Shown: piece after piece, positions 1-56,346 of the stretch | Position numbering within the stretch: the stretch's first letter is position 1 | Layout of the letters: each line of letters begins with the position of its first letter | DNA from: Candidatus Micrarchaeota archaeon | GTDB taxonomy: Archaea > Micrarchaeota > Micrarchaeia > Anstonellales > Bilamarchaeaceae | NCBI GenBank assembly: GCA_014730115.1 | Contig: WJIU01000027.1 | Coordinates: forward strand, 1 to 56,346 | Length of the DNA stretch: 56,346 nt | Direction of reading: 5' to 3' | Position numbers and translations under genes: made by a program | The notes under the pieces: model-generated | Seen by the model: the letters and a program-made list of their open reading frames with translations, nothing else | What the model was told of the DNA's origin: nothing | The model's database searches: none

Positions 1-1
1 C

Positions 2-364
2 AACCTGGGCGCAAGGACGTTCCTCTGGACCGGCGGCAGCCGCAACCGGAGGGAAGGGGGCGGCGCCCTGGCAATCATAGGCCTGGTGTTCCTTATCCTG
101 GCCCCCATTTTTGCAATGCTGGTCCGCCTGGCAGTGTCCCGACAGAGGGAGTACCTTGCCGATGCCACCGCGGCAAAGCTGACCAGGTATCCGGAGGGGC
201 TGGCCAGCGCCCTGGAGAAAATCGGGAAGTCGGACATTCCGACCAGGAATGCAAACGACACCACTGCCAGCCTGTACATCTCCAATCCTTTTCCGGGCAG
301 GATGAACCTGTTTGCCACCCACCCGCCTATTAAGGAAAGGGTGGAAAAGCTCAGGTCGATGTAA
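2..364 (+). CDS. htpX: HtpX-like M48 zinc metalloprotease, C-terminal part (5' end lies outside the window)
   Basis: The frame is open from the window edge. The tail ...SRQREYLADATAAKLTRYPEGLASALEKI...FATHPPIKERVEKL matches the conserved C-terminal region of HtpX/M48 peptidases. The HExxH motif would lie upstream of the window. Confidence 0.75.
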   Translation, partial: NLGARTFLWTGGSRNRREGGGALAIIGLVFLILAPIFAMLVRLAVSRQREYLADATAAKLTRYPEGLASALEKIGKSDIPTRNANDTTASLYISNPFPGRMNLFATHPPIKERVEKLRSM

Positions 365-426
365 GACAGCCTACCCATAAACCTTTTATATATCGTATCC
401 TTTATACCCCCGCAGAGGTATAATAT

Positions 427-2610
427 ATGTCCCCCCTATCAAACATGAGAATATTTGGATGCACGTTTCTTTTCCTGTTCCTTTTGGCAGGCGTGTCTAT
501 GGCAGTAAATGTTTCTTCCTGTGAAAATATCACCAGCCCCGGAGTATATCAGCTCACAGCTGACCTGTCCGGCGCCCCCAATAATGTTTCCGGAATCAGC
601 GGCATCTCCTGGGCGTGCATAAAAATTGCATCGTCCGACGTTGTCCTTGAATGTGGCGCCCACAGCATAACAAACGACGGAACTGCAGATGCGGTGGGCA
701 TACTGGTCAACGGCTCCGGCTCTGTCAATTACCCCAATGTTACAATAAGGGACTGCCCCTCCATTTCATTGTATGAGGATGGTGTCTACGTATACTACAC
801 CAATGAAACCACTGTCCACAATGTGACTTCCCACAACAATACTGCGTGGGGCTTCCACGTGTATTACACGGATTACTCCAATTTCACTGGAAACGTGGCC
901 TACAATAACAGCGGCGGATTTTATCCCAGTGGAGACTATCTCAGGGTCCACAACAATACCGCCAGAAACAATACCGGCAACGGCTTTGATGTTTATACTG
1001 ACGGCCTGGCACACTGCAACGTAACCGAAAACCGCGCCCTTGACAACGGCGGAAGTGGGTTCTGGGGATTCGGAGATGGTGGGCCTCTGCTATTAGAAAA
1101 TAATATTGCCAGGGGCAACGGGGGCGGCGGTATTGTGTATGAGCGCCCCTCATCTCTTTTTGTTTACAATAATACTGTAGAGTACAATGGCTACGGTATC
1201 GAGATGTATATGAATCCGGCAGGGTCCTCTGAATGCAAGAACAACACTGCAAGGTACAACTCCAACGACGGCTTCTTATTTGCGGAGGGAGGCGCGGATT
1301 ATGATGTGCGCAACAACCTCGCACACGACAACAACGGCTCAGGTTTCTACCTTGGGGACGCAGCTGTCAATTATTTCATCAACAACACTGCCTACAACAA
1401 CCAGCTGCACGGGTTTGAGCACACCGGGGACGGGTCTGGCGTTTCCCCTTGGGGGAACAACACCGCCTACGGCAACGGCCTGGGCGGGCTTTACCTTTCC
1501 AACTGGTACACCACCGAACTGATAGAGGGCGACCACTACTACAACAATGGATATGACATTCTTCTGAACGCCTCTGACTCCGGCTTTACCTGCAACCTCA
1601 GCAGGGTAGTCGTGGACAACCCCTCAGGAGGGTACCAGAAGTACACAACCCTGTCCATAAACGATTCACTGTCGCTGAATGAGCTTTACTTCATCAACTG
1701 GACAGCAAACGAGACCGCCTATCCGGCAACTTCCTTCAACGACAAGCTGGTAAACATTTCAGTCTTGGGGGGCACCCCTTCCATAGACAGCATTGTTTGG
1801 CATTGGACCGACGCCGAAGTGCTAATCACTGACGACGAATCTTCCGCTACTCTCTGGAAGTACAACAACACCGGCTGGAGCCTTCTTGGCGGCAGCCTGG
1901 ACACTGCTGCCAACACCCTCAGCCTGTCCAGCCTTAATCCGGCCAGCCATTATGGTGTTTTCATGAATTCAACCAATGCCACCTACATCAACCTGTACGG
2001 GGCAAACGTGACCAACATCAGCAGGCATGCAAGATACCAGGGAGGCTCGGCAGGAAATGCCGACACTGAAGGTGGAAATGTTTCCGGAGTCAATATCAGC
2101 AGCTCAACCCTGACGGAGAAATGGGCTGCATTCTACGGGAACGTAACCGGCAACATTGTGCTTACCGACGTTGTGGGTACCAATATCCTGTATTCATGGC
2201 TCTGGGAGCCTGCAGACGGCGGGGTAGTGTGCCTGTCCACAAACTCCTCTCTTGCCACTGAATATGTTGCAGGCGCATCAGGCTCGGATATCGACAACGC
2301 ATGGGGATTCACGGCTACTGCCTCGGACTCGGGGGCGAACACATTCAACGGGACAGACTGCGACCTGCCTGTGGGCTCGGCCACGGTAAATGACAGCGCC
2401 TATGCGGACACCGGGGCAGCCGGCGGGTTCAGGACCTGTGCGGTTAAGGCCACAAGCTCTCCGGCAAAGGACCAGATGATTTTCTGCAGTGAGATAGCCC
2501 CCTCGGGAACATCCTGGAACGGCCTGACCGTGAACTTCGAGCTCATGGTGCCCACACCGGAAGCAGTGGGCTCCACCGAGACCTATTATTTCTATGCCAA
2601 CCTCAACTGA
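427..2610 (+). CDS. Secreted right-handed parallel beta-helix (PbH1/NosD-like) repeat surface glycoprotein
   Basis: It has an N-terminal signal-like segment (MRIFGCTFLFLFLLAGVSMA). About 22-aa repeats of the form NNTAxxNxxxGF recur through residues ~120-370. By manual count there are roughly three dozen N-x-S/T sequons. Confidence 0.7.
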   Translation: MSPLSNMRIFGCTFLFLFLLAGVSMAVNVSSCENITSPGVYQLTADLSGAPNNVSGISGISWACIKIASSDVVLECGAHSITNDGTADAVGILVNGSGSVNYPNVTIRDCPSISLYEDGVYVYYTNETTVHNVTSHNNTAWGFHVYYTDYSNFTGNVAYNNSGGFYPSGDYLRVHNNTARNNTGNGFDVYTDGLAHCNVTENRALDNGGSGFWGFGDGGPLLLENNIARGNGGGGIVYERPSSLFVYNNTVEYNGYGIEMYMNPAGSSECKNNTARYNSNDGFLFAEGGADYDVRNNLAHDNNGSGFYLGDAAVNYFINNTAYNNQLHGFEHTGDGSGVSPWGNNTAYGNGLGGLYLSNWYTTELIEGDHYYNNGYDILLNASDSGFTCNLSRVVVDNPSGGYQKYTTLSINDSLSLNELYFINWTANETAYPATSFNDKLVNISVLGGTPSIDSIVWHWTDAEVLITDDESSATLWKYNNTGWSLLGGSLDTAANTLSLSSLNPASHYGVFMNSTNATYINLYGANVTNISRHARYQGGSAGNADTEGGNVSGVNISSSTLTEKWAAFYGNVTGNIVLTDVVGTNILYSWLWEPADGGVVCLSTNSSLATEYVAGASGSDIDNAWGFTATASDSGANTFNGTDCDLPVGSATVNDSAYADTGAAGGFRTCAVKATSSPAKDQMIFCSEIAPSGTSWNGLTVNFELMVPTPEAVGSTETYYFYANLN

Positions 2611-2613
2611 GGT

Positions 2614-2630
2614 CTTTTTTCCCTTTTTTC
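2614..2630 (+). terminator. Oligo-T tract (two T6 runs) directly after the beta-helix gene stop
   Basis: The sequence cttttttcccttttttc starts 4 nt after the TGA at 2608-2610. Archaeal RNA polymerase terminates at oligo-T tracts. Confidence 0.4.
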
Positions 2631-2643
2631 CATAGGTAAAACA

Positions 2644-2651
2644 TTTAAATA
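2644..2651 (+). promoter_or_regulatory. TATA-box-like element upstream of psmA
   Basis: TTTAAATA lies about 52 nt upstream of ATG 2703. AAGGTGA lies 5 nt before that ATG. Confidence 0.4.
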
Positions 2652-2702
2652 GAGTCTGACTTATCAATCTAAAATATCCTTATCTATGAAAAGGTGAATT
2701 GT

Positions 2703-3428
2703 ATGTATGGAGTATCCCCCCAAGCTTATGACCGGGCCATTACTGTATTCAGTCCGGACGGAAGACTGTTCCAGGTAGAATATGCAAAAGAGGCAGTGAA
2801 AAGAGGAGCCACCGCGGCAGGAATTGCCACCAAAGACGGCCTGGCCCTGGTTGCATTCAAGTCAATCCACTCCAGCCTTGTTGTCCCCGGCTCGCTGAAG
2901 AAAATCTTTGAAGTTGACAACCACATCTGCGTGACCGCCAGCGGCCTTATTGCGGATGCAAGGAGGCTGGTATACATAGCCAGGGTGGACGCCCAGAGGC
3001 ACCGGCTCACCTACAGCGAGCCCCCCACCGTGGACAACATTGCACGGAGCGTGTGCGACCTTATGCAGGTCTACACCCAGTACGGCGGAATACGGCCGTT
3101 CGGGGTTTCCCTTCTCATCGGAGGTGTGGATGAGGAAGGCGCCAAGCTGTTTGAGGCAGAGCCCAGCGGGGCAATGACCGCATACAAGGCCGATTCCATT
3201 GGCGCCAACAAAAAGGAAGTTGATGAATTCCTGGAGGAAAAATACGATGAAAAGCTTTCCCTTGATGAGTCAATAAGGGTGTGCGTGGACGCGCTGAGGG
3301 CCACCCAGGAGGAAAAGCTCATCCCCGAGAACATGGAGATATCCTATGTTCCTGCAAAAACCAGGAAAGTTGCCATGCTGCCGGACAAGCAGGTGGGGAA
3401 ATACCTTACCAAGCCATCCTCCAAGTAG
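2703..3428 (+). CDS. psmA: Proteasome subunit alpha
   Basis: The N-terminus carries YDRAITVFSPDGRLFQVEYA, the signature of 20S alpha subunits. The track start at 2694 is a GTG inside the SD AAGGTGA, so ATG 2703 is preferred. Confidence 0.95.
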   Translation: MYGVSPQAYDRAITVFSPDGRLFQVEYAKEAVKRGATAAGIATKDGLALVAFKSIHSSLVVPGSLKKIFEVDNHICVTASGLIADARRLVYIARVDAQRHRLTYSEPPTVDNIARSVCDLMQVYTQYGGIRPFGVSLLIGGVDEEGAKLFEAEPSGAMTAYKADSIGANKKEVDEFLEEKYDEKLSLDESIRVCVDALRATQEEKLIPENMEISYVPAKTRKVAMLPDKQVGKYLTKPSSK

Positions 3429-3430
3429 GC

Positions 3431-4120
3431 TCAGCTTTTTACTACGGTTCCGCTGTGCTTTTTTCCTTCTATTGCATTTTCCATGTCCTTCCTGTTTTTT
3501 CCTGATACAAAATGGGACTCTATTTTTGAGCGTGCAATCAGCTTGCACGCCAGCATGTCAAACACGAAATGGGTGCCGGCAGTCCTCTTGTCGCTTTCTG
3601 CGGCAAGCTTATTGAGCTCGTCGTAGGTGAGCTTTTTGAATCTCTTTGCCCCGGGATTGTGCCTGGGGTCGCTGTCATAAATGGCCTCCACGTTGCTTAT
3701 GTTTACCAGCCTTTCCGCCCCTATTGCCTCGGCCAGCAGAACAGCATCGGTGTCAGTTGTTATTCCGGGGATTGTCCCCCCCATTACAGCTGCCTTGTTT
3801 TCCTTTGCCGGCTCTTTTGCATCCTCAAAGTCAGCAACCACCCTGTTTAGCGTCTTCACCCCCGCAGCAGTTAATGCGGCAATCATCAGCTGGGCATTCT
3901 GACGGGTGGATGTTATGGCTATTGCATCTGCTTCGTATTCACTGGCACCCAGTGCCCTTGCCGCCCGGGCATGGACCCTGGCCAGGCTTCCCCCTCCGGT
4001 AAGAATCCCGAACTTGTTTTTGCTTTTCTTTATAATCTGAGCCATTGATTTAAGGAAATCCAAATCAGGCTCTCCCTTGGGGTTTATTGCGCTTCCCCCT
4101 ATTGAGAGTACCACGTGCAT
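3431..4120 (-). CDS. pyrH: Archaeal-type UMP kinase
   Basis: 229 aa. The motifs VVLSIGGS...ILTGGGSLAR...VMGGTIPGITTDTDAVLLAEAIGAERLVNISNV are typical of the amino-acid-kinase fold of archaeal PyrH. Confidence 0.85.
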   Translation of the reverse strand: MHVVLSIGGSAINPKGEPDLDFLKSMAQIIKKSKNKFGILTGGGSLARVHARAARALGASEYEADAIAITSTRQNAQLMIAALTAAGVKTLNRVVADFEDAKEPAKENKAAVMGGTIPGITTDTDAVLLAEAIGAERLVNISNVEAIYDSDPRHNPGAKRFKKLTYDELNKLAAESDKRTAGTHFVFDMLACKLIARSKIESHFVSGKNRKDMENAIEGKKHSGTVVKS

Positions 4121-4162
4121 GGGCTATTTCTCGAAGATTAGTTTTATAAGCAGTCTGGAGGC

Positions 4163-4282
4163 TCAGTCCATCTTGTAGGTAGGCCAGTTCCCGGTGCAGC
4201 TGAGTATGGTCTCTATTCCATTCCCGTCCACCATCACCTGGCAGCAGTTTTCCGAATTGCACACAGTTTTCTGAAAGGTCAT
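4163..4282 (-). CDS. Possible 39-aa Cys-containing small protein upstream of pyrH
   Basis: ATG at 4282-4280 is preceded by GAGGTGA plus a 6-nt spacer. It translates to MTFQKTVCNSENCCQVMVDGNGIETILSCTGNWPTYKMD and ends 42 nt before the pyrH start. It is below the ORF-track length cutoff and I recognise no family. Confidence 0.35.
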   Translation of the reverse strand: MTFQKTVCNSENCCQVMVDGNGIETILSCTGNWPTYKMD

Positions 4283-4364
4283 GTTTTTTCACCTCGCAAA
4301 GACAAACCAGTTATTTTATAATAAATCTTGTTTTGATAGTAAAAATGAATTTTGAGGTGTTTCA

Positions 4365-5012
4365 ATGGACAAAAAGATAATCCTTGCCCCGGTAAATCAG
4401 GATTCCACCGAGAAGGAGCTGTTTGCCCCGGTGAGGGAGTTCCCCACTGAACGGGTGGTCCTGCTCTCCTCAGTCGAGGGAACGGTAAAGGCGGAGGCCC
4501 TTGTGAAACGGCTGGAAGGCCTGGGGATTCCGGCCTCGGTAACCAGGGTTTCGGGAAAAAGCCGGTGGGAGGCCTATTTCACTGCAGTGGCTGATGCGCT
4601 GGACGGGCTGGAAAAAGACAGAATCATCATCAACATCTCCGGTGCGGACAGGATTTCCCAGTGCGCGCTTACCAATGCCGCCCATGTCAACGGCATCCCT
4701 GCGGTTGCTTTTATAGACGGGAAACTGATGATGCTGCCCGTCCTCAGGCTTTCGGTGAGCTCTGTCCTTACAGCCAGAAAAATGAAAATCCTGGAAGAGC
4801 TCAACCGGGAAGAATGCTACTGCCCCATGGAGAAGCTTGCAAAGAAAACCGGCATGTCCCTGCAGCTGCTTTCCTACCATATCAACGGCACCCTGAAATC
4901 AGAGGGCCTGGCCCGGCTGGAGCTTGTGGAGACAAGCATGGAAAAGGGGCGGGCAAAGGTCTGCCTCAGCACAATGGGGCGCCTTCTGATGAGGGGCTAC
5001 CTGAAACCCTGA
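4365..5012 (+). CDS. Putative transcriptional regulator: Rossmann/CARF-like N-domain plus C-terminal winged helix (Csa3-like architecture)
   Basis: GAGGTG lies before the ATG. The N-half has an alternating beta-alpha pattern (KIILAPV...RVVLLSS...IIINISGADRISQCALTNAA). The C-half (KILEELNREECYCPMEKLAKKTGMSLQLLSYHINGTLKSEGLARLE) looks like an ArsR/wHTH domain. Confidence 0.5.
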   Translation: MDKKIILAPVNQDSTEKELFAPVREFPTERVVLLSSVEGTVKAEALVKRLEGLGIPASVTRVSGKSRWEAYFTAVADALDGLEKDRIIINISGADRISQCALTNAAHVNGIPAVAFIDGKLMMLPVLRLSVSSVLTARKMKILEELNREECYCPMEKLAKKTGMSLQLLSYHINGTLKSEGLARLELVETSMEKGRAKVCLSTMGRLLMRGYLKP

Positions 5013-5051
5013 CCTTTAAACTTGTTTTGCAGGAATCATTATGGTGAAACC

Positions 5052-5603
5052 ATGGCGCTTCATATCGGCATAAACGAAATCCATAAGGAGCTTTCATCCA
5101 GGGAAAAGCACCTTGACAAGGTGCTGACCGAGAAGAGAAAGACGGTGCGCTTCTGCTCCAATGCAATAAAGGCAATGCACGCATACGACCTGAAGGCAGC
5201 AAAAAAGCATCTCAGGGATGCGGAGAAGCACCTTGCAAAGATAGAGGAATACGCCGGCAGGTTTGAGTCACAGCTCAATCATGTTTACCAGGAGTACGCG
5301 GAGGCGAAAATCGTGCTTTCCGCAATTGAGAGCAAGAAGATACCAGGATACAAGGAGGTTGGAGTTTCCGCAGTGCCCTACCTGCTGGGCCTTCTGGATG
5401 CAGTGGGTGAGCTGAAAAGGGAGATGTATGAATCCCTGAGGCGGGGCAACAGGAACGAGGGCGGCTTCTATTTCAGGATGATGGAAGAAATCTATGACGA
5501 GCTCCTTCCCCTGAGGTTCTCCAATGCGGTGCTTCCGGAATTCAGAAGAAAGCAGGACGTTGCAAGGCGCCAGATTGAGCAGGCAAGGGGAGAGCTTCTT
5601 TGA
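5052..5603 (+). CDS. Translin-family protein
   Basis: GGTGA lies 4 nt before ATG 5052. The protein is helical, and YLLGLLDAVGELKREMYESLRRGN resembles the conserved translin/TRAX core motif. Confidence 0.65.
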   Translation: MALHIGINEIHKELSSREKHLDKVLTEKRKTVRFCSNAIKAMHAYDLKAAKKHLRDAEKHLAKIEEYAGRFESQLNHVYQEYAEAKIVLSAIESKKIPGYKEVGVSAVPYLLGLLDAVGELKREMYESLRRGNRNEGGFYFRMMEEIYDELLPLRFSNAVLPEFRRKQDVARRQIEQARGELL

Positions 5604-5964
5604 CAGTAAAGGAACTTGACGAGCTTCTGAAGAACATGAGGCCTTCCCTGGACAGGGGCAGACACTACATGATATCTGTTGATGAAAAGTCATCCACGCA
5701 GTTTGCGGGCTATCTCAGCCGTATCATTTGTTTGTACCGCGAGGATGAGGGGCTGACAGTTGTTTTTCCGGAAGAATAACGCTGAACGTCTGTTCGGACC
5801 TGATGGCAGTCGGGTTTTTGGCAAAAATAACACAAGCACTGGCAGAAAAGAAAATAAGCGTCAATGCATTCTCCGCATATCACCATGACCATCTGTTTGT
5901 CCCTTATGGAAGAAAAGAGGATACGATGGAAACCCTCAGACGGATTTCAGAATCAGCGAACTGA
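5600..5964 (+). pseudogene. ACT-domain protein (ACT_7/DUF2241-like) interrupted by a -1 frame change near 5771-5779
   Basis: Frame 1 (TTG 5600) reads MTVKELDELLKNMRPSLDRGRHYMISV...EDEGLTVVFPEE and then TAA at 5777. A second frame, open from 5749, reads (R)ITLNVCSDLMAVGFLAKITQALAEKKISVNAFSAYHHDHLFVPYGRKEDTMETLRRI. Together these form one ~120-aa ACT protein. Confidence 0.55.
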
Positions 5965-7240
5965 GCTCTTTTTTCCGGGCTTCCAGCCTTTCATTTGTTT
6001 TGTATTCCATGGTCAGCCGCACTATGGGCTCTGTGCCTGAGGCGCGTATGAGGAACCAGCCGTCTTCCTCATCAATCCTGATGCCGTCATCATCCCTTAC
6101 CCTGCCTTTTTTGCCCATGGCCTCCTTTATCTTCTCTACAGCTGCATGCTTGTTTTCTGCAGGGAATTTTTCCCTTGCCATGAAATGCTGGGGATAATTC
6201 TTTCTGAGTTCGGAAAACCTTCCCTTCAGGCAGAAAATCTCCGCAAACTTTGCAGCCGCAAGCACGGCGTCAGGGACATGCACTCCTTCTCTGTAAACAT
6301 ATTCCCCGCAGGGCTCCCCTCCGAAGACTGCACCTGTTTTTTCAAGCGCATCGCCCACATAAGTGCTTCCGACCGGGGTAATCTCTATCTCTCCTCCTGC
6401 CTTTTCCACAGCCTCCCGGACGGTGAGGGAGGCTTCCACAGTGGATATGATTCTTTTGTTGCTGTCCGAAGAAAGCTCATGCCCAACCATCATGGCCAGC
6501 TGCATGTCCAGGGGAAGCATCTCACCTTTGTCGTCAATAACAGCACACCGGTCCCCGTCCCCGTCATGGGCTATTGCAAAATCTGCCCCTGTTTTTCCTG
6601 CCATCCTGCAAAGGTAGTCCAGATTCTCTGCGCTGGGCTCGGAAGGCCGGTTGAATCCGTCGTAAGAGGCATTTAAGCTTACAACCCTGCACCCCAGGTC
6701 TGTAAGCAGCTGGGGGGTTATTGCGCACGCCGCCCCGTTGCAGTCAACCAGCACCTTCGGCCTTTTTCCTGAAATCAGTGAGGCATCAACCAGGGAGCTT
6801 ACCATCTGCCTGTGGGCACCGGCTGCATCGCAGTCAAAATAGCAGCCGCCTTTATTCTCAGTGGTTTTGTACCTGCCGTAATTGGCGGTTATTTCCTTTT
6901 CCAGCCCCTTTCCAATCTCCCTGGCATTTTCAATCAGCTTAAGGCCGTTATACTCAGGAGGGTTGTGGGATGCGGTTATCATGATGCCCCGGCATTTGTG
7001 CCTTCTGGTTGCAAGGGCAAGGGTGGGCGTAGGCACTATCCCGCAGTCCAGAACTTCAGCACCCGCATCCCCTGCACCCAAAGCCACTGACTTTTTAAGG
7101 CTGATTCCGCTCTCTCTCAGGTCCCTTGCTACGGCCAGGGCATTTTCAGAAAAAATATTGGCAACATTCCTTGCCAGCTCCTCGGTGATGTCCCTGCCGT
7201 ACACTCCCCTGATGCCAGAAGTACCAAACATAGCTTTCAT
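5936..7240 (-). CDS. Phosphohexomutase (phosphoglucosamine mutase / phosphomannomutase family)
   Basis: It carries MFGTSGIRG, the active-site loop TASHNPPEYNG, the Mg site DGDGDR, GEPCGEY and RASGTEP. Confidence 0.9.
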   Translation of the reverse strand: MKAMFGTSGIRGVYGRDITEELARNVANIFSENALAVARDLRESGISLKKSVALGAGDAGAEVLDCGIVPTPTLALATRRHKCRGIMITASHNPPEYNGLKLIENAREIGKGLEKEITANYGRYKTTENKGGCYFDCDAAGAHRQMVSSLVDASLISGKRPKVLVDCNGAACAITPQLLTDLGCRVVSLNASYDGFNRPSEPSAENLDYLCRMAGKTGADFAIAHDGDGDRCAVIDDKGEMLPLDMQLAMMVGHELSSDSNKRIISTVEASLTVREAVEKAGGEIEITPVGSTYVGDALEKTGAVFGGEPCGEYVYREGVHVPDAVLAAAKFAEIFCLKGRFSELRKNYPQHFMAREKFPAENKHAAVEKIKEAMGKKGRVRDDDGIRIDEEDGWFLIRASGTEPIVRLTMEYKTNERLEARKKELSSLILKSV

Positions 7241-7303
7241 TTAAATGTCTTCGAAAGCTATTTATAAGGTATAGCCGAATTTAGAAACAGGATAGGTGGT
7301 AAT

Positions 7304-8674
7304 TTGTCAGCCATAGATGACGTAATGAAATATATAGCTACCAATGAGATTAGGTGGATAGACCTGCAGTTTTTTGACATCAAAGGCAAGATGCATCGCA
7401 TTAGTGTTTCTAACAGAAAGCTGGGGGAAGCCAGCTTTGGCAGCGGCATCCGCGCAGCCGACCTTCATGAGGTGTTCGGGGAAAGCGAGCAGGGCGAACT
7501 GGTCCTTCTTCCCGACCCCAGCACCCTGGCAAGGCTTCCGTGGGAACCTGCCACGGTGAGGCTTCTCTGCGATGTGATTGTTGCAGTCAAAAAGGAAAGG
7601 TTCCTGAAGGATCCGCGCTATATGGCCGAAAGGGTGGAGACCAACCTGGCTGCGGCAGGCGTGAAAAGCTGCCTGGTGGGCAGCGAGGTGGACTGCTACA
7701 TATTTGACACCGTTACCGCAGACAAGACCACCCGGTCCAGGGGTGTCGGGCTTCTTATGGATTCCAGAGAGGCAATGTGGGGACCGTCCCCGATGTCCAA
7801 CGTGGACAACGGCGCCTATGTGAACAGCCCCTACGATTCCATGTATGCGGCAAGAACCCAGATATGCGAAACCCTGGAAGACAGCTTCGGGATGATGGTG
7901 GGCGCCCACCACCACGGGGCTTCACCCACTGCCCAGCAGACATTCCAGATGTCTCCCCGGACCCTGAAATCCGCAGGCGACGCAGTAAACACACTGAAAT
8001 TCGTTACCAAGACCCTGGCAACTGCGGTTAATGCATCCAGCACATTCATGCCCTACCCTGTTGAGGGTGAGAGGGGCAGCTCTCTGGGAATCTCAATGAG
8101 CTACTGGAAGACAAATGAGAACAACATATTCTACGATGGCAAGGAGGAATACGGGCAGCTCAGCCAGACCGGGCGCTACTACATCGGAGGCCTGCTGGAG
8201 CATGCACCGGCACTTTCTCTGTTCACTGCACCAACCCCCAACTCCTACCGGAGGCTGGCAATGGAGGGCTTTGCGGTGGGCTGGAGCGTGACTGAGAGGA
8301 ATGCACTGGTCCAGGTGCCGCACACCAAGAAAAACGTCAAGGAGGCAAAGAGGGTGCTTTACAGGGGTGCTGATCCTGCTGCAAACCCCTACCTGGCCTA
8401 TGCGCTTGTTGCCGCAGCCGGCCTGGACGGAATCAAGAACAAGATTGACCCCGGAGACCCGTCTGAAAAGGAAGGCAAGAAAAAGCGGGTTGAAAAGGAG
8501 CTTCCTGAAAACCTCTACCAGGCAATCCAGGCGCTGGAGAACGACACCAAGTTCATCAAGGGCCTGGTGCCATCCGAGATGCTCGGAGATTACCTGGACC
8601 TGAAGCTCAGGCAGCACCGCGAATCCCTGAAAGGGGTTACCGGCCTGGAGCTCCAGAAGTACTTCAACGTCTAA
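7304..8674 (+). CDS. Glutamine synthetase family protein (type I-like) with a divergent, probably inactive active site
   Basis: TTG start lies 5 nt after GGTGG. It has the N-terminal beta-grasp IRWIDLQFFDIKGKMH, NSYRRL, and DPAANPYLAYALVAAAGLDGIKNK. Most metal-ligand positions are substituted (see findings). Confidence 0.8.
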   Translation: MSAIDDVMKYIATNEIRWIDLQFFDIKGKMHRISVSNRKLGEASFGSGIRAADLHEVFGESEQGELVLLPDPSTLARLPWEPATVRLLCDVIVAVKKERFLKDPRYMAERVETNLAAAGVKSCLVGSEVDCYIFDTVTADKTTRSRGVGLLMDSREAMWGPSPMSNVDNGAYVNSPYDSMYAARTQICETLEDSFGMMVGAHHHGASPTAQQTFQMSPRTLKSAGDAVNTLKFVTKTLATAVNASSTFMPYPVEGERGSSLGISMSYWKTNENNIFYDGKEEYGQLSQTGRYYIGGLLEHAPALSLFTAPTPNSYRRLAMEGFAVGWSVTERNALVQVPHTKKNVKEAKRVLYRGADPAANPYLAYALVAAAGLDGIKNKIDPGDPSEKEGKKKRVEKELPENLYQAIQALENDTKFIKGLVPSEMLGDYLDLKLRQHRESLKGVTGLELQKYFNV

Positions 8675-8710
8675 ATCCTCTTTTTAATTTTCTCTTTCTT
8701 ATCTTTTCTG

Positions 8711-9244
8711 ATGATTCTGTCTGTTTTTCTGGTAGGGCGCAGCCTCCCCGGATTCGGCAACCTTGTTTCGGCAATATCCAGGAAGTTCAGAGCCAGGGTG
8801 CAGTATGCAATGATTGACATGCCTGCCACCCGCTCATTCAACAAGAAAAGGGAACAGTTCAATGCAGAGAAGCTGCTGAGGGACCTTTTCCGGTTTGCCC
8901 CACCGCCAGGTGACAAGGCAGTCTATATCATCCGGGATGACATGTACGCAGGCAAACTCAGCTTTGTGTTCGGCCTTGCCGCAGAAAGGGCCTGCATCCT
9001 TTCCACCGCAAGGCTTGACCCCAGGTTCTATGGAGAAAAGGACATGGAAAAGGCCAGGGAGCTTTTCAAGGAGAGGGTCATCAAGGAGGCAGTCCACGAA
9101 ATAGGCCATATGGTGGGCCTTTTCCACTGCCCGGACAGGAAATGCGTGATGGCGTTTTCCAACTCGGTTGAGGATGTTGATTTCAAAGAAAAAGAGCTCT
9201 GCAAAAACTGCCGGAAATCATTGCCCGGAGACATAATAGAATAA
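8711..9244 (+). CDS. amzA: Archaemetzincin (zinc metallopeptidase)
   Basis: HEIGHMVGLFHCPDRKCVMAFSNSVEDVDFKEKELCKNC fits the archaemetzincin signature HExxHxxGx3Cx4CxMx17CxxC. Confidence 0.85.
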   Translation: MILSVFLVGRSLPGFGNLVSAISRKFRARVQYAMIDMPATRSFNKKREQFNAEKLLRDLFRFAPPPGDKAVYIIRDDMYAGKLSFVFGLAAERACILSTARLDPRFYGEKDMEKARELFKERVIKEAVHEIGHMVGLFHCPDRKCVMAFSNSVEDVDFKEKELCKNCRKSLPGDIIE

Positions 9245-9278
9245 ATAAAAAGCCAAGCTTTCAAATAGGTCTTTTACC

Positions 9279-9351
9279 GGGCCCGTAGTCGAGTGGTTAA
9301 GACGTTCGCCTTACACGCGAAAGATCCCCAGTTCGATCCTGGGCGGGCCCA
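9279..9351 (+). tRNA. tRNA-Val (anticodon TAC), no intron
   Basis: Manual cloverleaf: acceptor GGGCCCG/CGGGCCC, anticodon arm TTCGC-CTTACAC-GCGAA, T arm CCCAG-TTCGATC-CTGGG, discriminator A. CCA is not encoded. Confidence 0.9.
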
Positions 9352-9360
9352 TCCTGAAAA

Positions 9361-9924
9361 TCAGAAGCGTCTCTGCCCCCTGGGCGGGGCAGGGGGCTTG
9401 GTGAACAAAAAGTACTTTTCATCCCCCATGAGTTCGCTGAGTATCCTGTGAACAAATATGCCCACCGGGTCAGCCAGTGCAGGAACCCTTTTGTGCAGGT
9501 CCTCAAATGACTCAAAGGGCTTTTCTTCCCTTTCCTTAAGAAGTGCCTGCATGCTCTTCTTGCCGATTCCAGGCAGCAGGTCAAAGGTGTGGACCCGGAT
9601 TGATATCGGCCTTGCATTGTTGATAAAATTAACGAATCCGTCTTCCTTTTCCTGCACCGCCTTCTTCAGCATTACCGGAAGAAACTCCCTGGCCCCGTTG
9701 GTGAGGTCGTCATACTTCAGCCGGCCCTTGATGTGGTCTATCTCTTCTCTTCCTTCCTTGCCGACATATACCCTCTGGCCGAGGACAATGCTGGCGTTGG
9801 GATGAACGCTGGCCTCAAGCAGGGTAAAGAACTTTGTTCCCAGAAGCTGCACCATCGGTTCTTTTTTGATGGCATTAGCATGCCCTGCCGGCAAATACTC
9901 GATAACCCAGGCATAGTCCTCCAT
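9361..9924 (-). CDS. DUF655 (COG1491) OB-fold/helix-hairpin-helix RNA-binding protein
   Basis: It starts MEDYAWVIEYLPAGH, typical of the family. It occupies the conserved archaeal position downstream of L21e-RpoF. Confidence 0.75.
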   Translation of the reverse strand: MEDYAWVIEYLPAGHANAIKKEPMVQLLGTKFFTLLEASVHPNASIVLGQRVYVGKEGREEIDHIKGRLKYDDLTNGAREFLPVMLKKAVQEKEDGFVNFINNARPISIRVHTFDLLPGIGKKSMQALLKEREEKPFESFEDLHKRVPALADPVGIFVHRILSELMGDEKYFLFTKPPAPPRGQRRF

Positions 9925-9938
9925 TTTTTACACCTCTT

Positions 9939-10256
9939 TCAGGAGAGCTCCTTTAAGACGGCTTCCAGCTCCTCTTCAGTGAGTTCTATTTTGTCTCTGG
10001 CAAGAATAGACTGGAGGGTTGCCGGCGTCTTGGGCATTATGTCTATAATCTTCAGGGCTGCCTCCTCAGGGATTTTCTCGTTCTGGGTGAGCTTCTCTAC
10101 CAGTTTCTCTCCCTTTTTTCCGTCAATGTCGCTGAACTTCTGGGCATGTTCGAGCGCCTGTGACTGTTCATATCCCAGCTCACTTTCTTTTTCCCTTTTT
10201 TCCAGAGTTTCCTTTACCTTAGAAAGCGTAACCGGTTTGCTGGATTTTACTTCCAT
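9939..10256 (-). CDS. rpoF: DNA-directed RNA polymerase subunit Rpo4/F
   Basis: 105-aa acidic helical protein (LGYEQSQALEHAQKFS...IIDIMPKTPATLQSIL) immediately downstream of L21e, as in the conserved archaeal operon. Confidence 0.75.
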   Translation of the reverse strand: MEVKSSKPVTLSKVKETLEKREKESELGYEQSQALEHAQKFSDIDGKKGEKLVEKLTQNEKIPEEAALKIIDIMPKTPATLQSILARDKIELTEEELEAVLKELS

Positions 10257-10264
10257 CCTATCAC

Positions 10265-10552
10265 CTATGAGGCGAGCTTGAGATGCACAGGCCCTACTAC
10301 CAGCTTCTTTGTCTTTCCGTAGTCACTGATTTCAACGAGATAGCCTTTTCCCCGCTTTTCAACAACCCTTCCGTGCCTGTTCCTGTATCTTAAGTGAGGG
10401 AGCCCTTTCTCTATTGCCTTGGGTGTAATGACTACCTTTTGTCCGATTTCGAATGTTTTTACCCGCTCGTTGACACTGACCCTGCTCTTCCCTTTGAGCA
10501 TCCGTGTCTTCCCGCTTAGTGTTCCTTTTGAACTCTTGACCATCTTAATCAC
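10265..10552 (-). CDS. rpl21e: 50S ribosomal protein L21e (eL21)
   Basis: 95 aa. GKTRMLKGK...FEIGQKVVITP...GLPHLRYRNRHGRVVEKRGKGYLVEI matches the eL21 SH3-like core. Confidence 0.9.
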   Translation of the reverse strand: MIKMVKSSKGTLSGKTRMLKGKSRVSVNERVKTFEIGQKVVITPKAIEKGLPHLRYRNRHGRVVEKRGKGYLVEISDYGKTKKLVVGPVHLKLAS

Positions 10553-10645
10553 AGAGCATTAGTCCTGGAATTTTGTTGAGAGAAAGTCTTTTTAAAGCGT
10601 TGCCTCCTTTATAAAGCTTTATTAATCGTCTGTTTAGGTGGTTTA

Positions 10646-11215
10646 TTGGCAAAGAAACCCGAATTTGTTATCACCAACATGGTTGCTTCGGCATCCCTTG
10701 GTCTGGAACTAGACCTCTATGCCCTTGCAAGCAAGATACCGGAAATAGAATATGAGCCGGAGCAGTTCCCGGGTGCAATCCTGAAATACACCGAGCCAAA
10801 GGCTTCGCTGCTTCTTTTCAAAAACGGCAAAGTGGTCTGTGTAGGGTGCAAGAAAAGGGAAACCATAGAGAAGGTAATCCAGAAGACAATCAAAAAGCTC
10901 ACCCCCTACGCAAGGAAAATCACCAAGACCAAAAAGCCCAAAATTGAGATTACCAACATCGTTGCTTCCGCAAGCCTGAACATGGAGCTGGACCTTTACA
11001 AGATTGCATACAAAATCAAGGATGTGGAATACGAGCCGGAGCAGTTCCCCGGTGCCATCCTGAAATTTAAGGAGCCCAAGGCTTCCCTTCTGCTTTTCAA
11101 AAACGGCAAAGTCATCTGTGCCGGCGCCAAGAATGAGAAGGAAATCCGGAAGGCGCTGAACAAGGCAAAAAAGATGCTTGCGCCGTACGCCGAAAAGGCA
11201 CGGAGGTCAAAGTGA
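10646..11215 (+). CDS. tbp: TATA-box binding protein
   Basis: Two direct repeats, each with ITNxVASASLGxELDLYxxA...EYEPEQFPGAILK...ASLLLFKNGKVxCxG. TTG start lies 5 nt after GGTGG, and TTTATAAA lies about 35 nt upstream. Confidence 0.95.
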   Translation: MAKKPEFVITNMVASASLGLELDLYALASKIPEIEYEPEQFPGAILKYTEPKASLLLFKNGKVVCVGCKKRETIEKVIQKTIKKLTPYARKITKTKKPKIEITNIVASASLNMELDLYKIAYKIKDVEYEPEQFPGAILKFKEPKASLLLFKNGKVICAGAKNEKEIRKALNKAKKMLAPYAEKARRSK

Positions 11216-11733
11216 GGCTTTTACTGGCAATTGCATGCCTTTCAATTCTGCTTCTTTCCGGTGCACTCGGGCTGGTGACCCCCCAGCAGTGCGACCTGAA
11301 CCCTGAGCTTGACAGGGATTCAGAAAGAATGAACTGCTATCATAATGCAGCAATTACCTATGCCTATTTGAATAACAGGGACAGGGCCTCCGAAACCTGC
11401 CTGAACATATGGCTTATTTTCGGTGCGGGCGCTCCCAATTCCAACAGCGACATCGTAACCAAGGCGGAGATGACCGCCAACAACTGCTTTTACGACATTG
11501 CACTTATACTGAAGGACCCCCCTGTTTGCGCAAACATCCAGCAGAGGAGGGACAATGCGGTGAATACCAGGCTTTTCGGAGAAGCAGTAAGCCAGGAGCG
11601 CTGCGACCGGGAAACAAGGCGGCTGGCCCGGATAGACCCGGAAAGGTATCACCAGCCGGGGGAAGACAACCTGTGCAATGCGCTGTTTATTCTTCCCCTG
11701 CTTGTCCTGGCGGTCTTTATCCGAGGTCCATGA
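11212..11733 (+). CDS. Hypothetical secreted/membrane-anchored Cys-rich protein
   Basis: It has an N-terminal signal (LLLAIACLSILLLSGALG), 8 Cys, and a C-terminal hydrophobic helix (LFILPLLVLAVFI). I recognise no family. Confidence 0.55.
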   Translation: MRLLLAIACLSILLLSGALGLVTPQQCDLNPELDRDSERMNCYHNAAITYAYLNNRDRASETCLNIWLIFGAGAPNSNSDIVTKAEMTANNCFYDIALILKDPPVCANIQQRRDNAVNTRLFGEAVSQERCDRETRRLARIDPERYHQPGEDNLCNALFILPLLVLAVFIRGP

Positions 11734-12004
11734 GCTCAAGTGCTTTTTTTACGCTCATTCCTTCCCTGATGCCAAGGTCTTCGGCCCAGGTGGTGGTGTG
11801 CCTTATCTTCGCTTTTTTGAAATCCTCAAGCTCTTTGACACCGGATACAAAAGCGGCAATATCGCCGACTTTCTCTGCAGTGGACTTGTCAATGTAGCTG
11901 CACGCGACATAGCCGTTTTTTGCTTTTACAACAATGAGTGGCAGGTTTCCAATATTGTGTTTCAGGGCGATATAACTTTTTCCGTCAAAGGATACCTCAT
12001 CCAT
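11717..12004 (-). CDS. DUF1805 (YunC-like) domain protein
   Basis: PLIVVKAKNGYVACSYID...AEKVGDIAAFVSGVKELEDFKKAKI resembles DUF1805. Starting at the internal ATG 12004 reduces the overlap with rps26e to 8 nt. Confidence 0.6.
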   Translation of the reverse strand: MDEVSFDGKSYIALKHNIGNLPLIVVKAKNGYVACSYIDKSTAEKVGDIAAFVSGVKELEDFKKAKIRHTTTWAEDLGIREGMSVKKALELMDLG

Positions 12005-12248
12005 ACTTATCCCGCTCCCTTCTACGTCTGGCCTGCTCCTTTTTCTTTTCAAAAATGCCGCGGTGCTTTGCACAGCTGATGCAGTAGTAGACTGTTTTGA
12101 ATTCGGTGTAGGTTACGTTTTCCTCACCTTTCATATCAGTAGTAAAATGGGTTCTCTTGTTGTATTCAACAGCCTTGTCCCGCGGCACTGCTCTGCCGCA
12201 ATTAGAACAAGTTTCAAGCCGTTCTCTTCCCCTTCTTCTTTTTCCCAT
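11997..12248 (-). CDS. rps26e: 30S ribosomal protein S26e (eS26)
   Basis: MGKRRRGRERLETCSNCGRAVPRDKAV...YYCISCAKHRG carries the eS26 zinc-ribbon-like CxxC...CxxC pattern and a basic N-terminus. Confidence 0.8.
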   Translation of the reverse strand: MGKRRRGRERLETCSNCGRAVPRDKAVEYNKRTHFTTDMKGEENVTYTEFKTVYYCISCAKHRGIFEKKKEQARRRRERDKYG

Positions 12249-12254
12249 AGTGCC

Positions 12255-12989
12255 TCAACCTGTTCCCCCAAGTCTGCCTAAGCAGGTGCCGTTCAACCGA
12301 AATACTAATGCATCATTTAGTTTAAATAGTTTGTTGTTAAGCACCGGCCCCAGGTGCTTTTTTCCTTCCGGACCAATGACCGAGCCGACCAGCGGATTGA
12401 ATGCGGGCATCAGAACCAGTTCAATTTCAGGATTGAATTTTTCGTAGTGTCCGGCAACTTTTTCCTTGTTTGCTGAAGAAACTATCCATGCCGGCTCCAC
12501 GTGGCTTTTGCCTAAAGTGTCCTTTATTTTGACCATTGGATGCTGATGCCCCATGACAAGATATCTGCATTCCATAAGTTCCTTGCCCGGCCAGGAATGT
12601 CCGTGGCAAAGGCCCAGCTCCCCATACACTTCCCCCTCGGGAGCGGACACCTCTGCCGGCAGAAATTCCTCAATGCTTCCGTCGTGATTTCCCTTTACTA
12701 TCATTATGTCGCATATTTCTGAAAGCTCCCTGAGCATCTGTTTTGTTTTTTCGTCCAGAACAGTGATGTTTTCCTTTACGTCTCCCAGAAAGATGGTTTT
12801 TTCAGCATTGTGGGCGGTTATAAGCCCCTTCAGCTTTTCAAAAAGCCTGCGGCTGAACTGCTCATCGTAAACTCCTTTTGACCGGAGTTTTTGCTCAATG
12901 CCGAAATGGGTGTCCCCCACTATCAGGGCCTTCCGGTAAAGGATTGCAGGGGCATTGTAAAGAAAGCGCACGTAGTGATTGGGCATCAA
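12255..12989 (-). CDS. Calcineurin-like metallophosphoesterase
   Basis: The ordered motifs GDTHFG, GDVKE, GNHDG, GHSW and GHQH are present. Confidence 0.8.
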   Translation of the reverse strand: MMPNHYVRFLYNAPAILYRKALIVGDTHFGIEQKLRSKGVYDEQFSRRLFEKLKGLITAHNAEKTIFLGDVKENITVLDEKTKQMLRELSEICDIMIVKGNHDGSIEEFLPAEVSAPEGEVYGELGLCHGHSWPGKELMECRYLVMGHQHPMVKIKDTLGKSHVEPAWIVSSANKEKVAGHYEKFNPEIELVLMPAFNPLVGSVIGPEGKKHLGPVLNNKLFKLNDALVFRLNGTCLGRLGGTG

Positions 12990-13973
12990 TCAACTAATAT
13001 CCTTTTGCTTTGCCCGCTTCCAGTAAAGATAGTGGGCGGGCAGGCGGAACCATTCTACCAGGGTGGAAAGCACTACTGCAACCACCACCTGAACAAGAAC
13101 TGCGATTACAAGCACGATAATGGCCCAGAGCTGGCCGGTCTGTATCAGCAGGTTGATTATCCTTATGGAAAAATTTGCAAGAAAATTGAACAATAAAAGC
13201 GGCGCTGCAAATACCACGGACAGGATTGCCAGAAGGATATAGAATGCGGCGGTTTCCAGGAAGCGCCTTTTCACTATGCCCAGGCTTTCCTTAAGCGAAT
13301 CGATTACCCCCTTTCCTTCCAGAAGAAACCCATAGGTCCAGAACTGCGCCAGGAAGGAGTAGAGCAGATTCACTATAAACATATATACAATTAGCAAAAG
13401 ATAGCCGGTCAGCAGGCCAAGGACCAGTGCAAGGATTGCAGCTCCCGAGCCCTGGCCGCCCGGAAATAGCAGCAGCCCTCCACCACCCAGCACAAGTACC
13501 AATACCAGGAAACCGGGCAAAAAGAGCAAAATCCTTATCAGCATGTCGGCAATCAGGTACCAGAAGACCTTTCCCCTGATTTTCTGGAAGGTCCCCCATA
13601 TGCTGAATTTTTGCTTGCTGAACTCTGAATCAGTGAAGACTACTGCGGAAAGCTTTACCGATTTGGACAGCCATTCTGCGATTATGAACAGCGCCAGGCC
13701 CCCGGCCAGAACTGCAAGCAGAATGGCAGAGTTTGCGAGCAGCGCCTCCATGCCTGAAAAGTCAAGCAGGGAATTGGTCCCGGCCAGGGCAATGATGCTT
13801 CCGGCCAGCAATACAAGAAAAACAGTCATGGGAATGAAATACATAACAGCAGCGGCCAGGTTTATCTTCAGCAGCTGCAGGTAGTACCTCACATGGTTGG
13901 TTTTGATGAATGCAAACCATTTCCTGAAAGGGGCAAGAACGAAATCAACAAGGTTTTCCCCGGCCATGGACAA
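12990..13973 (-). CDS. Hypothetical polytopic membrane protein
   Basis: 327 aa with at least 6 long hydrophobic segments. Its stop abuts the start of the metallophosphoesterase gene. I recognise no family. Confidence 0.6.
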   Translation of the reverse strand: MSMAGENLVDFVLAPFRKWFAFIKTNHVRYYLQLLKINLAAAVMYFIPMTVFLVLLAGSIIALAGTNSLLDFSGMEALLANSAILLAVLAGGLALFIIAEWLSKSVKLSAVVFTDSEFSKQKFSIWGTFQKIRGKVFWYLIADMLIRILLFLPGFLVLVLVLGGGGLLLFPGGQGSGAAILALVLGLLTGYLLLIVYMFIVNLLYSFLAQFWTYGFLLEGKGVIDSLKESLGIVKRRFLETAAFYILLAILSVVFAAPLLLFNFLANFSIRIINLLIQTGQLWAIIVLVIAVLVQVVVAVVLSTLVEWFRLPAHYLYWKRAKQKDIS

Positions 13974-14046
13974 TACCTATTCAAAAATAATTATAATTGC
14001 ATCCGCCTGCAAGCATCTTAAATTCATTTACAGAAAAATATCCATC

Positions 14047-15882
14047 ATGCATCTTTATTTCAGGCATGAGAAGGTCCGCCCCCAGCAGAAGGAGCTGATG
14101 AAGGACATCTACTCTGCCATCTCCGGCAACAGGAACCTGATGGCCCAGGCTCCCACCGGGCTGGGGAAAACAGATGCAGTGCTTTCCGCGGCTATAAGCT
14201 GCGCTGCTGAAAACGACCTTACGGTCTTCTTTCTCACCCCCAAAATCTCCCAGCACCGCATCGCAATGGATGTGGTGTCCGGCATAGCGGAAAGCCATTC
14301 GCTGGATATCAGGGGGGTTGACATAACCGGGCGCTCCCACTGCTGCATCAGCCCGGACCTCCAGAACCTTGACAGCGACAGCTTTCTTACTGCCTGCGGA
14401 AAGAGGATAAGGGACCGGCAGTGCGAATACTATGCAAATGCCAAGGGCTATACCCGGTTTCAGGAGGCAAGGGCCAGGGACCGTTTCAAGAAGATGCTCA
14501 AAAAATACAAATGCGGCATGCACCACCATGACCTGATAAAGATTGGAAGAAAGGCAAAATGCTGCCCCTATGAATGGCTGATGAAGCTGGCCGAGGTCTC
14601 GGATGTGATTGTCGCGGACTACCACCACCTGATTGTTCCCCACATAAGGGAGATATTCCTTATGAAGACCAAGAAGAGGATAGAGGATTCGGTCATTATC
14701 ATTGACGAGGCCCACAACCTTGCCCCAAGGATAAGGAGCAGCCTTTCCCGGAGCATAAGCACTTTCACATTTTCCAGGGTTTCCAGGGAAATGCAGCTTC
14801 TGGGGCTGGACGCCGGGCCGGTGGAGGAGGAATTCCAGAAATGGGCAAAGGAGGCTCTGGGAAGGGCAGAGGAGAAGCCGGTGCCTGTGGCCGGCTTTCA
14901 TGAGTTCATCAACCGTTTCGGTATAACGATGGAGGAAACCGTGGAGCGCCTCACGGAAGCGGGCCTTTCCTATGTGGAGCAGACCAGCAAGAAAAGCGCC
15001 TGCCTGGGGATGGCCAGGTTCATGTCAGAATGGGACAACGAGTCGCACGAATGCGTGAGAATTCTGAAAAACAAGGACAACCGCCTTTATCTTTCCAAGA
15101 AGCTTCTGGACCCTTCCCCAGTTACGCGCATTCTCAACCATTGTGCATCTTCCATACTTATGAGCGGCACCCTCATTCCCCTGGAAATGCACCGGGACAT
15201 CCTTGGCCTGGACCCTCAGAGGACTAACCTGAAATCCTATCCCTCCCCATTTGACCCTGGAAGTGTAGTGAATATCATTGCCGAGGATGTCACCACCAAG
15301 TATACCAGAAGGAACCCTGAGAACTATCTTGCGATTGCCGGAAAGCTTGATGCAGTCATCGGCAGCACCCCTGGCGGCACTGCCGTTTTCTTTCCTTCCT
15401 ACGGAGTTATGGAAAGCATCCTTCCCCTTATGAAGCACAAGAAGCTTCTTGTCCAGAGGCCGGGCATGAAGCCCCCCGGGATAAGAAGCCTGCTCAGGGA
15501 CTTCAGAAACGGTAAAGGGACCCTCTGCGGGGTGCAGGGCGGCTCGCTGTCCGAAGGGGTGGACTACTCTGCAGGTGAAATCAGGACAGTGGTTATTGTG
15601 GGCATTGCCCTGGAGGAGATGGATATCGAGACCAGGGCACTGATTGATTATTATGACCAGAAATTCGGGAGGGGCTGGGATTACGGCTACATATATCCCG
15701 GCACCATAAAGGCGCTGCAGGCTGCGGGAAGGGCCAGGAGAAAGGAGTCTGACCGTGTTTCAGTTGTCTACATGGACGAGAGATTCAAGTGGAGAAAGTA
15801 CAACTGGATTTTTAATAGGGACGAGAGAATAATCGTTACTGATGTCCCGGAAAGGGCAGTATCTGAATTCTGGGGGGATTGA
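14047..15882 (+). CDS. xpd: XPD/Rad3-type Fe-S DNA helicase
   Basis: It has Walker A (APTGLGKTD), a DEAH box (IIDEAHNL), four Cys in the Arch/FeS insert (HCC...TAC...RQC...KCCPYEW), and C-terminal GRARR. ATG 14047 avoids overlap with the upstream minus-strand gene. Confidence 0.85.
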   Translation: MHLYFRHEKVRPQQKELMKDIYSAISGNRNLMAQAPTGLGKTDAVLSAAISCAAENDLTVFFLTPKISQHRIAMDVVSGIAESHSLDIRGVDITGRSHCCISPDLQNLDSDSFLTACGKRIRDRQCEYYANAKGYTRFQEARARDRFKKMLKKYKCGMHHHDLIKIGRKAKCCPYEWLMKLAEVSDVIVADYHHLIVPHIREIFLMKTKKRIEDSVIIIDEAHNLAPRIRSSLSRSISTFTFSRVSREMQLLGLDAGPVEEEFQKWAKEALGRAEEKPVPVAGFHEFINRFGITMEETVERLTEAGLSYVEQTSKKSACLGMARFMSEWDNESHECVRILKNKDNRLYLSKKLLDPSPVTRILNHCASSILMSGTLIPLEMHRDILGLDPQRTNLKSYPSPFDPGSVVNIIAEDVTTKYTRRNPENYLAIAGKLDAVIGSTPGGTAVFFPSYGVMESILPLMKHKKLLVQRPGMKPPGIRSLLRDFRNGKGTLCGVQGGSLSEGVDYSAGEIRTVVIVGIALEEMDIETRALIDYYDQKFGRGWDYGYIYPGTIKALQAAGRARRKESDRVSVVYMDERFKWRKYNWIFNRDERIIVTDVPERAVSEFWGD

Positions 15883-15883
15883 C

Positions 15884-17068
15884 TTGCTTTTGACTGACAA
15901 ATACGCACCAAAAAAGCTTGACGACGTGGTGGGAAACAACGAAAGGCTGGGGCACGTCCGGCAGTGGATACTTAAATGGATGAGCGGTAAAAATGCAAAG
16001 CCCCTGCTCATCTGGGGCCCCCCGGGAGTGGGCAAGACAAGCATCGCCTATACCTTAAAAGAGGAATACGACCTTGAGCTGCTGGAGATGAACGCCAGCG
16101 AGCTCAGGAGCAAAAAAAGGGTGGACCGGGTGCTGGGAGGCTCTGCCCTGGCCAGCACGCTTTTCGGAGCCATGAGGCTGGTGCTGATTGATGATGCCGA
16201 TGTGCTTGCCGGAAGAAGGGACAGCGGAGGCTCATCCGCGATTACCAGGTTTTTGCGGGAAGCTCCATGCCCAATTATTGTAACTGCAACTGATATCTGG
16301 GACAAGAAATTTGCGCCGATAAGGAACGAGTGCGACAAGCTTGACATGAAAAGAATCAACAAGGCTTCTGTAAGGAAGCTGCTCAAGGAAATTGCAAACA
16401 GGGAAGACATGGAAATTTCCCCGGAAACTATTGCAGAGATTGCGGAGCGCTCAAACGGAGACCTCCGCGCCGCCCTGAACGACCTGCAGACCAGGTCCCC
16501 GTCCCAGCGCACCCATGAGAAGGACATCTTCCAGGTGGTGCGGGCAATCCTGAAGGCCCGGACCTATGCCGAGGCCAGGGAAGCAATAAGGGGGGACATT
16601 GATTATGACTCGGTCAAGCTCTGGCTGGATGAGAACATCCCCAATGAATACCAGTCCAAAGAGGACATTGCATCTGCCTATGAGGCCCTTTCCATGGCCG
16701 ACCTGTTTGACGGCAGGATAGGCAGGACCAGGTGGTCTCTTCTCAAGTATTCCATAGACCTTTCTGTGGCAGGGGTGGCTCTTGCCAAGGACGGCGTTTA
16801 CCGCCATTTCACCAAATACTCATTTCCCGGCTATTTGAGAAACATGGCCAGGACTGTGGAAAAGCGGGCGATGCTAAAGTCCATAGGCAGGAAGATAGGC
16901 AGAAAGGTGCATACCAATGCCAGGGATGCCAGGCAGTACCTCCCCCTTCTCAAGGAATACGGGGAGAAGCATGCACAGGAGCTGATGGACTTCTATGAAT
17001 TTGATGAGGGCGAGCTTGCATTCATCATGGGAACAAGCGTGAGCAGAATCAAGAAAAAGGCTAGGTGA
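15884..17068 (+). CDS. rfcL: Replication factor C large subunit
   Basis: DKYAPKKLDDVVGN...LLIWGPPGVGKTSIAYTL...LEMNASELR...VLIDDADV. TTG 15884 lies 5 nt after GGGGGGA. The track ATG 15842 would overlap xpd by 41 nt. Confidence 0.8.
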   Translation: MLLTDKYAPKKLDDVVGNNERLGHVRQWILKWMSGKNAKPLLIWGPPGVGKTSIAYTLKEEYDLELLEMNASELRSKKRVDRVLGGSALASTLFGAMRLVLIDDADVLAGRRDSGGSSAITRFLREAPCPIIVTATDIWDKKFAPIRNECDKLDMKRINKASVRKLLKEIANREDMEISPETIAEIAERSNGDLRAALNDLQTRSPSQRTHEKDIFQVVRAILKARTYAEAREAIRGDIDYDSVKLWLDENIPNEYQSKEDIASAYEALSMADLFDGRIGRTRWSLLKYSIDLSVAGVALAKDGVYRHFTKYSFPGYLRNMARTVEKRAMLKSIGRKIGRKVHTNARDARQYLPLLKEYGEKHAQELMDFYEFDEGELAFIMGTSVSRIKKKAR

Positions 17069-18509
17069 AGTCTTTTATCTTTGTCTGGCCGGAGGGCTTC
17101 TTCTTTCCTTTCATGCCGGTCAGGATGCTTTTCATTTTTTTCTCTTTGCTGCTGGATGCGTAGTAATAATACTCGTCCCTTGTGCCTTTGGTCATGAGCA
17201 CTATTATCTCTCCCTTTTTCATCCGGGCGGCCCTTCCCCTCCTCTGTATGGTCCTGATTTCGCTGGGCACCGGCTCATAGAATATTACCGCATCCACCGC
17301 GGGTATGTCCAGCCCTTCCTCTCCAATGCTGGAGGCAACAAGCAAGTCGAACTTTTCGTCCCTGAAGTCCTGTATGGTCTCCTCCTGGTCCTTCCGGGTA
17401 ACTCCCTCTCTCTTGCCCATGAATTTCCTTGCCGCTATGCCATGCTCCTGAAGGAAGCTCTCAATCCTGGATATCTGGGAGCGGTACTGCACAAATACAA
17501 TCAGCTTCTTTCCCTTTAGCTCCTTTACTTTCTTGAGCAGCACCGGCATCTTGGGATGGTCCTTGTCTTCCTGGCTGAGCCTTTTTATTTCTGCAAATGG
17601 GGGCTCCCCGGCCAGGATTCTTGCTGACTTGGTGGTCTTTCCCTCAAGCTTGGCTATGTAGTCCCGGAGAGGATAGATTCCCTGGGTTTCAAGCAGCTCG
17701 CTCATGTGCAGCAGGTGCAGAAGAACAGAGTACTGGACCAGGGCAGGGTACTTGATGTTGTGCTTCAGCTTCAGGATTTTTTCCCTCAGCGCCATGAACC
17801 TGCCCTTGTGCTTCAGGGGCGCCCGGAACCCCATTCCGGCAAGCCTTTTTGCATACTTTGATGTCAGCTTTTCCAGCTCTTTCTTTATCTTCTTGAAATG
17901 CGGGGAGAGCATCACCGGCACCCAGGTGACCGAGCTTTTCTGCACGTATTTGGATACGTCTTCGTCCTCCTGGCCCCTTACTTCTACATGCTCCATGTCC
18001 AGGGCTTTCATCACCTCCTTGATTCTGGCCTTTTTTCCTCCCGGCGATGCGGTAAGCCCGACGAACAGGGTGTTCTCCCCCTTTGCCTTTTCAGCAATCT
18101 TGGTATAGGCATAATCACCTACTGCACGGTGGCACTCATCAAAAATCACCAGTGAAAAATCCGGTTTGGTTACCTTGTTCTTTATGTCATTCCTTACAGT
18201 CTGGGGAGTTGCAATTATCACATCGCTGCTGTACATCTCCTTTCTCTTTTGTGGAGGGAATTCGCCGGTCACCAGCACTGCATTCTCATCGGTGAGCTGG
18301 AGGGTATCCTTTACCGATTCATGGTGCTGCTTTGCCAGGGGCTTGGTGGGAGTTAGAAAAAGGCACCTGCCCTTCTTCATCCTTTCCTTAATCAGCATAA
18401 GTGCTATGAGCGTCTTGCCAAGCCCGGTGGGAAGTACGACTAGGGTATTTCCCTTTTCCATAATGGAATTGAATATCGCCAGCTGGTATTGCCTTGGAAC
18501 TAGTTTCAC
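17061..18509 (-). CDS. hef: Hef/FANCM-like SF2 helicase (helicase domains only, no ERCC4 nuclease domain)
   Basis: It carries PRQYQLAI, LPTGLGKT, FDECHRAVG, TASPG and GRAAR. Confidence 0.8.
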   Translation of the reverse strand: MKLVPRQYQLAIFNSIMEKGNTLVVLPTGLGKTLIALMLIKERMKKGRCLFLTPTKPLAKQHHESVKDTLQLTDENAVLVTGEFPPQKRKEMYSSDVIIATPQTVRNDIKNKVTKPDFSLVIFDECHRAVGDYAYTKIAEKAKGENTLFVGLTASPGGKKARIKEVMKALDMEHVEVRGQEDEDVSKYVQKSSVTWVPVMLSPHFKKIKKELEKLTSKYAKRLAGMGFRAPLKHKGRFMALREKILKLKHNIKYPALVQYSVLLHLLHMSELLETQGIYPLRDYIAKLEGKTTKSARILAGEPPFAEIKRLSQEDKDHPKMPVLLKKVKELKGKKLIVFVQYRSQISRIESFLQEHGIAARKFMGKREGVTRKDQEETIQDFRDEKFDLLVASSIGEEGLDIPAVDAVIFYEPVPSEIRTIQRRGRAARMKKGEIIVLMTKGTRDEYYYYASSSKEKKMKSILTGMKGKKKPSGQTKIKDFT

Positions 18510-18709
18510 AGGATTATTCTGCCCTTTCTTGTTTATAACCGTTTCATGGGGGCGGCACAGTTATGGCAGGAAAGCGTACCTGCCTTCTGCGCGGGCAAGC
18601 AGTCCGGTGGGGGGACCGAGCCCCTTTGCACCACGTCTATGTTGAATATCACCTTCAGGAGCAGAGAGGCGTAATTATGCCAAAATATGAAATAATAGAT
18701 AAAGGGTGG

Positions 18710-20671
18710 CTATTCCAGCTCTTCATAAGCCATGGAGATGTCAACATCCTTTATGTCCTGTTTTGCCAGTGGCTTGTCCTTCAGCTGGGGAAGCTGCTCC
18801 TCGTACCTTGGCTTGTCGGCCTTGTAGAAAACGCCTATCGGCACTTTTTTGTATTCAGTTTCCTCACCCTCGTAAGCCTTTTTCAGTGCAGCCCACCTGT
18901 CACCCTTGTCGTGCCCGTCCCCCAGCTTGTATATCCTTTCCTGGAACCACGGGTAGGTGTTCAGCTTGTTGAAGGTGACGCAGGGCTGGAAGACATCAAT
19001 GAATGAGAACCCCTTATGCTCAATTGCCTGCCTGATAAGCCCTTTCAGGTGCGCCGGGTCGCCTGCAAAGCCCCTTGCAACAAAGGTCGCTCCGCCATTG
19101 ATTGCGGTCACCAGGGGCCGGAACGGCTCCTCAATCACGCCCCAGGGAGTGGTCTTTGTCTTCATCCCCTTCTGGCTGGTGGGCGAGGCCTGGCCGGTGG
19201 TAAGCCCGTAAATCTGGTTGTTGTGAACGATATAAGTGAGGTCATAGTTTCTCCTCATTATGTGGACAAAATGCTGGACCCCTATTCCGTAGCCGTCGCC
19301 GTCTCCCCCTACTGCAATTACATTCAGGCTGGCATTGGCTAGCTTTACCGCGGAAGCCACCGGCAGGGGCCTGCCGTGTATTGCCTCAAAGCCGTAGGTA
19401 TCCACGTAATGGGGGAGCTTGCTGGAGCAGCCAATCCCTGAAACCAGCACGGTCTCGTGCCGGGGCAGGTTCAGGTCAGCAAGCGCTCCCTTGAGCGCAG
19501 TGATGAGGCCGAAGTTGCCGCAATTGTGCAATGTCGCATTCTGGGTGACGTAGGATTCAGCATCTTCCACCTCAAGGTTGAAGACTGTTCCGTCATGTTG
19601 GTACTTCTCGATTCTCTTGATGGGAAGATAGACATAGTTACTGTCCTTTATTATCAGGGACCTCGGGTTCCCCTCTTTTCTTGACGCTACTCCCATTATG
19701 CCCATCAACCTGTTGAAACAATCCGGTTCTTTGACAAATAAGGAATAGCTCTTTTTGTGGATCCCATGTGGTTCCTCGCTATGTATGGAAGGTATTATCC
19801 CCTGCCTGAGGAGCAGAAGTTTAATCTGGTTACATAGTGCGAGTGATATTGTTTTGTAGGATGCCTCCACATCGGAAATCCAACCATCGCCTCTCCAGAG
19901 CGCCTTCAGAAGTTCTGCCTGTTTCTCTGGAGGTAAAATCATCGCAAACTGAGGGATTTTTTTATTTGCAGCGTCGCTTCCAAGCAGATTTCTGAATGCC
20001 CGGGCTAGCAAGGAAGAACTGGCATGTATTTCAATTGTGTTCTTTTCACTTCTCTCTTTAGTTGTTGCCTTGAGTCCGAATAGGTTTGATATTATGGATT
20101 CAACATCCTGCACATATTCTCTTTCCCTGATGTTAAACGTTAAGACCACTTCTCGTTTGTGTACGTGCCCTTCTGCAAGATAATATCCCAATAACCGCAT
20201 GAATTCTGGTCCTACTGCTACTGATTCTGGAATCGCGGTGCTCTTTCTATCCATATCATTTACATCATAATTCATTCTGACCTGTTCAACATCCGTAATT
20301 TGCTTTGGAATTGGGTATGCAACATAATCTCCGACTTTGAGGTGCTCTGCTTCCACCCATTCCAGCGGGAATTCGGAATTATTCCTTTTTTTCTGTACTC
20401 TCCTTGAGATGTATAATGGGTGCTCATGTGTAAGGTCGCAAGTTCCAAAATTTTTCACAGTAACTTTATACATATCCCCTATGTGGTGATGACTCATCAC
20501 CTCTGTTATTCTGTGATATTCACCATCAAACCCCAGCACCTTGTCTCCAACTTCGAGATCCTTTATCTCGATAATATCCGGATTTGTGTGTATTAAAGTA
20601 TCAGGTAATACACATCCCGGGCACCACTGAATCTTTTCCTGAACATCCAAATCCTTTATAGTAACACCCAT
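18710..20671 (-). CDS. 2-oxoacid:ferredoxin oxidoreductase beta (TPP-binding) subunit, interrupted by an intein
   Basis: The true start MGVTIKDLDVQEKIQWCPG lies 10 nt after the alpha-subunit stop. The exteins join to WCPG|CGNFG...GIGCSS...VGGDGDGYGIG...HNNQIYGLTTGQ, giving 289 aa after splicing. The track start 20824 overlaps the alpha gene. Confidence 0.9.
   Translation of the reverse strand: MGVTIKDLDVQEKIQWCPGCVLPDTLIHTNPDIIEIKDLEVGDKVLGFDGEYHRITEVMSHHHIGDMYKVTVKNFGTCDLTHEHPLYISRRVQKKRNNSEFPLEWVEAEHLKVGDYVAYPIPKQITDVEQVRMNYDVNDMDRKSTAIPESVAVGPEFMRLLGYYLAEGHVHKREVVLTFNIREREYVQDVESIISNLFGLKATTKERSEKNTIEIHASSSLLARAFRNLLGSDAANKKIPQFAMILPPEKQAELLKALWRGDGWISDVEASYKTISLALCNQIKLLLLRQGIIPSIHSEEPHGIHKKSYSLFVKEPDCFNRLMGIMGVASRKEGNPRSLIIKDSNYVYLPIKRIEKYQHDGTVFNLEVEDAESYVTQNATLHNCGNFGLITALKGALADLNLPRHETVLVSGIGCSSKLPHYVDTYGFEAIHGRPLPVASAVKLANASLNVIAVGGDGDGYGIGVQHFVHIMRRNYDLTYIVHNNQIYGLTTGQASPTSQKGMKTKTTPWGVIEEPFRPLVTAINGGATFVARGFAGDPAHLKGLIRQAIEHKGFSFIDVFQPCVTFNKLNTYPWFQERIYKLGDGHDKGDRWAALKKAYEGEETEYKKVPIGVFYKADKPRYEEQLPQLKDKPLAKQDIKDVDISMAYEELE
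19523..20614 (-). mobile_element. 364-aa intein with LAGLIDADG homing-endonuclease domain
   Basis: It starts at Cys1 (CVLPDTLIHT), has a block-B TxxH (DLTHEH) and two LAGLIDADG-type motifs (LLGYYLAEGHV, ALWRGDGWIS), and ends ...ATLHN followed by +1 Cys. The insert looks visibly more AT-rich than the flanking exteins. Confidence 0.85.
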
Positions 20672-20681
20672 GTCATCACCT

Positions 20682-22490
20682 CTAAAGCCCGTGCCTCTGC
20701 GGATTGTAGTATTCCAGGTCCTTTTCCTCATGTATGCGGATTTCCTTCTTTCCTTTGTATCCTGAATCCCTGAGCTTTTCGACCTGCTCTGCAATCTGCT
20801 CTGCAAAGAACTGCCTGCCGTCATATTTCAGGACAAGGAAGTCCGGTTCCCATCCGCAGTATTCCTTTAGCATTCCCGCAAACTGGCCGGTTGAGTTGTT
20901 TTCAATCATGACCGTGTTCCTGCAGCCCTTCAGCACTCCCAGGACTTTTTCCCTGTCCAGTGGATAAAGGCAGGAGAAGTGCACCACATTCACGTCAATC
21001 CCCTTCTTTTTGAAGATTCCCATGGCATCCAGCGCAGGAAGCTTCTGGGAGCCCCAGCAGACAACTGTTGCCTCTGCATCCTCCGGTCCATAAGTTTTAG
21101 GCGCTTCCAGGTCCTTCAGCAGGCCATTTATTTTCGCCGCCCTTTTGTCCACCTGCCTGGTTCGCATGATAAAGCTTTCTGTGCTGAACCCGGTCTCATC
21201 ATGCTCATAGGAAGTTCCCACGTGCATGCCGTTGGGTGTGCCCGGGAATACCCTTGGGGACACGCCGCCTTCGGTTAATTCATACCTTTTGAAGCGGGTG
21301 TTCGGCTCCAGTGGGGGGAGGTCCTCTGCAATCCTGCCCCTCTGGATGCTGATTCTGCTTTCATCAAAACGTTCAGATGAGAACACCGTCTCTGCCAGGA
21401 ACTTGTCTGATATCACTATCACCGGAAGCTGGTATTTTTCCGCCAGGTTGAATGCCTCTGCCCCCAGCTGGAAGCATTCCCCAACATCCCCCGGCGCCAG
21501 CACCACCCTCAGGAACTCTCCCTGGGATGCGTGCAGTGCAAACCTCAAATCGCCCTGCTCGGTCCAGGTGGGCATTCCCGTGCTGGGTCCCACCCTCTGG
21601 ACAAGCACTGCCACAACAGGGGACTCGGAAAGCGCTGCCATCCCCAGGGCCTCCACCATCAGGGAGAATCCCCCGCCTGATGTTCCGGTCATGGACCTGA
21701 CCCCGGCAAAGGAAGCACCAACAGTGTAGTTCATTGCCGCTATTTCATCCTCGGTCTGCTTTACCACGATATTGAACTTTCTTTCATTTGCAAAAAGGTA
21801 ATGAAGTATGGATGAGGCCGGTGTCATCGGGTATGCGGAATACATCTTCATCCCGCCTTTTACTGCTCCGAGTGCAATTGCCTCGTTTCCGGACACCAGC
21901 ATCTTCCTCTGCTCAGAAAGCGGCTTGATTTTCTGCTTTAAATCAACTTCCTTTGACTTTACGTATTCATAACCTGCTTTTGCAACCGCTATGTTCTTTT
22001 CCACTATTTCCTTTCCCTTTCTGCCAAATTCGTCTCTGAGCACCCCGGAAAAGATTTCCAGTGGGTAATCTACCATGCCCAGGATGGCGGCAAGGGCTGC
22101 AACATTCTTCATCTTGATGTTTCCGCCTGCCTCTTCAGTCAGCTTTCCCAGGGGCACGGCCAGGGTCTTTACCCCTTCAGGGATGTCAAACCCGCTGATA
22201 TCCTCTGCCTCATCATAGAGTATAACGCCGCCTTTGCCGACAAAGTCCTTATGATAAAACACGGCATCCCTGTTGAGGGCCATTACAATATCGCATCTCC
22301 CGGGAGGCGAATGCACCGGGTGGGTTCCGGTGGTGACCTGCACCATGTTGTGCCCTCCCCTTACCAGGGACGGGTATTCGGGATACCCCACAACATTATA
22401 GCCCCCGCGGGTAAAGCATTTTGCAATCATTCTTCCGGCGACCATCACTCCTGCGCCGGCCTGTGCGCCAATCCTGATACTAAACAACAT
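20682..22490 (-). CDS. 2-oxoacid:ferredoxin oxidoreductase alpha subunit (fused gamma-alpha domains)
   Basis: 602 aa. The N-terminal gamma-like domain is RIGAQAGAGVMVAGRMIAK...GYPEYPSLVRGGH. The alpha core is GNEAIALGAVKGGMKMYSAYPMTPAS. This is the two-subunit layout seen in Sulfolobus/Aeropyrum-type OFORs. Confidence 0.9.
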   Translation of the reverse strand: MLFSIRIGAQAGAGVMVAGRMIAKCFTRGGYNVVGYPEYPSLVRGGHNMVQVTTGTHPVHSPPGRCDIVMALNRDAVFYHKDFVGKGGVILYDEAEDISGFDIPEGVKTLAVPLGKLTEEAGGNIKMKNVAALAAILGMVDYPLEIFSGVLRDEFGRKGKEIVEKNIAVAKAGYEYVKSKEVDLKQKIKPLSEQRKMLVSGNEAIALGAVKGGMKMYSAYPMTPASSILHYLFANERKFNIVVKQTEDEIAAMNYTVGASFAGVRSMTGTSGGGFSLMVEALGMAALSESPVVAVLVQRVGPSTGMPTWTEQGDLRFALHASQGEFLRVVLAPGDVGECFQLGAEAFNLAEKYQLPVIVISDKFLAETVFSSERFDESRISIQRGRIAEDLPPLEPNTRFKRYELTEGGVSPRVFPGTPNGMHVGTSYEHDETGFSTESFIMRTRQVDKRAAKINGLLKDLEAPKTYGPEDAEATVVCWGSQKLPALDAMGIFKKKGIDVNVVHFSCLYPLDREKVLGVLKGCRNTVMIENNSTGQFAGMLKEYCGWEPDFLVLKYDGRQFFAEQIAEQVEKLRDSGYKGKKEIRIHEEKDLEYYNPQRHGL

Positions 22491-22624
22491 AAAATCACTT
22501 CTGCTGGGGTAAGGGTTCTGGTGAATATTTTTTAACTATAACGTAATTCTTCCCGTCGGTTGTCGTTTTCAGGTGTTTAATATACATTTTTATACATTTT
22601 GCAACTATTATACACAGTGGTCTA

Positions 22625-24001
22625 ATGTCTATCCAGGATATGCTAAATAAAATGAAGGCAGCCAAGGGAAGGAGCCAGAAGGTTGTCCAGCTGCCGGTCA
22701 AGACAAAGAAAAAGCCGGAAGAGCCGCCCCAGGAAGTGCGGCGGCAGGAGCCCCTTGTAGAAAAACAGCCGGAAAAGGGCAAGGCTGCTTATGAAAGGGA
22801 TTTTCAGGAAAGGCAGAAGGAGGAAACAGAGGAAGAGTCTGCAGTTCTCGCAGAAACAGTCCCAAGAATCTATTTCGGAAAGACCGTGACCGCACCCAGG
22901 CATGAAGGGTGCGGGGAAGCGGGCTACATCCTTGGCTTCGGGAAGAGGCCTAAAAATGCCAAGCCGGCATACCTCAGAGAGGTTGGAAAAGAGGAGCGTT
23001 CCGGGGACAGCACCTACAACCAGCTGACTGAGGCGATGGTTGTCCTGAGAAAGCACTCAATTTCCCTGGAGGAGGGGCCTTATGCCGACCGGGACGGACT
23101 GGTGGATGAACTAACAAAAGAGATTTCAAAAGGGGCCTCCGGCACAATACAGCTTATCGACCGCGCGATTGATGTGCTCAGGCCCTTTATTAATGCTGAG
23201 GTGGAAAACGCCTACCCCCGGGTCCATGAAAGCAGCTACAGCTTCAGATTCAATGAAAGCTTTGGCCTGCTTCCTGACGAGCCCCCTGCCGCCGGCAGCA
23301 TCCTTGCCCATGAAGACCGGTACCGGTTGAATGAAACTACCGGGGGCCAGGATATTATGATTGCCCACATGATGGAGCCCTACATCCTTGCAGCGGCAGT
23401 TTTGCGCAGAAACAATCTGGGCGCCTATCCGGCCCTGGCAGTGTTTGATGCAGGCCAGGGCGAGCAGAAGTTTTCTCCTCTGATGACAATTGTAGACCTG
23501 GGCAGGCAAGTTCCTTTAACCACGTTTGCGCTTATGCGCGCCCACCCGCCGATGGGCTCTGTTGATGTCATCAGCGACAGGGCAATGACCGGTGTGCTCT
23601 ATGCAATCCATGCCGAGCAGCGGGTCAAGCACCTTACCCTTGAGATGGTGGAGCGGAGCAAGAAAGGCGAATATCTTACTGAGGATGAGATAACCAACCA
23701 GCTTGACCGGGTGGCAAGGTGCCTTTTTGACTGCCACCGGGTGTGGCCCGGCACCCATTTTGTAAGTGATGCTCTAGTATTCACTTCCCGGGAAGTCGGT
23801 GAGGCGGCCATGGCCATGTACCTCGGGGAGCTGCAGGCGAACCAACATCTGCTTGCCCAGAAGAATCCGGAGATGGCCATACCCGGAATGATGGAGCAGC
23901 AGGCATCGCAGATTGCCATGGAGACCGGAAACCAGTACCGGCAATTTGTCCTTAACAGGCTGAGCGAGAGAATTGAAAAAACAGAAGCAAAAAGCGGATG
24001 A
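22625..24001 (+). CDS. Hypothetical protein (Lys/Glu-rich N-terminus, globular C-part)
   Basis: 458-aa ORF with no long antisense competitor. It ends 11 nt before the likely start (ATG 24012) of the S-layer-like gene. I recognise no family. Confidence 0.6.
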   Translation: MSIQDMLNKMKAAKGRSQKVVQLPVKTKKKPEEPPQEVRRQEPLVEKQPEKGKAAYERDFQERQKEETEEESAVLAETVPRIYFGKTVTAPRHEGCGEAGYILGFGKRPKNAKPAYLREVGKEERSGDSTYNQLTEAMVVLRKHSISLEEGPYADRDGLVDELTKEISKGASGTIQLIDRAIDVLRPFINAEVENAYPRVHESSYSFRFNESFGLLPDEPPAAGSILAHEDRYRLNETTGGQDIMIAHMMEPYILAAAVLRRNNLGAYPALAVFDAGQGEQKFSPLMTIVDLGRQVPLTTFALMRAHPPMGSVDVISDRAMTGVLYAIHAEQRVKHLTLEMVERSKKGEYLTEDEITNQLDRVARCLFDCHRVWPGTHFVSDALVFTSREVGEAAMAMYLGELQANQHLLAQKNPEMAIPGMMEQQASQIAMETGNQYRQFVLNRLSERIEKTEAKSG

Positions 24002-24011
24002 ATTTGGTGAT

Positions 24012-26261
24012 ATGATGAAATTGAATTTGTGTAAGGTCAGGGAAAGGAAGGAAGAAAAGAAAAATGATGCTGAAAAGGCGGGAGTTTGGGACAGGATGAA
24101 AAGGCATGCGTCCCGGCTCGCTGCTGCAGTTGCAGTAACAATCACCGTTGGTGCGGGCTTCGGGTGCTCCGGAGTTGCAAGGAGGTCTTTGGAGTGCGAT
24201 GGCGGCGTCTGTCCGGACCGGGATGCAGCTGCTGATGCCGACACTGGACAGGACGGCGACACCGGAGATGCTGGGCCGGTGCTGCCAGAGAGGTCTTTTG
24301 CAAACCTTGTGGGGGACTATCTGAACAGGAGCCTGCTGGACAGGACTGATAACGGGTTTGGCAATCCGGAGGCAGAATATGCCATGGGAGGTTCTGACAC
24401 ATCAGAAAATGCAAATCCTTTTACTGACGGCATGGGCGGAAGCATAGGGCCTTCAGAGGCATTCCTGAACAGGACTGATGATGCTCTCTTTGAGCCTCTT
24501 GCAACCAGGGTGGTCACTGACGATGTCACAGGCCACAGCTATGCGGAAAGGCAATATATCTATGTAAGAGGGGACAACCACTACGAATCCAGTGTTGCTG
24601 ACGTGGTGGGAAGGCTGGACTTTCTTGCCTATGCGCTGAAGTTTGACGGCCCGGAAGAAAACGAGTCAGGCATTGCAGTGTGCACGCACGGCCTTGGAGC
24701 CGGAGGGGCATGCGGCCTGCCCGGCTATACGGGCCCTGAATCACGGAGAAGGGAAATCTTTTTCCTGGGAGAGCCCTGGATTATCACTGAAATGAATCCC
24801 CCCGATGTTGAACTTGCCGATGAAAACCGGGTTGTGAACGGGGGCATGATTAAGCTTGCAAAGGAAAGCACAAGCGCAATACTGGGCGTTTCCGAATCCC
24901 TTATTGCAGAAGGCCTTGAGTTCAGGCTATGGGGCATTGAAGAGCATGGGGGGTGCGGTCTGCAATTATTGACATTGTCAATGCAGAAGGCGAAACAATA
25001 CAAAGAGACCGTGTAAGCCCTGGCCAGACCAAGGAGTTCTCTGTTGCAGGGGAAAGCTACAAGCTGCACGTCTACCAGACATTTGACGGCCATGCTGATA
25101 TTGCCCTGCTCTCCAGGGAGCTGGAGCTTGAGGACGGCGAGGAGCTGAATTTGGACGACGATGACAATCCGAATTACACAGTTGCGCTAGGATGGAAAAA
25201 TCTCGGTGCTTCAGGAACTGCATCAGGGCCTGACGCACTCAGGACAATCATAGTCTACTCGGGAAACATTGAAGACCTTTCAGCAAGCGGCAGCAGAAAC
25301 CTTGAAGCAGGGGACTTTGTTCCCATAGTGGAAAATCCCGCCAGCTGGAGGCTTTATTACCAGGGCCTTGAAAGCGGGGAGTTCATTAATTTCCGGTTTT
25401 CGCTGGAGGAATATGACAGGATGATAAGTGAAAGCAGGGGGCCGGTGATGGACGGTGTTCAGGTCGCCTGCCTTATCCGGGGCGCTTATCTTCATGTGCA
25501 GGCAGATGGACCCGGAGCTGTTTTCATGGTTGAAAGAACGGATGCAGAAGGGCAGTCTTCCTCAAATGAGTTTTTTTGTTGCACTTGCAAACGGGGCAGC
25601 CTGCGACAGCGACAGTAATGGGGTCTATGAGAGCGGGCTGCCGCCGTCTACAGTATTTATGCGGGCCTCCCCGTCCAGTGATGATTACGGCCTTGCAGAG
25701 CCAACCCTGAATGGGCTGACCGTGACTGCACTGGACCTTGGCACCGGGTTCCACGGAATGGAAGGAGATGTTGCCGGAGGATTTGAGAACGGAGGGGTGA
25801 TTCATTTCGAGAGCCGCGAAACAACAGAATCCGGGGACAGCCGGCTCTCCTCGCTGCTTGGCTTTTACGGAATGGAATCGGTCCGCTGTACATCAGCTGA
25901 ATGTGCTGATGTCTATGCGGTGGCTGCAGAAAGGGCAGGACAAGGAAGCTCTGACGGATTCACCGACTACTGGATTTTCGGAACAGCCCATACCGGCAAT
26001 CCTTCAGAGGCAACATTTGTATTTGACTCGTCCGCAGGCTTGGAGCCGCTGGCATCATCAGGTGAGGAGGCCCTCTACGGCCACGCAACCAACAGATACA
26101 GCGGAATTACCGGCCCGGTGAACCCAGGCATGGAGATGGCGGAAGAAGGCTACCTCTCTGAAAGGGGCTCTGAGTTTGTTTCGGTATCTGACAACCGGCT
26201 TGAATTCAGGATGAGCAGAAGGCTGGGAAGGTGTATCTGGGCCCTTGTGGCAGAAGAATGA
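24012..26261 (+). pseudogene. S-layer-like, lipobox-anchored surface protein gene split into three frames by two homopolymer frameshifts
   Basis: GGTGA precedes ATG 24012. The N-terminus is a charged segment plus TM plus GFGCSG. The three track ORFs 23973-25016, 24953-25618 and 25455-26261 join into one ~750-aa reading frame if the G6 run (24948-24953) gains 1 nt and the T7 run (25571-25577) loses 1 nt. Confidence 0.55.
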
Positions 26262-26263
26262 AC

Positions 26264-26363
26264 CGGGCCCGGAGGGATTCGAACCCCCAACCTAGTGGTT
26301 TCTCCAGCAATCAGGAGAAGGCTTCCGAAGCCACTCGCCCTGTCCAGGTTAGGCCACGGGCCC
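26264..26363 (-). tRNA. tRNA-Arg (anticodon TCG) with a 25-nt canonical 37/38 intron (26300-26324)
   Basis: Acceptor GGGCCCG/CGGGCCC, anticodon stem AGTGG/CCACT, loop CTTCGG|...|A. The BHB helix is CUUC:GGAG, with bulges GG|A and AA|A. T loop is TTCGAAT. Confidence 0.8.
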
Positions 26364-26460
26364 TGTTAGCTATTTTTCTTTACAATTCATAAACTTTCCA
26401 TAAGATTATGTGGTTAATGATGGATATATTTATATATTAAACTCCTTATATATGTTCATC

Positions 26461-26823
26461 ATGGGAAAAGCTCATGCTTTCTTTGGATGCAAGGCCGGGA
26501 AGGAAAAAGTCCAGAGGGAGCTGGAAAAGTTAAAAACATTTCTTAAAATTCCCCCGCAGCTTGAGCTTTCCCTGAAAAGAGGCCCCAAGAGCGTCGGGGG
26601 AGGCATCACCCTTCTTGCAATAGCCACTGCAGCGGATTCAGCAGGAACCGAATATGCGCTTGAAGCCAGCTGCAGGGGGAAATCCAATGAGGAAGTGGCT
26701 GATGAGCTTGCCAAGCTTATGAATCTGTTTCCCCGTACCGACCTTAAGGGAAAAGCAGAGGAACTCAGCTTCCAGATAGTATTCAAGAACGGGGACGAAT
26801 ACGTTTTCCGGGACTCTACCTAG
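26461..26823 (+). CDS. Hypothetical protein (120 aa)
   Basis: ATG 26461 follows an AT-rich promoter-like region. The track start 26410 lies inside that AT-rich stretch. I recognise no family. Confidence 0.55.
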   Translation: MGKAHAFFGCKAGKEKVQRELEKLKTFLKIPPQLELSLKRGPKSVGGGITLLAIATAADSAGTEYALEASCRGKSNEEVADELAKLMNLFPRTDLKGKAEELSFQIVFKNGDEYVFRDST

Positions 26824-27712
26824 TGAACACTTCGCATCCGTCTTTTGTAACCATCAGGGTATGCTCAGCCTGGGATACCAGGCCCCTGCTCACTTCTCTC
26901 AGAATCGGGTATCCTTTGATGAAATGGTTCTGCAGGAGTTCTTTCAGGGCAGCGCTTACAAGGAGTTTTGACTTGAATTCCTTTCTTATCCAGCGCTCTG
27001 CAAAGGGAAGAGTGCCGTAGTTTTTCACCACAAAGTCTATGATTTTCCTGGACTGCCTCATCCTTACCTTGGACGGCATGTAGATGGAGAATATCTCCAC
27101 CTGCTCAAGGTCCTCCACATAGCCCGACCCGGTTGTGGAGAACGGCTCCACCGCAAAGATGTCCCCCTCCTGGAGCGCATAGGGGTCGTCGGTTTTTACA
27201 TTCGGGATTTCCACCCCTGCATGCAGCTGGTTGGACTTTATCATGTGTCCGGAAAGATTGGCGATTGGCTTGAAGCCATAGCCCTTGATTGTCTCTTCAA
27301 TCACACCGCCAACTTCTCCTACCCTGACTCCCGGCTTTATTGTATTAATTGCATTTTCAAGGGCCTTTTCCGATGATTCCACCAGATTTTCATGCTTTCC
27401 GCTGAGGTCAATTGTATAGGCGGTGTCGGACAGGGCTCCGTTAACCTCCATGCCCAGGTCCACCTTGACCATTTCATCTTCCTTCAGGACCCGGGTGGAA
27501 TCAATTTCGGGAGTGTAGTGCGCGGCGATGTCATTTATTGAAATATTAACCGGAAATGCGGGTCGGGCCCCCTCATCCGCAATCATCTTTTCTATGGTCT
27601 CGGCAATGTCCAGCAGGGATTCGCCGACCATAATCAGGCTCTTGCTTTCCTGGCGGATTTTTGAGGCCAGCTTTCCCGCTTCCCTGAAATTCTGGAGTTC
27701 ATCATTATCCAT
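26816..27712 (-). CDS. map: Methionine aminopeptidase, type 2 (archaeal)
   Basis: The pita-bread fold metal ligands are in order (DLG..., D in VNGALSDTA, GHMI, FAVEPF, EHT) together with the type-2 helical insert. ATG 27712 (MDNDELQNFREAGK) is preferred. Confidence 0.9.
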   Translation of the reverse strand: MDNDELQNFREAGKLASKIRQESKSLIMVGESLLDIAETIEKMIADEGARPAFPVNISINDIAAHYTPEIDSTRVLKEDEMVKVDLGMEVNGALSDTAYTIDLSGKHENLVESSEKALENAINTIKPGVRVGEVGGVIEETIKGYGFKPIANLSGHMIKSNQLHAGVEIPNVKTDDPYALQEGDIFAVEPFSTTGSGYVEDLEQVEIFSIYMPSKVRMRQSRKIIDFVVKNYGTLPFAERWIRKEFKSKLLVSAALKELLQNHFIKGYPILREVSRGLVSQAEHTLMVTKDGCEVFTR

Positions 27713-27857
27713 GCAAAAAACCTCCCTGTATTTATGTGGGGGATGCACTTAAAAGGTTCTACGATTGTGGCATAAATTTAAATATCATGGAAACGTAAGG
27801 AATACAGGCGTTTGAAAACCTCCAAATAAGTAGTGTTTCACTTAAATCCTGATTGTA

Positions 27858-30407
27858 ATGTCCAGCGTTGCGCAACTGGTAAGGAAAAGGTTCGGCGAGC
27901 TTACCCCCGTACAGAAACTTGCCATTCCCAAAGTGCTTTCCGGGCAGAATGTAATCATCCTGGCTCCCACCGGCTCCGGCAAGACAGAATGCGCACTTCT
28001 TCCTGTTCTGGAAAAGATAATGGGTGAGGAAGCCGGCATCTGCGCACTCTACATTACCCCGCTAAGGGCCCTTTCCCGGGATTTGAAGCAGAGGTTCAAC
28101 TGGTGGTGCGAGAGGCTGGACATCAGCCATGACATCAGGACCGGGGACACCACCCAGCACACCAGGACCAAGCACCGCAAAAATCCGCCCAAGATACTGC
28201 TTACCACGGTGGAGTCTCTGCAGGCCCTTCTGATGGGAAGGGTGATGAGAAGGCATCTGGCCAACATAAAATTTGTCATAATAGACGAAGTCCACGATGT
28301 CCTTGACAACAAGAGGGGCGCCCAGCTTTCCATGGGGCTGGAAAGGCTGAACTTAATCGCAGACTTCCAGCGGATTGCCATAAGCGCGACTGTTGCTGAT
28401 GAAAACGAGGCAGCCCGCCTTGCGTTCGGAGACCGGGAATACGCAGTATGCCAGAGCGGAAAAAACCGCAAAATGGATATCAAAGTGGAAAATATTCTTT
28501 CAAAGGAAAAATCCGTTGAGAGGATAAAGATGCTGGTGGAAAAAAACCGCAGCCTTGTGTTTGTGAACACCCGGAGCACTGCGGAGGAGCTGGGGGCATC
28601 GCTGAAAAAGGCAAGGGCGCCGGTGGCAGTGCATCACGGCTCACTTTCCAAAGGGGTGAGGCTGGGCACTGAAGACAAATTCAAAAACGGCGAGGTCAAT
28701 TCAATACTCTGCACATCGTCCCTGGAGCTGGGCATAGATGTAGGCGATGTTTCCCTTGCCGTGCAGTACGGCTCCCCCCACCAGGTATTCCGGCTTATAC
28801 AGAGAATAGGGAGAAGCGGGCATAGCATGGACAAGGTGCCCAGGGGGGTAATCTTCAGTTCTGATTTTGACGATATGCTGGAAAGCACGGTGCTCAGGAT
28901 TTTCGCGGAAAACGGCTGGATTGAAAACAAGAAGGCAGAGCGCGGTGCCCTGGATGTAATCGCCCACCAGCTGGTAGGCCTGTGCATGGATTTCGGCAGG
29001 ATGCCCCTTTCCAGGACACACAAAATCCTTTCCCGCTCCTATGCATACAGCATTTCCTACGAGCAGCTGAGAAAGGTAGCTCTCCAGCTCTACAGCGAGG
29101 GAATACTCTACTATGATGAAACCCCGGACAATATATTCATCAAGCTGAAAAGCAGGGCGCGGCAGTACTATTACACCTTTCTGAGCACCATCCCCAGGAC
29201 CAAAAGGTTCCTGATGAAGGATATCTCATCAAACAAGGTTATTTCCAGCCTGGATGAGGAGTTTGTGGTTAACCTGGAAACCGGGGCAAGCTTCCTTTCC
29301 CAGGGGATGCCCTGGCACGTAGTGGACATCACTGGTGATGCAGTCCTCGCGGAGTCAACTTCCGGAAGCGACATCATGGTTCCTTCGTGGACAGGCGAGG
29401 ACATACCGGTTTCTTTTGAGGTTGCGCAGGAAGTGGGCAAGATGAGGGGGATGCGGAAAGACGTTTCCCTGGTTCCTGATGACCGCACGATTATCATTGA
29501 AATGGTGGAGGACCTTGTAATCGTCCATGCCTGCCTGGGAAGCAGGGTAAACGAGGCCCTTGCAAGGATGTATTCCAAGAAGCTTTCCAGGCTTGCAGGT
29601 GAAAGCGTGTGGGCGGTTTCCGACCCCTACCGCATTATTGTCAAGCTTCCCTTTCCACTCCAGGAAAAGCATCTGAAGGAGGCACTTACGGGCATTTCAT
29701 CTGTCCGCAAGCAGCTGGAGGATGCGATAGAGCATTCCCCGCTGCTCAGGTTCAAGTTCATGCACGTGGGAAGGATGTTCGGCCTTCTTTCCGAGGATGC
29801 AGGGGTAAACTCCAGATTCATTCATGCGATGAAATACTCTGCAGTGTACGAAGAGACAGTGCGCTCAATATTCTTCCGGTACTTTGATGTGGAAAAAACA
29901 GAGGAAATACTGGACAAGGTCAGGAAAAATGAAATCGGGCTTTTGGTGGACAAGAGAGACAAGCCCAGCTATTTTGCCCGGGTCGGGCTGGACCGGATAT
30001 CGGGCGGAGAATCCGTGGGCATGTTTGAGCCAAGGGAGAGAATCATTTCAGCCTTCAAGGAGAATGTGCTGTCCAAAACGCTTCATCTGAAATGCCTGAA
30101 CTGCGGGGCAACCAGGTTCCTCCACCTGGCCGGCGCGCCGGAGAAAATCAGCTGCCACAAGTGCGGGCAGGGGGGGTATGCGCCCCTGGACAGGCAGGGA
30201 AAGCTCAAGGATGAGGCGGAATTCTCTGCAGGGCTGATAAGGAACTACGGAAAACAGGCCCTGGTCGCACTTTCCACATACGGCATTGGCCCATCCACTG
30301 CTGACCGGGTTCTCCGCAGGCTCCACAAGGATGAAGAATCATTCTACGTGGACCTTATAGATGCCCAGAAATCATTCATAAAGAACAAGAAATACTGGAA
30401 GTTCTAG
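27858..30407 (+). CDS. lhr: Lhr-type large DEAD/DEAH-box helicase
   Basis: It has APTGSGKTE, a DEVH box (IIDEVHDV), SAT, QRIGRSGH, the long Lhr-core C-terminal extension, and a CxxC...CxxC zinc ribbon (CLNCG...CHKCG). Confidence 0.85.
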   Translation: MSSVAQLVRKRFGELTPVQKLAIPKVLSGQNVIILAPTGSGKTECALLPVLEKIMGEEAGICALYITPLRALSRDLKQRFNWWCERLDISHDIRTGDTTQHTRTKHRKNPPKILLTTVESLQALLMGRVMRRHLANIKFVIIDEVHDVLDNKRGAQLSMGLERLNLIADFQRIAISATVADENEAARLAFGDREYAVCQSGKNRKMDIKVENILSKEKSVERIKMLVEKNRSLVFVNTRSTAEELGASLKKARAPVAVHHGSLSKGVRLGTEDKFKNGEVNSILCTSSLELGIDVGDVSLAVQYGSPHQVFRLIQRIGRSGHSMDKVPRGVIFSSDFDDMLESTVLRIFAENGWIENKKAERGALDVIAHQLVGLCMDFGRMPLSRTHKILSRSYAYSISYEQLRKVALQLYSEGILYYDETPDNIFIKLKSRARQYYYTFLSTIPRTKRFLMKDISSNKVISSLDEEFVVNLETGASFLSQGMPWHVVDITGDAVLAESTSGSDIMVPSWTGEDIPVSFEVAQEVGKMRGMRKDVSLVPDDRTIIIEMVEDLVIVHACLGSRVNEALARMYSKKLSRLAGESVWAVSDPYRIIVKLPFPLQEKHLKEALTGISSVRKQLEDAIEHSPLLRFKFMHVGRMFGLLSEDAGVNSRFIHAMKYSAVYEETVRSIFFRYFDVEKTEEILDKVRKNEIGLLVDKRDKPSYFARVGLDRISGGESVGMFEPRERIISAFKENVLSKTLHLKCLNCGATRFLHLAGAPEKISCHKCGQGGYAPLDRQGKLKDEAEFSAGLIRNYGKQALVALSTYGIGPSTADRVLRRLHKDEESFYVDLIDAQKSFIKNKKYWKF

Positions 30408-30826
30408 TTTTCTTTTTTCAGGGTCTTCGGCTCGCGGTAATAGACGATTGCCATGGTGAGGGCTGCAACTGTTGTGGCTTCCACCCAGGAACCCAGGCCT
30501 ATCAGGATTCCAATGGCTGCAGTGACCCAGACCGTTGCCGCAGTGGTAAGGCCCACCGGCCTCCCCTTTTGTTTGAAGCTGTGCCAGATTACGCCCATGC
30601 CCAGAAAGCCTATTCCGGCTATGATGTGGCCCACTATCCTGGCGGAATCGGTGTTGCTGCCAGCAAAGAAATCATTAAAGGAAAGAAGTGTAAATGCTGT
30701 GCATCCCAGGCAGATAAGGGTGAACGTTCTCAGGCCGGCCGCCTTTCTTCTGCGGAAGTAACCGATTAAAATGCCGATAATGACAGAAGCAAAAATCCTT
30801 ACCAGGCCTTCGGTTTCCGCGAGCAT
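30404..30826 (-). CDS. mgtC: MgtC/SapB family membrane protein
   Basis: 140 aa with 4 TM segments. IGILIGYFRRRKAAGLRTFTLICLG matches the MgtC N-terminal signature. Confidence 0.8.
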   Translation of the reverse strand: MLAETEGLVRIFASVIIGILIGYFRRRKAAGLRTFTLICLGCTAFTLLSFNDFFAGSNTDSARIVGHIIAGIGFLGMGVIWHSFKQKGRPVGLTTAATVWVTAAIGILIGLGSWVEATTVAALTMAIVYYREPKTLKKEN

Positions 30827-30925
30827 TCGGCATATATTTCATTGAAATCTTTAAAATCTATGACGTTTTCGGGTCCGGGTTTTTGTGACAGTCCTTTATT
30901 AAGTTTGTTTGTGTAAGTTCCATGG

Positions 30926-31504
30926 GTGACCACCATGCAACACGTTTCACAAAGAACAGAAAAAACCCTGTCCGGGCAGGGGCGGAATGGATTGAAGGCA
31001 AAGCCGCCGCTGAGGAAGTGTAAACTTTCTGACGGCAATGTAAAAACTCTTCTTTCCCTTTTCAGGAGAAAGTCTGCTGTGGAAATGGAATTCCAGAAAT
31101 ATTCCCGGGCAAAGGAAGAGCTCAAAAACCTGGGGGGAAGCATTGGCCTGGTGGAAAATGAGCGAACCCAGAGGGTTGAGGCCAGGCTGGAAGTCCCTAC
31201 TGCAAATCCGACTATTGAAGATTCGGTATATTCCCTTGTTGTCGGCATGGGCTTTGAGCTCAGGCTTGACACCAGGCCAGAGAAGGACGGCGAAAAAAGA
31301 ACGTACGTCATTACTGAAAGAAGGGACCACGAAGTTTCAAACATAGTGGACATGGCCGAATCCCTGGTTAGGCTTGCCCGGACACTTAAATCCCCGGAAT
31401 ACCAGAGAGCTCTTGCCAAGCAGCCCCCTGCGCCATATATTTCTCCTGAAAACCGGGAAATTGAAAAGCGCAGCAATGTCATTCCGCTCCGGAAGGCTTC
31501 CTGA
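30926..31504 (+). CDS. Hypothetical protein
   Basis: It has a normal mixed-charge composition, whereas the 227-aa antisense ORF is Ser-rich. The start is uncertain (an internal ATG, MEFQKY..., is possible). Confidence 0.5.
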
Positions 31505-31535
31505 TTTTATTTCTTTTCCTTATATCTTATCTTTC

Positions 31536-31886
31536 ATGTACAAGCAGACAATCGTAGTCCGCGCCGACCTTGACATGGGGAAGGGAAAGCTGGCCGCCCA
31601 GTGTGCTCATGCATCGCTTTCCGGTTACAACAAGGTCAGGAAGTCGCATCTTGACATTGCCAAGGCCTGGGAAACCGGGGGCCAGAAAAAAGTCGTGCTG
31701 AAAGTAAACAGCGAAAAGGAATTGTTTGAATACTTTCAGAAAGGAAAGGACGCCGGCATACCCTGTGAAATCATCAGGGATGCAGGACACACCCAGCTTG
31801 AGCCGGGTACAGTGACCTGCTTTGCCGCAGGCCCCTGGAAAGGGGAGGAATTGGACAGGGTATTCGGGGACCTGAAACTTCTGTGA
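31536..31886 (+). CDS. pth2: Peptidyl-tRNA hydrolase, archaeal Pth2 type
   Basis: [27 protein letters not shown]...KVVLKV...[22 protein letters not shown] 31536 gives the usual ~116 aa. Confidence 0.9.
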
Positions 31887-32443
31887 TTGTTATGAAGGCA
31901 TTTATCTTTCACTGCTGGGGCGGGGATTCCAGGGGATGCTGGAGAGGCTGGCTGGCCGACCGGCTGAGGGAGCAGGGAGCGGAAGTGATTGCACCCGATT
32001 TTCCTGATGCCAGCAACCCCAGGCTGGAGGAATGGCTGGACATGGCAAGGGCGGCAGTGCCGGAATTCAGCGAAGGCTGGGTGCTGGCCGGCCACAGCCT
32101 GGGCTGCCCTGCGATACTGAGGCTTCTGGAAACCTTTCATGAGGATGAAAAAGTTGATACTGTAATCCTTGTTGCCGGATTTGCAAAAGACCTGGGCATT
32201 CCTGAAATTGCAAATTTCGTGGACAAGGATTTTGACTGGGAAAAGATAAGGAACAGTGCAAACCGTTTCATAGTGATTAACTCAGACAACGACCCCTTCA
32301 TAGAGCTGGAGGAGGGAAAAAGGCTGGCTTCCCTCCTTGGCGCTGATTTCGTTGTGGAGCCCGGCGGGGGGCACCTGAACGAGGGCTCCGGCTATACCGA
32401 GTACCCCCGGCTCCTGCAGCTGATAAAAGAGAAAAAGGACTAG
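31883..32443 (+). CDS. Alpha/beta hydrolase, RBBP9/YdeN-like serine hydrolase
   Basis: FIFHCWGGD is at the N-terminus, the nucleophile elbow is GHSLGC, and the C-terminus has D...GGGH. The start overlaps the pth2 stop by 4 nt. Confidence 0.75.
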
Positions 32444-33213
32444 CCGGCTGAGCTGCCGAGAAATGCCAGGGAAAAGATTCCCAGGTAGAATGCTATAATG
32501 GCTGCTATGACCATGGCGAAGAATATTGCGACCGGCGCCAGGGTCACAACTGCCGCTTTTATGGTACTGAGCCCATGGGCAATCTTCACTGCCCGGTAAT
32601 TCAGGTATATCGCGTATATGCCCACCAGAATCATTACCGCGTTTGCGGCATATCCCAGGCATGGCACAAAGGAAAACACGTAAAGGATGGAAAATACTAT
32701 GGCAGCAGATGCTGAACCCAGTGCGATAAGATACGACTGGTTCCTGAAACTGCCGGTTCCGCCCAGCAGTTTTGCAATAAGGTACTGGACAGCAGACTGG
32801 ATGAGCCAGCTGATTATCGGGCTTGCAAAATAAAGCACCACCAGGACCAGGCCTGCAACCACCATCGCGGCCAGGGCAAGAATGCCGATTCCCGGAGCGG
32901 CCAGGGTTGCCATCAGGCCAAGCAGTGCGCCGTACACCGCAAAAAGCATGAGAAATATGAAACCGATTGCCAGAGGTATCAGGTTGGAAATGAAGATGTC
33001 CTTGGCTCCCCGCATGAAGCCCTGCTTTCCAAGCTCTTGGCTGAATGTATTGCTGGGATGAAACATAACTTCCTTCCATAGTTTCAGCCGGTCGTACCCT
33101 ATCGCATCCACAAACCGGGTACACCCTCTCTCCAGCTTGTCCTGGAACTTCTCTTCCCGGGGCTGCCCTTTTTCCTCTTTGGTTTCCTTTACCGGCTCAA
33201 CAGGCCCTGCCAT
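32440..33213 (-). CDS. Yip1-domain membrane protein
   Basis: 5 TM segments and LIAKLLGGTGSFRNQSYLIALGSA, typical of the Yip1 domain. ATG 33213 is used because the track N-terminal extension runs through the tRNA-Phe gene. Confidence 0.6.
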   Translation of the reverse strand: MAGPVEPVKETKEEKGQPREEKFQDKLERGCTRFVDAIGYDRLKLWKEVMFHPSNTFSQELGKQGFMRGAKDIFISNLIPLAIGFIFLMLFAVYGALLGLMATLAAPGIGILALAAMVVAGLVLVVLYFASPIISWLIQSAVQYLIAKLLGGTGSFRNQSYLIALGSASAAIVFSILYVFSFVPCLGYAANAVMILVGIYAIYLNYRAVKIAHGLSTIKAAVVTLAPVAIFFAMVIAAIIAFYLGIFSLAFLGSSAG

Positions 33214-33281
33214 GGGACTATATAAAAAGGAGAAATTTAAAAAATGTGAAGCTAAGTGGGCGAAGATGTTATATGAAAAAA

Positions 33282-33412
33282 TGCCGCAGGCCTGATTTGA
33301 ACAAGCGACCCCTCCGTATCTGATAGGAGTAAATTCCGTGGGAATCTTCAGCTTCACCGATTCATTTTTTTCAAAAGGAATCTGGAGTGCTCTCCCACTG
33401 AGCTACTGCGGC
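33282..33412 (-). tRNA. tRNA-Phe (anticodon GAA) with two introns: 31 nt at 30/31 (33353-33383) and 28 nt at 37/38 (33318-33345)
   Basis: Exons are GCCGCAGTAGCTCAGTGGGAGAGCACTCC | GCTGAAG | ACGGAGGGGTCGCTTGTTCAAATCAGGCCTGCGGCA. Spliced, they give a 72-nt cloverleaf with stem CTCCG/CGGAG and loop CTGAAGA. Both junctions sit in 3-nt bulges flanking 4-bp helices. Confidence 0.7.
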
Positions 33413-33436
33413 GTGTTACTATTTTTCATGAGCAAG

Positions 33437-33445
33437 TTTTTATAA
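33437..33445 (-). promoter_or_regulatory. TATA-box-like element for tRNA-Phe
   Basis: TTATAAAA(A) on the minus strand lies about 25 nt upstream of tRNA position 1. Confidence 0.45.
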
Positions 33446-33695
33446 TGGATTCCATCTTTGCTGGTTTACGGGACGAGACGACCCAATCAGAATTCTCCAA
33501 AGCTTTGCCATTTCCCTTCCACGGATGGCGGTTTTATTCGTGCCTGTGTTTGATGCCCTGATGGCTGCCCCTATCCCTTCTCTCTCAAGAATTTTTTACT
33601 GAAATTAGTAATTTTTTGATAATTCCTATTGAAGGGTAAGTTTCCGCAAAAAAATTCATAACATTCTAAAATCTCATCTCAGCAAATCAAATTCC

Positions 33696-33920
33696 ATGTC
33701 TTTTGTGACGATACTTGCGGAGTGGTTCTCCAGGCTTCATTTCCTTGCAGCCCTGGCAATGTTCTTTTTCATTGCTCTCATGGTGCTGGAGGAAGACCGC
33801 TTCATCCGCGCGCTTATGCTGCTTCCGGTGGTCCTTTTTTACACCCTGTCCAAGGTGATGTATTCAATAGACCAGAAGGCTTCCACTGACCGGATTGTGG
33901 AGAAATACAAAAAGGGCTAG
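33696..33920 (+). CDS. Hypothetical small membrane protein (74 aa)
   Basis: It has two hydrophobic helices (FLAALAMFFFIALMVL, ALMLLPVVLFYTL). The stop overlaps the uppS stop region. I recognise no family. Confidence 0.4.
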   Translation: MSFVTILAEWFSRLHFLAALAMFFFIALMVLEEDRFIRALMLLPVVLFYTLSKVMYSIDQKASTDRIVEKYKKG

Positions 33921-34624
33921 CGGCCGAACCTTCTTTTTCTTCTGCGATAGGCTTCCAGGGCATCCTCGAAGTCTTCCCTGGAAAAATCAGGCCATAATTT
34001 CTTGCAGAAGTAAAACTCGCTATAGCAGGTCTGCCATGGAAGAAGCCCGGACAGCCTCTGCTCCCCGGAAGTCCTTATGACCAGGTCAGGGTCGGGCAGG
34101 CCCCTAGTATAAAGATGGCTGCTGATGGTTTCCTCATCCACCTTTTTTTTGCCCTCCGCAATTATCTCGTTTACCGCATCCACAATTTCATTGCGTCCGC
34201 CATAAGAAAGCAGAAGGTTGAGCTGGAAAGGCCCGTTGTTTTTTGTTTTTTCCTCAATCTTCCTGAAAAGGGCAATGATATCCTTGGGAAAAAGATGGAT
34301 TCTTCCCAGGAATTTGACACGTATCTTCCTGCCTTCATCATCCCTGGTGGAAAGCCCTTCCAGAAGGTTTTTCTTGAAAAGCCCGAACAGGTTTTCTATT
34401 TCCTGGTTGTCTCTCTTGAAATTCTCGGTGCTGAAGCCCCACATTGTGACTATTCGTATGTTCTTCTTCTTGCACCACTTCAGCACCTCTCCTATGTGCT
34501 CTATGCCTATGCGGTAACCTTCCTTTCTGCTGATTCCCTTCTCCCTGCTCCATCTCCGGTTTATGGTTCAGTGAATTCCATCCGGGATGATAGCAATATG
34601 CCCGGGAACTTCAGGCTCGTCCAT
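33917..34624 (-). CDS. uppS: Undecaprenyl/di-trans,poly-cis-polyprenyl diphosphate synthase (cis-prenyltransferase); coding sequence = complement(join(33917..34560,34576..34624))
   Basis: Exon 1 is MDEPEVPGHIAIIPDG. Exon 2 is NRRWSREKG...GEVLKWCKKKNIRIVTMWGFSTENFKRDNQEIENLF...RTSGEQRLSGLLPWQ...RRFG. The joined length is 693 nt, giving 230 aa. Confidence 0.85.
34561..34575 (-). other. Candidate 15-nt bulge-helix-loop intron inside uppS (boundaries ambiguous by 1-2 nt because of flanking A residues)
   Basis: The RNA UUCACUGAACCAUAA contains an in-frame UGA and splits the invariant DG|NRRW motif. The flanks pair as CCGG/CCGG and AUGG/CCAU with a 3-nt AAA bulge. Confidence 0.6.
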
Positions 34625-34681
34625 TGGCTTTGCACCTCCCTGGTTGGTTAAGAAAAAAACCTGTTTATAAACAAATCGCTG

Positions 34682-35725
34682 TCAGTAAACTATCTCATTC
34701 AGTGTTTTGTTTTTGGCTGCTGTTTTCAGCTCTCTTGCTATTCTTCTCCCTACACTCATCGGTTCCCTGTAATAGTAAGCAGAATAAGGGGAGCCGTTTG
34801 GATAGATGTTGGTTCCTGCCACTATCCTTGCACTGACTTCGAATGCATAGATATCCATGTCCTCGTTTATTATTGTCTCAACGCAGAAGGGGCCGGTCAG
34901 GCCTCCGAACAGCTCAAATGAGGCATCACTTATTTTCTTTCCTATCTCCATGTATTCAGGAAGAAGGGATTCCCTGAGAACCATGGACTCATTTCCGATT
35001 ACCGTGAATCCCATATTCCTCCGGATTCCGATGGAGTGGGCCCTTGCAATCTCGTCCGCGCTGCTCTCCACCCTGCGGTCCACCCCAAGTAGCTCTATCC
35101 TGCCCTTTTCAGTTTTGTATCCCGGACCTTCAAACGGTGAAAAGAAGTAGTGGGGATATGCACGCACGCCTATTATGAATTCCTGGATTATATAGTCGTC
35201 TTCCTTCACCCTGTCATAGAATTCTTTTCTGGACTTCACGATGGTATAACCCCTTCCTCCCCTTGCGCCCGGGAATTTTATCATGCAGGGCCGGTCAATT
35301 TCCTCAGGACTGTCCATCAGCCGGGGCGTCTTTATCCCTGCCTTTCTAATCCATGAAAGCATTTTGTTTCTTTCCCGTTCCCAAAGTATGCTTGCCCTGT
35401 TTCCGTAAATGGGGACTGCAAGGTCGTCAAAGGCCTTTCCGGTGTATTCCACAAAAGAGCCGTGGGGTATTATGATTGCATTTTTCTCAACAAGCGCTTT
35501 CCGGGGGAGCTCGGCATAGGAGTCCACCTCAATGAATTCATCAGGCTTTGCCAGCGGCATGGACTCATAGACCTTGCGCCGGTCTTTCCGGACAATGCCG
35601 ATTGTTTTTATTCCCTCATCCTTTGCCCCCTTGAAAATCTGAAGTGAGGAGTGGGAGCAAATCGTTGCAATGCTGAAATCCTCATAATTTGATAGTATTT
35701 CCTCTATCTTCTCTCGCGCAAGCAT
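34682..35725 (-). CDS. purP: 5-formaminoimidazole-4-carboxamide ribonucleotide (FAICAR) synthetase
   Basis: IATICSHSSLQIFKGAKDEGIKTIGI at the N-terminus, an ATP-grasp core, and 347 aa are typical of archaeal PurP. Confidence 0.85.
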   Translation of the reverse strand: MLAREKIEEILSNYEDFSIATICSHSSLQIFKGAKDEGIKTIGIVRKDRRKVYESMPLAKPDEFIEVDSYAELPRKALVEKNAIIIPHGSFVEYTGKAFDDLAVPIYGNRASILWERERNKMLSWIRKAGIKTPRLMDSPEEIDRPCMIKFPGARGGRGYTIVKSRKEFYDRVKEDDYIIQEFIIGVRAYPHYFFSPFEGPGYKTEKGRIELLGVDRRVESSADEIARAHSIGIRRNMGFTVIGNESMVLRESLLPEYMEIGKKISDASFELFGGLTGPFCVETIINEDMDIYAFEVSARIVAGTNIYPNGSPYSAYYYREPMSVGRRIARELKTAAKNKTLNEIVY

Positions 35726-35788
35726 AGAGTATTTTAAAATAGGCTACTTAAAAATCTTACCCATTATAACTATAATATAAGTGATAGT

Positions 35789-36346
35789 ATGGCTGCGCCT
35801 GTGTATGGAGAAGGAAGGGAAAGGCGGTCCACGACAGTGCAGGACCTGCAGAGGCTCCTCCGGGAGCTGCCCAATATGGACCTGACATCCCAGGAAAGAG
35901 ACCAGATAATCGAGATGCTCAATGATGCACTTAATCAGCTGCGGGCTCCGCAGCAAAGAGAAGCACCTCAGCCCCGCAGGGGCACTCCCAAGGAGCTCAG
36001 GCCCAGAAGGCTGGAAACAGAATTTACCTACAGGATAGAGTTTGGCGGAAGACAATACGATGTTACTATGAGGCTTCCAAACCCCAATCTTACCAGTGAG
36101 GACCAGGAGGCGATAAGAAGCGGCAGAATCGATGCCGGAAGAATGAGCCGGCTGCTGCTTGAAAACGCGCTTGAAAATCCTTCCTATGCAGATGTGAGGA
36201 TGGCCGGCAAAAGCGCGGAGGCAAGGAACTTCAACAGCCGGGAGCCCAACGCCCAGCTGGACCTCTTCAGGGATGCATTTCTCCGCCAGGCCAGAAGCAC
36301 TCCGGAAGGGGGAGAAGGAGGCATAAGGGTTTCGCTTTCAAGGTGA
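35789..36346 (+). CDS. Hypothetical Arg/Glu-rich protein A (paralogue-like of the next gene)
   Basis: 185 aa. It shares the motif RRxETxxxYxIxFGGRQYDVxM with the downstream ORF. I recognise no family. Confidence 0.55.
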   Translation: MAAPVYGEGRERRSTTVQDLQRLLRELPNMDLTSQERDQIIEMLNDALNQLRAPQQREAPQPRRGTPKELRPRRLETEFTYRIEFGGRQYDVTMRLPNPNLTSEDQEAIRSGRIDAGRMSRLLLENALENPSYADVRMAGKSAEARNFNSREPNAQLDLFRDAFLRQARSTPEGGEGGIRVSLSR

Positions 36347-36350
36347 TATT

Positions 36351-36941
36351 ATGGCAAGAGCAAGAAAAAGAAGATCAGGAGAAGACCTGATGGTGGAAAG
36401 GCTTACATCGGGTGGCCGCTACACTGAAGAACAGGCAAGGGAATTTGTCAGGGCACTGGACGTTCTGATGAGGGGAAGAAACCCGGTAGTTGATTCCCAG
36501 CGCATGGCGAACGACCTGACCACGCTGACCGACCGCTGGGCAGGCATGATTGAAAACGGAGAATTAAATGCAAGAAGCGTTTCCCAGCTTGAAGAAGATG
36601 ACGTGGGCCTGCTCTTTCGCGGGGTTCTTCTGGAAAGGCCGGAGGTTACGGTTGATGTATACGAGCCCCAGCCTTCCCGCAGGGAAACACACCGCTACAC
36701 AGTGGCAGTCGGCGACAGGGAATTTGACGTTGAGCTTGCAAATGAGCTTCCGGGAGGGGGCGGAATCAGAACCCCGAGGACCGGCCGCCCAAGGGAGCTT
36801 TATGAAATGCTGGTCAGCAACCCCGAGGGAGTAATTGCAATTACAGAAGGGGGGAATGTTGTTGACAAAGGCGAATTCGGCAGCGTCTACCGGGAAACGT
36901 TCCGGACAAGCCCTGAGACCATTTCAATCTCAAGCGCCTGA
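36351..36941 (+). CDS. Hypothetical Arg/Glu-rich protein B
   Basis: 196 aa, starting 5 nt after the previous stop. It carries the motif SRRETHRYTVAVGDREFDVEL. Confidence 0.55.
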   Translation: MARARKRRSGEDLMVERLTSGGRYTEEQAREFVRALDVLMRGRNPVVDSQRMANDLTTLTDRWAGMIENGELNARSVSQLEEDDVGLLFRGVLLERPEVTVDVYEPQPSRRETHRYTVAVGDREFDVELANELPGGGGIRTPRTGRPRELYEMLVSNPEGVIAITEGGNVVDKGEFGSVYRETFRTSPETISISSA

Positions 36942-36942
36942 G

Positions 36943-37689
36943 TCATTCCCGGACTCCATTTCCTGTTAATTCCACTCTTTTTCCGTCTATTTCTCCAAAA
37001 TAAAGATTCTCGCCGGAAGAAATAAACTGCGGATTTTCATAAGATGAGGAGAGCACAATCCATCTTTCCCTTATGCCCTGGGAGAAGTTCAGCATGAGTA
37101 TGTTTCCCGATGCCGGTGCTATGAAAAGCGTATTGTCATGATGGGCCATCTGCGCTTCCCCTGCATCAAAAGAAAGGGAGTAAGTGGGAATGGTATCAGA
37201 ATGCCCGTCCAGGGAAATTACATATAATCTGCTGTTTTCGGTGAGGATGTGCACTGCGTCGCCTGAAGAAGACCAGTCAACAAAACTGCCTGACATTATG
37301 TGCTGCAGGTCTATTCTTGTGTTCCTCAGGCTGAAAACCACCCCATCCATATTTTGTTCCGGGGATGAGGTATAAACAATGTAAAGGCTGTTGTTGGTAA
37401 GAACAAGGATGTCATTTTCCCTGCATTCGGTGTCAATTATTCTTTCCCCTCTCTGAAGCAAACCCCCGGAATCAAACCTGCAGGTGTTTTTGTGCCTGTC
37501 ATATCTCTCAGTTACATTTGGCAGGTTGTTTTCCATTCTGAGGTGCGCATTTGCGGTGGAGCAGGAGGAAAAGGAAGCAAGCGCGAATACAGCAGGTGCC
37601 AGTGCACGGAAAACCAGATTTTTCTTTCTCTGTGGTTTTTTCACCTTGTCTTTTCTGTCAGCAAAAGCAAGTCTTTTTATGTGGTGCAT
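36943..37689 (-). CDS. Hypothetical lipoprotein-like secreted protein
   Basis: It has a basic N-terminus, an h-region ALAPAVFALASFSSC (lipobox-like Cys), and then a beta-rich body. The region is locally AT-rich. Confidence 0.55.
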   Translation of the reverse strand: MHHIKRLAFADRKDKVKKPQRKKNLVFRALAPAVFALASFSSCSTANAHLRMENNLPNVTERYDRHKNTCRFDSGGLLQRGERIIDTECRENDILVLTNNSLYIVYTSSPEQNMDGVVFSLRNTRIDLQHIMSGSFVDWSSSGDAVHILTENSRLYVISLDGHSDTIPTYSLSFDAGEAQMAHHDNTLFIAPASGNILMLNFSQGIRERWIVLSSSYENPQFISSGENLYFGEIDGKRVELTGNGVRE

Positions 37690-37770
37690 GAATCATATAT
37701 GTGTCTGTTACAATTTATAAAATAATCTGTCATCAAAAAGCACTTAATAACAATACAGGGAATAACCATC

Positions 37771-39000
37771 ATGAAGGCCGTCATACTCGCGGCGGGAGAG
37801 GGCAAGCGGCTGCGTCCCTTTACCTTCTCCAGGCCAAAATGCATGGTTAGCATTGCCGGGAAGCCGCTGCTTCACCATCTTCTGCTGGAAGCAAAAAAGG
37901 CAGGGATAACCGAGGCGGTTGTCGTTGTCAAAAAAATGAAGGACCAGGTAATCAACTACTTCAATGCATACGACCTTGGCATGAAAATCACTTTCGTAGA
38001 GCAGGGGGAAGAGACCGGCACCGGCGCCGCACTGCTTGCGGCAGAGGATGAGATAAACGACACGTTTGTCATGCTTGCCGGGGACACGGTAACGGAAGCA
38101 TCGGTGATAAATAAAGTAATAGAAGCGCACCGGGGGAGGATAACCCTCGCGGTCAAAAAGGTTCCCAATCCCAGGGAATACGGAGTGGTGGAGGTTTCCA
38201 ACGGCAAGGTGAGCATGTTTGAGGAAAAGCCCCACCATCCGAAAAGCGACCTTGCCAATCTTTCGGTGCACTGCCTTGAGCCCACCGTTTTCGGGGAGCT
38301 GAGGTCCCTGTCCAAGTCTGAGCGGGGGGAGCATGAGCTTGTTGACCTGTTTATAGGTGCCAATGCAGTTGAGGTGGACGGCTACTGGAGGGATATTGGA
38401 TATCCCTGGGATATGTTTGAAGCGCTGGGGCACCTTCTCTCCAGGATGGAATCAAAAAACGGGCACATAGAGAACTCCACAGTAAACGGAAAGGTGGTGA
38501 TGGAAAAAGGGGCGCAGGTCATCAGCAGCTATGTTGAGGGCAATGTCTACATTGGTGAAAATTCGGTGGTCGGCCCCTATGCGGTCCTGCGGGGAAACAA
38601 TTCAGTGGGAAAAAACTGCTCGGTGGGCGGAGGAACTTCCCTGAAGAACAGCATCCTGATGGACAATGTCAATGCAAAGCACCTTGCTTATATAGGGGAC
38701 AGCATACTGGGAAATAACATCAACGTGGGCTCAGGAACCCAGCTTGCCAACTTCCGTTTTGACGGTAGCACAGTGAACTGCCTTACCGACAAGGGCTGGG
38801 CAAATTCAGGCAGGAAAAAGCTGGGGGCATTTATCGGTGATAACACTAAGTTCGGAGTGAATTCATGCGTGATGCCCGGCAAGCTGATAGGCCCGGACTG
38901 CTGGATTTATTCAGGGGTGGTGGTGAACAGGAACATCCCCTCCAGCACAAGGGTGTACTACCGCCAGCAGCTTGAGCTGGGGAAATTTGAAGAAGATTAA
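37771..39000 (+). CDS. Bifunctional sugar-1-phosphate nucleotidylyltransferase / left-handed beta-helix acetyltransferase (archaeal GlmU-like)
   Basis: MKAVILAAGEGKRLRPFT is an NTP-transferase G-loop. The C-terminal half has hexapeptide repeats (IGENSVVGPYAVLRGNNSVGKNCSVGGG...IGDSILGNNINVGSG). Confidence 0.85.
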   Translation: MKAVILAAGEGKRLRPFTFSRPKCMVSIAGKPLLHHLLLEAKKAGITEAVVVVKKMKDQVINYFNAYDLGMKITFVEQGEETGTGAALLAAEDEINDTFVMLAGDTVTEASVINKVIEAHRGRITLAVKKVPNPREYGVVEVSNGKVSMFEEKPHHPKSDLANLSVHCLEPTVFGELRSLSKSERGEHELVDLFIGANAVEVDGYWRDIGYPWDMFEALGHLLSRMESKNGHIENSTVNGKVVMEKGAQVISSYVEGNVYIGENSVVGPYAVLRGNNSVGKNCSVGGGTSLKNSILMDNVNAKHLAYIGDSILGNNINVGSGTQLANFRFDGSTVNCLTDKGWANSGRKKLGAFIGDNTKFGVNSCVMPGKLIGPDCWIYSGVVVNRNIPSSTRVYYRQQLELGKFEED

Positions 39001-39126
39001 AATCTTTCCTGTTTATATTTAGGTTCTGCAATCTTATACCAAGCAGGGGCCGCCAAGAATTGAACAAATTCAAAATTGGCAACCCTGTCCTGAGGTATTT
39101 CTTCAGGAAAAACAGTTCACGCCCAT

Positions 39127-39210
39127 GCAGGGGTCGCCAAGTGGTCAAAGGCGCCAGGTTCAGGGCCTGGTCGGTTAGTCCGTTCGAGAGTTCGAATCTC
39201 TTCCCCTGCA
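39127..39210 (+). tRNA. tRNA-Leu (anticodon CAG), no intron
   Basis: Acceptor GCAGGGG/CCCCTGC, anticodon arm CCAGG-TTCAGGG-CCTGG, long variable arm, T loop TTCGAAT, discriminator A. Confidence 0.9.
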
Positions 39211-39559
39211 TTAAACTTTTCTTGGGGCCTGCCCAGGTAAAAGTTTAACCAAACTTTCTGAGGCCTGCGAGCCAGCAGGGTTTTCCTAACTGTTTGTTTT
39301 CTTTCTATCTGAAAATCTGCACTGGATTTTCCGGCTGAACCTCTTGGCGGAAAGTTAAGAACTTATATTACATTTTTAAACACTATTTATACAATACTAT
39401 TGTAATGGGTTTTGATGTTTTGTGATTTTTCCATGCATTTTTAACCTCACGGGTGGGCAAAAAGTTTGTGGAAAATGGAAAACAATGGTTTATAATTGTT
39501 ATGTTTTAAATAGTATACTGGAGTGTTAATAAAATCAGCATTACTACGAGGATGGGTTT

Positions 39560-42500
39560 ATGGGAGGTTCACCGTTGAGATATACAAAAAAACCAGGCAA
39601 AAATAGAGAACATTTAAATTCTGATTCTGGTAGATGTTTTGGTAGCCGGCTGAGGGGTTTCTTCAGGGGCGCAATGCTTTATTCGGTATTGACATCTACC
39701 GCAATGGGTGCTTATATGGTTCCGGGTGTAAGAGAAGCAGCTGCAGAGGAAAGACAGAGGGACGTAAGGCCTTTACAGGCCATAAGGGACACGCTTGTGG
39801 AACAGCTTGGTGCTGTCCGGTCAAGGATGCAGGAAATGGAAAGGCAGGGCTTTCCGGCCAGTGTGGACTGGTCAGACCCGACCATGGGCCCGCTGCTGCA
39901 GACTTTGCGCCAGCTTGACCAGCAGCTGAGGCCGTTCAACGACGGCCAGGAAGTAATCCCGTTATCAGGCTCCAGCGACGAGCAGAGGTTCAGGTCGCTG
40001 AACCGCTGGCTTGGAAGGGACCAGGGCTCTCCCCTGGGTGAAGATGCACTCAGGCAGCTTGAAATGAGGGTAACGCTTGCATTTGGTCTTGTTTCTTCTG
40101 ATGCTGCTGCATCCCAGCTTTCAGCTGTCCTGGCAGGAAGGACTCCCGAAGAGCAGCCTGCACCTGCTGAAGCAGAGGCTGAGGAAGCCGCTCCTGTTTT
40201 TGACGAATCAAGAAGGGCATACTACACCGGGCTTATGAACCAGCTGGATGTTATAGCCGGCCATGCCAGAAGAAGGCAGGACCGGAGGGCTGCCGCCAGG
40301 CTTCGCGACAGGCTTCGCGAGCAGCTGGAAAATGATTCGCCTGACTCCAGCGCCCTGGAAACCATTGACCAGGGCCGTGAAAGGAGAGGCCGGCGCGTAG
40401 GAGGCGCTTCCCGCCTTATAGCCCGCGGATATGAAGAAGCCCAGCAAAGGGCCGACCGCGCAAGGGTCAGGGAAGAAACAAGGGCACATGAAGAGGCAGT
40501 GGCAAGGGCCAACCAGGAAAGGGAAGAGGCCCGGGCCGGCGGGGAGGAGCTTGCAGCTTCCGAAACCCGCCCGCTTCTGGAAGGCCTGCAGGGCATGAGA
40601 GAGCAGCACCGGGATTTGGTCAATAATCTTATTAATCTGCTTAACAACAGCTACCGGCTTGGGGAAGGCCAGAGGGAGAGGCTGATAAGAGCCCCTGGAG
40701 AAGAAGGTGAGGCGGGGCTTCTCTGGCAGGCCCGGGACGCACTCCAGCAGGGAAATGACAGGCGCGCCAGCGAGCTTTATGCACAGGCCAACCAGCTATA
40801 CACTTCTCAGCAGACCCTTTACCGGGCAATGCTCAGTGAATTTGTTGTTCCTGTTGCACGTGAAGCTGCAGGCACTGCTTCCGACGTTCCCGGAATTGAA
40901 CCGCTGCAGTCCCGCATGAGGGAGCGGGCCGAGGCGGCCCAGGGACATCTTGACGAAGGCGACATGTCTTTCTTCTATACCTGGAACCTTTATCTTGCGA
41001 CCTGGTCCGAGTACCAGGCAATGAGCGTGCTTGAGGACTTGTGGCAGGAGGCAGACCGGCTTGTGCCTGAGGGCCATGGGTCCAGAGGCCGGCTGGAAGA
41101 GAATCTTGGCTCAGTGCTGCAGGCAATCTCAACCCGTGGCTACAATCCTCTTCAGAGGTATGAGGACAGTGACCCCATAGTTGTGGGGCTTTTAAGGGAT
41201 TTCAGAAGTGCCACCGGCAATCCTTCTGCCACCAGGGAAGAGCTGGAGCAGGCAATCAGAAGCAATCCCGACTGGAGCATCCAGCTTGCACTTTATGATT
41301 TATACAGGAGGACAACCCATGCTGCCTACGAGCCTTCCGGAGGCTTAAGCACCGAGCGCGAACAGAACCCTGCAAGGTACCACCTTGCCAGAATGAGAAC
41401 AGCCAGGGCACTTTTCAGGGATGACTACCAGCACTATTATTATGCAGAGTGGACCAATGTTGACAACAGATTCACAGACGGCCGTGCATTCCTTGACCAG
41501 ACGGTGCAGCTTGCCAGGGAATCAGGCATGGAGCAGAACGACCCGCTTATAGAATACTGCGAGCAGCGTCTGCAGATGCATCCTGATGCAGGCGGAATGA
41601 GCGATGAGCAGAAAAGCCAGACCGGAGACATGTTCTATGAGATGGCCATGGGCCTGGCGGCAATCAGGGAAGCGGAGCTCTGGATTTCCGATGCAAACAG
41701 CCAGCTGAGAGGGGCACATGTTGATGATGCGACCATGGACCGTGCAAGGGCACTGCTCCAGCGGGCAAGGCTGGAATTTGAAGAAAACTTTTCGGTCATG
41801 ACTCCCGGCACGGACAGCAACAGGGTAAGTTCGGAAGAAAGGAGCGTTGCATGGGACTTCACCGGCCTGCCCGGAGAGATATCAGAGAGCTATGCTGTCC
41901 CCCCTATGTTGCATATGAACTTTCCCAGGGAAATTGCTGATGATGTGATACATCTCGTGGCACCGCAGGCCTATCATGAGCTCGAGACATATTCCACCAA
42001 CGACACCGGCAACCTGATTCTTGAAGGCAGGGTGGATTACCTGGTTGCAAGATCCGAAGCAGAGAACCAGGTCGGGGAGCAGGTAACTGACGAAATAGAA
42101 AGAATGGTTCAGCTGAGAGAAATTGATGAGAGGCTTGAGGTCAGGAGCACCGTTGTTTCCACAAGGGATGATGGCCTGGAAAGGGGCACGGTATCAGAAT
42201 ACATGTTCCTTAGGACTATTACCGCCCTTAGAGACCAGGGGAACTTCGGGGCCCCCACGCTTGCCGACCGCCAGCGCGCCTGGGCAAGGGCCATGGAGGT
42301 TCTCAGCCCTGAGATTGGAAGGGCAACTGTTCTTGGCAGTGACAGGCAGGGAATAAGGCAGGTGCGCACTACCCCCTCCTACCCGAGGCTTACAGTTGGA
42401 GTGGCCGACTTTGTACATCAGGATGCAAGAGCAGCATATCCGCAGGGGGAGCTTTATACAGAAATGCGCAGGCAGGTATTCCTTCACACCGATGATAACG

Positions 42501-43651
42501 TTACGCCGCTGCTCAGGCATCTTGGCGTTGACCCTGCAAGGGGCCAGGGCATGACAGACATGGACCCGTCCATGACCGGAGTGAGAGGATTCCTCAGGTC
42601 CATGGACCAGGTTGCCAGCGGGTACAGCGCAGGCAACCCGCAGACATCCCTGCAGTCCGGAAACGAGGTGCTGGTAGGCGTTGCGACAGAAAGGCTGGAA
42701 GAGCTCAACCGCAGGCTCAGCGAGCGCAGGGAGGTTGACGGCGTCTCAATCAGCGAGCTTTCAAGGTCCACCGACCCCCGCTCATATATAGTAAGAAGGG
42801 CAGTTGCAGTAAGGGACCGGGAGGCAAGAAGGATAGCTGAATACCGCACGTCCCTGGGCCAGGACCTTGTGGAGCCGGGCACCAACCCCAGGCTGAGCAT
42901 ACTGGCCCTGGAGAATGCCATTCACAGTCTTTCGCATGATGTAGGGCCCATAAGAGAGCCTCCTGAGCAGGTAAGGTTCTTTTCCCAGGGAACTGATTTG
43001 GAAGAAGACATAGTCAACAGCATAAGGGTTGCAAGGGCAAGGATTGATGTCCAGGCAGACCCGACCGAAGGGCTTGCAGTTTCCCTTGAGCAGTATGAAC
43101 GCGCCAACGGCCGCCAGACCCTGCTCTACAACTGGGTATGGTGGGTTGACCTGGGAAGGGACGACTGGTTCCTGCTCAACCCCAACTGGGATACTTATCT
43201 GGGCTCGGGGCCCTGCAACGGATGGGTGCTTGACCCTGAGTCAGGAATGCCGGTAAACCCGGAAACAAGGCTGCCCAGCAGCCCCAGGACAGGAGAGTCG
43301 GTGCCCGGCGCTGAGCCGGTGGAGCTGCCCCAGCAGTTCATTGCAAGGCTCATGGAAATGCCGGAAGGAAGCGGACGCTACGCCGCGGTGCGTGTAAGGC
43401 CGCCGGGTCGCGAGACCGGTGCAGAGGCAACAATGACTGTGGAATGGGAGCCGGTACGGCTTTCAAACGGCAGGCTGGACATTCTGTTCCGTGAGCTTCC
43501 GGGAGAGGGAGGCACACACACCCTCCAGCCGCTGCGGGCGGACATGACTGCAGATGTGGTCAGGGACACCTGCACCAGGACAGTCAGGCCCGAGAGCGTA
43601 AGGCCGGTATCCGGAGATGCTGCGGCAAGGGCAATCGTGCGTCCAAGATAA
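39560..43651 (+). CDS. Giant (1363 aa) Arg/Glu/Ala-rich, predominantly helical protein of unknown function with one weakly hydrophobic N-terminal segment
   Basis: It is an uninterrupted 4.1-kb ORF, and the antisense ORFs are all 145 aa or shorter. It is preceded by a ~350-nt AT-rich spacer with TATA-like boxes. I recognise no motif. Confidence 0.75.
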   Translation: MGGSPLRYTKKPGKNREHLNSDSGRCFGSRLRGFFRGAMLYSVLTSTAMGAYMVPGVREAAAEERQRDVRPLQAIRDTLVEQLGAVRSRMQEMERQGFPASVDWSDPTMGPLLQTLRQLDQQLRPFNDGQEVIPLSGSSDEQRFRSLNRWLGRDQGSPLGEDALRQLEMRVTLAFGLVSSDAAASQLSAVLAGRTPEEQPAPAEAEAEEAAPVFDESRRAYYTGLMNQLDVIAGHARRRQDRRAAARLRDRLREQLENDSPDSSALETIDQGRERRGRRVGGASRLIARGYEEAQQRADRARVREETRAHEEAVARANQEREEARAGGEELAASETRPLLEGLQGMREQHRDLVNNLINLLNNSYRLGEGQRERLIRAPGEEGEAGLLWQARDALQQGNDRRASELYAQANQLYTSQQTLYRAMLSEFVVPVAREAAGTASDVPGIEPLQSRMRERAEAAQGHLDEGDMSFFYTWNLYLATWSEYQAMSVLEDLWQEADRLVPEGHGSRGRLEENLGSVLQAISTRGYNPLQRYEDSDPIVVGLLRDFRSATGNPSATREELEQAIRSNPDWSIQLALYDLYRRTTHAAYEPSGGLSTEREQNPARYHLARMRTARALFRDDYQHYYYAEWTNVDNRFTDGRAFLDQTVQLARESGMEQNDPLIEYCEQRLQMHPDAGGMSDEQKSQTGDMFYEMAMGLAAIREAELWISDANSQLRGAHVDDATMDRARALLQRARLEFEENFSVMTPGTDSNRVSSEERSVAWDFTGLPGEISESYAVPPMLHMNFPREIADDVIHLVAPQAYHELETYSTNDTGNLILEGRVDYLVARSEAENQVGEQVTDEIERMVQLREIDERLEVRSTVVSTRDDGLERGTVSEYMFLRTITALRDQGNFGAPTLADRQRAWARAMEVLSPEIGRATVLGSDRQGIRQVRTTPSYPRLTVGVADFVHQDARAAYPQGELYTEMRRQVFLHTDDNVTPLLRHLGVDPARGQGMTDMDPSMTGVRGFLRSMDQVASGYSAGNPQTSLQSGNEVLVGVATERLEELNRRLSERREVDGVSISELSRSTDPRSYIVRRAVAVRDREARRIAEYRTSLGQDLVEPGTNPRLSILALENAIHSLSHDVGPIREPPEQVRFFSQGTDLEEDIVNSIRVARARIDVQADPTEGLAVSLEQYERANGRQTLLYNWVWWVDLGRDDWFLLNPNWDTYLGSGPCNGWVLDPESGMPVNPETRLPSSPRTGESVPGAEPVELPQQFIARLMEMPEGSGRYAAVRVRPPGRETGAEATMTVEWEPVRLSNGRLDILFRELPGEGGTHTLQPLRADMTADVVRDTCTRTVRPESVRPVSGDAAARAIVRPR

Positions 43652-43684
43652 CATTCATTCAATGGGATAATACAAGGAGGTGAA

Positions 43685-43876
43685 ATGGGTGAAAACCAAG
43701 AGAACGAACAGCTTGAAACAGCTGGATACTACACAGGAAAGAGCCACCGGAGCTTGCAAAAAGTTTTCCAAATGGCTGCTTGCCTCAGCTGTAGGTCTGG
43801 GCTCAGTTGTCGCGTCACCGGGGCAATTTTTAAACAATGCCGCCCCAATACCATTAGCATTCACTTTATATGGTGA
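43685..43876 (+). CDS. Small ORF between the giant gene and the next gene; reading frame ambiguous
   Basis: AAGGAGGTGA lies at 43674-43683. ATG 43685 gives a 63-aa Cys-rich peptide whose TGA lies inside the GGTGA SD of the next gene. The alternative GTG 43689 frame gives a signal-anchor-like peptide (KKFSKWLLASAVGLGSVVASPG) ending at 43880. Confidence 0.3.
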   Translation: MGENQENEQLETAGYYTGKSHRSLQKVFQMAACLSCRSGLSCRVTGAIFKQCRPNTISIHFIW

Positions 43877-43882
43877 CTAAAA

Positions 43883-46132
43883 ATGGCGCAGGCGCGACGG
43901 GTACCGGAAGCAGAAAGAGAAGCAGGAGTTTATACTAACGAGCAGCTTATGCGTATTGTAGATGCAACAATGGGACCAGCTGACAGTGTGGAGCATCCCC
44001 GGAATGCCCCTACACCAAGGGCTTCGGCAGAGGACGCTTTGCAGATGTGGCAGGTCCTTCAGCTCCTGGAAAGGGAGCAGCCGCCTGCAGAAGGCACTGA
44101 CGACCGCAGGCTCTATGACCGCGCAGCGAGCGTGCTCAGCGAAGGGTCGGGACAGGTTGAAGATGCAAGGTACGCGCTCCACATGGCAATCCGCGATGTC
44201 CTGAGAATGACTTCGGAGAGGGTCCAGAGCCCGAATGATGTGGGGGGCCTTGCCGAGCCGCTTAGGAACATGCTGTTTACCATTCAGGACAGGGCCAACA
44301 GCCTGGAGCGTGACACTTATCTGGCCTACCGCCCGCCGGCAGTCAGCAATGCAATAGCGAATATCATTGATACCATTGGAGGCGGAAGGCCCGGGGAAGA
44401 GGGCCTTCAGAGAACCAGGCCGGGCGAGCCCGAGCCGTTCCAGGTAAGGACCAGGGAACTGCGGGCCTTTGAAATGCCGATAAGGGACATAGGCAGAATC
44501 CACCTTATTGAATCAGCCGGCGAGCTTCCCTATCTCGCGGCCGCAGGAGAGGTTTCTGCCGAGCTTGAATCCATTTTCGGAGGAAGCCACGAGGCTGCGC
44601 AGCAGGGCGCTGATGCCCTTGCCCGCGCCATTGAGATGCGGGCAAACGGGGAGGCCCAGCACATGGGGTGCAACGAGCTCCGGGAAGCGCTTGAGCAGGT
44701 TTCCCATCCCCAGCTGGTAAACAATGATATGTTCCGGTCTGCACTGGAGGATTTAAGGAACAACCAGAGGGATGCTGCAATTGACAAGCTTCTCAGCCTT
44801 ACTGACACTCCCCTGAACGCGCTTATTGATACTGCGAACAATGTAGAGATAGTCAGGGTGGACCAGAGGGCCCTTGTAGTGTATCACGCCGGAGTGACCA
44901 TGAGATTCGACTTCGGCGGCAACATGGAGGCGTTTACCAGATATCTCAGAACAGAGGACGAAAGGAACTTTGAGCCAAGGCTCCTCTACTTCGGTCTGGG
45001 CCTTTATTATGAGATGCTTCTCATCTCCGGCTGGAGGCGGGAAGGCATGCTGGACGTAGAGACCGGAGAGATGACCGAACAAGGTGAAAGAACAAGAATC
45101 CGGGGAACCGGACATGCCGCCACCACTACCCTTTCCCTTGGAGTGGGAAGCTCCATCCGGGGAGAGCCGGTGGAGTGGGTTGTCCACTGCAACTTCGGCT
45201 ACAGGTACAGGGAGCTTTCCCGGGAAGATGTTGGCGTTGAGACATCCTATGGAACGGAAAGGACTCTTCCTGAAGGGCAAAGAAGGGTGCACGAGCCTTA
45301 CATCGGATTCTGGGGCCTTGAGGTAAGGATGCCCGGGCGTGGCTCCCGCAGGCCGGTTGCAAGAATCATGCCCGCAAGAATGGGGCTGGGATTTGTTGGA
45401 AGGCCGGACAACGTGCTGGGATACGCAACCTGGAGGCAGAACCCTGTCCAGGAAGGGGGCTTTACCCTTCAGCTGGAGGAAACTGCACAGATTTCATATC
45501 TTCTCAGGCAGCTTTACCTGACTGGAGAGATTAATGCAAGGCTCATCCACCAGTGGGAGAACGGAATGGCGCTTATGGGCGGCCCCGGAATAAGGGTCGA
45601 CGTAAGGGGAATGGACATTGAAGGCCAGCCTACTGTTGCTTCCATTGAGTCATACGGGGAACTGGCGTACAGGCCCCTGCCCTGGCTTACTGTCTCTGCC
45701 CGCGGAGGATACTTTGTGGAAAGGGGAGGCCCTGAATGGAACCGCATTCCCGACAATTACTTCCTGGGAGGAAACGTTGCCATGGACTTCGGCCAGGTGG
45801 GCGGAAGGATTCCTCTGAGCACCACTCCGGTGAGGATGGAAGTCACCGAGCCGGTAAGAAGCGATTTCCTGTGGGCGGCAAGATGGGCAGATGAAGCCGC
45901 CCCTGAGCAGCTTTCAGGGGATGAGGCCAGCAGGATGGCAACCGACCTTGCAAACCTGATTGAAAGGCAGGCCGGTACTGACACCTGGAGCTTTGGAGGC
46001 TCGGACCGGTACAATACCGCGCTGGAGCACCTGAGGGCAGGAAGGCTGCGCGAGGGCATTGACGCCCTGAGGCGGATTGACGCATTCCGCGAGCTGGAGC
46101 AGCGCCTGGAAGTCAGGGAAGAGGAAAGGTGA
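43883..46132 (+). CDS. Hypothetical 749-aa protein: helical N- and C-regions flanking a ~320-aa region with a beta-barrel-like alternating strand pattern
   Basis: GGTGA lies 6 nt before the ATG. There is no signal peptide. The central strands are rich in G/Y/F/W/R (LYFGLGLYYEML, TTTLSLGVGSSI, WVVHCNFGYRY, YIGFWGLEVRM, LTVSARGGYFVE, YFLGGNVAMDF). Confidence 0.75.
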   Translation: MAQARRVPEAEREAGVYTNEQLMRIVDATMGPADSVEHPRNAPTPRASAEDALQMWQVLQLLEREQPPAEGTDDRRLYDRAASVLSEGSGQVEDARYALHMAIRDVLRMTSERVQSPNDVGGLAEPLRNMLFTIQDRANSLERDTYLAYRPPAVSNAIANIIDTIGGGRPGEEGLQRTRPGEPEPFQVRTRELRAFEMPIRDIGRIHLIESAGELPYLAAAGEVSAELESIFGGSHEAAQQGADALARAIEMRANGEAQHMGCNELREALEQVSHPQLVNNDMFRSALEDLRNNQRDAAIDKLLSLTDTPLNALIDTANNVEIVRVDQRALVVYHAGVTMRFDFGGNMEAFTRYLRTEDERNFEPRLLYFGLGLYYEMLLISGWRREGMLDVETGEMTEQGERTRIRGTGHAATTTLSLGVGSSIRGEPVEWVVHCNFGYRYRELSREDVGVETSYGTERTLPEGQRRVHEPYIGFWGLEVRMPGRGSRRPVARIMPARMGLGFVGRPDNVLGYATWRQNPVQEGGFTLQLEETAQISYLLRQLYLTGEINARLIHQWENGMALMGGPGIRVDVRGMDIEGQPTVASIESYGELAYRPLPWLTVSARGGYFVERGGPEWNRIPDNYFLGGNVAMDFGQVGGRIPLSTTPVRMEVTEPVRSDFLWAARWADEAAPEQLSGDEASRMATDLANLIERQAGTDTWSFGGSDRYNTALEHLRAGRLREGIDALRRIDAFRELEQRLEVREEER

Positions 46133-46137
46133 ATCAA

Positions 46138-48267
46138 GTGAAATCAAAAATTCTTTTTTCTGTTCTGCTTTTGTTTTCTGCAGCATTTGCGTGGTCCACT
46201 GATACCTATTTTACATACCCCCTTGTTTCGGGATATTATGTTGACAGCGACCTGACCCTGACAACAGACTTTACACTGTCTCTTGTTTCAGGGGAAGTGG
46301 CAGAGGGAAATCCCTCCAATCTTCAGACCGGGGATGTGGTCTGCTCAGGGGCAGTGCTGAGGGCAACCCCAACCTATAATGCCAAATGGGCCACCTCGGA
46401 TTTTTCAGCAAAGTCTCTTTACCCCTCATGCGCGGCAATATACTGCCCGTCCATGATTTCCGGAGGCCCGGTCCAGAACGATAATGACGTTTCCTGGCTT
46501 TCCTCCACTGTTTTCAATGAGCACGATGAGTGGGGAGACGATTACGGGCTCCTCTTCGGCTGGGATGCGGTGTCCCAAAACATGTATGATGACCTTACCC
46601 CGCTTGTAAACCAGCCTGTAACCTACAAGAACGTTACCGGGGAATACCCCGACAAAAGGGCCGGCGTGGGCATCTACTGCAAGGGGGACATGGAGATTGT
46701 CGATGGAACTTCAGTTAAGTCCTCCAATGAGATGCCAAGCACCGGCAGTGCTGATTTTGCAGTTACCTCAACAGGAACCCATGGGATTTCCACCCGGCTT
46801 TCCGACACCGAATGCATCGCGGCAATAGTGAAGCACCCTCTGGACATATCCAGCCATCCCGGATTCTTCAGGCTCTATTACTTCAGCACCGGGCAGCCAT
46901 CAATACCCTCTGCAGTTGGTACTGAGACTATTTCAATTACGGTTCAGGAATCGGGAGGCGCCTGCAACTTCCACGAGACTGATGTGGAGGCCAGCAGCTC
47001 CCTCAGTGATGAGGACCTTATCATGATTAAGGTCACCTTTGAGAACGGTGGTGACCCCATACAGATTACTGATGTGTCCAGCTCCAGTGCGGATTTCACG
47101 GTGTCAGAATTTCCGACGCTGCTCTGCGACATACTCGGCTTTCCGCCGTCCTTCTGCCCTGCATCCAACGGCTTTGACGAGGATGTCTCCTCAGGAGGAA
47201 CCCATGACGTTTATGTCCTGGTGGAAAGAAATGTCGGGGCAAGCGGAGGCACGGTGCTGACCTTTGATGCCCAGACCGTTTCAGGGAGCTGCGGAGGCGC
47301 AGCAACCTGCTCGGAGGATGTTGACCTCGGGGATTCTGTCCCGATATTATGTGAGATAGACCCTGATGAGCTTACCTATGGCACACTGGAAGTGGCTGAA
47401 TTCCTTGTGTACTGCGAGAACCTTGCCGGAGACGGCATATCCTGTGTCGGCGACGACTGGTACTTCAATGACGGAATATCCGGAGGCTTTGTGGAAAAGG
47501 ACAATACTCATGCATGGGCATATCCCACTTCGTCCCCGGGCTCCAGCGGAACGCTCAACTATGAATCAGGAATAGCCCACTGCCTTTCAGACATTGACGT
47601 TGTGTCCCCCGGAGATTCACCCGGAGACTATGAATGCGAGCTTGTGCCTTCCAGTGCCGAGTTGGAGACCGGAGACACCCAGGCGTTTGTGCTTAACTGC
47701 TTCCACGAGGGCTCGGCTTCAGAGCCGGACAGCGTGGACTATGACCTCATAGATGGCGTCGACGGTTCTCTCAGCGGGGAGAGCACCAGCGGAGTTGACT
47801 TTGAAGCGGGCTCGGACAGCACCGGACAGCTGAGGGCATTCGCCTACTGGAGCATCCCCGGAGACGACCCGATAATGGGCGCAGTTGCCCTTGCTGACAT
47901 TACCATCGGGGCAGGGGGAAACGAAACCAACGAGACCGGCGGAGATGACGATGACTACTATGACGACGGCTCCAGCATGCACTGCAAAATCGGAGGAGGG
48001 CCGCTGAATCCATTCCCCGGCTCCAGCGGATGGCTTACTGTTATGTGCGGACCTGATTATGATATTCCCTGCGCCACCGCGGACTGGGATGCAGAGCCGC
48101 CTGGAATAGCATCAGTAAGCGGGGACGAGAACGGAGCGTCCTATACCATCAACGGCGAGCCCCAGGAGTCAGGAAAAATCTGGGCAACCGTAACCTATGA
48201 TGGAGAATCAGGGGACTGCTTCCTGCCATTCCAGATTGGGCTCCCGGACTGCTGGGAGTTCACGTAA
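46138..48267 (+). CDS. Secreted acidic, Cys-rich protein of unknown function (~709 aa)
   Basis: GTG 46138 lies 5 nt after AAGGTGA, which overlaps the upstream stop. The signal peptide is MKSKILFSVLLLFSAAFA. The protein has many Cys, a D/E/G/S-rich composition, a DDDDYYDD run, and no C-terminal anchor. Confidence 0.75.
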   Translation: MKSKILFSVLLLFSAAFAWSTDTYFTYPLVSGYYVDSDLTLTTDFTLSLVSGEVAEGNPSNLQTGDVVCSGAVLRATPTYNAKWATSDFSAKSLYPSCAAIYCPSMISGGPVQNDNDVSWLSSTVFNEHDEWGDDYGLLFGWDAVSQNMYDDLTPLVNQPVTYKNVTGEYPDKRAGVGIYCKGDMEIVDGTSVKSSNEMPSTGSADFAVTSTGTHGISTRLSDTECIAAIVKHPLDISSHPGFFRLYYFSTGQPSIPSAVGTETISITVQESGGACNFHETDVEASSSLSDEDLIMIKVTFENGGDPIQITDVSSSSADFTVSEFPTLLCDILGFPPSFCPASNGFDEDVSSGGTHDVYVLVERNVGASGGTVLTFDAQTVSGSCGGAATCSEDVDLGDSVPILCEIDPDELTYGTLEVAEFLVYCENLAGDGISCVGDDWYFNDGISGGFVEKDNTHAWAYPTSSPGSSGTLNYESGIAHCLSDIDVVSPGDSPGDYECELVPSSAELETGDTQAFVLNCFHEGSASEPDSVDYDLIDGVDGSLSGESTSGVDFEAGSDSTGQLRAFAYWSIPGDDPIMGAVALADITIGAGGNETNETGGDDDDYYDDGSSMHCKIGGGPLNPFPGSSGWLTVMCGPDYDIPCATADWDAEPPGIASVSGDENGASYTINGEPQESGKIWATVTYDGESGDCFLPFQIGLPDCWEFT

Positions 48268-48273
48268 TCTTCT

Positions 48274-49569
48274 TTATATGTTATATGTTTCCAGAAGCTT
48301 GGGCATGGTTACGTTGTATCTTCTGTCCAGTTCATCCTTCAGGTCGCTTTTCTCTCCGTGCATGATAAATATGTCCTTCAGTCCCCTGACCGATTTGACG
48401 AACTGGAGGAGCTCGTGAAAATCAGCATGGGCGGACAGGCTGAACTTTTCAACCTTCAGCCTCAGCTTAATCTCCTTGTCCCTTATCCTGATTGTTCTCT
48501 TCCCGTTGATTATCCGGTGCCCCGGAGTGCCCTCTGCCTGGTACCCTACAAAAATTAGTTTTGTTTTTGGGTCGTTTCCAAGGTGCTCAAGGTAGAAATT
48601 GACCGGCCCCCCGGTAAGCATGCCGGAGGTTGTAACTATGATGCAGGGCTCTTTGAGAACATCCTCTCTTGTTTTCGTTTTGGGGCGATAGAAATTGGGG
48701 CTGTTGAAGGGGTCGTCCTCGCTCATGAGAATCCTTCTTTTTATGTCCTCATTGGCATAGATTGCATTGTGGCGGTACACCTTCATCGTCTTTCCTATCA
48801 TTCCCTCGATGTAGATTTTTGCCTCCCTCAGGGTTCCGGAGCGCATGTAATCGTCAAGGGCAAGAAGCACCTCCTGGGCCCTTCCCACCGCGAAGCTCGG
48901 GATTATTACATGGCCTCCAGCATCCAGGGTCTTGTTTATGGCCTTGATCATCTGCTTGTAGCTTTCTTTGTAGCTCGGGATTTTGTCGTCTTTGGAGCCA
49001 TAGGTGCTTTCCATGATAAGGGTATCTGCGCGAAGGCCTGTTTCACACGGGTCCAGCACCCTTGTCTTCCTCATGCATATGTCGCCGGTAAACAGCACTC
49101 TTTTCTTGTCGGCTGCTATCCTGGTCATTGCACTTCCCATGATGTGCCCTGCCGGATGGAAGGTGGTCCTGAAACTGCCGGTGAAAGGCTCTTTGTATTC
49201 CTTTATCCAGGTATCCCTCAGCACCCTTTCCACATCCTTTTTGCTGAAAAGCCTCTTTTTTTCATATGAATGGATGCGCTGGTAGTCAGAAAGCAGTATG
49301 CCCATCAGGTCCCGGGTTGGCTTGGTAAGAAAGATTTTGGGTCTGAACCCCTTGGAATACACGTGGGGCAGATATCCGCTGTGGTCAAGGTGTGCATGGG
49401 ACACTGTGATGTTTTTTACACGCTTCAGCTCGTCCTTGTCAATTAGGGGGTATTCGGTTTCCTCCCCCAGCTTTATGCCGCAGTCCAGCATCAGATTCCT
49501 TTTTCCCTGCTCCAGGAGCATGCATGCCCTGCCTACTTCCTGTGCACCGCCAAAAAATGTAATTCTCAT
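48274..49569 (-). CDS. Beta-CASP metallo-beta-lactamase ribonuclease (aCPSF2-like, no KH domains)
   Basis: MRITFFGGAQEVGRACMLLE, the HxHxDH motif (VSHAHLDHSGYLP), and the beta-CASP motifs further downstream. 431 aa. Confidence 0.85.
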   Translation of the reverse strand: MRITFFGGAQEVGRACMLLEQGKRNLMLDCGIKLGEETEYPLIDKDELKRVKNITVSHAHLDHSGYLPHVYSKGFRPKIFLTKPTRDLMGILLSDYQRIHSYEKKRLFSKKDVERVLRDTWIKEYKEPFTGSFRTTFHPAGHIMGSAMTRIAADKKRVLFTGDICMRKTRVLDPCETGLRADTLIMESTYGSKDDKIPSYKESYKQMIKAINKTLDAGGHVIIPSFAVGRAQEVLLALDDYMRSGTLREAKIYIEGMIGKTMKVYRHNAIYANEDIKRRILMSEDDPFNSPNFYRPKTKTREDVLKEPCIIVTTSGMLTGGPVNFYLEHLGNDPKTKLIFVGYQAEGTPGHRIINGKRTIRIRDKEIKLRLKVEKFSLSAHADFHELLQFVKSVRGLKDIFIMHGEKSDLKDELDRRYNVTMPKLLETYNI

Positions 49570-49862
49570 ATCATCCCTAGTTTTGCCTTTGCCTTGTCGC
49601 TGAGCCTGTCCGGGGTCCAGGGCGGGTCAAAGACTACGCTTATTTCTATGTCTGCGTTTTCAAGTTCCTCCAGTTTCTGCTTGACCTGCTCGAGCATGTA
49701 ATTCATCATCGGGCAGGCCGGAGTTGTAAATGTCATTTTAATATACACCTTTTCCTTTTCTGTTTTAATATCGTAAATCAGGCCAAGGTCCACGATGTTA
49801 ATCCCCAGCTCGGGGTCCTGGACCTGGCCCAGCTTTTCCTTGATTTCCTTTTTGCTCACCAT
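49566..49862 (-). CDS. DUF59/MIP18-family Fe-S cluster assembly protein
   Basis: VQDPELGINIVDLGLIYDI...TFTTPACPMMNYM is the family signature, including the conserved Cys. Confidence 0.85.
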   Translation of the reverse strand: MVSKKEIKEKLGQVQDPELGINIVDLGLIYDIKTEKEKVYIKMTFTTPACPMMNYMLEQVKQKLEELENADIEISVVFDPPWTPDRLSDKAKAKLGMI

Positions 49863-49924
49863 GGGGAAATTTCTGATGCAAGCTTATTTAAGCTTGAGTT
49901 GACCATTTCATTTAGGGTGGTTTT

Positions 49925-50317
49925 ATGAAAGAGATAATTGTAGTAGCTGACAACGAAACCGGTTCGCTGGCAGCGGTTTCCGAGGCACTGGGCGCAGTGG
50001 GAGTCAACATAGAGGCAGTTTCTGCCTATGGTCTTGACGGCAAGGCGATTTTCAGGATAATAACCAATGATGTAAAAACCGCCATAAAAGCACTTTCAAG
50101 GCTTCCGAATGTTGAGATACGGGAAGCCGACACCATTGTTTACAAGATGATAAACCGGCCCGGAGAGCTTGCCAAGATAACCCGCAAGCTGGCAAACCGC
50201 GGTGTAAACCTGGAAAGCCTTTATATCGTCAGCAGGAAACAGGACGTTACCGAGGTTGCAATACGTCCCGCTGAGTCAGATATGGAAAAAGCAAGAGAAG
50301 TTCTGGGAATAAAATAA
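49925..50317 (+). CDS. ACT-domain protein (two ACT-like repeats)
   Basis: Two ~60-aa repeats: VVADNETGSLAAVSEALGAVGVNIEAVSAY... and MINRPGELAKITRKLANRGVNLESLYIV... Confidence 0.7.
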   Translation: MKEIIVVADNETGSLAAVSEALGAVGVNIEAVSAYGLDGKAIFRIITNDVKTAIKALSRLPNVEIREADTIVYKMINRPGELAKITRKLANRGVNLESLYIVSRKQDVTEVAIRPAESDMEKAREVLGIK

Positions 50318-50325
50318 AAAAGAAA

Positions 50326-51042
50326 TTATTCCGAAGGTGTTTCGCTTACCTGCACAGTAATAATTGCAGAATACTCTGTAGTGTGCCCGTGTATGGTGAC
50401 ATCCACTCTCATATCCTGCGGGGTATTGACATACTCTGCGGGGTAGGCCTTTTCAAACAGTTCATCAGACAAAATTGTTGCATTTGTGTCGTCACAGAGG
50501 ATGTCAAGCACAATCCCCTGCCCATCTTCTGTTCCTTCCAGGTATGCGAATTCATACCCTCCTGCTTTCATGGGCGCATCCTGGGTTATTAACCCGGAGT
50601 TGCTGGCTGCGTATACATCACATTCCTCTAAATCACTGTCAGTGTCTCCGCCGTCAACATCGGTGTCGGTATCCGGGCCCCCGTCCAGGCCGGCATCAGG
50701 TTCGGGCCCTCCGTCCAGACCAGCATCCGGGCCTCCGTCAGTGCCTGCATCGCCTGTGTCTGTGTCTCCGCCGTCAACCTCGGTGTCTCCGTCAACCTCG
50801 GTGTCTCCGCCGTCAACTTCCACTGAGGCATCAGAGGATGCATCCGGCATACCGACGGACGCAGTATCGCCTGAGCATGCAGCAGCGCCTGCAGAAACAG
50901 CAGCTACCGTGGTAATAATAGCCAGGCCGCTCTTTAGCCTGTCTTTGAATCTTCCGAAAACCTTGCCAGACCTTCCTTTCGTCTCGTCTCCGACTCTGTT
51001 CTCTTCTTTAACATCTTCCTTTCTTTCATTTTTGACTTCCAT
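50326..51042 (-). CDS. Lipobox-anchored acidic repeat protein
   Basis: It has a charged N-terminus, a TM segment (LAIITTVAAVSAGAAACSG), D/G/T/E repeats (DGGDTEVDGDTEVDGGDTDTGDAGTDGGPDAGLDGGPEPDAGLDGGPDTDTDVDGGDTDSD), and a ~90-aa globular tail. Confidence 0.6.
   Translation of the reverse strand: MEVKNERKEDVKEENRVGDETKGRSGKVFGRFKDRLKSGLAIITTVAAVSAGAAACSGDTASVGMPDASSDASVEVDGGDTEVDGDTEVDGGDTDTGDAGTDGGPDAGLDGGPEPDAGLDGGPDTDTDVDGGDTDSDLEECDVYAASNSGLITQDAPMKAGGYEFAYLEGTEDGQGIVLDILCDDTNATILSDELFEKAYPAEYVNTPQDMRVDVTIHGHTTEYSAIITVQVSETPSE
50642..50817. repeat. Imperfect tandem/interspersed DNA repeats encoding the acidic repeats
   Basis: gtgtctccgccgtcaac occurs at 50642, 50762 and ~50801, with a shortened copy at ~50783. 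gggcccNcgtccag(g/a)cc(g/a)gcatc occurs at ~50675 and ~50704. Confidence 0.6.
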
Positions 51043-51173
51043 ATTCTGAGCCTCTCTAAATATTTACAATAAGAATTATGCAGCCAAATCTTTATAAACG
51101 TTCCTTTTCTTTCACTTTTTCCCACATCTTTGCTTTCAGGTAAAAATAAATAGGAAAAAACATATAGTCTTTC

Positions 51174-51563
51174 ATGCCTCCCAGGGAAGTAGTGATTGAT
51201 ACCAATTTTCTCCTTATACCCTTTCAGTTCAAGATTAATATCGTGAATGAGCTTGATTACCTTATAGACTACAGCCACCGCTATGTTATTTCTTCCAAAA
51301 CAGTGGACGAGCTGGAGAAGCTGGCCGAATCCTCCGGAAAGCAGGGGGCAGCTGCCAGGGTGGCATTGAAAATCCTGAAAGCCCAGGAAAAGAAAATCAG
51401 AATCGTGGAAAGCGAGCGGCACGTGGACGACTGGATAGTGGATTATGCAAAAGAGCATAACGCGGTGGTGTGCACCACCGACAGGGAGCTGCGCAGAAGG
51501 CTGAAGGCGCAGAAGGCAAAGGTTATAACCCTTAAATCCAAATCTAGGCTGGGATTCGTATGA
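51174..51563 (+). CDS. PIN-domain nuclease, Fcf1/Utp24-like
   Basis: VVIDTNFLLIPFQF is at the N-terminus (first acidic residue), and VCTTDRELRRRLKAQKAKVITLK at the C-terminus is typical of archaeal Fcf1-like PINs. Confidence 0.7.
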   Translation: MPPREVVIDTNFLLIPFQFKINIVNELDYLIDYSHRYVISSKTVDELEKLAESSGKQGAAARVALKILKAQEKKIRIVESERHVDDWIVDYAKEHNAVVCTTDRELRRRLKAQKAKVITLKSKSRLGFV

Positions 51564-51859
51564 TTGCCGAGATTTGTGTCGGGGCCGGCATCCTGATAAT
51601 TCTGGTTGTGGCAGTGTATCTCATCTTCTTTTCCAAGGCCTTTGAATACAGGAAAAAAACCTTCAAGGGCACCACTTCGCTCACTGTCTATGCAAAAAAG
51701 AATCTCAAAAAGGTATCAGTAAAGGCAGATGACATATCTTTTGAAAGAAAAAGAATAAGGAAAGGCCAGACTGTGGAGTTTGATTTCCCTTCCACCAAGA
51801 AGCCTGCCAGGCTTATTGTGGAGGAGGAATCCGGTCATGCTCAGACCGTCGACGTTTGA
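51560..51859 (+). CDS. Hypothetical small membrane-anchored protein
   Basis: The start overlaps the PIN stop by 4 nt. It has one N-terminal TM segment (ICVGAGILIILVVAVYLIFF). I recognise no family. Confidence 0.45.
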   Translation: MIAEICVGAGILIILVVAVYLIFFSKAFEYRKKTFKGTTSLTVYAKKNLKKVSVKADDISFERKRIRKGQTVEFDFPSTKKPARLIVEEESGHAQTVDV

Positions 51860-52658
51860 GCTTTTTGCCTTTGCCCTTCATCTTCTGATATGAGAACCAC
51901 AGCAGCCCCCCTGCTATTCCAAGAGGGAGCAGGAAGCCTGCCAGTGCAACCAGGATGGTTATCGCCGCAGCAAGCGCGCCGAAGAATATCCCGCCGAGTC
52001 CTTCCAGAGGCACTATCAGCTGCTCTGCAGATGGCTTGTCCTCATAGAGCATGATGCGTATTGTGGAGCGCTCAACCCTTGAAATCAGCCTCTGCTCCTG
52101 CTGTTTCAAAAGCTCCAGCTCTGTCTCCACCCTGGAAATCTCTCTTTCCACTTCAAGCAGGTCCTCCACATCCTCGCTGAGATTGTATAGTTCATATAGT
52201 CTCTCAAGCTCCAGCTCCCTGCTGTCGATGCGCACCTCAAGCTCCTGGTACTGGGCGGTAACGTCCTCCAGCTCTACGGACATGTCCTTGACCTCTCCCA
52301 GCTGCTTGAGGTCTTCGTTAATGTCGTCAAATTTCTTGGGCTCTACTTTTGCAGTGACTGTGTACTGCTTCCGGAAGTCATACTCCTTGAAATCGACATT
52401 GCTTATGTCCGCCCCTTCCGACTCAAGAAGGTCCGTCATCTCCCCGTACCTGGATTCAAGGCTCCCATCGGTTACTTTGATGGAAATGTAACTTTCTTTG
52501 GTTATATACTCGTTTTCTGAGGCATAATAACCAGCCAATGCTTTCTCGCCGTAATCTGCGGTCCGGGGCTCGGCTGCAAGTTCAGGCTGCCCCACGCATC
52601 CAAGACCCAAAAGCATCAGAAGCATAATCAGACCATATGTTCGCAAGGAAATCACCAT
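51813..52658 (-). CDS. DUF4349-like secreted/membrane protein
   Basis: It has a signal plus Cys (LLMLLGLGCVG), a coiled-coil middle (DVTAQYQELEVRIDSRELELERL...), and two C-terminal TM helices, which is the DUF4349 architecture. Confidence 0.6.
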   Translation of the reverse strand: MVISLRTYGLIMLLMLLGLGCVGQPELAAEPRTADYGEKALAGYYASENEYITKESYISIKVTDGSLESRYGEMTDLLESEGADISNVDFKEYDFRKQYTVTAKVEPKKFDDINEDLKQLGEVKDMSVELEDVTAQYQELEVRIDSRELELERLYELYNLSEDVEDLLEVEREISRVETELELLKQQEQRLISRVERSTIRIMLYEDKPSAEQLIVPLEGLGGIFFGALAAAITILVALAGFLLPLGIAGGLLWFSYQKMKGKGKKLKRRRSEHDRIPPPQ

Positions 52659-52697
52659 GGTTTTATCCTGCTGTATTATTATATCATTTTCTTTCCA

Positions 52698-53654
52698 ATG
52701 CTTGTCATGCAGCTTCTGCTTTACCGCGGAGAGGATTTTGACTCTAATTTCTACTACCAGTCAGGCATTGACATTGACCACTCGTTTTTCCTGCTCCAGA
52801 AAGGAAAACGAACCCTCTTTGTTTCCAGAATGAACGAGGCCGCAGCCAGGAAGAATTTCAGGGGCAGTATTGTGGTGTACAGGGATCCCATGGAAACCCT
52901 TTCATCCCGGCTCAAAGGCCGGACTGTTTCTGTGGATGAGTTTTCCCTCAGCATGAGGATGGCCGGCAGACTGGGAAAATTCTGCAAGCTCAGAGAGGCT
53001 GGCGAGGAATTGAGGGCAGAGAGGGTGAAAAAGGAGCCGGGGGAAGTCCGCAACATCAGAAAGGCAGCTGAGCAGACGAGAGAGATTATTGATTCTCTGG
53101 ATTTCAAGAAAGCAAAGACAGAGCTTGACGTGAAGAGGCAGATACTTGTGGAAACTGCCAGGAGAGGGCTGGAGCCTGCATTTGAGCCGATTGTGGCCAC
53201 GGGAAAGAACACGTCCTTTCCCCATCATTCTTCCACAGGGAAGAAGCTTGCCTCCATTGTCCTTGTTGACTGTGGGGTGAAATACAAACACTACTGCTCG
53301 GACCTTACGCGGTGCTTTATCCTTGACGGCGACAGAAACAAAGAAAGCAGGTACGAAATGCTCCGAAACATATTCCATGAAATTATTGATGAGCTGCCTT
53401 CATTGGAAAAGGGCAGGGATGTGGCCGGATATGCGGACAGGCTAATGAAAAAATCAGGGCTTCCGGAAATGATTCACTCGGTAGGCCATGGGCTGGGCCT
53501 GGAGGTGCATGAGCGCCCGGCCCTTTCCGGCAGGTCCGAAGATAATATATCCGGATGCACTATGGCAATGGAGCCTGCCTTTTACCTTAAATCCTACGGC
53601 ATGCGCTTTGAGGAGACCATATATTTTGACGGGAAAAAGGCGAGAATCCTCTGA
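52698..53654 (+). CDS. M24-family Xaa-Pro aminopeptidase/dipeptidase
   Basis: The pita-bread metal ligands are in order (VDCG..., CSDLTR, HSVGHGLGLEVHE, AMEP, EETI). Confidence 0.85.
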   Translation: MLVMQLLLYRGEDFDSNFYYQSGIDIDHSFFLLQKGKRTLFVSRMNEAAARKNFRGSIVVYRDPMETLSSRLKGRTVSVDEFSLSMRMAGRLGKFCKLREAGEELRAERVKKEPGEVRNIRKAAEQTREIIDSLDFKKAKTELDVKRQILVETARRGLEPAFEPIVATGKNTSFPHHSSTGKKLASIVLVDCGVKYKHYCSDLTRCFILDGDRNKESRYEMLRNIFHEIIDELPSLEKGRDVAGYADRLMKKSGLPEMIHSVGHGLGLEVHERPALSGRSEDNISGCTMAMEPAFYLKSYGMRFEETIYFDGKKARIL

Positions 53655-53723
53655 TTTCCCTCAAATCCGAAAATCAGGAAAAAGTAAGAAGAATTATCAG
53701 GTAATCATTCCAGAAGGCTGGCT

Positions 53724-53822
53724 TCACTTTTTCTTTTTGGACTTTGACTTTGGTTTGGAAGCCTTCTTCTTTGGTGCTGTCTTTTTTGCCTTGCTTTTTG
53801 CCTTGGCTTTTTTTGCGGCCAT
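53724..53822 (-). CDS. Possible 32-aa Lys-rich small basic protein
   Basis: ATG 53822 is preceded by AAGGTGAT plus a 6-nt spacer and an AT-rich box. It translates to MAAKKAKAKSKAKKTAPKKKASKPKSKSKKKK. It is below the ORF-track cutoff. Confidence 0.4.
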   Translation of the reverse strand: MAAKKAKAKSKAKKTAPKKKASKPKSKSKKKK

Positions 53823-53907
53823 ATTAAATCACCTTGGATAGACTACCGCCGGTAGAATTAAATCCTTTTCTCTATTTTCTCCCGGGCGTATCGTCGGAGG
53901 GAGTGCA

Positions 53908-53915
53908 TTTTATAA
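53908..53915 (+). promoter_or_regulatory. TATA-box-like element for tRNA-Leu(TAA)
   Basis: TTTTATAA ends about 30 nt upstream of tRNA position 1. Confidence 0.45.
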
Positions 53916-53944
53916 GGACATAACAAGTAATTTCATGTGCTTTT

Positions 53945-54135
53945 GCAGGAGTAGCAAAGCCTGGTCAAATGCGCAGGACTTAAGGAAACTTTCCTTATGC
54001 CTTTCAAAGGGTAAAGTTTCATCAAACTTCCTAAGGGAAAACCGATGATTTCATGTTTATTCCCTTTTGGCAGAGGATGCGTTTAAGCAATCCTGTGGCT
54101 TAGTGTCTTCGAAGGTTCGAATCCTTCCTCCTGCA
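53945..54135 (+). tRNA. tRNA-Leu (anticodon TAA) with a 105-nt canonical 37/38 intron (53985-54089)
   Basis: Acceptor GCAGGAG/CTCCTGC, anticodon stem CAGGA/TCCTG, loop CTTAAG|...|A. The BHB helix CUUA:UAAG is perfect, with bulges AG|G and CA|A. It has a long variable arm and T loop TTCGAAT. Confidence 0.8.
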
Positions 54136-54492
54136 TTTAGTACTTGCTACAGTTCCTACCTGATGTTCAAGAACCTCAGGTTCTTGGACAGTTATGAACA
54201 ATGAAATTGTTCATACGAAAAATTGGGCACTGTGGTGCTTTTTTTCACACAGATGCTAAAATAGTAGTTCCGCCGGAGTCTGATGGCATACGGGAAGCGG
54301 TTAATGCCATATTTCATTATCGCTACCACGATTTCTTGATAAAAAAGCAGAATTGCCAGAAGCCATCACAGCGGAAACTCAAACAAAAATCCTATAAATG
54401 ATGATATTTAATTGAATAAATGACTGGCCAGTTGAAAAGATGGCTTCTCAAGGTTGAAAATTGCATTCCCATGCGATTAGGAAGAGATTGGT

Positions 54493-56181
54493 ATGATGGA
54501 TCCGTTTATGCAGTTTGCATCGATAATTTTACTCGTATTGGGAGTGTCCGTAATCACGAAACTATTCAAACAGCCATTGATAATCGGCTATATCTTGTCC
54601 GGGGTTATTGCTGGCCCTTTTTTTCTTGATTTGGTCCACGAAAGCGAGGTGCTGTCTGTTTTTTCAGAAATGGGCATAGCGTTTCTTCTTTTCATAGTCG
54701 GATTGCACCTCTCCCCGAAAGTAATAAGCGAAGTGGGCAGAGTGTCTTTGGTGGCCGGGGTTGGGCAGATTGCGTTCACCTCAGCCATAGGCTTCGTTAT
54801 CGGGATGCTCCTCGGTTTTCCGGTTATGACCTCCATATACCTGGCAATAGCCCTGACATTCTCTTCAACAATCATCATCATGAAACTGCTTTCCGACAAG
54901 GACGCATTGGAAAAGCTTTATGGGAAAATCTCAATCGGATTCCTGCTTGTCCAGGACCTGGTGGCGATTTTGATTTTAATGATTGTTTCCTCCATGGCAA
55001 GCGGGACGGGGATGGATGCGGTATTTCAATCAATCATTAATGGCGCGCTCCTTACGCTCATCCTAATCCCGTTCAGTATCTATGTCCTCCCAAGGCTGAC
55101 CGATCATTTTGCCAAATCCCAGGAATTTTTGTTTGTTTTCACCATATCCTGGGGGTTCGGCCTTTCCCTCCTGTTCCTTTACGCGGGTTTTTCCATAGAG
55201 GTGGGCGCGCTGGTTGCGGGAGTCATGCTCTCAATGTCGCCATACAGCCATGAGATTAGCTCAAAGTTGAGGCCCCTGAGGGATTTTTTCATAATGTCAT
55301 TCTTCATAATTTTAGGTAGCCAGATGGCTTTTGGCGACATGAGCTCCCTGATAATACCGGCCATCATCTTTTCAGTATTCATACTGGTTGGCAATCCCTT
55401 CATTGTGATGATTTTAATGGGATTGCTTGGATACACCAAAAAAACCGGATTCATGGCCGGGCTGACAGTTGCCCAGATTTCCGAATTCTCCTTGATTCTT
55501 ATTGCGCTCGGGATAAAATCAGGATCCTTGCCGCAAGAAATCATGTCTTTTGTGACAATAATCGGACTGCTGACCATTGCCGGCTCGACATATATGATAA
55601 TATACTCGGATTCCATATTCAAGAGAATATCCGGGTTCTTGACAATTTTCGAGAGAAAGAATGCCAGGGAGAAAAGCACCACAAAAAAGAAGCGCGACTA
55701 TATCCTTCTGGGATACAACAGAATAGGGTTTTCCATAATACGGGCATTTTCAAAAATATCAAAAAGATTCGTGGTCGTTGACTACAACCCCGGCGTGGTC
55801 AAAGAATTGCAAAACGAGGGTATTGAAGCGGTTTACGGTGATGTCGACAATTCAGAATTCCTTGCGGATTTGGACATCCACAAATCCTCAGTGATTGTAT
55901 CCACAATCCCGGAAAAAGAAACAAATAGGCTAATCTTGGAGGTTTTGGATAGGAACAATGCTAGACCGATTGTTATTTTGACCGCAAGGCAGCTCGAGGA
56001 TGCTCTGGAGTTGTATGATGCTGGCGCAACATATGTCATACTTCCCCACTTTTTAGGGGGGGAGTTCGCCGCACAGCTTATTCAAAAAGCAGGAAAGAAT
56101 AACAGCAAATATCAAAAGGAAAGGAAGCGGGAGATAAAGATTCTAAAGCAGAGATTGAAAATAAAGCATCGCTTCTCCTAA
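54493..56181 (+). CDS. CPA2-family cation:proton antiporter (Kef-type) with C-terminal RCK/TrkA-N domain
   Basis: It has about 12 TM helices (IIGYILSGVIAGP..., FLLFIVGLHLS) and then a Rossmann RCK domain (ILLGYNRIGFSIIRAF...VVVDYNP). Its composition looks more AT-rich than the rest of the window. Confidence 0.85.
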   Translation: MMDPFMQFASIILLVLGVSVITKLFKQPLIIGYILSGVIAGPFFLDLVHESEVLSVFSEMGIAFLLFIVGLHLSPKVISEVGRVSLVAGVGQIAFTSAIGFVIGMLLGFPVMTSIYLAIALTFSSTIIIMKLLSDKDALEKLYGKISIGFLLVQDLVAILILMIVSSMASGTGMDAVFQSIINGALLTLILIPFSIYVLPRLTDHFAKSQEFLFVFTISWGFGLSLLFLYAGFSIEVGALVAGVMLSMSPYSHEISSKLRPLRDFFIMSFFIILGSQMAFGDMSSLIIPAIIFSVFILVGNPFIVMILMGLLGYTKKTGFMAGLTVAQISEFSLILIALGIKSGSLPQEIMSFVTIIGLLTIAGSTYMIIYSDSIFKRISGFLTIFERKNAREKSTTKKKRDYILLGYNRIGFSIIRAFSKISKRFVVVDYNPGVVKELQNEGIEAVYGDVDNSEFLADLDIHKSSVIVSTIPEKETNRLILEVLDRNNARPIVILTARQLEDALELYDAGATYVILPHFLGGEFAAQLIQKAGKNNSKYQKERKREIKILKQRLKIKHRFS

Positions 56182-56346
56182 CCGCTGGGAATGGTTATTG
56201 CGCATCCGTTTGTGAGCAGTTTGTTTATGAAGTTATTAACATGAGAGGCTCGTTTATGGATTAATAAGCCGGGAGCTCGGTTAAAGTCCATATCTATCCG
56301 GACTTAGTTTCTAAACAAGGTCAAAACGGGCTTCTGTTCTGACCTG

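Follow-up and report, generated by a model that had tools for sequence, protein, structure and literature searches.

A probable BHB-type intron interrupts the catalytic motif of uppS in a Micrarchaeota archaeon

The region described here lies on the minus strand of a 56,346-nt stretch of DNA from a Candidatus Micrarchaeota archaeon (contig WJIU01000027.1), analysed as a whole and referred to below as the window, and contains uppS, an essential lipid-carrier gene that encodes a cis-prenyltransferase. Read from 34624 to 33917 in a single frame, the gene gives MDEPEVPGHIAIIPDG, then IH*TI and then NRRWSREKG..., with a TGA within the insert. The DGNRRW catalytic motif of uppS is interrupted between DG and NRRW by 15 nt; the initial annotation had placed a stop-containing insert at exactly this point, and the minus-strand reading from ATG 34624 confirms it. 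A Shine-Dalgarno-like element ahead of this ATG supports a start at exon 1 and not an internal start past the insert. The parts of the gene, as predicted here, are the following:

34633..34639, minus strand: Shine-Dalgarno-like GGAGGTG, 8 nt 5' of ATG 34624, sequence read directly
34576..34624, minus strand: uppS exon 1, codons 1-16 (MDEPEVPGHIAIIPDG) plus the first base of the Asn codon
34561..34575, minus strand: putative 15-nt BHB-type intron UUCACUGAACCAUAA, with an in-frame UGA, in phase 1 of the Asn codon (A/AC)
33917..34560, minus strand: uppS exon 2, from the AC of Asn and RRW... to the stop TAG, 214 codons plus stop

Once 34561-34575 (minus strand) is excised, a UppS of 230 aa is obtained. 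The RNA after the cut reads CCG GAU GGA AAC CGG AGA UGG, i.e. PDGNRRW, and the spliced 230-aa ORF matches Pfam PF01255 (Prenyltransf) with 259.6 bits over profile positions 1-219 of 219, an end-to-end match which, like the intact DGNRRW, is found only with the 15 nt taken out. The earlier proposal that excision restores both the motif and a normal enzyme is hence borne out by this full-length match. The unspliced mRNA would encode only an 18-residue peptide. Residues P14, D15, G16, N17, R18, R19 and W20 of UppS are invariant among 14 close homologues and conserved in at least 90% of 120, and HIAIIPDG is kept in all relatives, the changes falling mostly at third codon positions. It should be noted that, because of the flanking A's, a cut shifted one nt earlier at both sites yields an identical mature sequence.

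At the RNA level, positions 34585-34556 (minus strand) read CCGG-AUGG-AAUUCACUGAA-CCAU-AAA-CCGG, exactly as had been described, and the proposed pairing of CCGG with CCGG and of AUGG with CCAU, with a 3-nt bulge on the 3' side, is recovered by RNAfold on 34545-34600. The fold has an energy of -18.6 kcal/mol, whereas shuffled sequences average -8.9 (z = -3.9; 0 of 200 shuffles as stable). It contains the outer helix as predicted, the 3' bulge AAA and the helix of AUGG with CCAU, and also a marginal inner hairpin of 3 bp. The elements of the putative splice site are:

34545..34600, minus strand: whole splice-site hairpin with the extended exon-exon helix UGCU.UCAUC / GAUGG.AGCA, from RNAfold
34582..34585, minus strand: 5' strand of the outer helix, CCGG, made up of the Pro codon and base 1 of Asp, pairing with 34556-34559
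34578..34581, minus strand: central 4-bp helix 5' strand AUGG, in the exon, with its partner CCAU at 34563-34566
34575..34577, minus strand: 5' bulge/loop AA/U, predicted 5' splice site after the second nt
34563..34566, minus strand: central helix 3' strand CCAU, in the intron
34560..34562, minus strand: 3-nt 3' bulge AA/A, predicted 3' splice site after the second nt
34556..34559, minus strand: outer helix 3' strand CCGG, third base of Asn plus the Arg codon CGG

The motif is a relaxed bulge-helix-loop, in which the 5' site lies within a bulge of 2-3 nt adjoining the marginal 3-bp hairpin, effectively a loop. What characterizes a BHB structure, i.e. unpaired regions on opposite strands, a 4-bp helix between them and a further flanking helix, is present in the window in this relaxed form. 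The outermost exon helix of the window (alignment columns 2-6 with 41-45) has a register that is not conserved across the homologues and was, for that reason, left out of the motif.

Concerning the tRNA genes, the window holds four introns in three of them, one in tRNA-Arg(UCG), one in tRNA-Leu(UAA) and two in tRNA-Phe(GAA), and cutting after the second unpaired nt gives correct 7-nt anticodon loops (U33, G37, A38) in 4/4. The initial annotation had stated that this rule reproduces three tRNA introns; the rule fits all of them, but their number is four, three being the number of genes. The tRNA-Phe intron at 30/31 lends indirect support to a host enzyme that would handle non-canonical sites. 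A broad-specificity epsilon2 EndA has been reported in Micrarchaeota (ARMAN-1/2, Mancarchaeum) (PMC5829648), and a Pfam search found neither endA nor rtcB within the window. ARAGORN, run with introns enabled, misplaced the introns by 1-2 nt and called Arg(UCG) as SeC(UCA), Phe(GAA) as Gly(CCC) and Leu(UAA) as Val(UAC); its placements were rejected in favour of the BHB-based cuts.

A de novo BHB scan of the window under permissive rules returned about 2,900 matches versus about 2,350 in shuffled sequence. Strict rules combined with an ORF-repair filter gave 163 candidates, among which uppS ranked 21st by energy density, and the candidate split ORFs at 11212-12281, 20979-21729 and 22251-22535 had no Pfam match. 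The scan, aimed at other interrupted genes, thus has no discriminating power and supports no claim for or against a second case.

Related uppS genes were collected in several ways. A protein-guided, unbiased scan across species genomes detected same-site inserts in 4 of 17 Micrarchaeota relatives, besides the window, and DNA patterns fixing amino acids only (IIPDG...NRRWA) raised the set to 31 distinct intron-bearing genes, i.e. the window and 30 other uppS, nearly all labelled Micrarchaeota, with some from other DPANN-labelled MAGs. Most of the patterns used for searching constrained some exon sequence, and about 20 independent intron sequence types are represented. Sources of these genes include JACRGD01, OY970229.1, which is a complete chromosome with the L156 intron, the MFD01689 bins and SRR7615342. 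A locus search with the pattern IPDGNRRW, which is by construction blind to interrupted genes, gave L035. In the 30 other genes the insert lies exactly between DG and NRRW, always in phase 1 of the Asn codon, and the cut rule restores PDGNRRW in 31/31; the presence/absence comparison proposed earlier thus yields the insert in 30 others and its absence from close intronless relatives. Insert lengths range from 13 to 63 nt and divide 8:10:13 over the three remainders modulo 3 (31 genes; chi-square p = 0.54 vs uniform), and such an even spread over the three frames means that the insert cannot be translated. Among homologues, the interior of the intron shows no relationship in sequence or length, and L233 and L236, with 97% protein identity, carry inserts differing by a 1-nt indel. 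For 10 intron-bearing loci, an exact look-up of the spliced protein gave no match in a collection of 15 billion proteins that includes public sequencing-run assemblies.

All 31 genes share one fold: the two exons pair in an outer helix, three unpaired nt form the bulge on the 3' side, the central helix has 4 bp, and the 5' side carries a bulge or loop. Ten, such as L192, show a canonical BHB with the inner helix stacked on the central helix, the other 21, the window among them, being relaxed, and in 16 of the 31 the central helix has a mismatch at one of its terminal pairs or at both. The outer helix is CCGG/CCGG or CCUG/CAGG throughout (31/31). The cut register requires an A after GGN, and this A is found in 30/30 homologues scored as well as in L238, read directly; the 3' bulge is AAA in 27 of the 30 homologues scored, UAA in 3, and AAA in L238.

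Compensatory base changes in the helices, whose presence the initial annotation had raised as a question, are seen at two pairs, in 31/31 genes and without exception, both pairs involving synonymous codon positions. The third base of Asp and intron nt h3 (second pair of the central helix) are C:G in 20 genes and U:A in 11, while the third base of Pro and the first base of Arg (outer helix) are G:C in 25 and U:A in 6. Among 27 distinct cores the counts are GC 21 and UA 6, and CG 17 and UA 10, with double changes only; for the two pairs over all 31 genes Fisher p = 1e-8 and 1e-6, p-values which ignore shared ancestry. Overall, 82.9% of the alignment cells pair, versus 29-51% with the partners slid. 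The exon helix is fully paired (4/4) in all 31 intron-bearing genes versus 1 of 20 intronless ones (p = 4e-13), and intronless alleles with 93-95% protein identity differ exactly at the three helix-forming synonymous sites.

The integrity of the genes is also maintained. The spliced reading frame is intact in all 28 loci with enough sequence, 27 of which span 229-243 codons; in L167 the frame is open into the upstream gene and the start was not placed, and three further loci are truncated by a contig end or have no start within reach. The intron-bearing genes evolve under purifying selection, with dN/dS of 0.03-0.29, and the gene order with purP (DUF1246/DUF1297) upstream is conserved.

The same-site inserts, the covariation, the absence of the helix from intronless relatives and the purifying selection together support the BHB-intron reading put forward at the outset, and on these comparative grounds we consider it probable, at roughly 0.85, that 34561-34575 (minus strand) is an archaeal BHB-type intron in the uppS pre-mRNA of this Micrarchaeota archaeon; splicing itself, and EndA and RtcB as its enzymes, we infer. 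After transcription, the coding sequence flanking the insert would pair, CCGG with CCGG, extended by UCAUC with GAUGG, while exon AUGG and the 3' part of the intron, CCAU, would form the 4-bp helix, thereby presenting the 3-nt AAA bulge on the 3' side and the unpaired AAU on the 5' side. The tRNA-splicing endonuclease EndA would cut each side after the second unpaired nt, at A34576 and at A34561, the tRNA ligase RtcB would join the exons at the predicted junction, ...CCGGAUGGAA joined to ACCGGAGAUGG, and the joined mRNA, reading ...PDGNRRW..., would encode a normal 230-aa cis-prenyltransferase.

An RNA-level removal that does not involve EndA and RtcB, by another nuclease and ligase or by self-cleavage, would sit well with a window motif that is relaxed and not canonical. 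We regard it as very unlikely, since the conserved features exactly match the EndA recognition elements, one cut rule also resolves the four tRNA introns of the window, and inserts of 13-63 nt are too small for a group I/II ribozyme, Rfam finding no ribozyme in the window. Group I and II introns need a ribozyme core of hundreds of nt and inteins an in-frame protein-splicing domain; both classes are excluded by inserts of this size with stops and frameshifts.

Less likely still is translational bypassing, the ribosome hopping known from phage T4 gene 60, in which the ribosome would take off at GGA (Gly16), skip the hairpin and the stop, and land before AAC. The stop lies two codons past the Gly codon, a stable hairpin spans the gap, and the insert of L010 ends in GGA, so that its take-off and landing codons would match. 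L010 is, however, the only case of such a match: in the window the take-off GGA faces AUA before AAC, and most homologues are without a GGA landing. Moreover, the gap lengths of 13-63 nt and the geometry, with a 4-bp helix set 2 nt away from both junctions, a bulge of 3 nt and covarying pairing between the exons, are what EndA needs and not what hopping needs, and to our knowledge bypassing is not known in archaea.

The idea that the interrupted uppS is a pseudogene, or bears the scar of a small mobile or palindromic element, fares worse again. It would draw on the in-frame stop within the catalytic motif and on the shortened proteins output by the gene callers (P0001, 215 aa; P0036, 205 aa), but it is at odds with the intact spliced frames of the 28 complete loci and their dN/dS values, with an exon 1 that retains HIAIIPDG, the start codon and, in the window, the Shine-Dalgarno-like GGAGGTG, and with the conserved purP synteny. 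Translation of the insert, with the TGA read through or recoded to give an IHxTI insertion, is scarcely credible: although the 15 nt of the window are divisible by 3, 23 of the 31 homologous inserts are not, an insertion of five residues between DG and NRRW would disrupt an invariant motif, and the long ORFs across the window fit the standard stop-codon set. The tRNA-SeC(tca) call of ARAGORN at 26264-26363 seemed to favour read-through, but it is a placement error, the BHB giving the anticodon UCG with G37 and A38, and with the UCA call rejected this apparent support is gone. An assembly or sequencing artefact, conceivable for a short hairpin-forming insert in metagenome-derived sequence, has a practically negligible chance, since 30 other assemblies, independent of one another and drawn from many projects, are interrupted at the same site, each by an insert with a sequence of its own.

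The BHB-type intron can be compared with several known systems. Splicing of the BHB intron in the cbf5 (pseudouridine synthase) pre-mRNA of Crenarchaeota has been shown experimentally (Watanabe 2002; Yokobori 2009, PMC2738675), and the literature consulted on coding-region BHB introns in archaea cites only cbf5, in agreement with the novelty originally claimed; of the further claim on such a short intron the new gene stands, while 15 nt is not the shortest length, given homologues of 13 and 14 nt. Like the cbf5 intron, that of uppS is short, lies within coding sequence, often has a relaxed BHB, is patchy among related species, is attributed to the tRNA-splicing endonuclease and is linked to a broad-specificity EndA. 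It differs in its gene (uppS, at DGNRRW), in its lineage (Micrarchaeota and other DPANN-labelled MAGs, whereas cbf5 belongs to TACK), in its likely enzyme (epsilon2, by the literature, versus the crenarchaeal alpha2beta2) and in its presence or absence among genes 93-95% protein-identical; splicing is known by experiment for cbf5, whereas for uppS we infer it. With a different gene and different organisms, the uppS intron is one that works like the cbf5 intron yet stands outside the cbf5 intron family.

Non-canonical tRNA introns of ARMAN-2/Micrarchaeota are cut by epsilon2 EndA (PMC3488258, PMC5829648, PMC12397907). The uppS intron shares with them the phylum, the relaxed motifs (HBh', hBH, bulge-helix-loop), the size range and the cut geometry of the four in the window; in contrast, its substrate is an mRNA and both strands of its outer helix are coding, so that the structure is maintained via synonymous codon choice. 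Crystals of the ARMAN-2 epsilon2 enzyme have been obtained. A BHB in an mRNA is also known from Haloferax volcanii HVO_1309, where a 46-nt intron in the 5' UTR is processed by EndA (PMC7714728); unlike in uppS, this intron lies in an untranslated leader, and the frame is independent of its removal. Putative 12-bp introns have been described in archaeal virus genes (Peng et al., cited in PMC2738675), the citing account giving neither splicing nor the insertion mechanism as demonstrated. These are alike by description only, being very short, located in protein-coding genes and proposed as introns.

In eukaryotes, splicing of the HAC1/XBP1 mRNA proceeds by Ire1 cleavage and joining by a tRNA ligase (RtcB in metazoa), and is stress-regulated. 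The resemblance is that a short intron is removed from an mRNA without a spliceosome and under the guidance of RNA structure, that its removal alters coding, and that a tRNA ligase completes the process; the differences are that the nuclease proposed for uppS is EndA, not Ire1, and that HAC1/XBP1 splicing responds to stress. A speculative and rather unlikely extension would treat the intron as a mobile or regulated element. The intron and its helix-forming flanking codons would form a cassette that recombination transfers among the uppS alleles of Micrarchaeota and of other lineages labelled DPANN, and splicing would gate the supply of the lipid-carrier synthase, so that synthesis of the cell envelope would depend on how active the tRNA-splicing machinery is, in an archaeal analogue of HAC1/XBP1 control. 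Cassette transfer would explain intron-plus and intron-minus alleles at 93-95% identity that differ at three helix-forming synonymous sites.

As a second, independent coding-region case, in DPANN and with 31 natural variants, the probable uppS intron suggests that such introns are not a crenarchaeal oddity, and the variants, which run from canonical BHB to relaxed bulge-helix-loop, would provide a substrate series for what a broad-specificity endonuclease accepts. Since the recognition structure is built from coding sequence, RNA structure would dictate codon choice in the catalytic motif, making the site a clean example of overlapping constraints from RNA structure and protein motif. The presence and absence of the intron at 93-95% protein identity offers an unusual chance to see an intron recently gained or lost in prokaryotes. 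Finally, gene callers and the NCBI annotation report an N-terminally truncated UppS without the catalytic Asp (the 215-aa and 205-aa products), and hence the enzyme may be taken for defective when the metabolism of these archaea with reduced genomes is reconstructed.

The uppS reading frame on the minus strand opens at ATG 34624, with GGAGGTG 5' of this start at 34639-34633, and lies 57 nt past the stop of an upstream gene with Pfam domains DUF1246 and DUF1297, from which we take it to be PurP-like. Its single-frame translation gives MDEPEVPGHIAIIPDG, then IH*TI and then NRRWSREKG..., ending at TAG 33917-33919, which bears out the split frame described in the initial annotation. The parts of the gene are:

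34576-34624 (-), exon 1
34561-34575 (-), 15-nt insert between DG and NRRW, a candidate bulge-helix-bulge (BHB) intron
33917-34560 (-), exon 2

Excision of 34561-34575 yields, as had been predicted, a normal UppS, a 230-aa protein matching profile positions 1-219 of 219 of Pfam PF01255 (cis-prenyltransferase/undecaprenyl-diphosphate synthase) with 259.6 bits. The RNA at 34585-34556, CCGG AUGG AAUUCACUGAA CCAU AAA CCGG, is exactly the string proposed earlier, and the segment 34545-34600 (-) has an RNAfold energy of -18.6 kcal/mol, against -8.9 +/- 2.5 on average for its dinucleotide shuffles (z = -3.9; none of 200 folds equally well). The minimum-energy structure recovers the predicted helices and bulge: the exons pair with each other over a long outer helix, AAA bulges out on the 3' side and AUGG pairs with CCAU. 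It also has two A residues left unpaired and a hairpin, UUC/GAA, that is marginal.

The best-supported reading of the insert is a putative EndA-type intron spliced from the mRNA. The coding sequence on either side would pair as an outer helix and AYGG with the 3' part of the intron, the tRNA-splicing endonuclease EndA would recognize two unpaired regions a 4-bp helix apart and cut each of them after its second nucleotide, and the ligase RtcB would join the exons, restoring the Asn codon (A/AY). Both enzymes are proposed because of the site geometry and because the tRNA introns obey the same cut rule; a Pfam search found neither endA nor rtcB within the window.

These tRNA introns were found with Rfam and ARAGORN (introns enabled), and their structures worked out by hand and by script. 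There are four, in three genes:

Introns of tRNA genes in the window
tRNA-Arg(UCG), 26264-26363 (-): 25-nt canonical BHB intron at 37/38, 26300-26324, central helix CUUC/GGAG
tRNA-Leu(UAA), 53945-54135 (+): 105-nt intron at 37/38, 53985-54089, central helix CUUA/UAAG
tRNA-Phe(GAA), 33282-33412 (-), intron 1: 31 nt at 30/31, 33353-33383, central helix CACU/GGUG
tRNA-Phe(GAA), 33282-33412 (-), intron 2: 28 nt at 37/38, 33318-33345, central helix CUGA/UCAG

When the cut is placed behind the second nucleotide of the bulge, all four cases yield 7-nt anticodon loops having U33, G37 and A38, and identities that agree with the rest of the tRNA, e.g. the long variable arm of Leu. Hence the cut rule of the initial annotation is validated within the window, while its count of three holds for the genes and not for the introns. 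The Phe intron at 30/31 shows non-canonical positions to be within the range of the host enzyme, and the BHB of Phe intron 2, with outer helix CUCCG/CGGAG, is complete only in the absence of intron 1, a hint that splicing is ordered. ARAGORN puts these introns 1-2 nt off (2 nt for Arg) and hence miscalls the anticodons, giving Arg(UCG) as SeC(UCA), Phe(GAA) as Gly(CCC) and Leu(UAA) as Val(UAC); the false tRNA-SeC(UCA) could wrongly hint at TGA decoding. The tRNA-Leu(UAA) gene, located in an 838-nt ORF-free stretch, is absent from the Rfam gathering-threshold and default ARAGORN results.

Other features of the window are:

18710-20824 (-), 704-aa ORF, 2-oxoacid:ferredoxin oxidoreductase beta subunit (TPP_enzyme_C and PFO_beta_C), split by an intein that includes a homing-endonuclease domain of LAGLIDADG type (Intein_splicing, LAGLIDADG_3; residues ~101-434)
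39560-48267 (+), three adjacent very large ORFs (1363, 749 and 712 aa) without Pfam matches, G+C 0.56 vs about 0.50 elsewhere
11212-12281 (+) and 20979-21729 (+), same-strand ORF runs overlapping by 17-56 nt, without Pfam matches
26816-27748 (-) and 52698-53654 (+), two Peptidase_M24 genes (methionine aminopeptidase/Xaa-Pro peptidase family) within 56 kb of a small-genome archaeon

Frameshifts or interruptions may account for the two ORF runs, in which the search for a BHB gave no convincing candidate.

Concerning uppS in other genomes, the closest relatives in species-representative genomes are all from Micrarchaeota MAGs, with 61-70% identity, and nearer ones (77-84%) occur in a large protein collection. 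Among 17 Micrarchaeota loci taken from a protein-guided scan and then translated, 13 are uninterrupted and four carry extra nucleotides exactly at the DG/NRRW boundary (33 in L010, 63 in L015, and a frame-shifting 26 each in L016 and L017). Species genomes and metagenome contigs were also scanned with two patterns, one fixing exon bases and the other amino acids only (I-I-P-D-G ... N-R-R-W-A, any codons), and one further locus was reached by following a truncated protein back to its contig. All sources pooled, there are 31 distinct intron-bearing genes, with inserts of 13, 13, 14, 15, 15, 17, 17, 18, 20, 23, 23, 26, 26, 28, 28, 28, 31, 32, 33, 33, 33, 35, 37, 37, 40, 40, 41, 41, 41, 42 and 63 nt. 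Their lengths modulo 3 distribute as 8:10:13, no departure from uniform, and between L233 and L236, whose proteins are 97% identical (dN/dS 0.034), the inserts differ by a 1-nt indel.

A common architecture appears on folding in 15/15 loci of the first set. Throughout the 31 genes the exon ends two nucleotides past AYGG, and the nucleotide following the Gly codon is A, as the cut register demands. AYGG pairs with the four intron nucleotides ending two positions short of the 3' junction (4/4 pairs in fifteen genes, 3/4 in fifteen, 2/4 in one), the 3' bulge is AAA (UAA in three genes), and the four exon bases 5' of AYGG pair with four exon bases past the bulge in 31/31. At the Asp codon, the synonymous third base and its intron partner form C:G in 20 genes and U:A in 11, and the Pro third base and Arg first base form G:C (CCG...CGG) in 25 and U:A (CCU...AGG) in 6, both without exception; Fisher tests of these covarying pairs, which ignore shared ancestry, give 1e-8 and 1e-6, with about 20 intron types unrelated by sequence. 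Across the 27 distinct cores 82.9% of cells are paired, vs 29-51% with the 3' partners slid by 1-3 columns, and the observed covariation score is reached by 0/500 column shuffles. The alignment of related genes that the initial annotation had in view thus shows the insert present in some and absent in others, with compensatory helix changes, and such comparative data are the decisive evidence that the insert is probably an intron. Its structure is kept and its sequence is not.

A textbook BHB is found in 10/31 genes, where a 3-nt 5' bulge leads straight into a 3-8-bp inner helix that stacks on the central one (L192, for example, is AUGG-AAA-AUAACGG...CCGUUAU-CCAU-UAA). In the remaining genes, the window's included, the 5' site lies within a larger loop. 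Sites of this relaxed kind (HBh' or bulge-helix-loop) are, according to the literature, cut only by broad-specificity endonucleases.

Removal of the insert leaves an intact frame in all 28 loci (of 31) having a stop codon and a start in reach; in 27 the spliced frame has 229-243 codons, with the start 15-26 codons ahead of the junction, and in L167 it is open into the upstream gene and the start was not placed. These intact frames, the pairwise dN/dS of 0.03-0.29 among intron-bearing genes, the variation of exon 1 at third codon positions, even in the 23 genes whose exons are out of frame in the DNA, and the retained synteny with the upstream DUF1246/DUF1297 gene exclude a pseudogene; an artefact is likewise excluded, by the 31 independent assemblies. 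The gene call in the window, 33917-34563 (-), is a 215-aa 'MNRRW...' protein (P0001) that starts at an ATA within the intron, and for the L198 gene, which also bears an intron, NCBI lists a protein truncated to 205 aa (P0036). Automated annotation systematically drops exon 1 and with it the conserved Asp of DGNRRW.

Intron-bearing and intronless genes are intermixed in sequence space:

Protein identity of intron-bearing genes to their closest intronless relatives, computed from the HIAIIPDG motif on
L133: P0005, 95%
L233/L236: P0119, 93-94%
L199: P0025, 92%
L010: P0073, 90%
Window: twelve closest relatives 77-84%, closest P0003, 85%

The closest intronless alleles (L240 vs L133, L241 vs L233/L236, L242 vs L199, L243 vs L010) differ from their partners exactly at the synonymous sites forming the CCGG/CCGG exon helix, e.g. 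CCC GAC GGA AAT CGC in L240 vs CCG GAC GGA A/AC CGG in L133; hence, codon choice tracks intron presence. The exon positions of the outer helix are fully paired in 1/20 uninterrupted Micrarchaeota genes vs 31/31 intron-bearing ones (Fisher p = 4e-13). The intronless L011 still has CCGG...UCGG and is possibly a recent loss. The patchy distribution may have arisen through precise losses on repeated occasions, or through alleles exchanging the intron and its flanks as a cassette.

Among the alternatives, a two-piece enzyme would have the strictly conserved Asp of DGNRRW on a 16-residue peptide, and the first canonical start past the insert comes only 27 codons on in the window. Ribosomal bypassing across the insert is very improbable: the matching take-off and landing codons that it needs are present in L010 only, and it leaves the exact EndA geometry and the exon-exon covariation unexplained. 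Stop read-through or a translated or loop-tolerated insert fails, being contradicted by lengths that are not multiples of three, and the tRNA(UCA) that seemed to favour read-through arises from an intron misplaced by ARAGORN. The inserts are too small for a ribozyme. Concerning the proposed splicing, the exact spliced proteins of ten loci had no match in a 15-billion-protein collection.

A divergent UppS group has EGH instead of EGY after NRRW. Identity to the main group is ~40-43% for two of its members, L172 (from a MAG labelled Aenigmatarchaeota) and L201 (labelled uncultured archaeon). The others are L159 (labelled Micrarchaeota) and two metagenome contigs that bear no label, L209 and L229. 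All five genes carry introns of 13-18 nt at the same site, hence the intron either spans a deep divergence or moved between lineages.

In papers up to 2025, BHB introns within coding sequence are cited only for cbf5 of Crenarchaeota, in agreement with the initial annotation; that of Haloferax HVO_1309 is located in the 5' UTR (PMC7714728), and the literature searched reports none in uppS or in Micrarchaeota mRNA. The uppS intron would work like that of cbf5, but differs in gene, phylum and, by literature, endonuclease type, and would hence stand outside the cbf5 intron family.

Follow-up and report, generated by a model that had tools for sequence, protein, structure and literature searches.

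Background

Among outer-membrane β-barrel proteins, OmpG is a 14-strand monomeric porin, and BcsC joins a TPR domain to a 16-strand barrel. Composite surface envelopes are known from the Sulfolobales, whose two-component S-layer consists of a SlaA canopy and a SlaB stalk, and from Deinococcus, in which the SlpA barrel with its coiled coil is found together with the Ig-like HPI lattice. In Tat 'hitchhiker' export, a subunit without a signal crosses together with a partner that bears one, as with hydrogenase HybO/HybC and DmsA/DmsB. Nanohaloarchaeota, which are DPANN symbionts, possess giant surface proteins termed SPEARE proteins. Finally, lysine deserts are lysine-free regions that escape ubiquitin or Pup tagging (PMC10665810, PMC10169902).

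We describe here an operon that bears comparison with each of these systems, found in a 56,346-nucleotide stretch of a Candidatus Micrarchaeota archaeon genome (contig WJIU01000027.1), hereafter the window. We consider it likely that its products make up an exported envelope complex and, a little less firmly, that the operon is Micrarchaeota-specific and that its four products are all exported, most likely to form one cell-envelope or surface complex. Its novelty lies in orphan exported proteins that include a predicted porin-like barrel, and in proteins that are nearly free of lysine in half of the lineages.

Results and discussion

A conserved operon of orphan genes

Four tightly coupled genes, ORF1, the small ORF2, ORF3 and ORF4, follow one another on the plus strand (Table 1). 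A GAGG lies 8 nt 5' of the ORF1 ATG; the ORF2 stop TAA (43878-43880) ends 2 nt before the ORF3 ATG, with GGTGA just 5'; and the TGA ending ORF3 and the GTG starting ORF4 share bases in GTGA. We surveyed 23 distinct Micrarchaeota genomes with enough sequence, that of the window included. In all 23, ORF1 is followed on the same strand by one or two copies of ORF3 and then by ORF4, an order kept in Ca. Bilamarchaeum despite different flanking genes. Homologs of the three large ORFs are collinear in every relative examined, which excludes chance ORFs. The genes are real, translationally coupled and passed on as one unit.

Table 1. Features of the operon and its upstream region (window coordinates)
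Feature	Coordinates	Strand	Basis
tRNA-Leu(CAG)	39126-39211		
AT-rich leader, probable promoter region	39212..39559	+	348 nt, 35% GC, sequence read directly
ORF1, orphan giant protein, 1363 aa	39560..43651	+	ORF read; homologs at matching operon position in 22 other genomes
ORF2 (corrected frame), 63 aa from GTG 43689 or 66 aa from GTG 43680	43689..43880	+	Conserved at ORF1-ORF3 junction
ORF3, 749 aa	43883..46132	+	AF2 model m7197cd018d3b, pLDDT 88.6, pTM 0.67
ORF3 predicted porin-like β-barrel region, aa 320-635	44840..45787	+	DSSP of AF2 model, dyad pattern, Foldseek
ORF4, 712 aa from GTG 46129 or 709 aa from GTG 46138	46129..48267	+	AF2 model md604752d6590, pLDDT 88.9

None of the products matched a known family in Pfam, NCBIfam, PHROGs, PADLOC, PDB sequence profiles or Foldseek, and PHROGs, PADLOC and viral folds yielded nothing indicative of a viral or defence origin. 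According to the record titles and source names of all matches, homologs of the operon are confined to Micrarchaeota/Micrarchaeia. The original prediction, made from the DNA alone, had proposed a translationally coupled four-ORF operon with no recognisable motif, forming a novel multi-component envelope or cell-interaction module. The coupling is borne out by the tight junctions, between ORF2 and ORF3 as well as at the ORF4 start. The genes co-occur strictly, in 23/23 genomes. The lack of motifs holds up in the database searches: neither sequence nor Foldseek comparison tied any ORF to an unrelated well-known family. Orphan status, co-occurrence and extracytoplasmic signals together support the module, whose function is one that we infer.

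The spacer downstream of tRNA-Leu(CAG) is AT-rich, about 350 nt long and supplied with TATA-like boxes, as had been predicted: one such box, TTTATAAT, lies near 39489-39496, and a consensus scan gave a match at 39469-39496. This leader is probably the promoter region of the operon. The tRNA gene itself lies upstream in only 3 of the 16 relatives checked and is thus a mere neighbour. A beta-CASP gene adjoins the operon in 12 relatives, 11 of these loci having been fetched through the beta-CASP gene and the twelfth being L013. Housekeeping genes surround the operon.

ORF4, a predicted array of Ig-like domains

ORF4 begins with a signal peptide (…LLLFSAAFA↓WSTD). Its model comprises, in order, a large N-terminal β domain, tandem Ig-like β-sandwich domains, an acidic disordered linker (model residues 593-607) and a C-terminal β domain. 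With 21 Cys (2.9%) and a net charge of -92, it agrees with the Cys-rich, acidic, signal-peptide protein of about 709 aa first described. The family counts 45 members, all from Micrarchaeota and none bearing a protein name, in which 14 cysteines are invariant and 5 near-invariant. From sequence and model together, ORF4 is a predicted signal-peptide protein of Ig-like domains with conserved cysteines.

Foldseek matches ORF4 to titin Ig chains, cadherins and, among its best hits, the bacterial S-layer proteins SbsB, Sap, EA1 and SbsC, the first three being multi-Ig proteins. The operon may encode an alternative or accessory S-layer-type scaffold of the cell wall, with ORF4 as lattice or canopy, ORF1 as stalk and ORF3 as basal connector; it would then serve neither host contact nor transport specifically. 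As in two-component S-layers, a secreted multi-β-sandwich protein (ORF4) is coupled with a long helical one (ORF1), and Deinococcus SlpA is among the weak fold matches of ORF3. The operon is also universal in the sampled genomes, has a long AT-rich leader and stands in housekeeping surroundings, and archaeal S-layer proteins are commonly Ig-like arrays anchored by co-expressed partners (bioRxiv 10.1101/2024.05.28.596244). However, no sequence homology relates the operon to S-layer systems, and ORF4 aligns to S-layer proteins with low TM-scores (0.10-0.18). The canonical Micrarchaeota S-layer protein is of a different, PF05123/MSTP-like family (bioRxiv 10.1101/2021.04.28.441871) and almost devoid of sulfur amino acids (bioRxiv 10.1101/2021.04.28.441871; 10.1101/2024.05.28.596244), whereas ORF4 is Cys-rich and gave no PF05123/MSTP-like match in Pfam. 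Moreover, ORF1 carries an N-terminal signal-like segment instead of a C-terminal anchor, with no C-terminal transmembrane helix such as SlaB-type stalks have, and no known archaeal S-layer includes a barrel protein. We therefore regard a purely structural scaffold as improbable.

A predicted porin-like barrel in ORF3

Our best reading is an exported envelope or host-contact complex, specific to the lineage and centred on a predicted barrel in ORF3. ORF3 had originally been described as β-rich. In its model, helical domains (aa 19-165 and 226-318) precede, and a C-terminal helical domain (aa 656-748) follows, a β region in which DSSP recognizes about 13 antiparallel strands of 7-29 residues. 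The alternation of hydrophobic and polar residues along these strands is seen in the window's protein and throughout its family, which comprises 64 representative clusters out of 1.84 billion. The first four, at 18-29 residues, exceed a membrane span; those of the second half measure 11-15 residues, except one of 7. A porin-like meander barrel set between helical domains is predicted with high confidence.

Outer-membrane barrels (BcsC, OmpG, porins, Tom40, BamA) dominate the Foldseek matches of ORF3, and one family member weakly matches the outer-membrane barrel family Phenol_MetA_deg. The model shares with BcsC and OmpG an up-down antiparallel arrangement of amphipathic strands with a helical repeat-like domain, and with outer-membrane proteins the strand lengths of its second half and the 18% aromatics of its hydrophobic face. 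However, none of the sequence or fold scores is significant (all E >= 0.013; TM at most 0.47 on the target, for OmpG). ORF3 further differs in lacking the C-terminal aromatic β-signal: its last strand leads into a helical domain of 100 aa or into a charged tail, and its signal peptide is absent or provided in trans. The odd strand count (13) and the large helical domain after the last strand argue against a classical outer-membrane protein. The host belongs to the archaea, and no outer membrane is known for it; we know of no porin-like β-barrel fold and no BAM-type insertion machinery in archaea. Micrarchaeum harzensis has a single membrane and an S-layer (bioRxiv 10.1101/2021.04.28.441871). 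That the ORF3 barrel is a membrane-embedded pore appears rather unlikely on the model.

The β region might instead enclose a hydrophobic cavity for host lipids, ORF1 and ORF4 bridging to the host in a machine for lipid scavenging or transfer. DPANN archaea are generally unable to make lipids and depend on those of their host. Large lipid-transfer proteins (microsomal triglyceride transfer protein, vitellogenin and lipovitellin) come within the Foldseek top 20 of ORF3, one strand face is hydrophobic, and strands of up to 25-29 residues go beyond what a bilayer needs. These matches are weak, however (probability 0.05-0.12, TM-scores 0.07-0.09), and are outscored by outer-membrane barrels; the two strand faces are conserved alike (entropy 2.63 versus 2.47, p = 0.18), which lends no support to a strongly conserved hydrophobic interior. 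We give lipid transfer little credence.

Export signals and the small gene ORF2

ORF3 of the window lacks a signal peptide. Across genomes, three mutually exclusive architectures are observed: ORF2 with a signal-less ORF3 behind it (11 genomes, the window and 10 others), a pair of ORF3 copies of which the first, ORF3a, bears a signal and the second, ORF3b, does not (8 genomes), and a lone ORF3 to which a signal is fused (4-5 genomes). In every operon, one signal-like element, and no more, stands at ORF3 or directly ahead of it. Canonical cleavable signal peptides occur on ORF3 homologs in about 12 genomes; those with AxA↓Q sites are found in about 9 of 50 family members and in all ORF3a paralogs. 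In L003 and L005, an ORF2-like segment is joined directly to the MAQAQ of ORF3.

ORF2 displays a Lys-rich, basic n-region, a hydrophobic helix WLLASAVGLGSVVA, the motif SPGQF and a conserved C-tail, APIPLAFT. Independent gene callers annotated it in L012 and L013, as 55-aa and 52-aa genes. The frame first proposed for the small ORF, 43685-43876 (MGENQ...), was wrong: its protein is not conserved, and the neighbouring frame is. ORF2 looks like a detached signal or anchor peptide, and its fixed 'VAS-P' motif hints at an anchor that stays uncleaved, not at a signal that is removed. Whether it acts in trans on ORF3 is to us nearly an even question, leaning slightly to the negative; we infer such a hitchhiking or tethering role from gene architecture only. 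As in Tat hitchhiking, a partner with a signal, ORF2 or ORF3a, always stands ahead of an ORF3 that lacks one, and several signals of the family combine RR/KR-x-F-hydrophobic motifs, weakly hydrophobic Gly/Ala-rich h-regions and AxA sites. Unlike in that system, the carrier can be a 63-aa ORF2 with only about 20 exported residues, and the twin arginine is not conserved: it is missing from the window's ORF2 (KKFSKW) and inconsistent across the family.

The size and the Arg/Glu-rich nature of ORF1 were correctly predicted (R 11.7%, E 9.3%); its helical character is a crude, poorly calibrated secondary-structure estimate, by which the body is helix-biased and the C-terminal ~180 aa lean to β. Neither Pfam nor PDB gave a match. 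The strand-like C-terminal tail is conserved (consensus TPVxIVxP; AIVRPR in the window). At the other end, a long conserved n-region (M.G..LR...LNS) precedes a weakly hydrophobic segment (aa 38-54) and EAAA↓EER; the family shares the n-region motif, an h-region and AxA↓Q, the latter following the hydrophobic stretch in about 16 of the 22 homologs. The N-terminus is thus conserved and, as judged from sequence, signal-peptide-like.

Could ORF1 and ORF3 stay in the cytoplasm, for instance as a cytoskeletal or regulatory complex, with ORF4 alone exported and ORF2 an unrelated small membrane protein? Both proteins are rich in helix and strongly charged; the hydrophobic segment in ORF1 is a weak one, with a Kyte-Doolittle maximum of 1.24, and the window's ORF3 is signal-less. 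Against this stand the cleavable signals of orthologous ORF3 proteins, the ORF2-ORF3 fusions, the conserved AxA↓Q of ORF1 and the distribution of lysines: those remaining in ORF1, ORF2 and ORF4 are concentrated in cytoplasm-facing n-regions, including 3 of the 4 in ORF1, in its presumed cleaved n-region. This pattern fits export, and a cytoplasmic location seems very unlikely to us. An extracytoplasmic location is supported by the signal and cysteines of ORF4, the signal-like N-terminus of ORF1 and the fused ORF3 signals elsewhere.

In the exported complex that we favour, ORF1 and ORF4 would cross the membrane by their own signal peptides. With its conserved C-terminal strand, APIPLAFT, ORF2 would bind ORF3, which has no signal, and ferry it across, tether it, or both; elsewhere, a signal-bearing ORF3a paralog or a fused signal would take over this task. 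At the envelope, solutes or lipids may pass through the ORF3 barrel; the long, helical ORF1 may provide the scaffold, and ORF4, exposed and stabilised by disulfides, may be the adhesive or lattice part. Because Micrarchaeota are host-dependent episymbionts, such a complex would probably serve host contact or nutrient uptake; a role in host interaction as such we propose tentatively, as a possibility on the lesser side of even. Like SPEARE proteins, the operon proteins are large, lineage-specific, fast-evolving, exported and from a host-dependent DPANN archaeon. However, they are much smaller, have no protease, lectin or nuclease-type Pfam matches, and belong to an unrelated type of operon, which includes a barrel protein; no homology backs the comparison with giant surface proteins of DPANN archaea that was initially drawn.

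Base composition and lysine depletion

The block was rightly seen as richer in GC and Arg than its neighbours (GC 0.55-0.59 versus about 0.50 in the flanks). The excess lies at codon positions 1 and 2 (0.63/0.47 versus 0.54/0.38), and GC3 (0.60-0.63) equals the background (0.62), so that the bias results from amino-acid composition, with Arg for Lys plus Ala and Gly, and not from foreign DNA. A horizontally acquired island, provirus or mobile-element cargo inserted beside tRNA-Leu, as the adjacent tRNA gene, raised GC and exclusively orphan genes might suggest, is close to refuted by the background-level GC3, the place beside the beta-CASP gene in 12 relatives, the rarity of the tRNA neighbour, and searches that found no integrase, repeat, PHROGs or viral-fold match.

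ORF1 and ORF3 are nearly lysine-free (4 Lys in 1363 aa and 1 in 749 aa). The K-poor state is found in 12 genomes and the K-normal state in 11, ORF1 and ORF3 being perfectly coupled across lineages, and it occurs in one clade and one distant lineage. Arg largely compensates: Lys plus Arg amounts to 11.1 versus 13.4% in ORF1 and 9.4 versus 10.7% in ORF3. As in lysine deserts, lysine removal is extreme and evolutionarily maintained; here, however, it concerns exported archaeal proteins, spans whole sequences of 749-1363 aa, is limited to the one clade and the distant lineage and is coupled between operon partners. The almost complete exchange of Lys for Arg in the exported parts may be a one-clade adaptation of the extracellular complex. 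It may guard against Lys-directed chemistry, proteolysis or tagging or, alternatively, permit synthesis under lysine scarcity. Two further signal-peptide proteins in the window are K-poor, whereas cytoplasmic enzymes contain 6-10% Lys. A DUF4349 signal-peptide protein in the window is not K-poor, which indicates that lysine avoidance is restricted to part of the exoproteome.

A conserved operon in Micrarchaeota

Profile HMMs of ORF1, ORF3 and ORF4 were built and run across all fetched loci. ORF1, one or two copies of ORF3 and then ORF4 follow one another on a single strand in 23/23 distinct genomes with enough sequence. In Ca. Bilamarchaeum dharawalense, the operon is present between other flanking genes than elsewhere, and the cluster is therefore inherited as a unit. 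The homologs come exclusively from sources whose names or record titles read Micrarchaeota, Micrarchaeia, 'ainarchaeum' or 'Bilamarchaeum'; each is unnamed and annotated as 'hypothetical'. Searched exhaustively with HMMER, 1.84 billion cluster representatives yielded only 64 relatives of ORF3, nearly all 600-800 aa long; the word-index search (single-sequence and profile) that returned the query alone reflects a limit of that method. ORF4 is the best conserved component (28-55% identity), and ORF3 and ORF1 evolve faster (roughly 17-35%).

None of the four proteins, family members included, has a meaningful match in Pfam, NCBIfam, PHROGs or PADLOC, and searching the PDB by sequence profile with the families of ORF1 and ORF3 gave only noise. 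Sub-threshold matches in the family libraries were to DUF1409, T2SSI and, in one of ten ORF3 relatives, the outer-membrane barrel Pfam family Phenol_MetA_deg (E 0.0048). Profile-profile comparison found no relationship between ORF1 and ORF3.

The tight gene junctions claimed in the original prediction are borne out: a GGTGA Shine-Dalgarno motif lies directly upstream of the ORF3 ATG, and the ORF3 stop overlaps the ORF4 start in GTGA. In one relative (L021, 8044-9984 and 9998-12114), the second ORF3 copy is found in three pieces and ORF4 in two, which reflects either gene decay or assembly frameshift errors.

Coordinates of the operon, of the domains in the ORF3 model and of tRNA genes
Feature	Position	Strand	Size	Description
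tRNA-Leu(CAG)	39126-39211
Leader	directly after tRNA-Leu(CAG)		348 nt	35% GC, TATA-like boxes
ORF1	39560-43651	+	1363 aa
ORF2, conserved frame	GTG 43689 (or 43680) to 43880	+		Lys-rich N-terminus, helix, SPGQF, APIPLAFT tail
ORF3	43883-46132	+	749 aa
ORF4	46129 or 46138 to 48267	+	712 or 709 aa
ORF3 helical domains	residues 19-165 and 226-318			AF2 model
ORF3 beta region	residues 320-635			AF2 model; about 13 antiparallel strands of 7-29 residues
ORF3 C-terminal helical domain	residues 656-748			AF2 model
tRNA genes (Rfam)	26264-26363 and 33282-33412	-	100 and 131 nt	presumably intron-bearing

ORF2, a possible detached signal peptide

A small ORF is indeed present at the ORF1-ORF3 junction, as originally predicted; however, the frame first proposed for it (ATG 43685) is not conserved as a protein. 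The conserved frame encodes a hydrophobic helix, WLLASAVGLGSVVA, followed by SPGQF and the tail APIPLAFT. Ten further genomes have this pattern where ORF1 meets ORF3; the ORF2 of locus L012, for example, ends in …VASPGQFINFGAPIPLAFTI. Independent gene callers have called the ORF in two of these genomes (55 aa and 52 aa). The DNA at 43840-43885, which spans the ORF2 tail and the ORF3 ribosome-binding site (…CCAATACCATTAGCATTCAC…GGTGACTAAAAATG), is far better conserved than the flanking proteins. Because the DNA itself is conserved there, two frames look 'conserved' (NTISIH and APIPLAFT), and this is probably what misled the first choice of frame.

We observed three mutually exclusive operon architectures. 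In the first, that of the window, ORF2 precedes a signal-less ORF3 starting with MAQxQ (11 genomes). In the second (eight genomes: L001, L014, L015, L016, L018, L019, L021 and L022), ORF2 is absent and ORF3 is duplicated in tandem, always as one signal-bearing and one signal-less copy: ORF3a, which comes first, bears a signal peptide of the classical kind (e.g. …ARRFALAGALGLAVLIGAPGSARA-QEG), and ORF3b, without a signal, comes second. In the third, a single ORF3 carries a fused signal (4-5 genomes). Each operon therefore carries a single signal-like element, either at ORF3 or directly ahead of it. In L003 and L005, an ORF2-like segment is fused in frame to the MAQAQ of ORF3, and fused signals are found in about 9/50 members of the wider ORF3 family. 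A programmed frameshift joining ORF2 to ORF3 was considered and rejected: the offset is -1 in five genomes and +1 in L011, and a separate Shine-Dalgarno motif and ATG serve ORF3.

Most simply, ORF3 would act outside the membrane, with ORF2 as its signal or anchor, made as a separate polypeptide. The hydrophobic helix of ORF2 is followed by a fixed VAS-P motif. Proline at +1 prevents cleavage by signal peptidase I, and ORF2 may therefore stay in the membrane as a tether of ORF3; its conserved tail might then dock onto ORF3 as an extra beta-strand. A signal peptide that is a gene of its own, interchangeable with fused signals, would amount to a natural experiment in protein targeting.

The pairing of ORF2 with ORF3 recalls Tat hitchhikers; a putative complex of signal-bearing and signal-less partners ahead of export draws its support from the mutually exclusive architectures and the L003 and L005 fusions. 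In Tat hitchhiker pairs, the carrier has a twin-arginine motif (S/T-R-R-x-F-L-K), which is inconsistent across the operon homologs: the window has KKFSKW in ORF2 and SRLRGFF in ORF1, and RR/KR-x-F is found in many homologs, not in all. No Tat components were seen among the annotated ORFs of the 56-kb window.

ORF3, a predicted porin-like barrel

An AF2 model of ORF3 was obtained from a 50-sequence alignment (mean pLDDT 88.6, pTM 0.67) and predicts a long region of antiparallel strands between helical domains. The strands alternate between hydrophobic and polar residues, in the window protein as well as averaged over the family; in this dyad pattern, the hydrophobic face has 18% aromatics and the polar face 23% charged residues. 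The difference in conservation between the two faces is not significant (p = 0.18). Foldseek searches with the model gave no significant match (best E 0.013) and the viral structure library gave none to the fold. The non-significant Foldseek list is dominated by membrane barrels, with outer-membrane barrels on top at E of at least 0.013: BcsC, OmpG (TM 0.47 on target), OprP, ScrY, OmpF, MOMP, Tom40, BamA/TamA and TonB-dependent transporters. BcsC, with a TPR domain and a barrel, has the overall layout of the ORF3 model.

Members of the porin/outer-membrane protein class are closed antiparallel meander barrels of even strand number, with an outward hydrophobic belt of about 25 A, aromatic girdles and a polar lumen, a geometry that ORF3 may share. 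In other respects, ORF3 differs from the class. Barrel proteins of that class carry a cleavable N-terminal signal, whereas the ORF3 of the window begins MAQARRVPEAE, with no hydrophobic segment and no signal peptide; signal peptides are confined to some of its homologs and paralogs. The class also has an aromatic C-terminal beta-signal, which ORF3 lacks: its last strand (…NYFLGGNVAMD, then F) precedes the C-terminal helical domain, and in short homologs a charged tail follows the last strand. Finally, ORF3 belongs to no known family by Pfam, NCBIfam or PDB profile.

We know of no established beta-barrel membrane protein in Archaea; the porin-like barrel of ORF3, predicted with confidence, is unusual for this domain of life. 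One recent paper goes no further than a possible distal relative in Altiarchaeales (PMC12228718). ARMAN cells were once read as two-membraned (PMC4243693), a view that came to be contested once an S-layer had been shown (bioRxiv 10.1101/2021.04.28.441871). The ORF3 barrel of Micrarchaeota, conserved, probably exported and predicted with confidence, bears directly on this dispute over one or two membranes.

ORF1 and ORF4

The N-terminus of ORF1, compared in 22 homologs, has a conserved long n-region (M.G..LR…LNS), often with an RR or KR-x-F-L motif, then a weakly hydrophobic Gly/Ala/Thr-rich stretch and an AxA-Q-type motif (EAHA-QES, PAAA-QEQ; EAAA-EER in the window). The elements are arranged as in a cleavable signal peptide, possibly one of the Tat type. 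Arg and Glu are abundant in the body of the protein. A crude Chou-Fasman-type family profile, poorly calibrated (recall 0.18-0.32 on ORF3), gives a weak hint that the body is helix-biased and that the last ~180 residues lean toward beta; a strand-like motif, TPVxIVxP, is conserved at the extreme C-terminus.

ORF4, modeled from a 40-sequence alignment (mean pLDDT 88.9), is predicted to be all-beta: a signal peptide (…LLLFSAAFA-WSTD) precedes a large N-terminal beta domain with strands of roughly 20 residues; Ig-like sandwiches follow in a chain, and beyond them an acidic, disordered linker leads to a final beta domain. Foldseek matches include titin Ig chains, the S-layer proteins SbsB, Sap, EA1 and SbsC, cadherins and RTX adhesins, with E down to 1e-10 and TM-scores of only 0.10-0.18. 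The model shows a surface architecture of the generic 'beads on a string' kind, with no specific family membership. ORF4 is very acidic (net charge -92), with both lysine and arginine scarce. The family has 14 invariant and five nearly invariant cysteines (2.9% Cys in the window protein), which points to disulfides formed outside the cell.

Several homologs of ORF4 are longer, at 890-1131 aa compared with ~700 (L006 1428-4823, L007 12452-15484, L012 9992-13000, L023 9977-12682 and L025 5681-8353), and tblastn gave repeated matches to the same ORF4 segments in L006, L007 and L008. This suggests internal duplication of Ig-like domains.

A coupled loss of lysine

Of the 1363 residues of ORF1, four are lysines, and three of these lie in the n-region that is presumably cleaved off; ORF3 has one lysine in 749 residues, against a window background of 7.0% (binomial P = 5e-37 and 1e-22, respectively). 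Arginine stands at 11-12% in both. Across genomes, the lysine state is bimodal and perfectly coupled between the two proteins: in 12 genomes, lysine does not exceed 1.1% in ORF1 or in any ORF3 copy, and in 11 others it makes up 4-10% of all of them. The beta-CASP nuclease gene beside the operon has 6-8.4% lysine in all genomes, and the cytoplasmic enzymes of the window are not lysine-poor. In the ORF3 family as a whole, 14/50 members are below 1% and about 32/50 lie at 4-8%. In a tree based on ORF4, the lysine-poor genomes form one clade nested among lysine-normal ones, and L007 is a further, distant case; duplication of ORF3, the tandem barrel gene, is found only in the lysine-poor clade. The sum of lysine and arginine is nearly kept (11.1 versus 13.4% in ORF1, 9.4 versus 10.7% in ORF3) and acidic content is the same: lysine has been specifically lost, with arginine mostly in place.

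This pattern fits extracellular ORF1 and ORF3 proteins, and selection acting on exposed proteins in one clade. Lysine deserts, long conserved lysine-free stretches in a proteome of normal lysine content, are known to avoid ubiquitin or Pup tagging (PMC10665810, PMC10169902). ORF1 and ORF3 have such deserts in 12 genomes, and the likeness to those that avoid tagging may be taken as an analogy only. Alternatively, the lysine purge may reflect thrift with a scarce amino acid in proteins needed before host contact.

Lysine content is also unusual in other ORFs of the window. Two signal-peptide proteins are lysine-poor: a NosD-like right-handed beta-helix protein (427-2610, +; K 1.1%, R 1.8%) and a Cys-rich protein of 173 aa (11212-11733, +; K 1.2%, C 4.6%). 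A secreted DUF4349 protein (51813-52658) has normal lysine (6.4%). Two adjacent ORFs of 185 and 196 aa (35789-36346 and 36351-36941, both +) have a composition like that of ORF1 and ORF3 (R 15.1% and K 1.1%; R 12.8% and K 1.0%); they have no signal peptide and no Pfam match, and kinship with ORF1 or ORF3 was rejected, as no similarity to either and no copy in the fetched relatives was found. The low-lysine ORFs at 24953-25618 (+, 1.8%) and 25455-26261 (+, 0.7%) overlap by ~160 nt, so that a start or frame may be incorrect in one or both. At the opposite extreme to the operon proteins, an ORF of 189 aa (10646-11215, +) has 18% lysine.

Proposed function

Attachment to other archaea, on which they rely for nutrients, is the way of life of DPANN archaea such as Micrarchaeota, and we know of essentially no molecules established for this contact or for the transfer of material. 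Our functional statements on the operon are drawn from sequence, predicted structure and comparative genomics, by which its four products are probably parts of one exported envelope or surface complex. In such a complex, the ORF3 barrel would be a conduit or membrane-interacting element and ORF2 its anchor, ORF1 would provide a long scaffold, and ORF4 an exposed adhesive or lattice-like part. The most attractive reading of its role, since Micrarchaeota are host-dependent, is host contact or uptake, which we put forward tentatively and with the balance somewhat against it. The operon offers concrete candidates for contact and transfer, universal in the sampled lineage and with products predicted to be exported.

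The complex could instead be a purely structural, S-layer-like scaffold. The fold class of ORF4 resembles S-layer proteins, and ORF4 shares with the canonical S-layer protein of Micrarchaeota and Archaea, as defined in bioRxiv 10.1101/2021.04.28.441871 and 10.1101/2024.05.28.596244, a signal peptide, an acidic pI and a large multi-beta-sandwich build; these traits are generic, however, and adhesins have them too. The known Micrarchaeota S-layer protein is of the PF05123/MSTP type and not Cys-rich (same two references), and the canonical protein, very abundant and arranged in a 2D lattice, has few sulfur residues, whereas ORF4 is Cys-rich and neither ORF4 nor ORF1 has a Pfam match to S-layer families (PF05123 S_layer_N/MSTP-like) at E <= 1. 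A lipid-transfer device is hinted at weakly by fold, a few large lipid-transfer proteins being present at very low probability in the ORF3 Foldseek list. A cytoplasmic complex of ORF1 and ORF3 is contradicted by the fused signals.

The operon was not assigned to any of the families considered, namely outer-membrane proteins, S-layer proteins, Tat hitchhikers and giant DPANN surface proteins, the last of which have no domains in common with the operon proteins; a porin-plus-scaffold envelope assembly may serve as a working analogue. It joins three oddities: a predicted porin-like barrel, a putative signal peptide encoded by a separate gene and a coupled, bimodal lysine purge. No prior description of the operon, or of a lysine-poor DPANN exoproteome, was found in the searchable literature, and we rate the operon as categorically new in kind. 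We may also speculate, at long odds, that Micrarchaeota have a membrane-inserting, porin-like barrel, the first in Archaea, exported by a signal from a separate gene; that this barrel, the scaffold and the adhesin together make up a conduit, set either in a second layer of the envelope or in the host membrane, that draws metabolites or lipids; and that the lysine purge of one clade evades lysine-directed attack or tagging by the host. If true, a conduit in a second layer would revive the contested 'two-membrane ARMAN' observation.

Genomic setting

The tRNA-Leu gene, originally noted upstream of the operon, adjoins it there in just 3/16 relatives checked and is not a component of it. The block had also been described as GC-richer than its neighbors. 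The excess is present, with GC at codon positions 1 and 2 of 0.63 and 0.47 versus 0.54 and 0.38 in 25 other genes, and it arises from amino-acid composition; GC3 equals background (0.60-0.63 versus 0.62), and the operon is for these reasons not foreign DNA. A mobile island, whether acquired by horizontal transfer or inserted as a mobile element at the tRNA, is contradicted by this GC3, by conserved synteny and by flanks made of housekeeping genes, and no match to an integrase, a repeat, PHROGs or a viral fold indicates a mobile element or provirus.

The window comes from a contig of a Micrarchaeota (DPANN) archaeon. Its archaeal housekeeping genes include those for a PurP-type ATP-grasp protein, XPD and Lhr helicases, RFC and a pyruvate:ferredoxin oxidoreductase, and the adjoining beta-CASP nuclease has 59-76% identity to genes of 11 Micrarchaeota assemblies. 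The two presumably intron-bearing tRNAs found by Rfam in the window are absent from ARAGORN output in bacterial mode, which fits an archaeal genome. The TPP-binding beta subunit of the pyruvate/2-oxoacid:ferredoxin oxidoreductase (18710-20824, -) contains an intein, with Hint/intein splicing and LAGLIDADG homing-endonuclease domains at about residues 70-434 within the enzyme.
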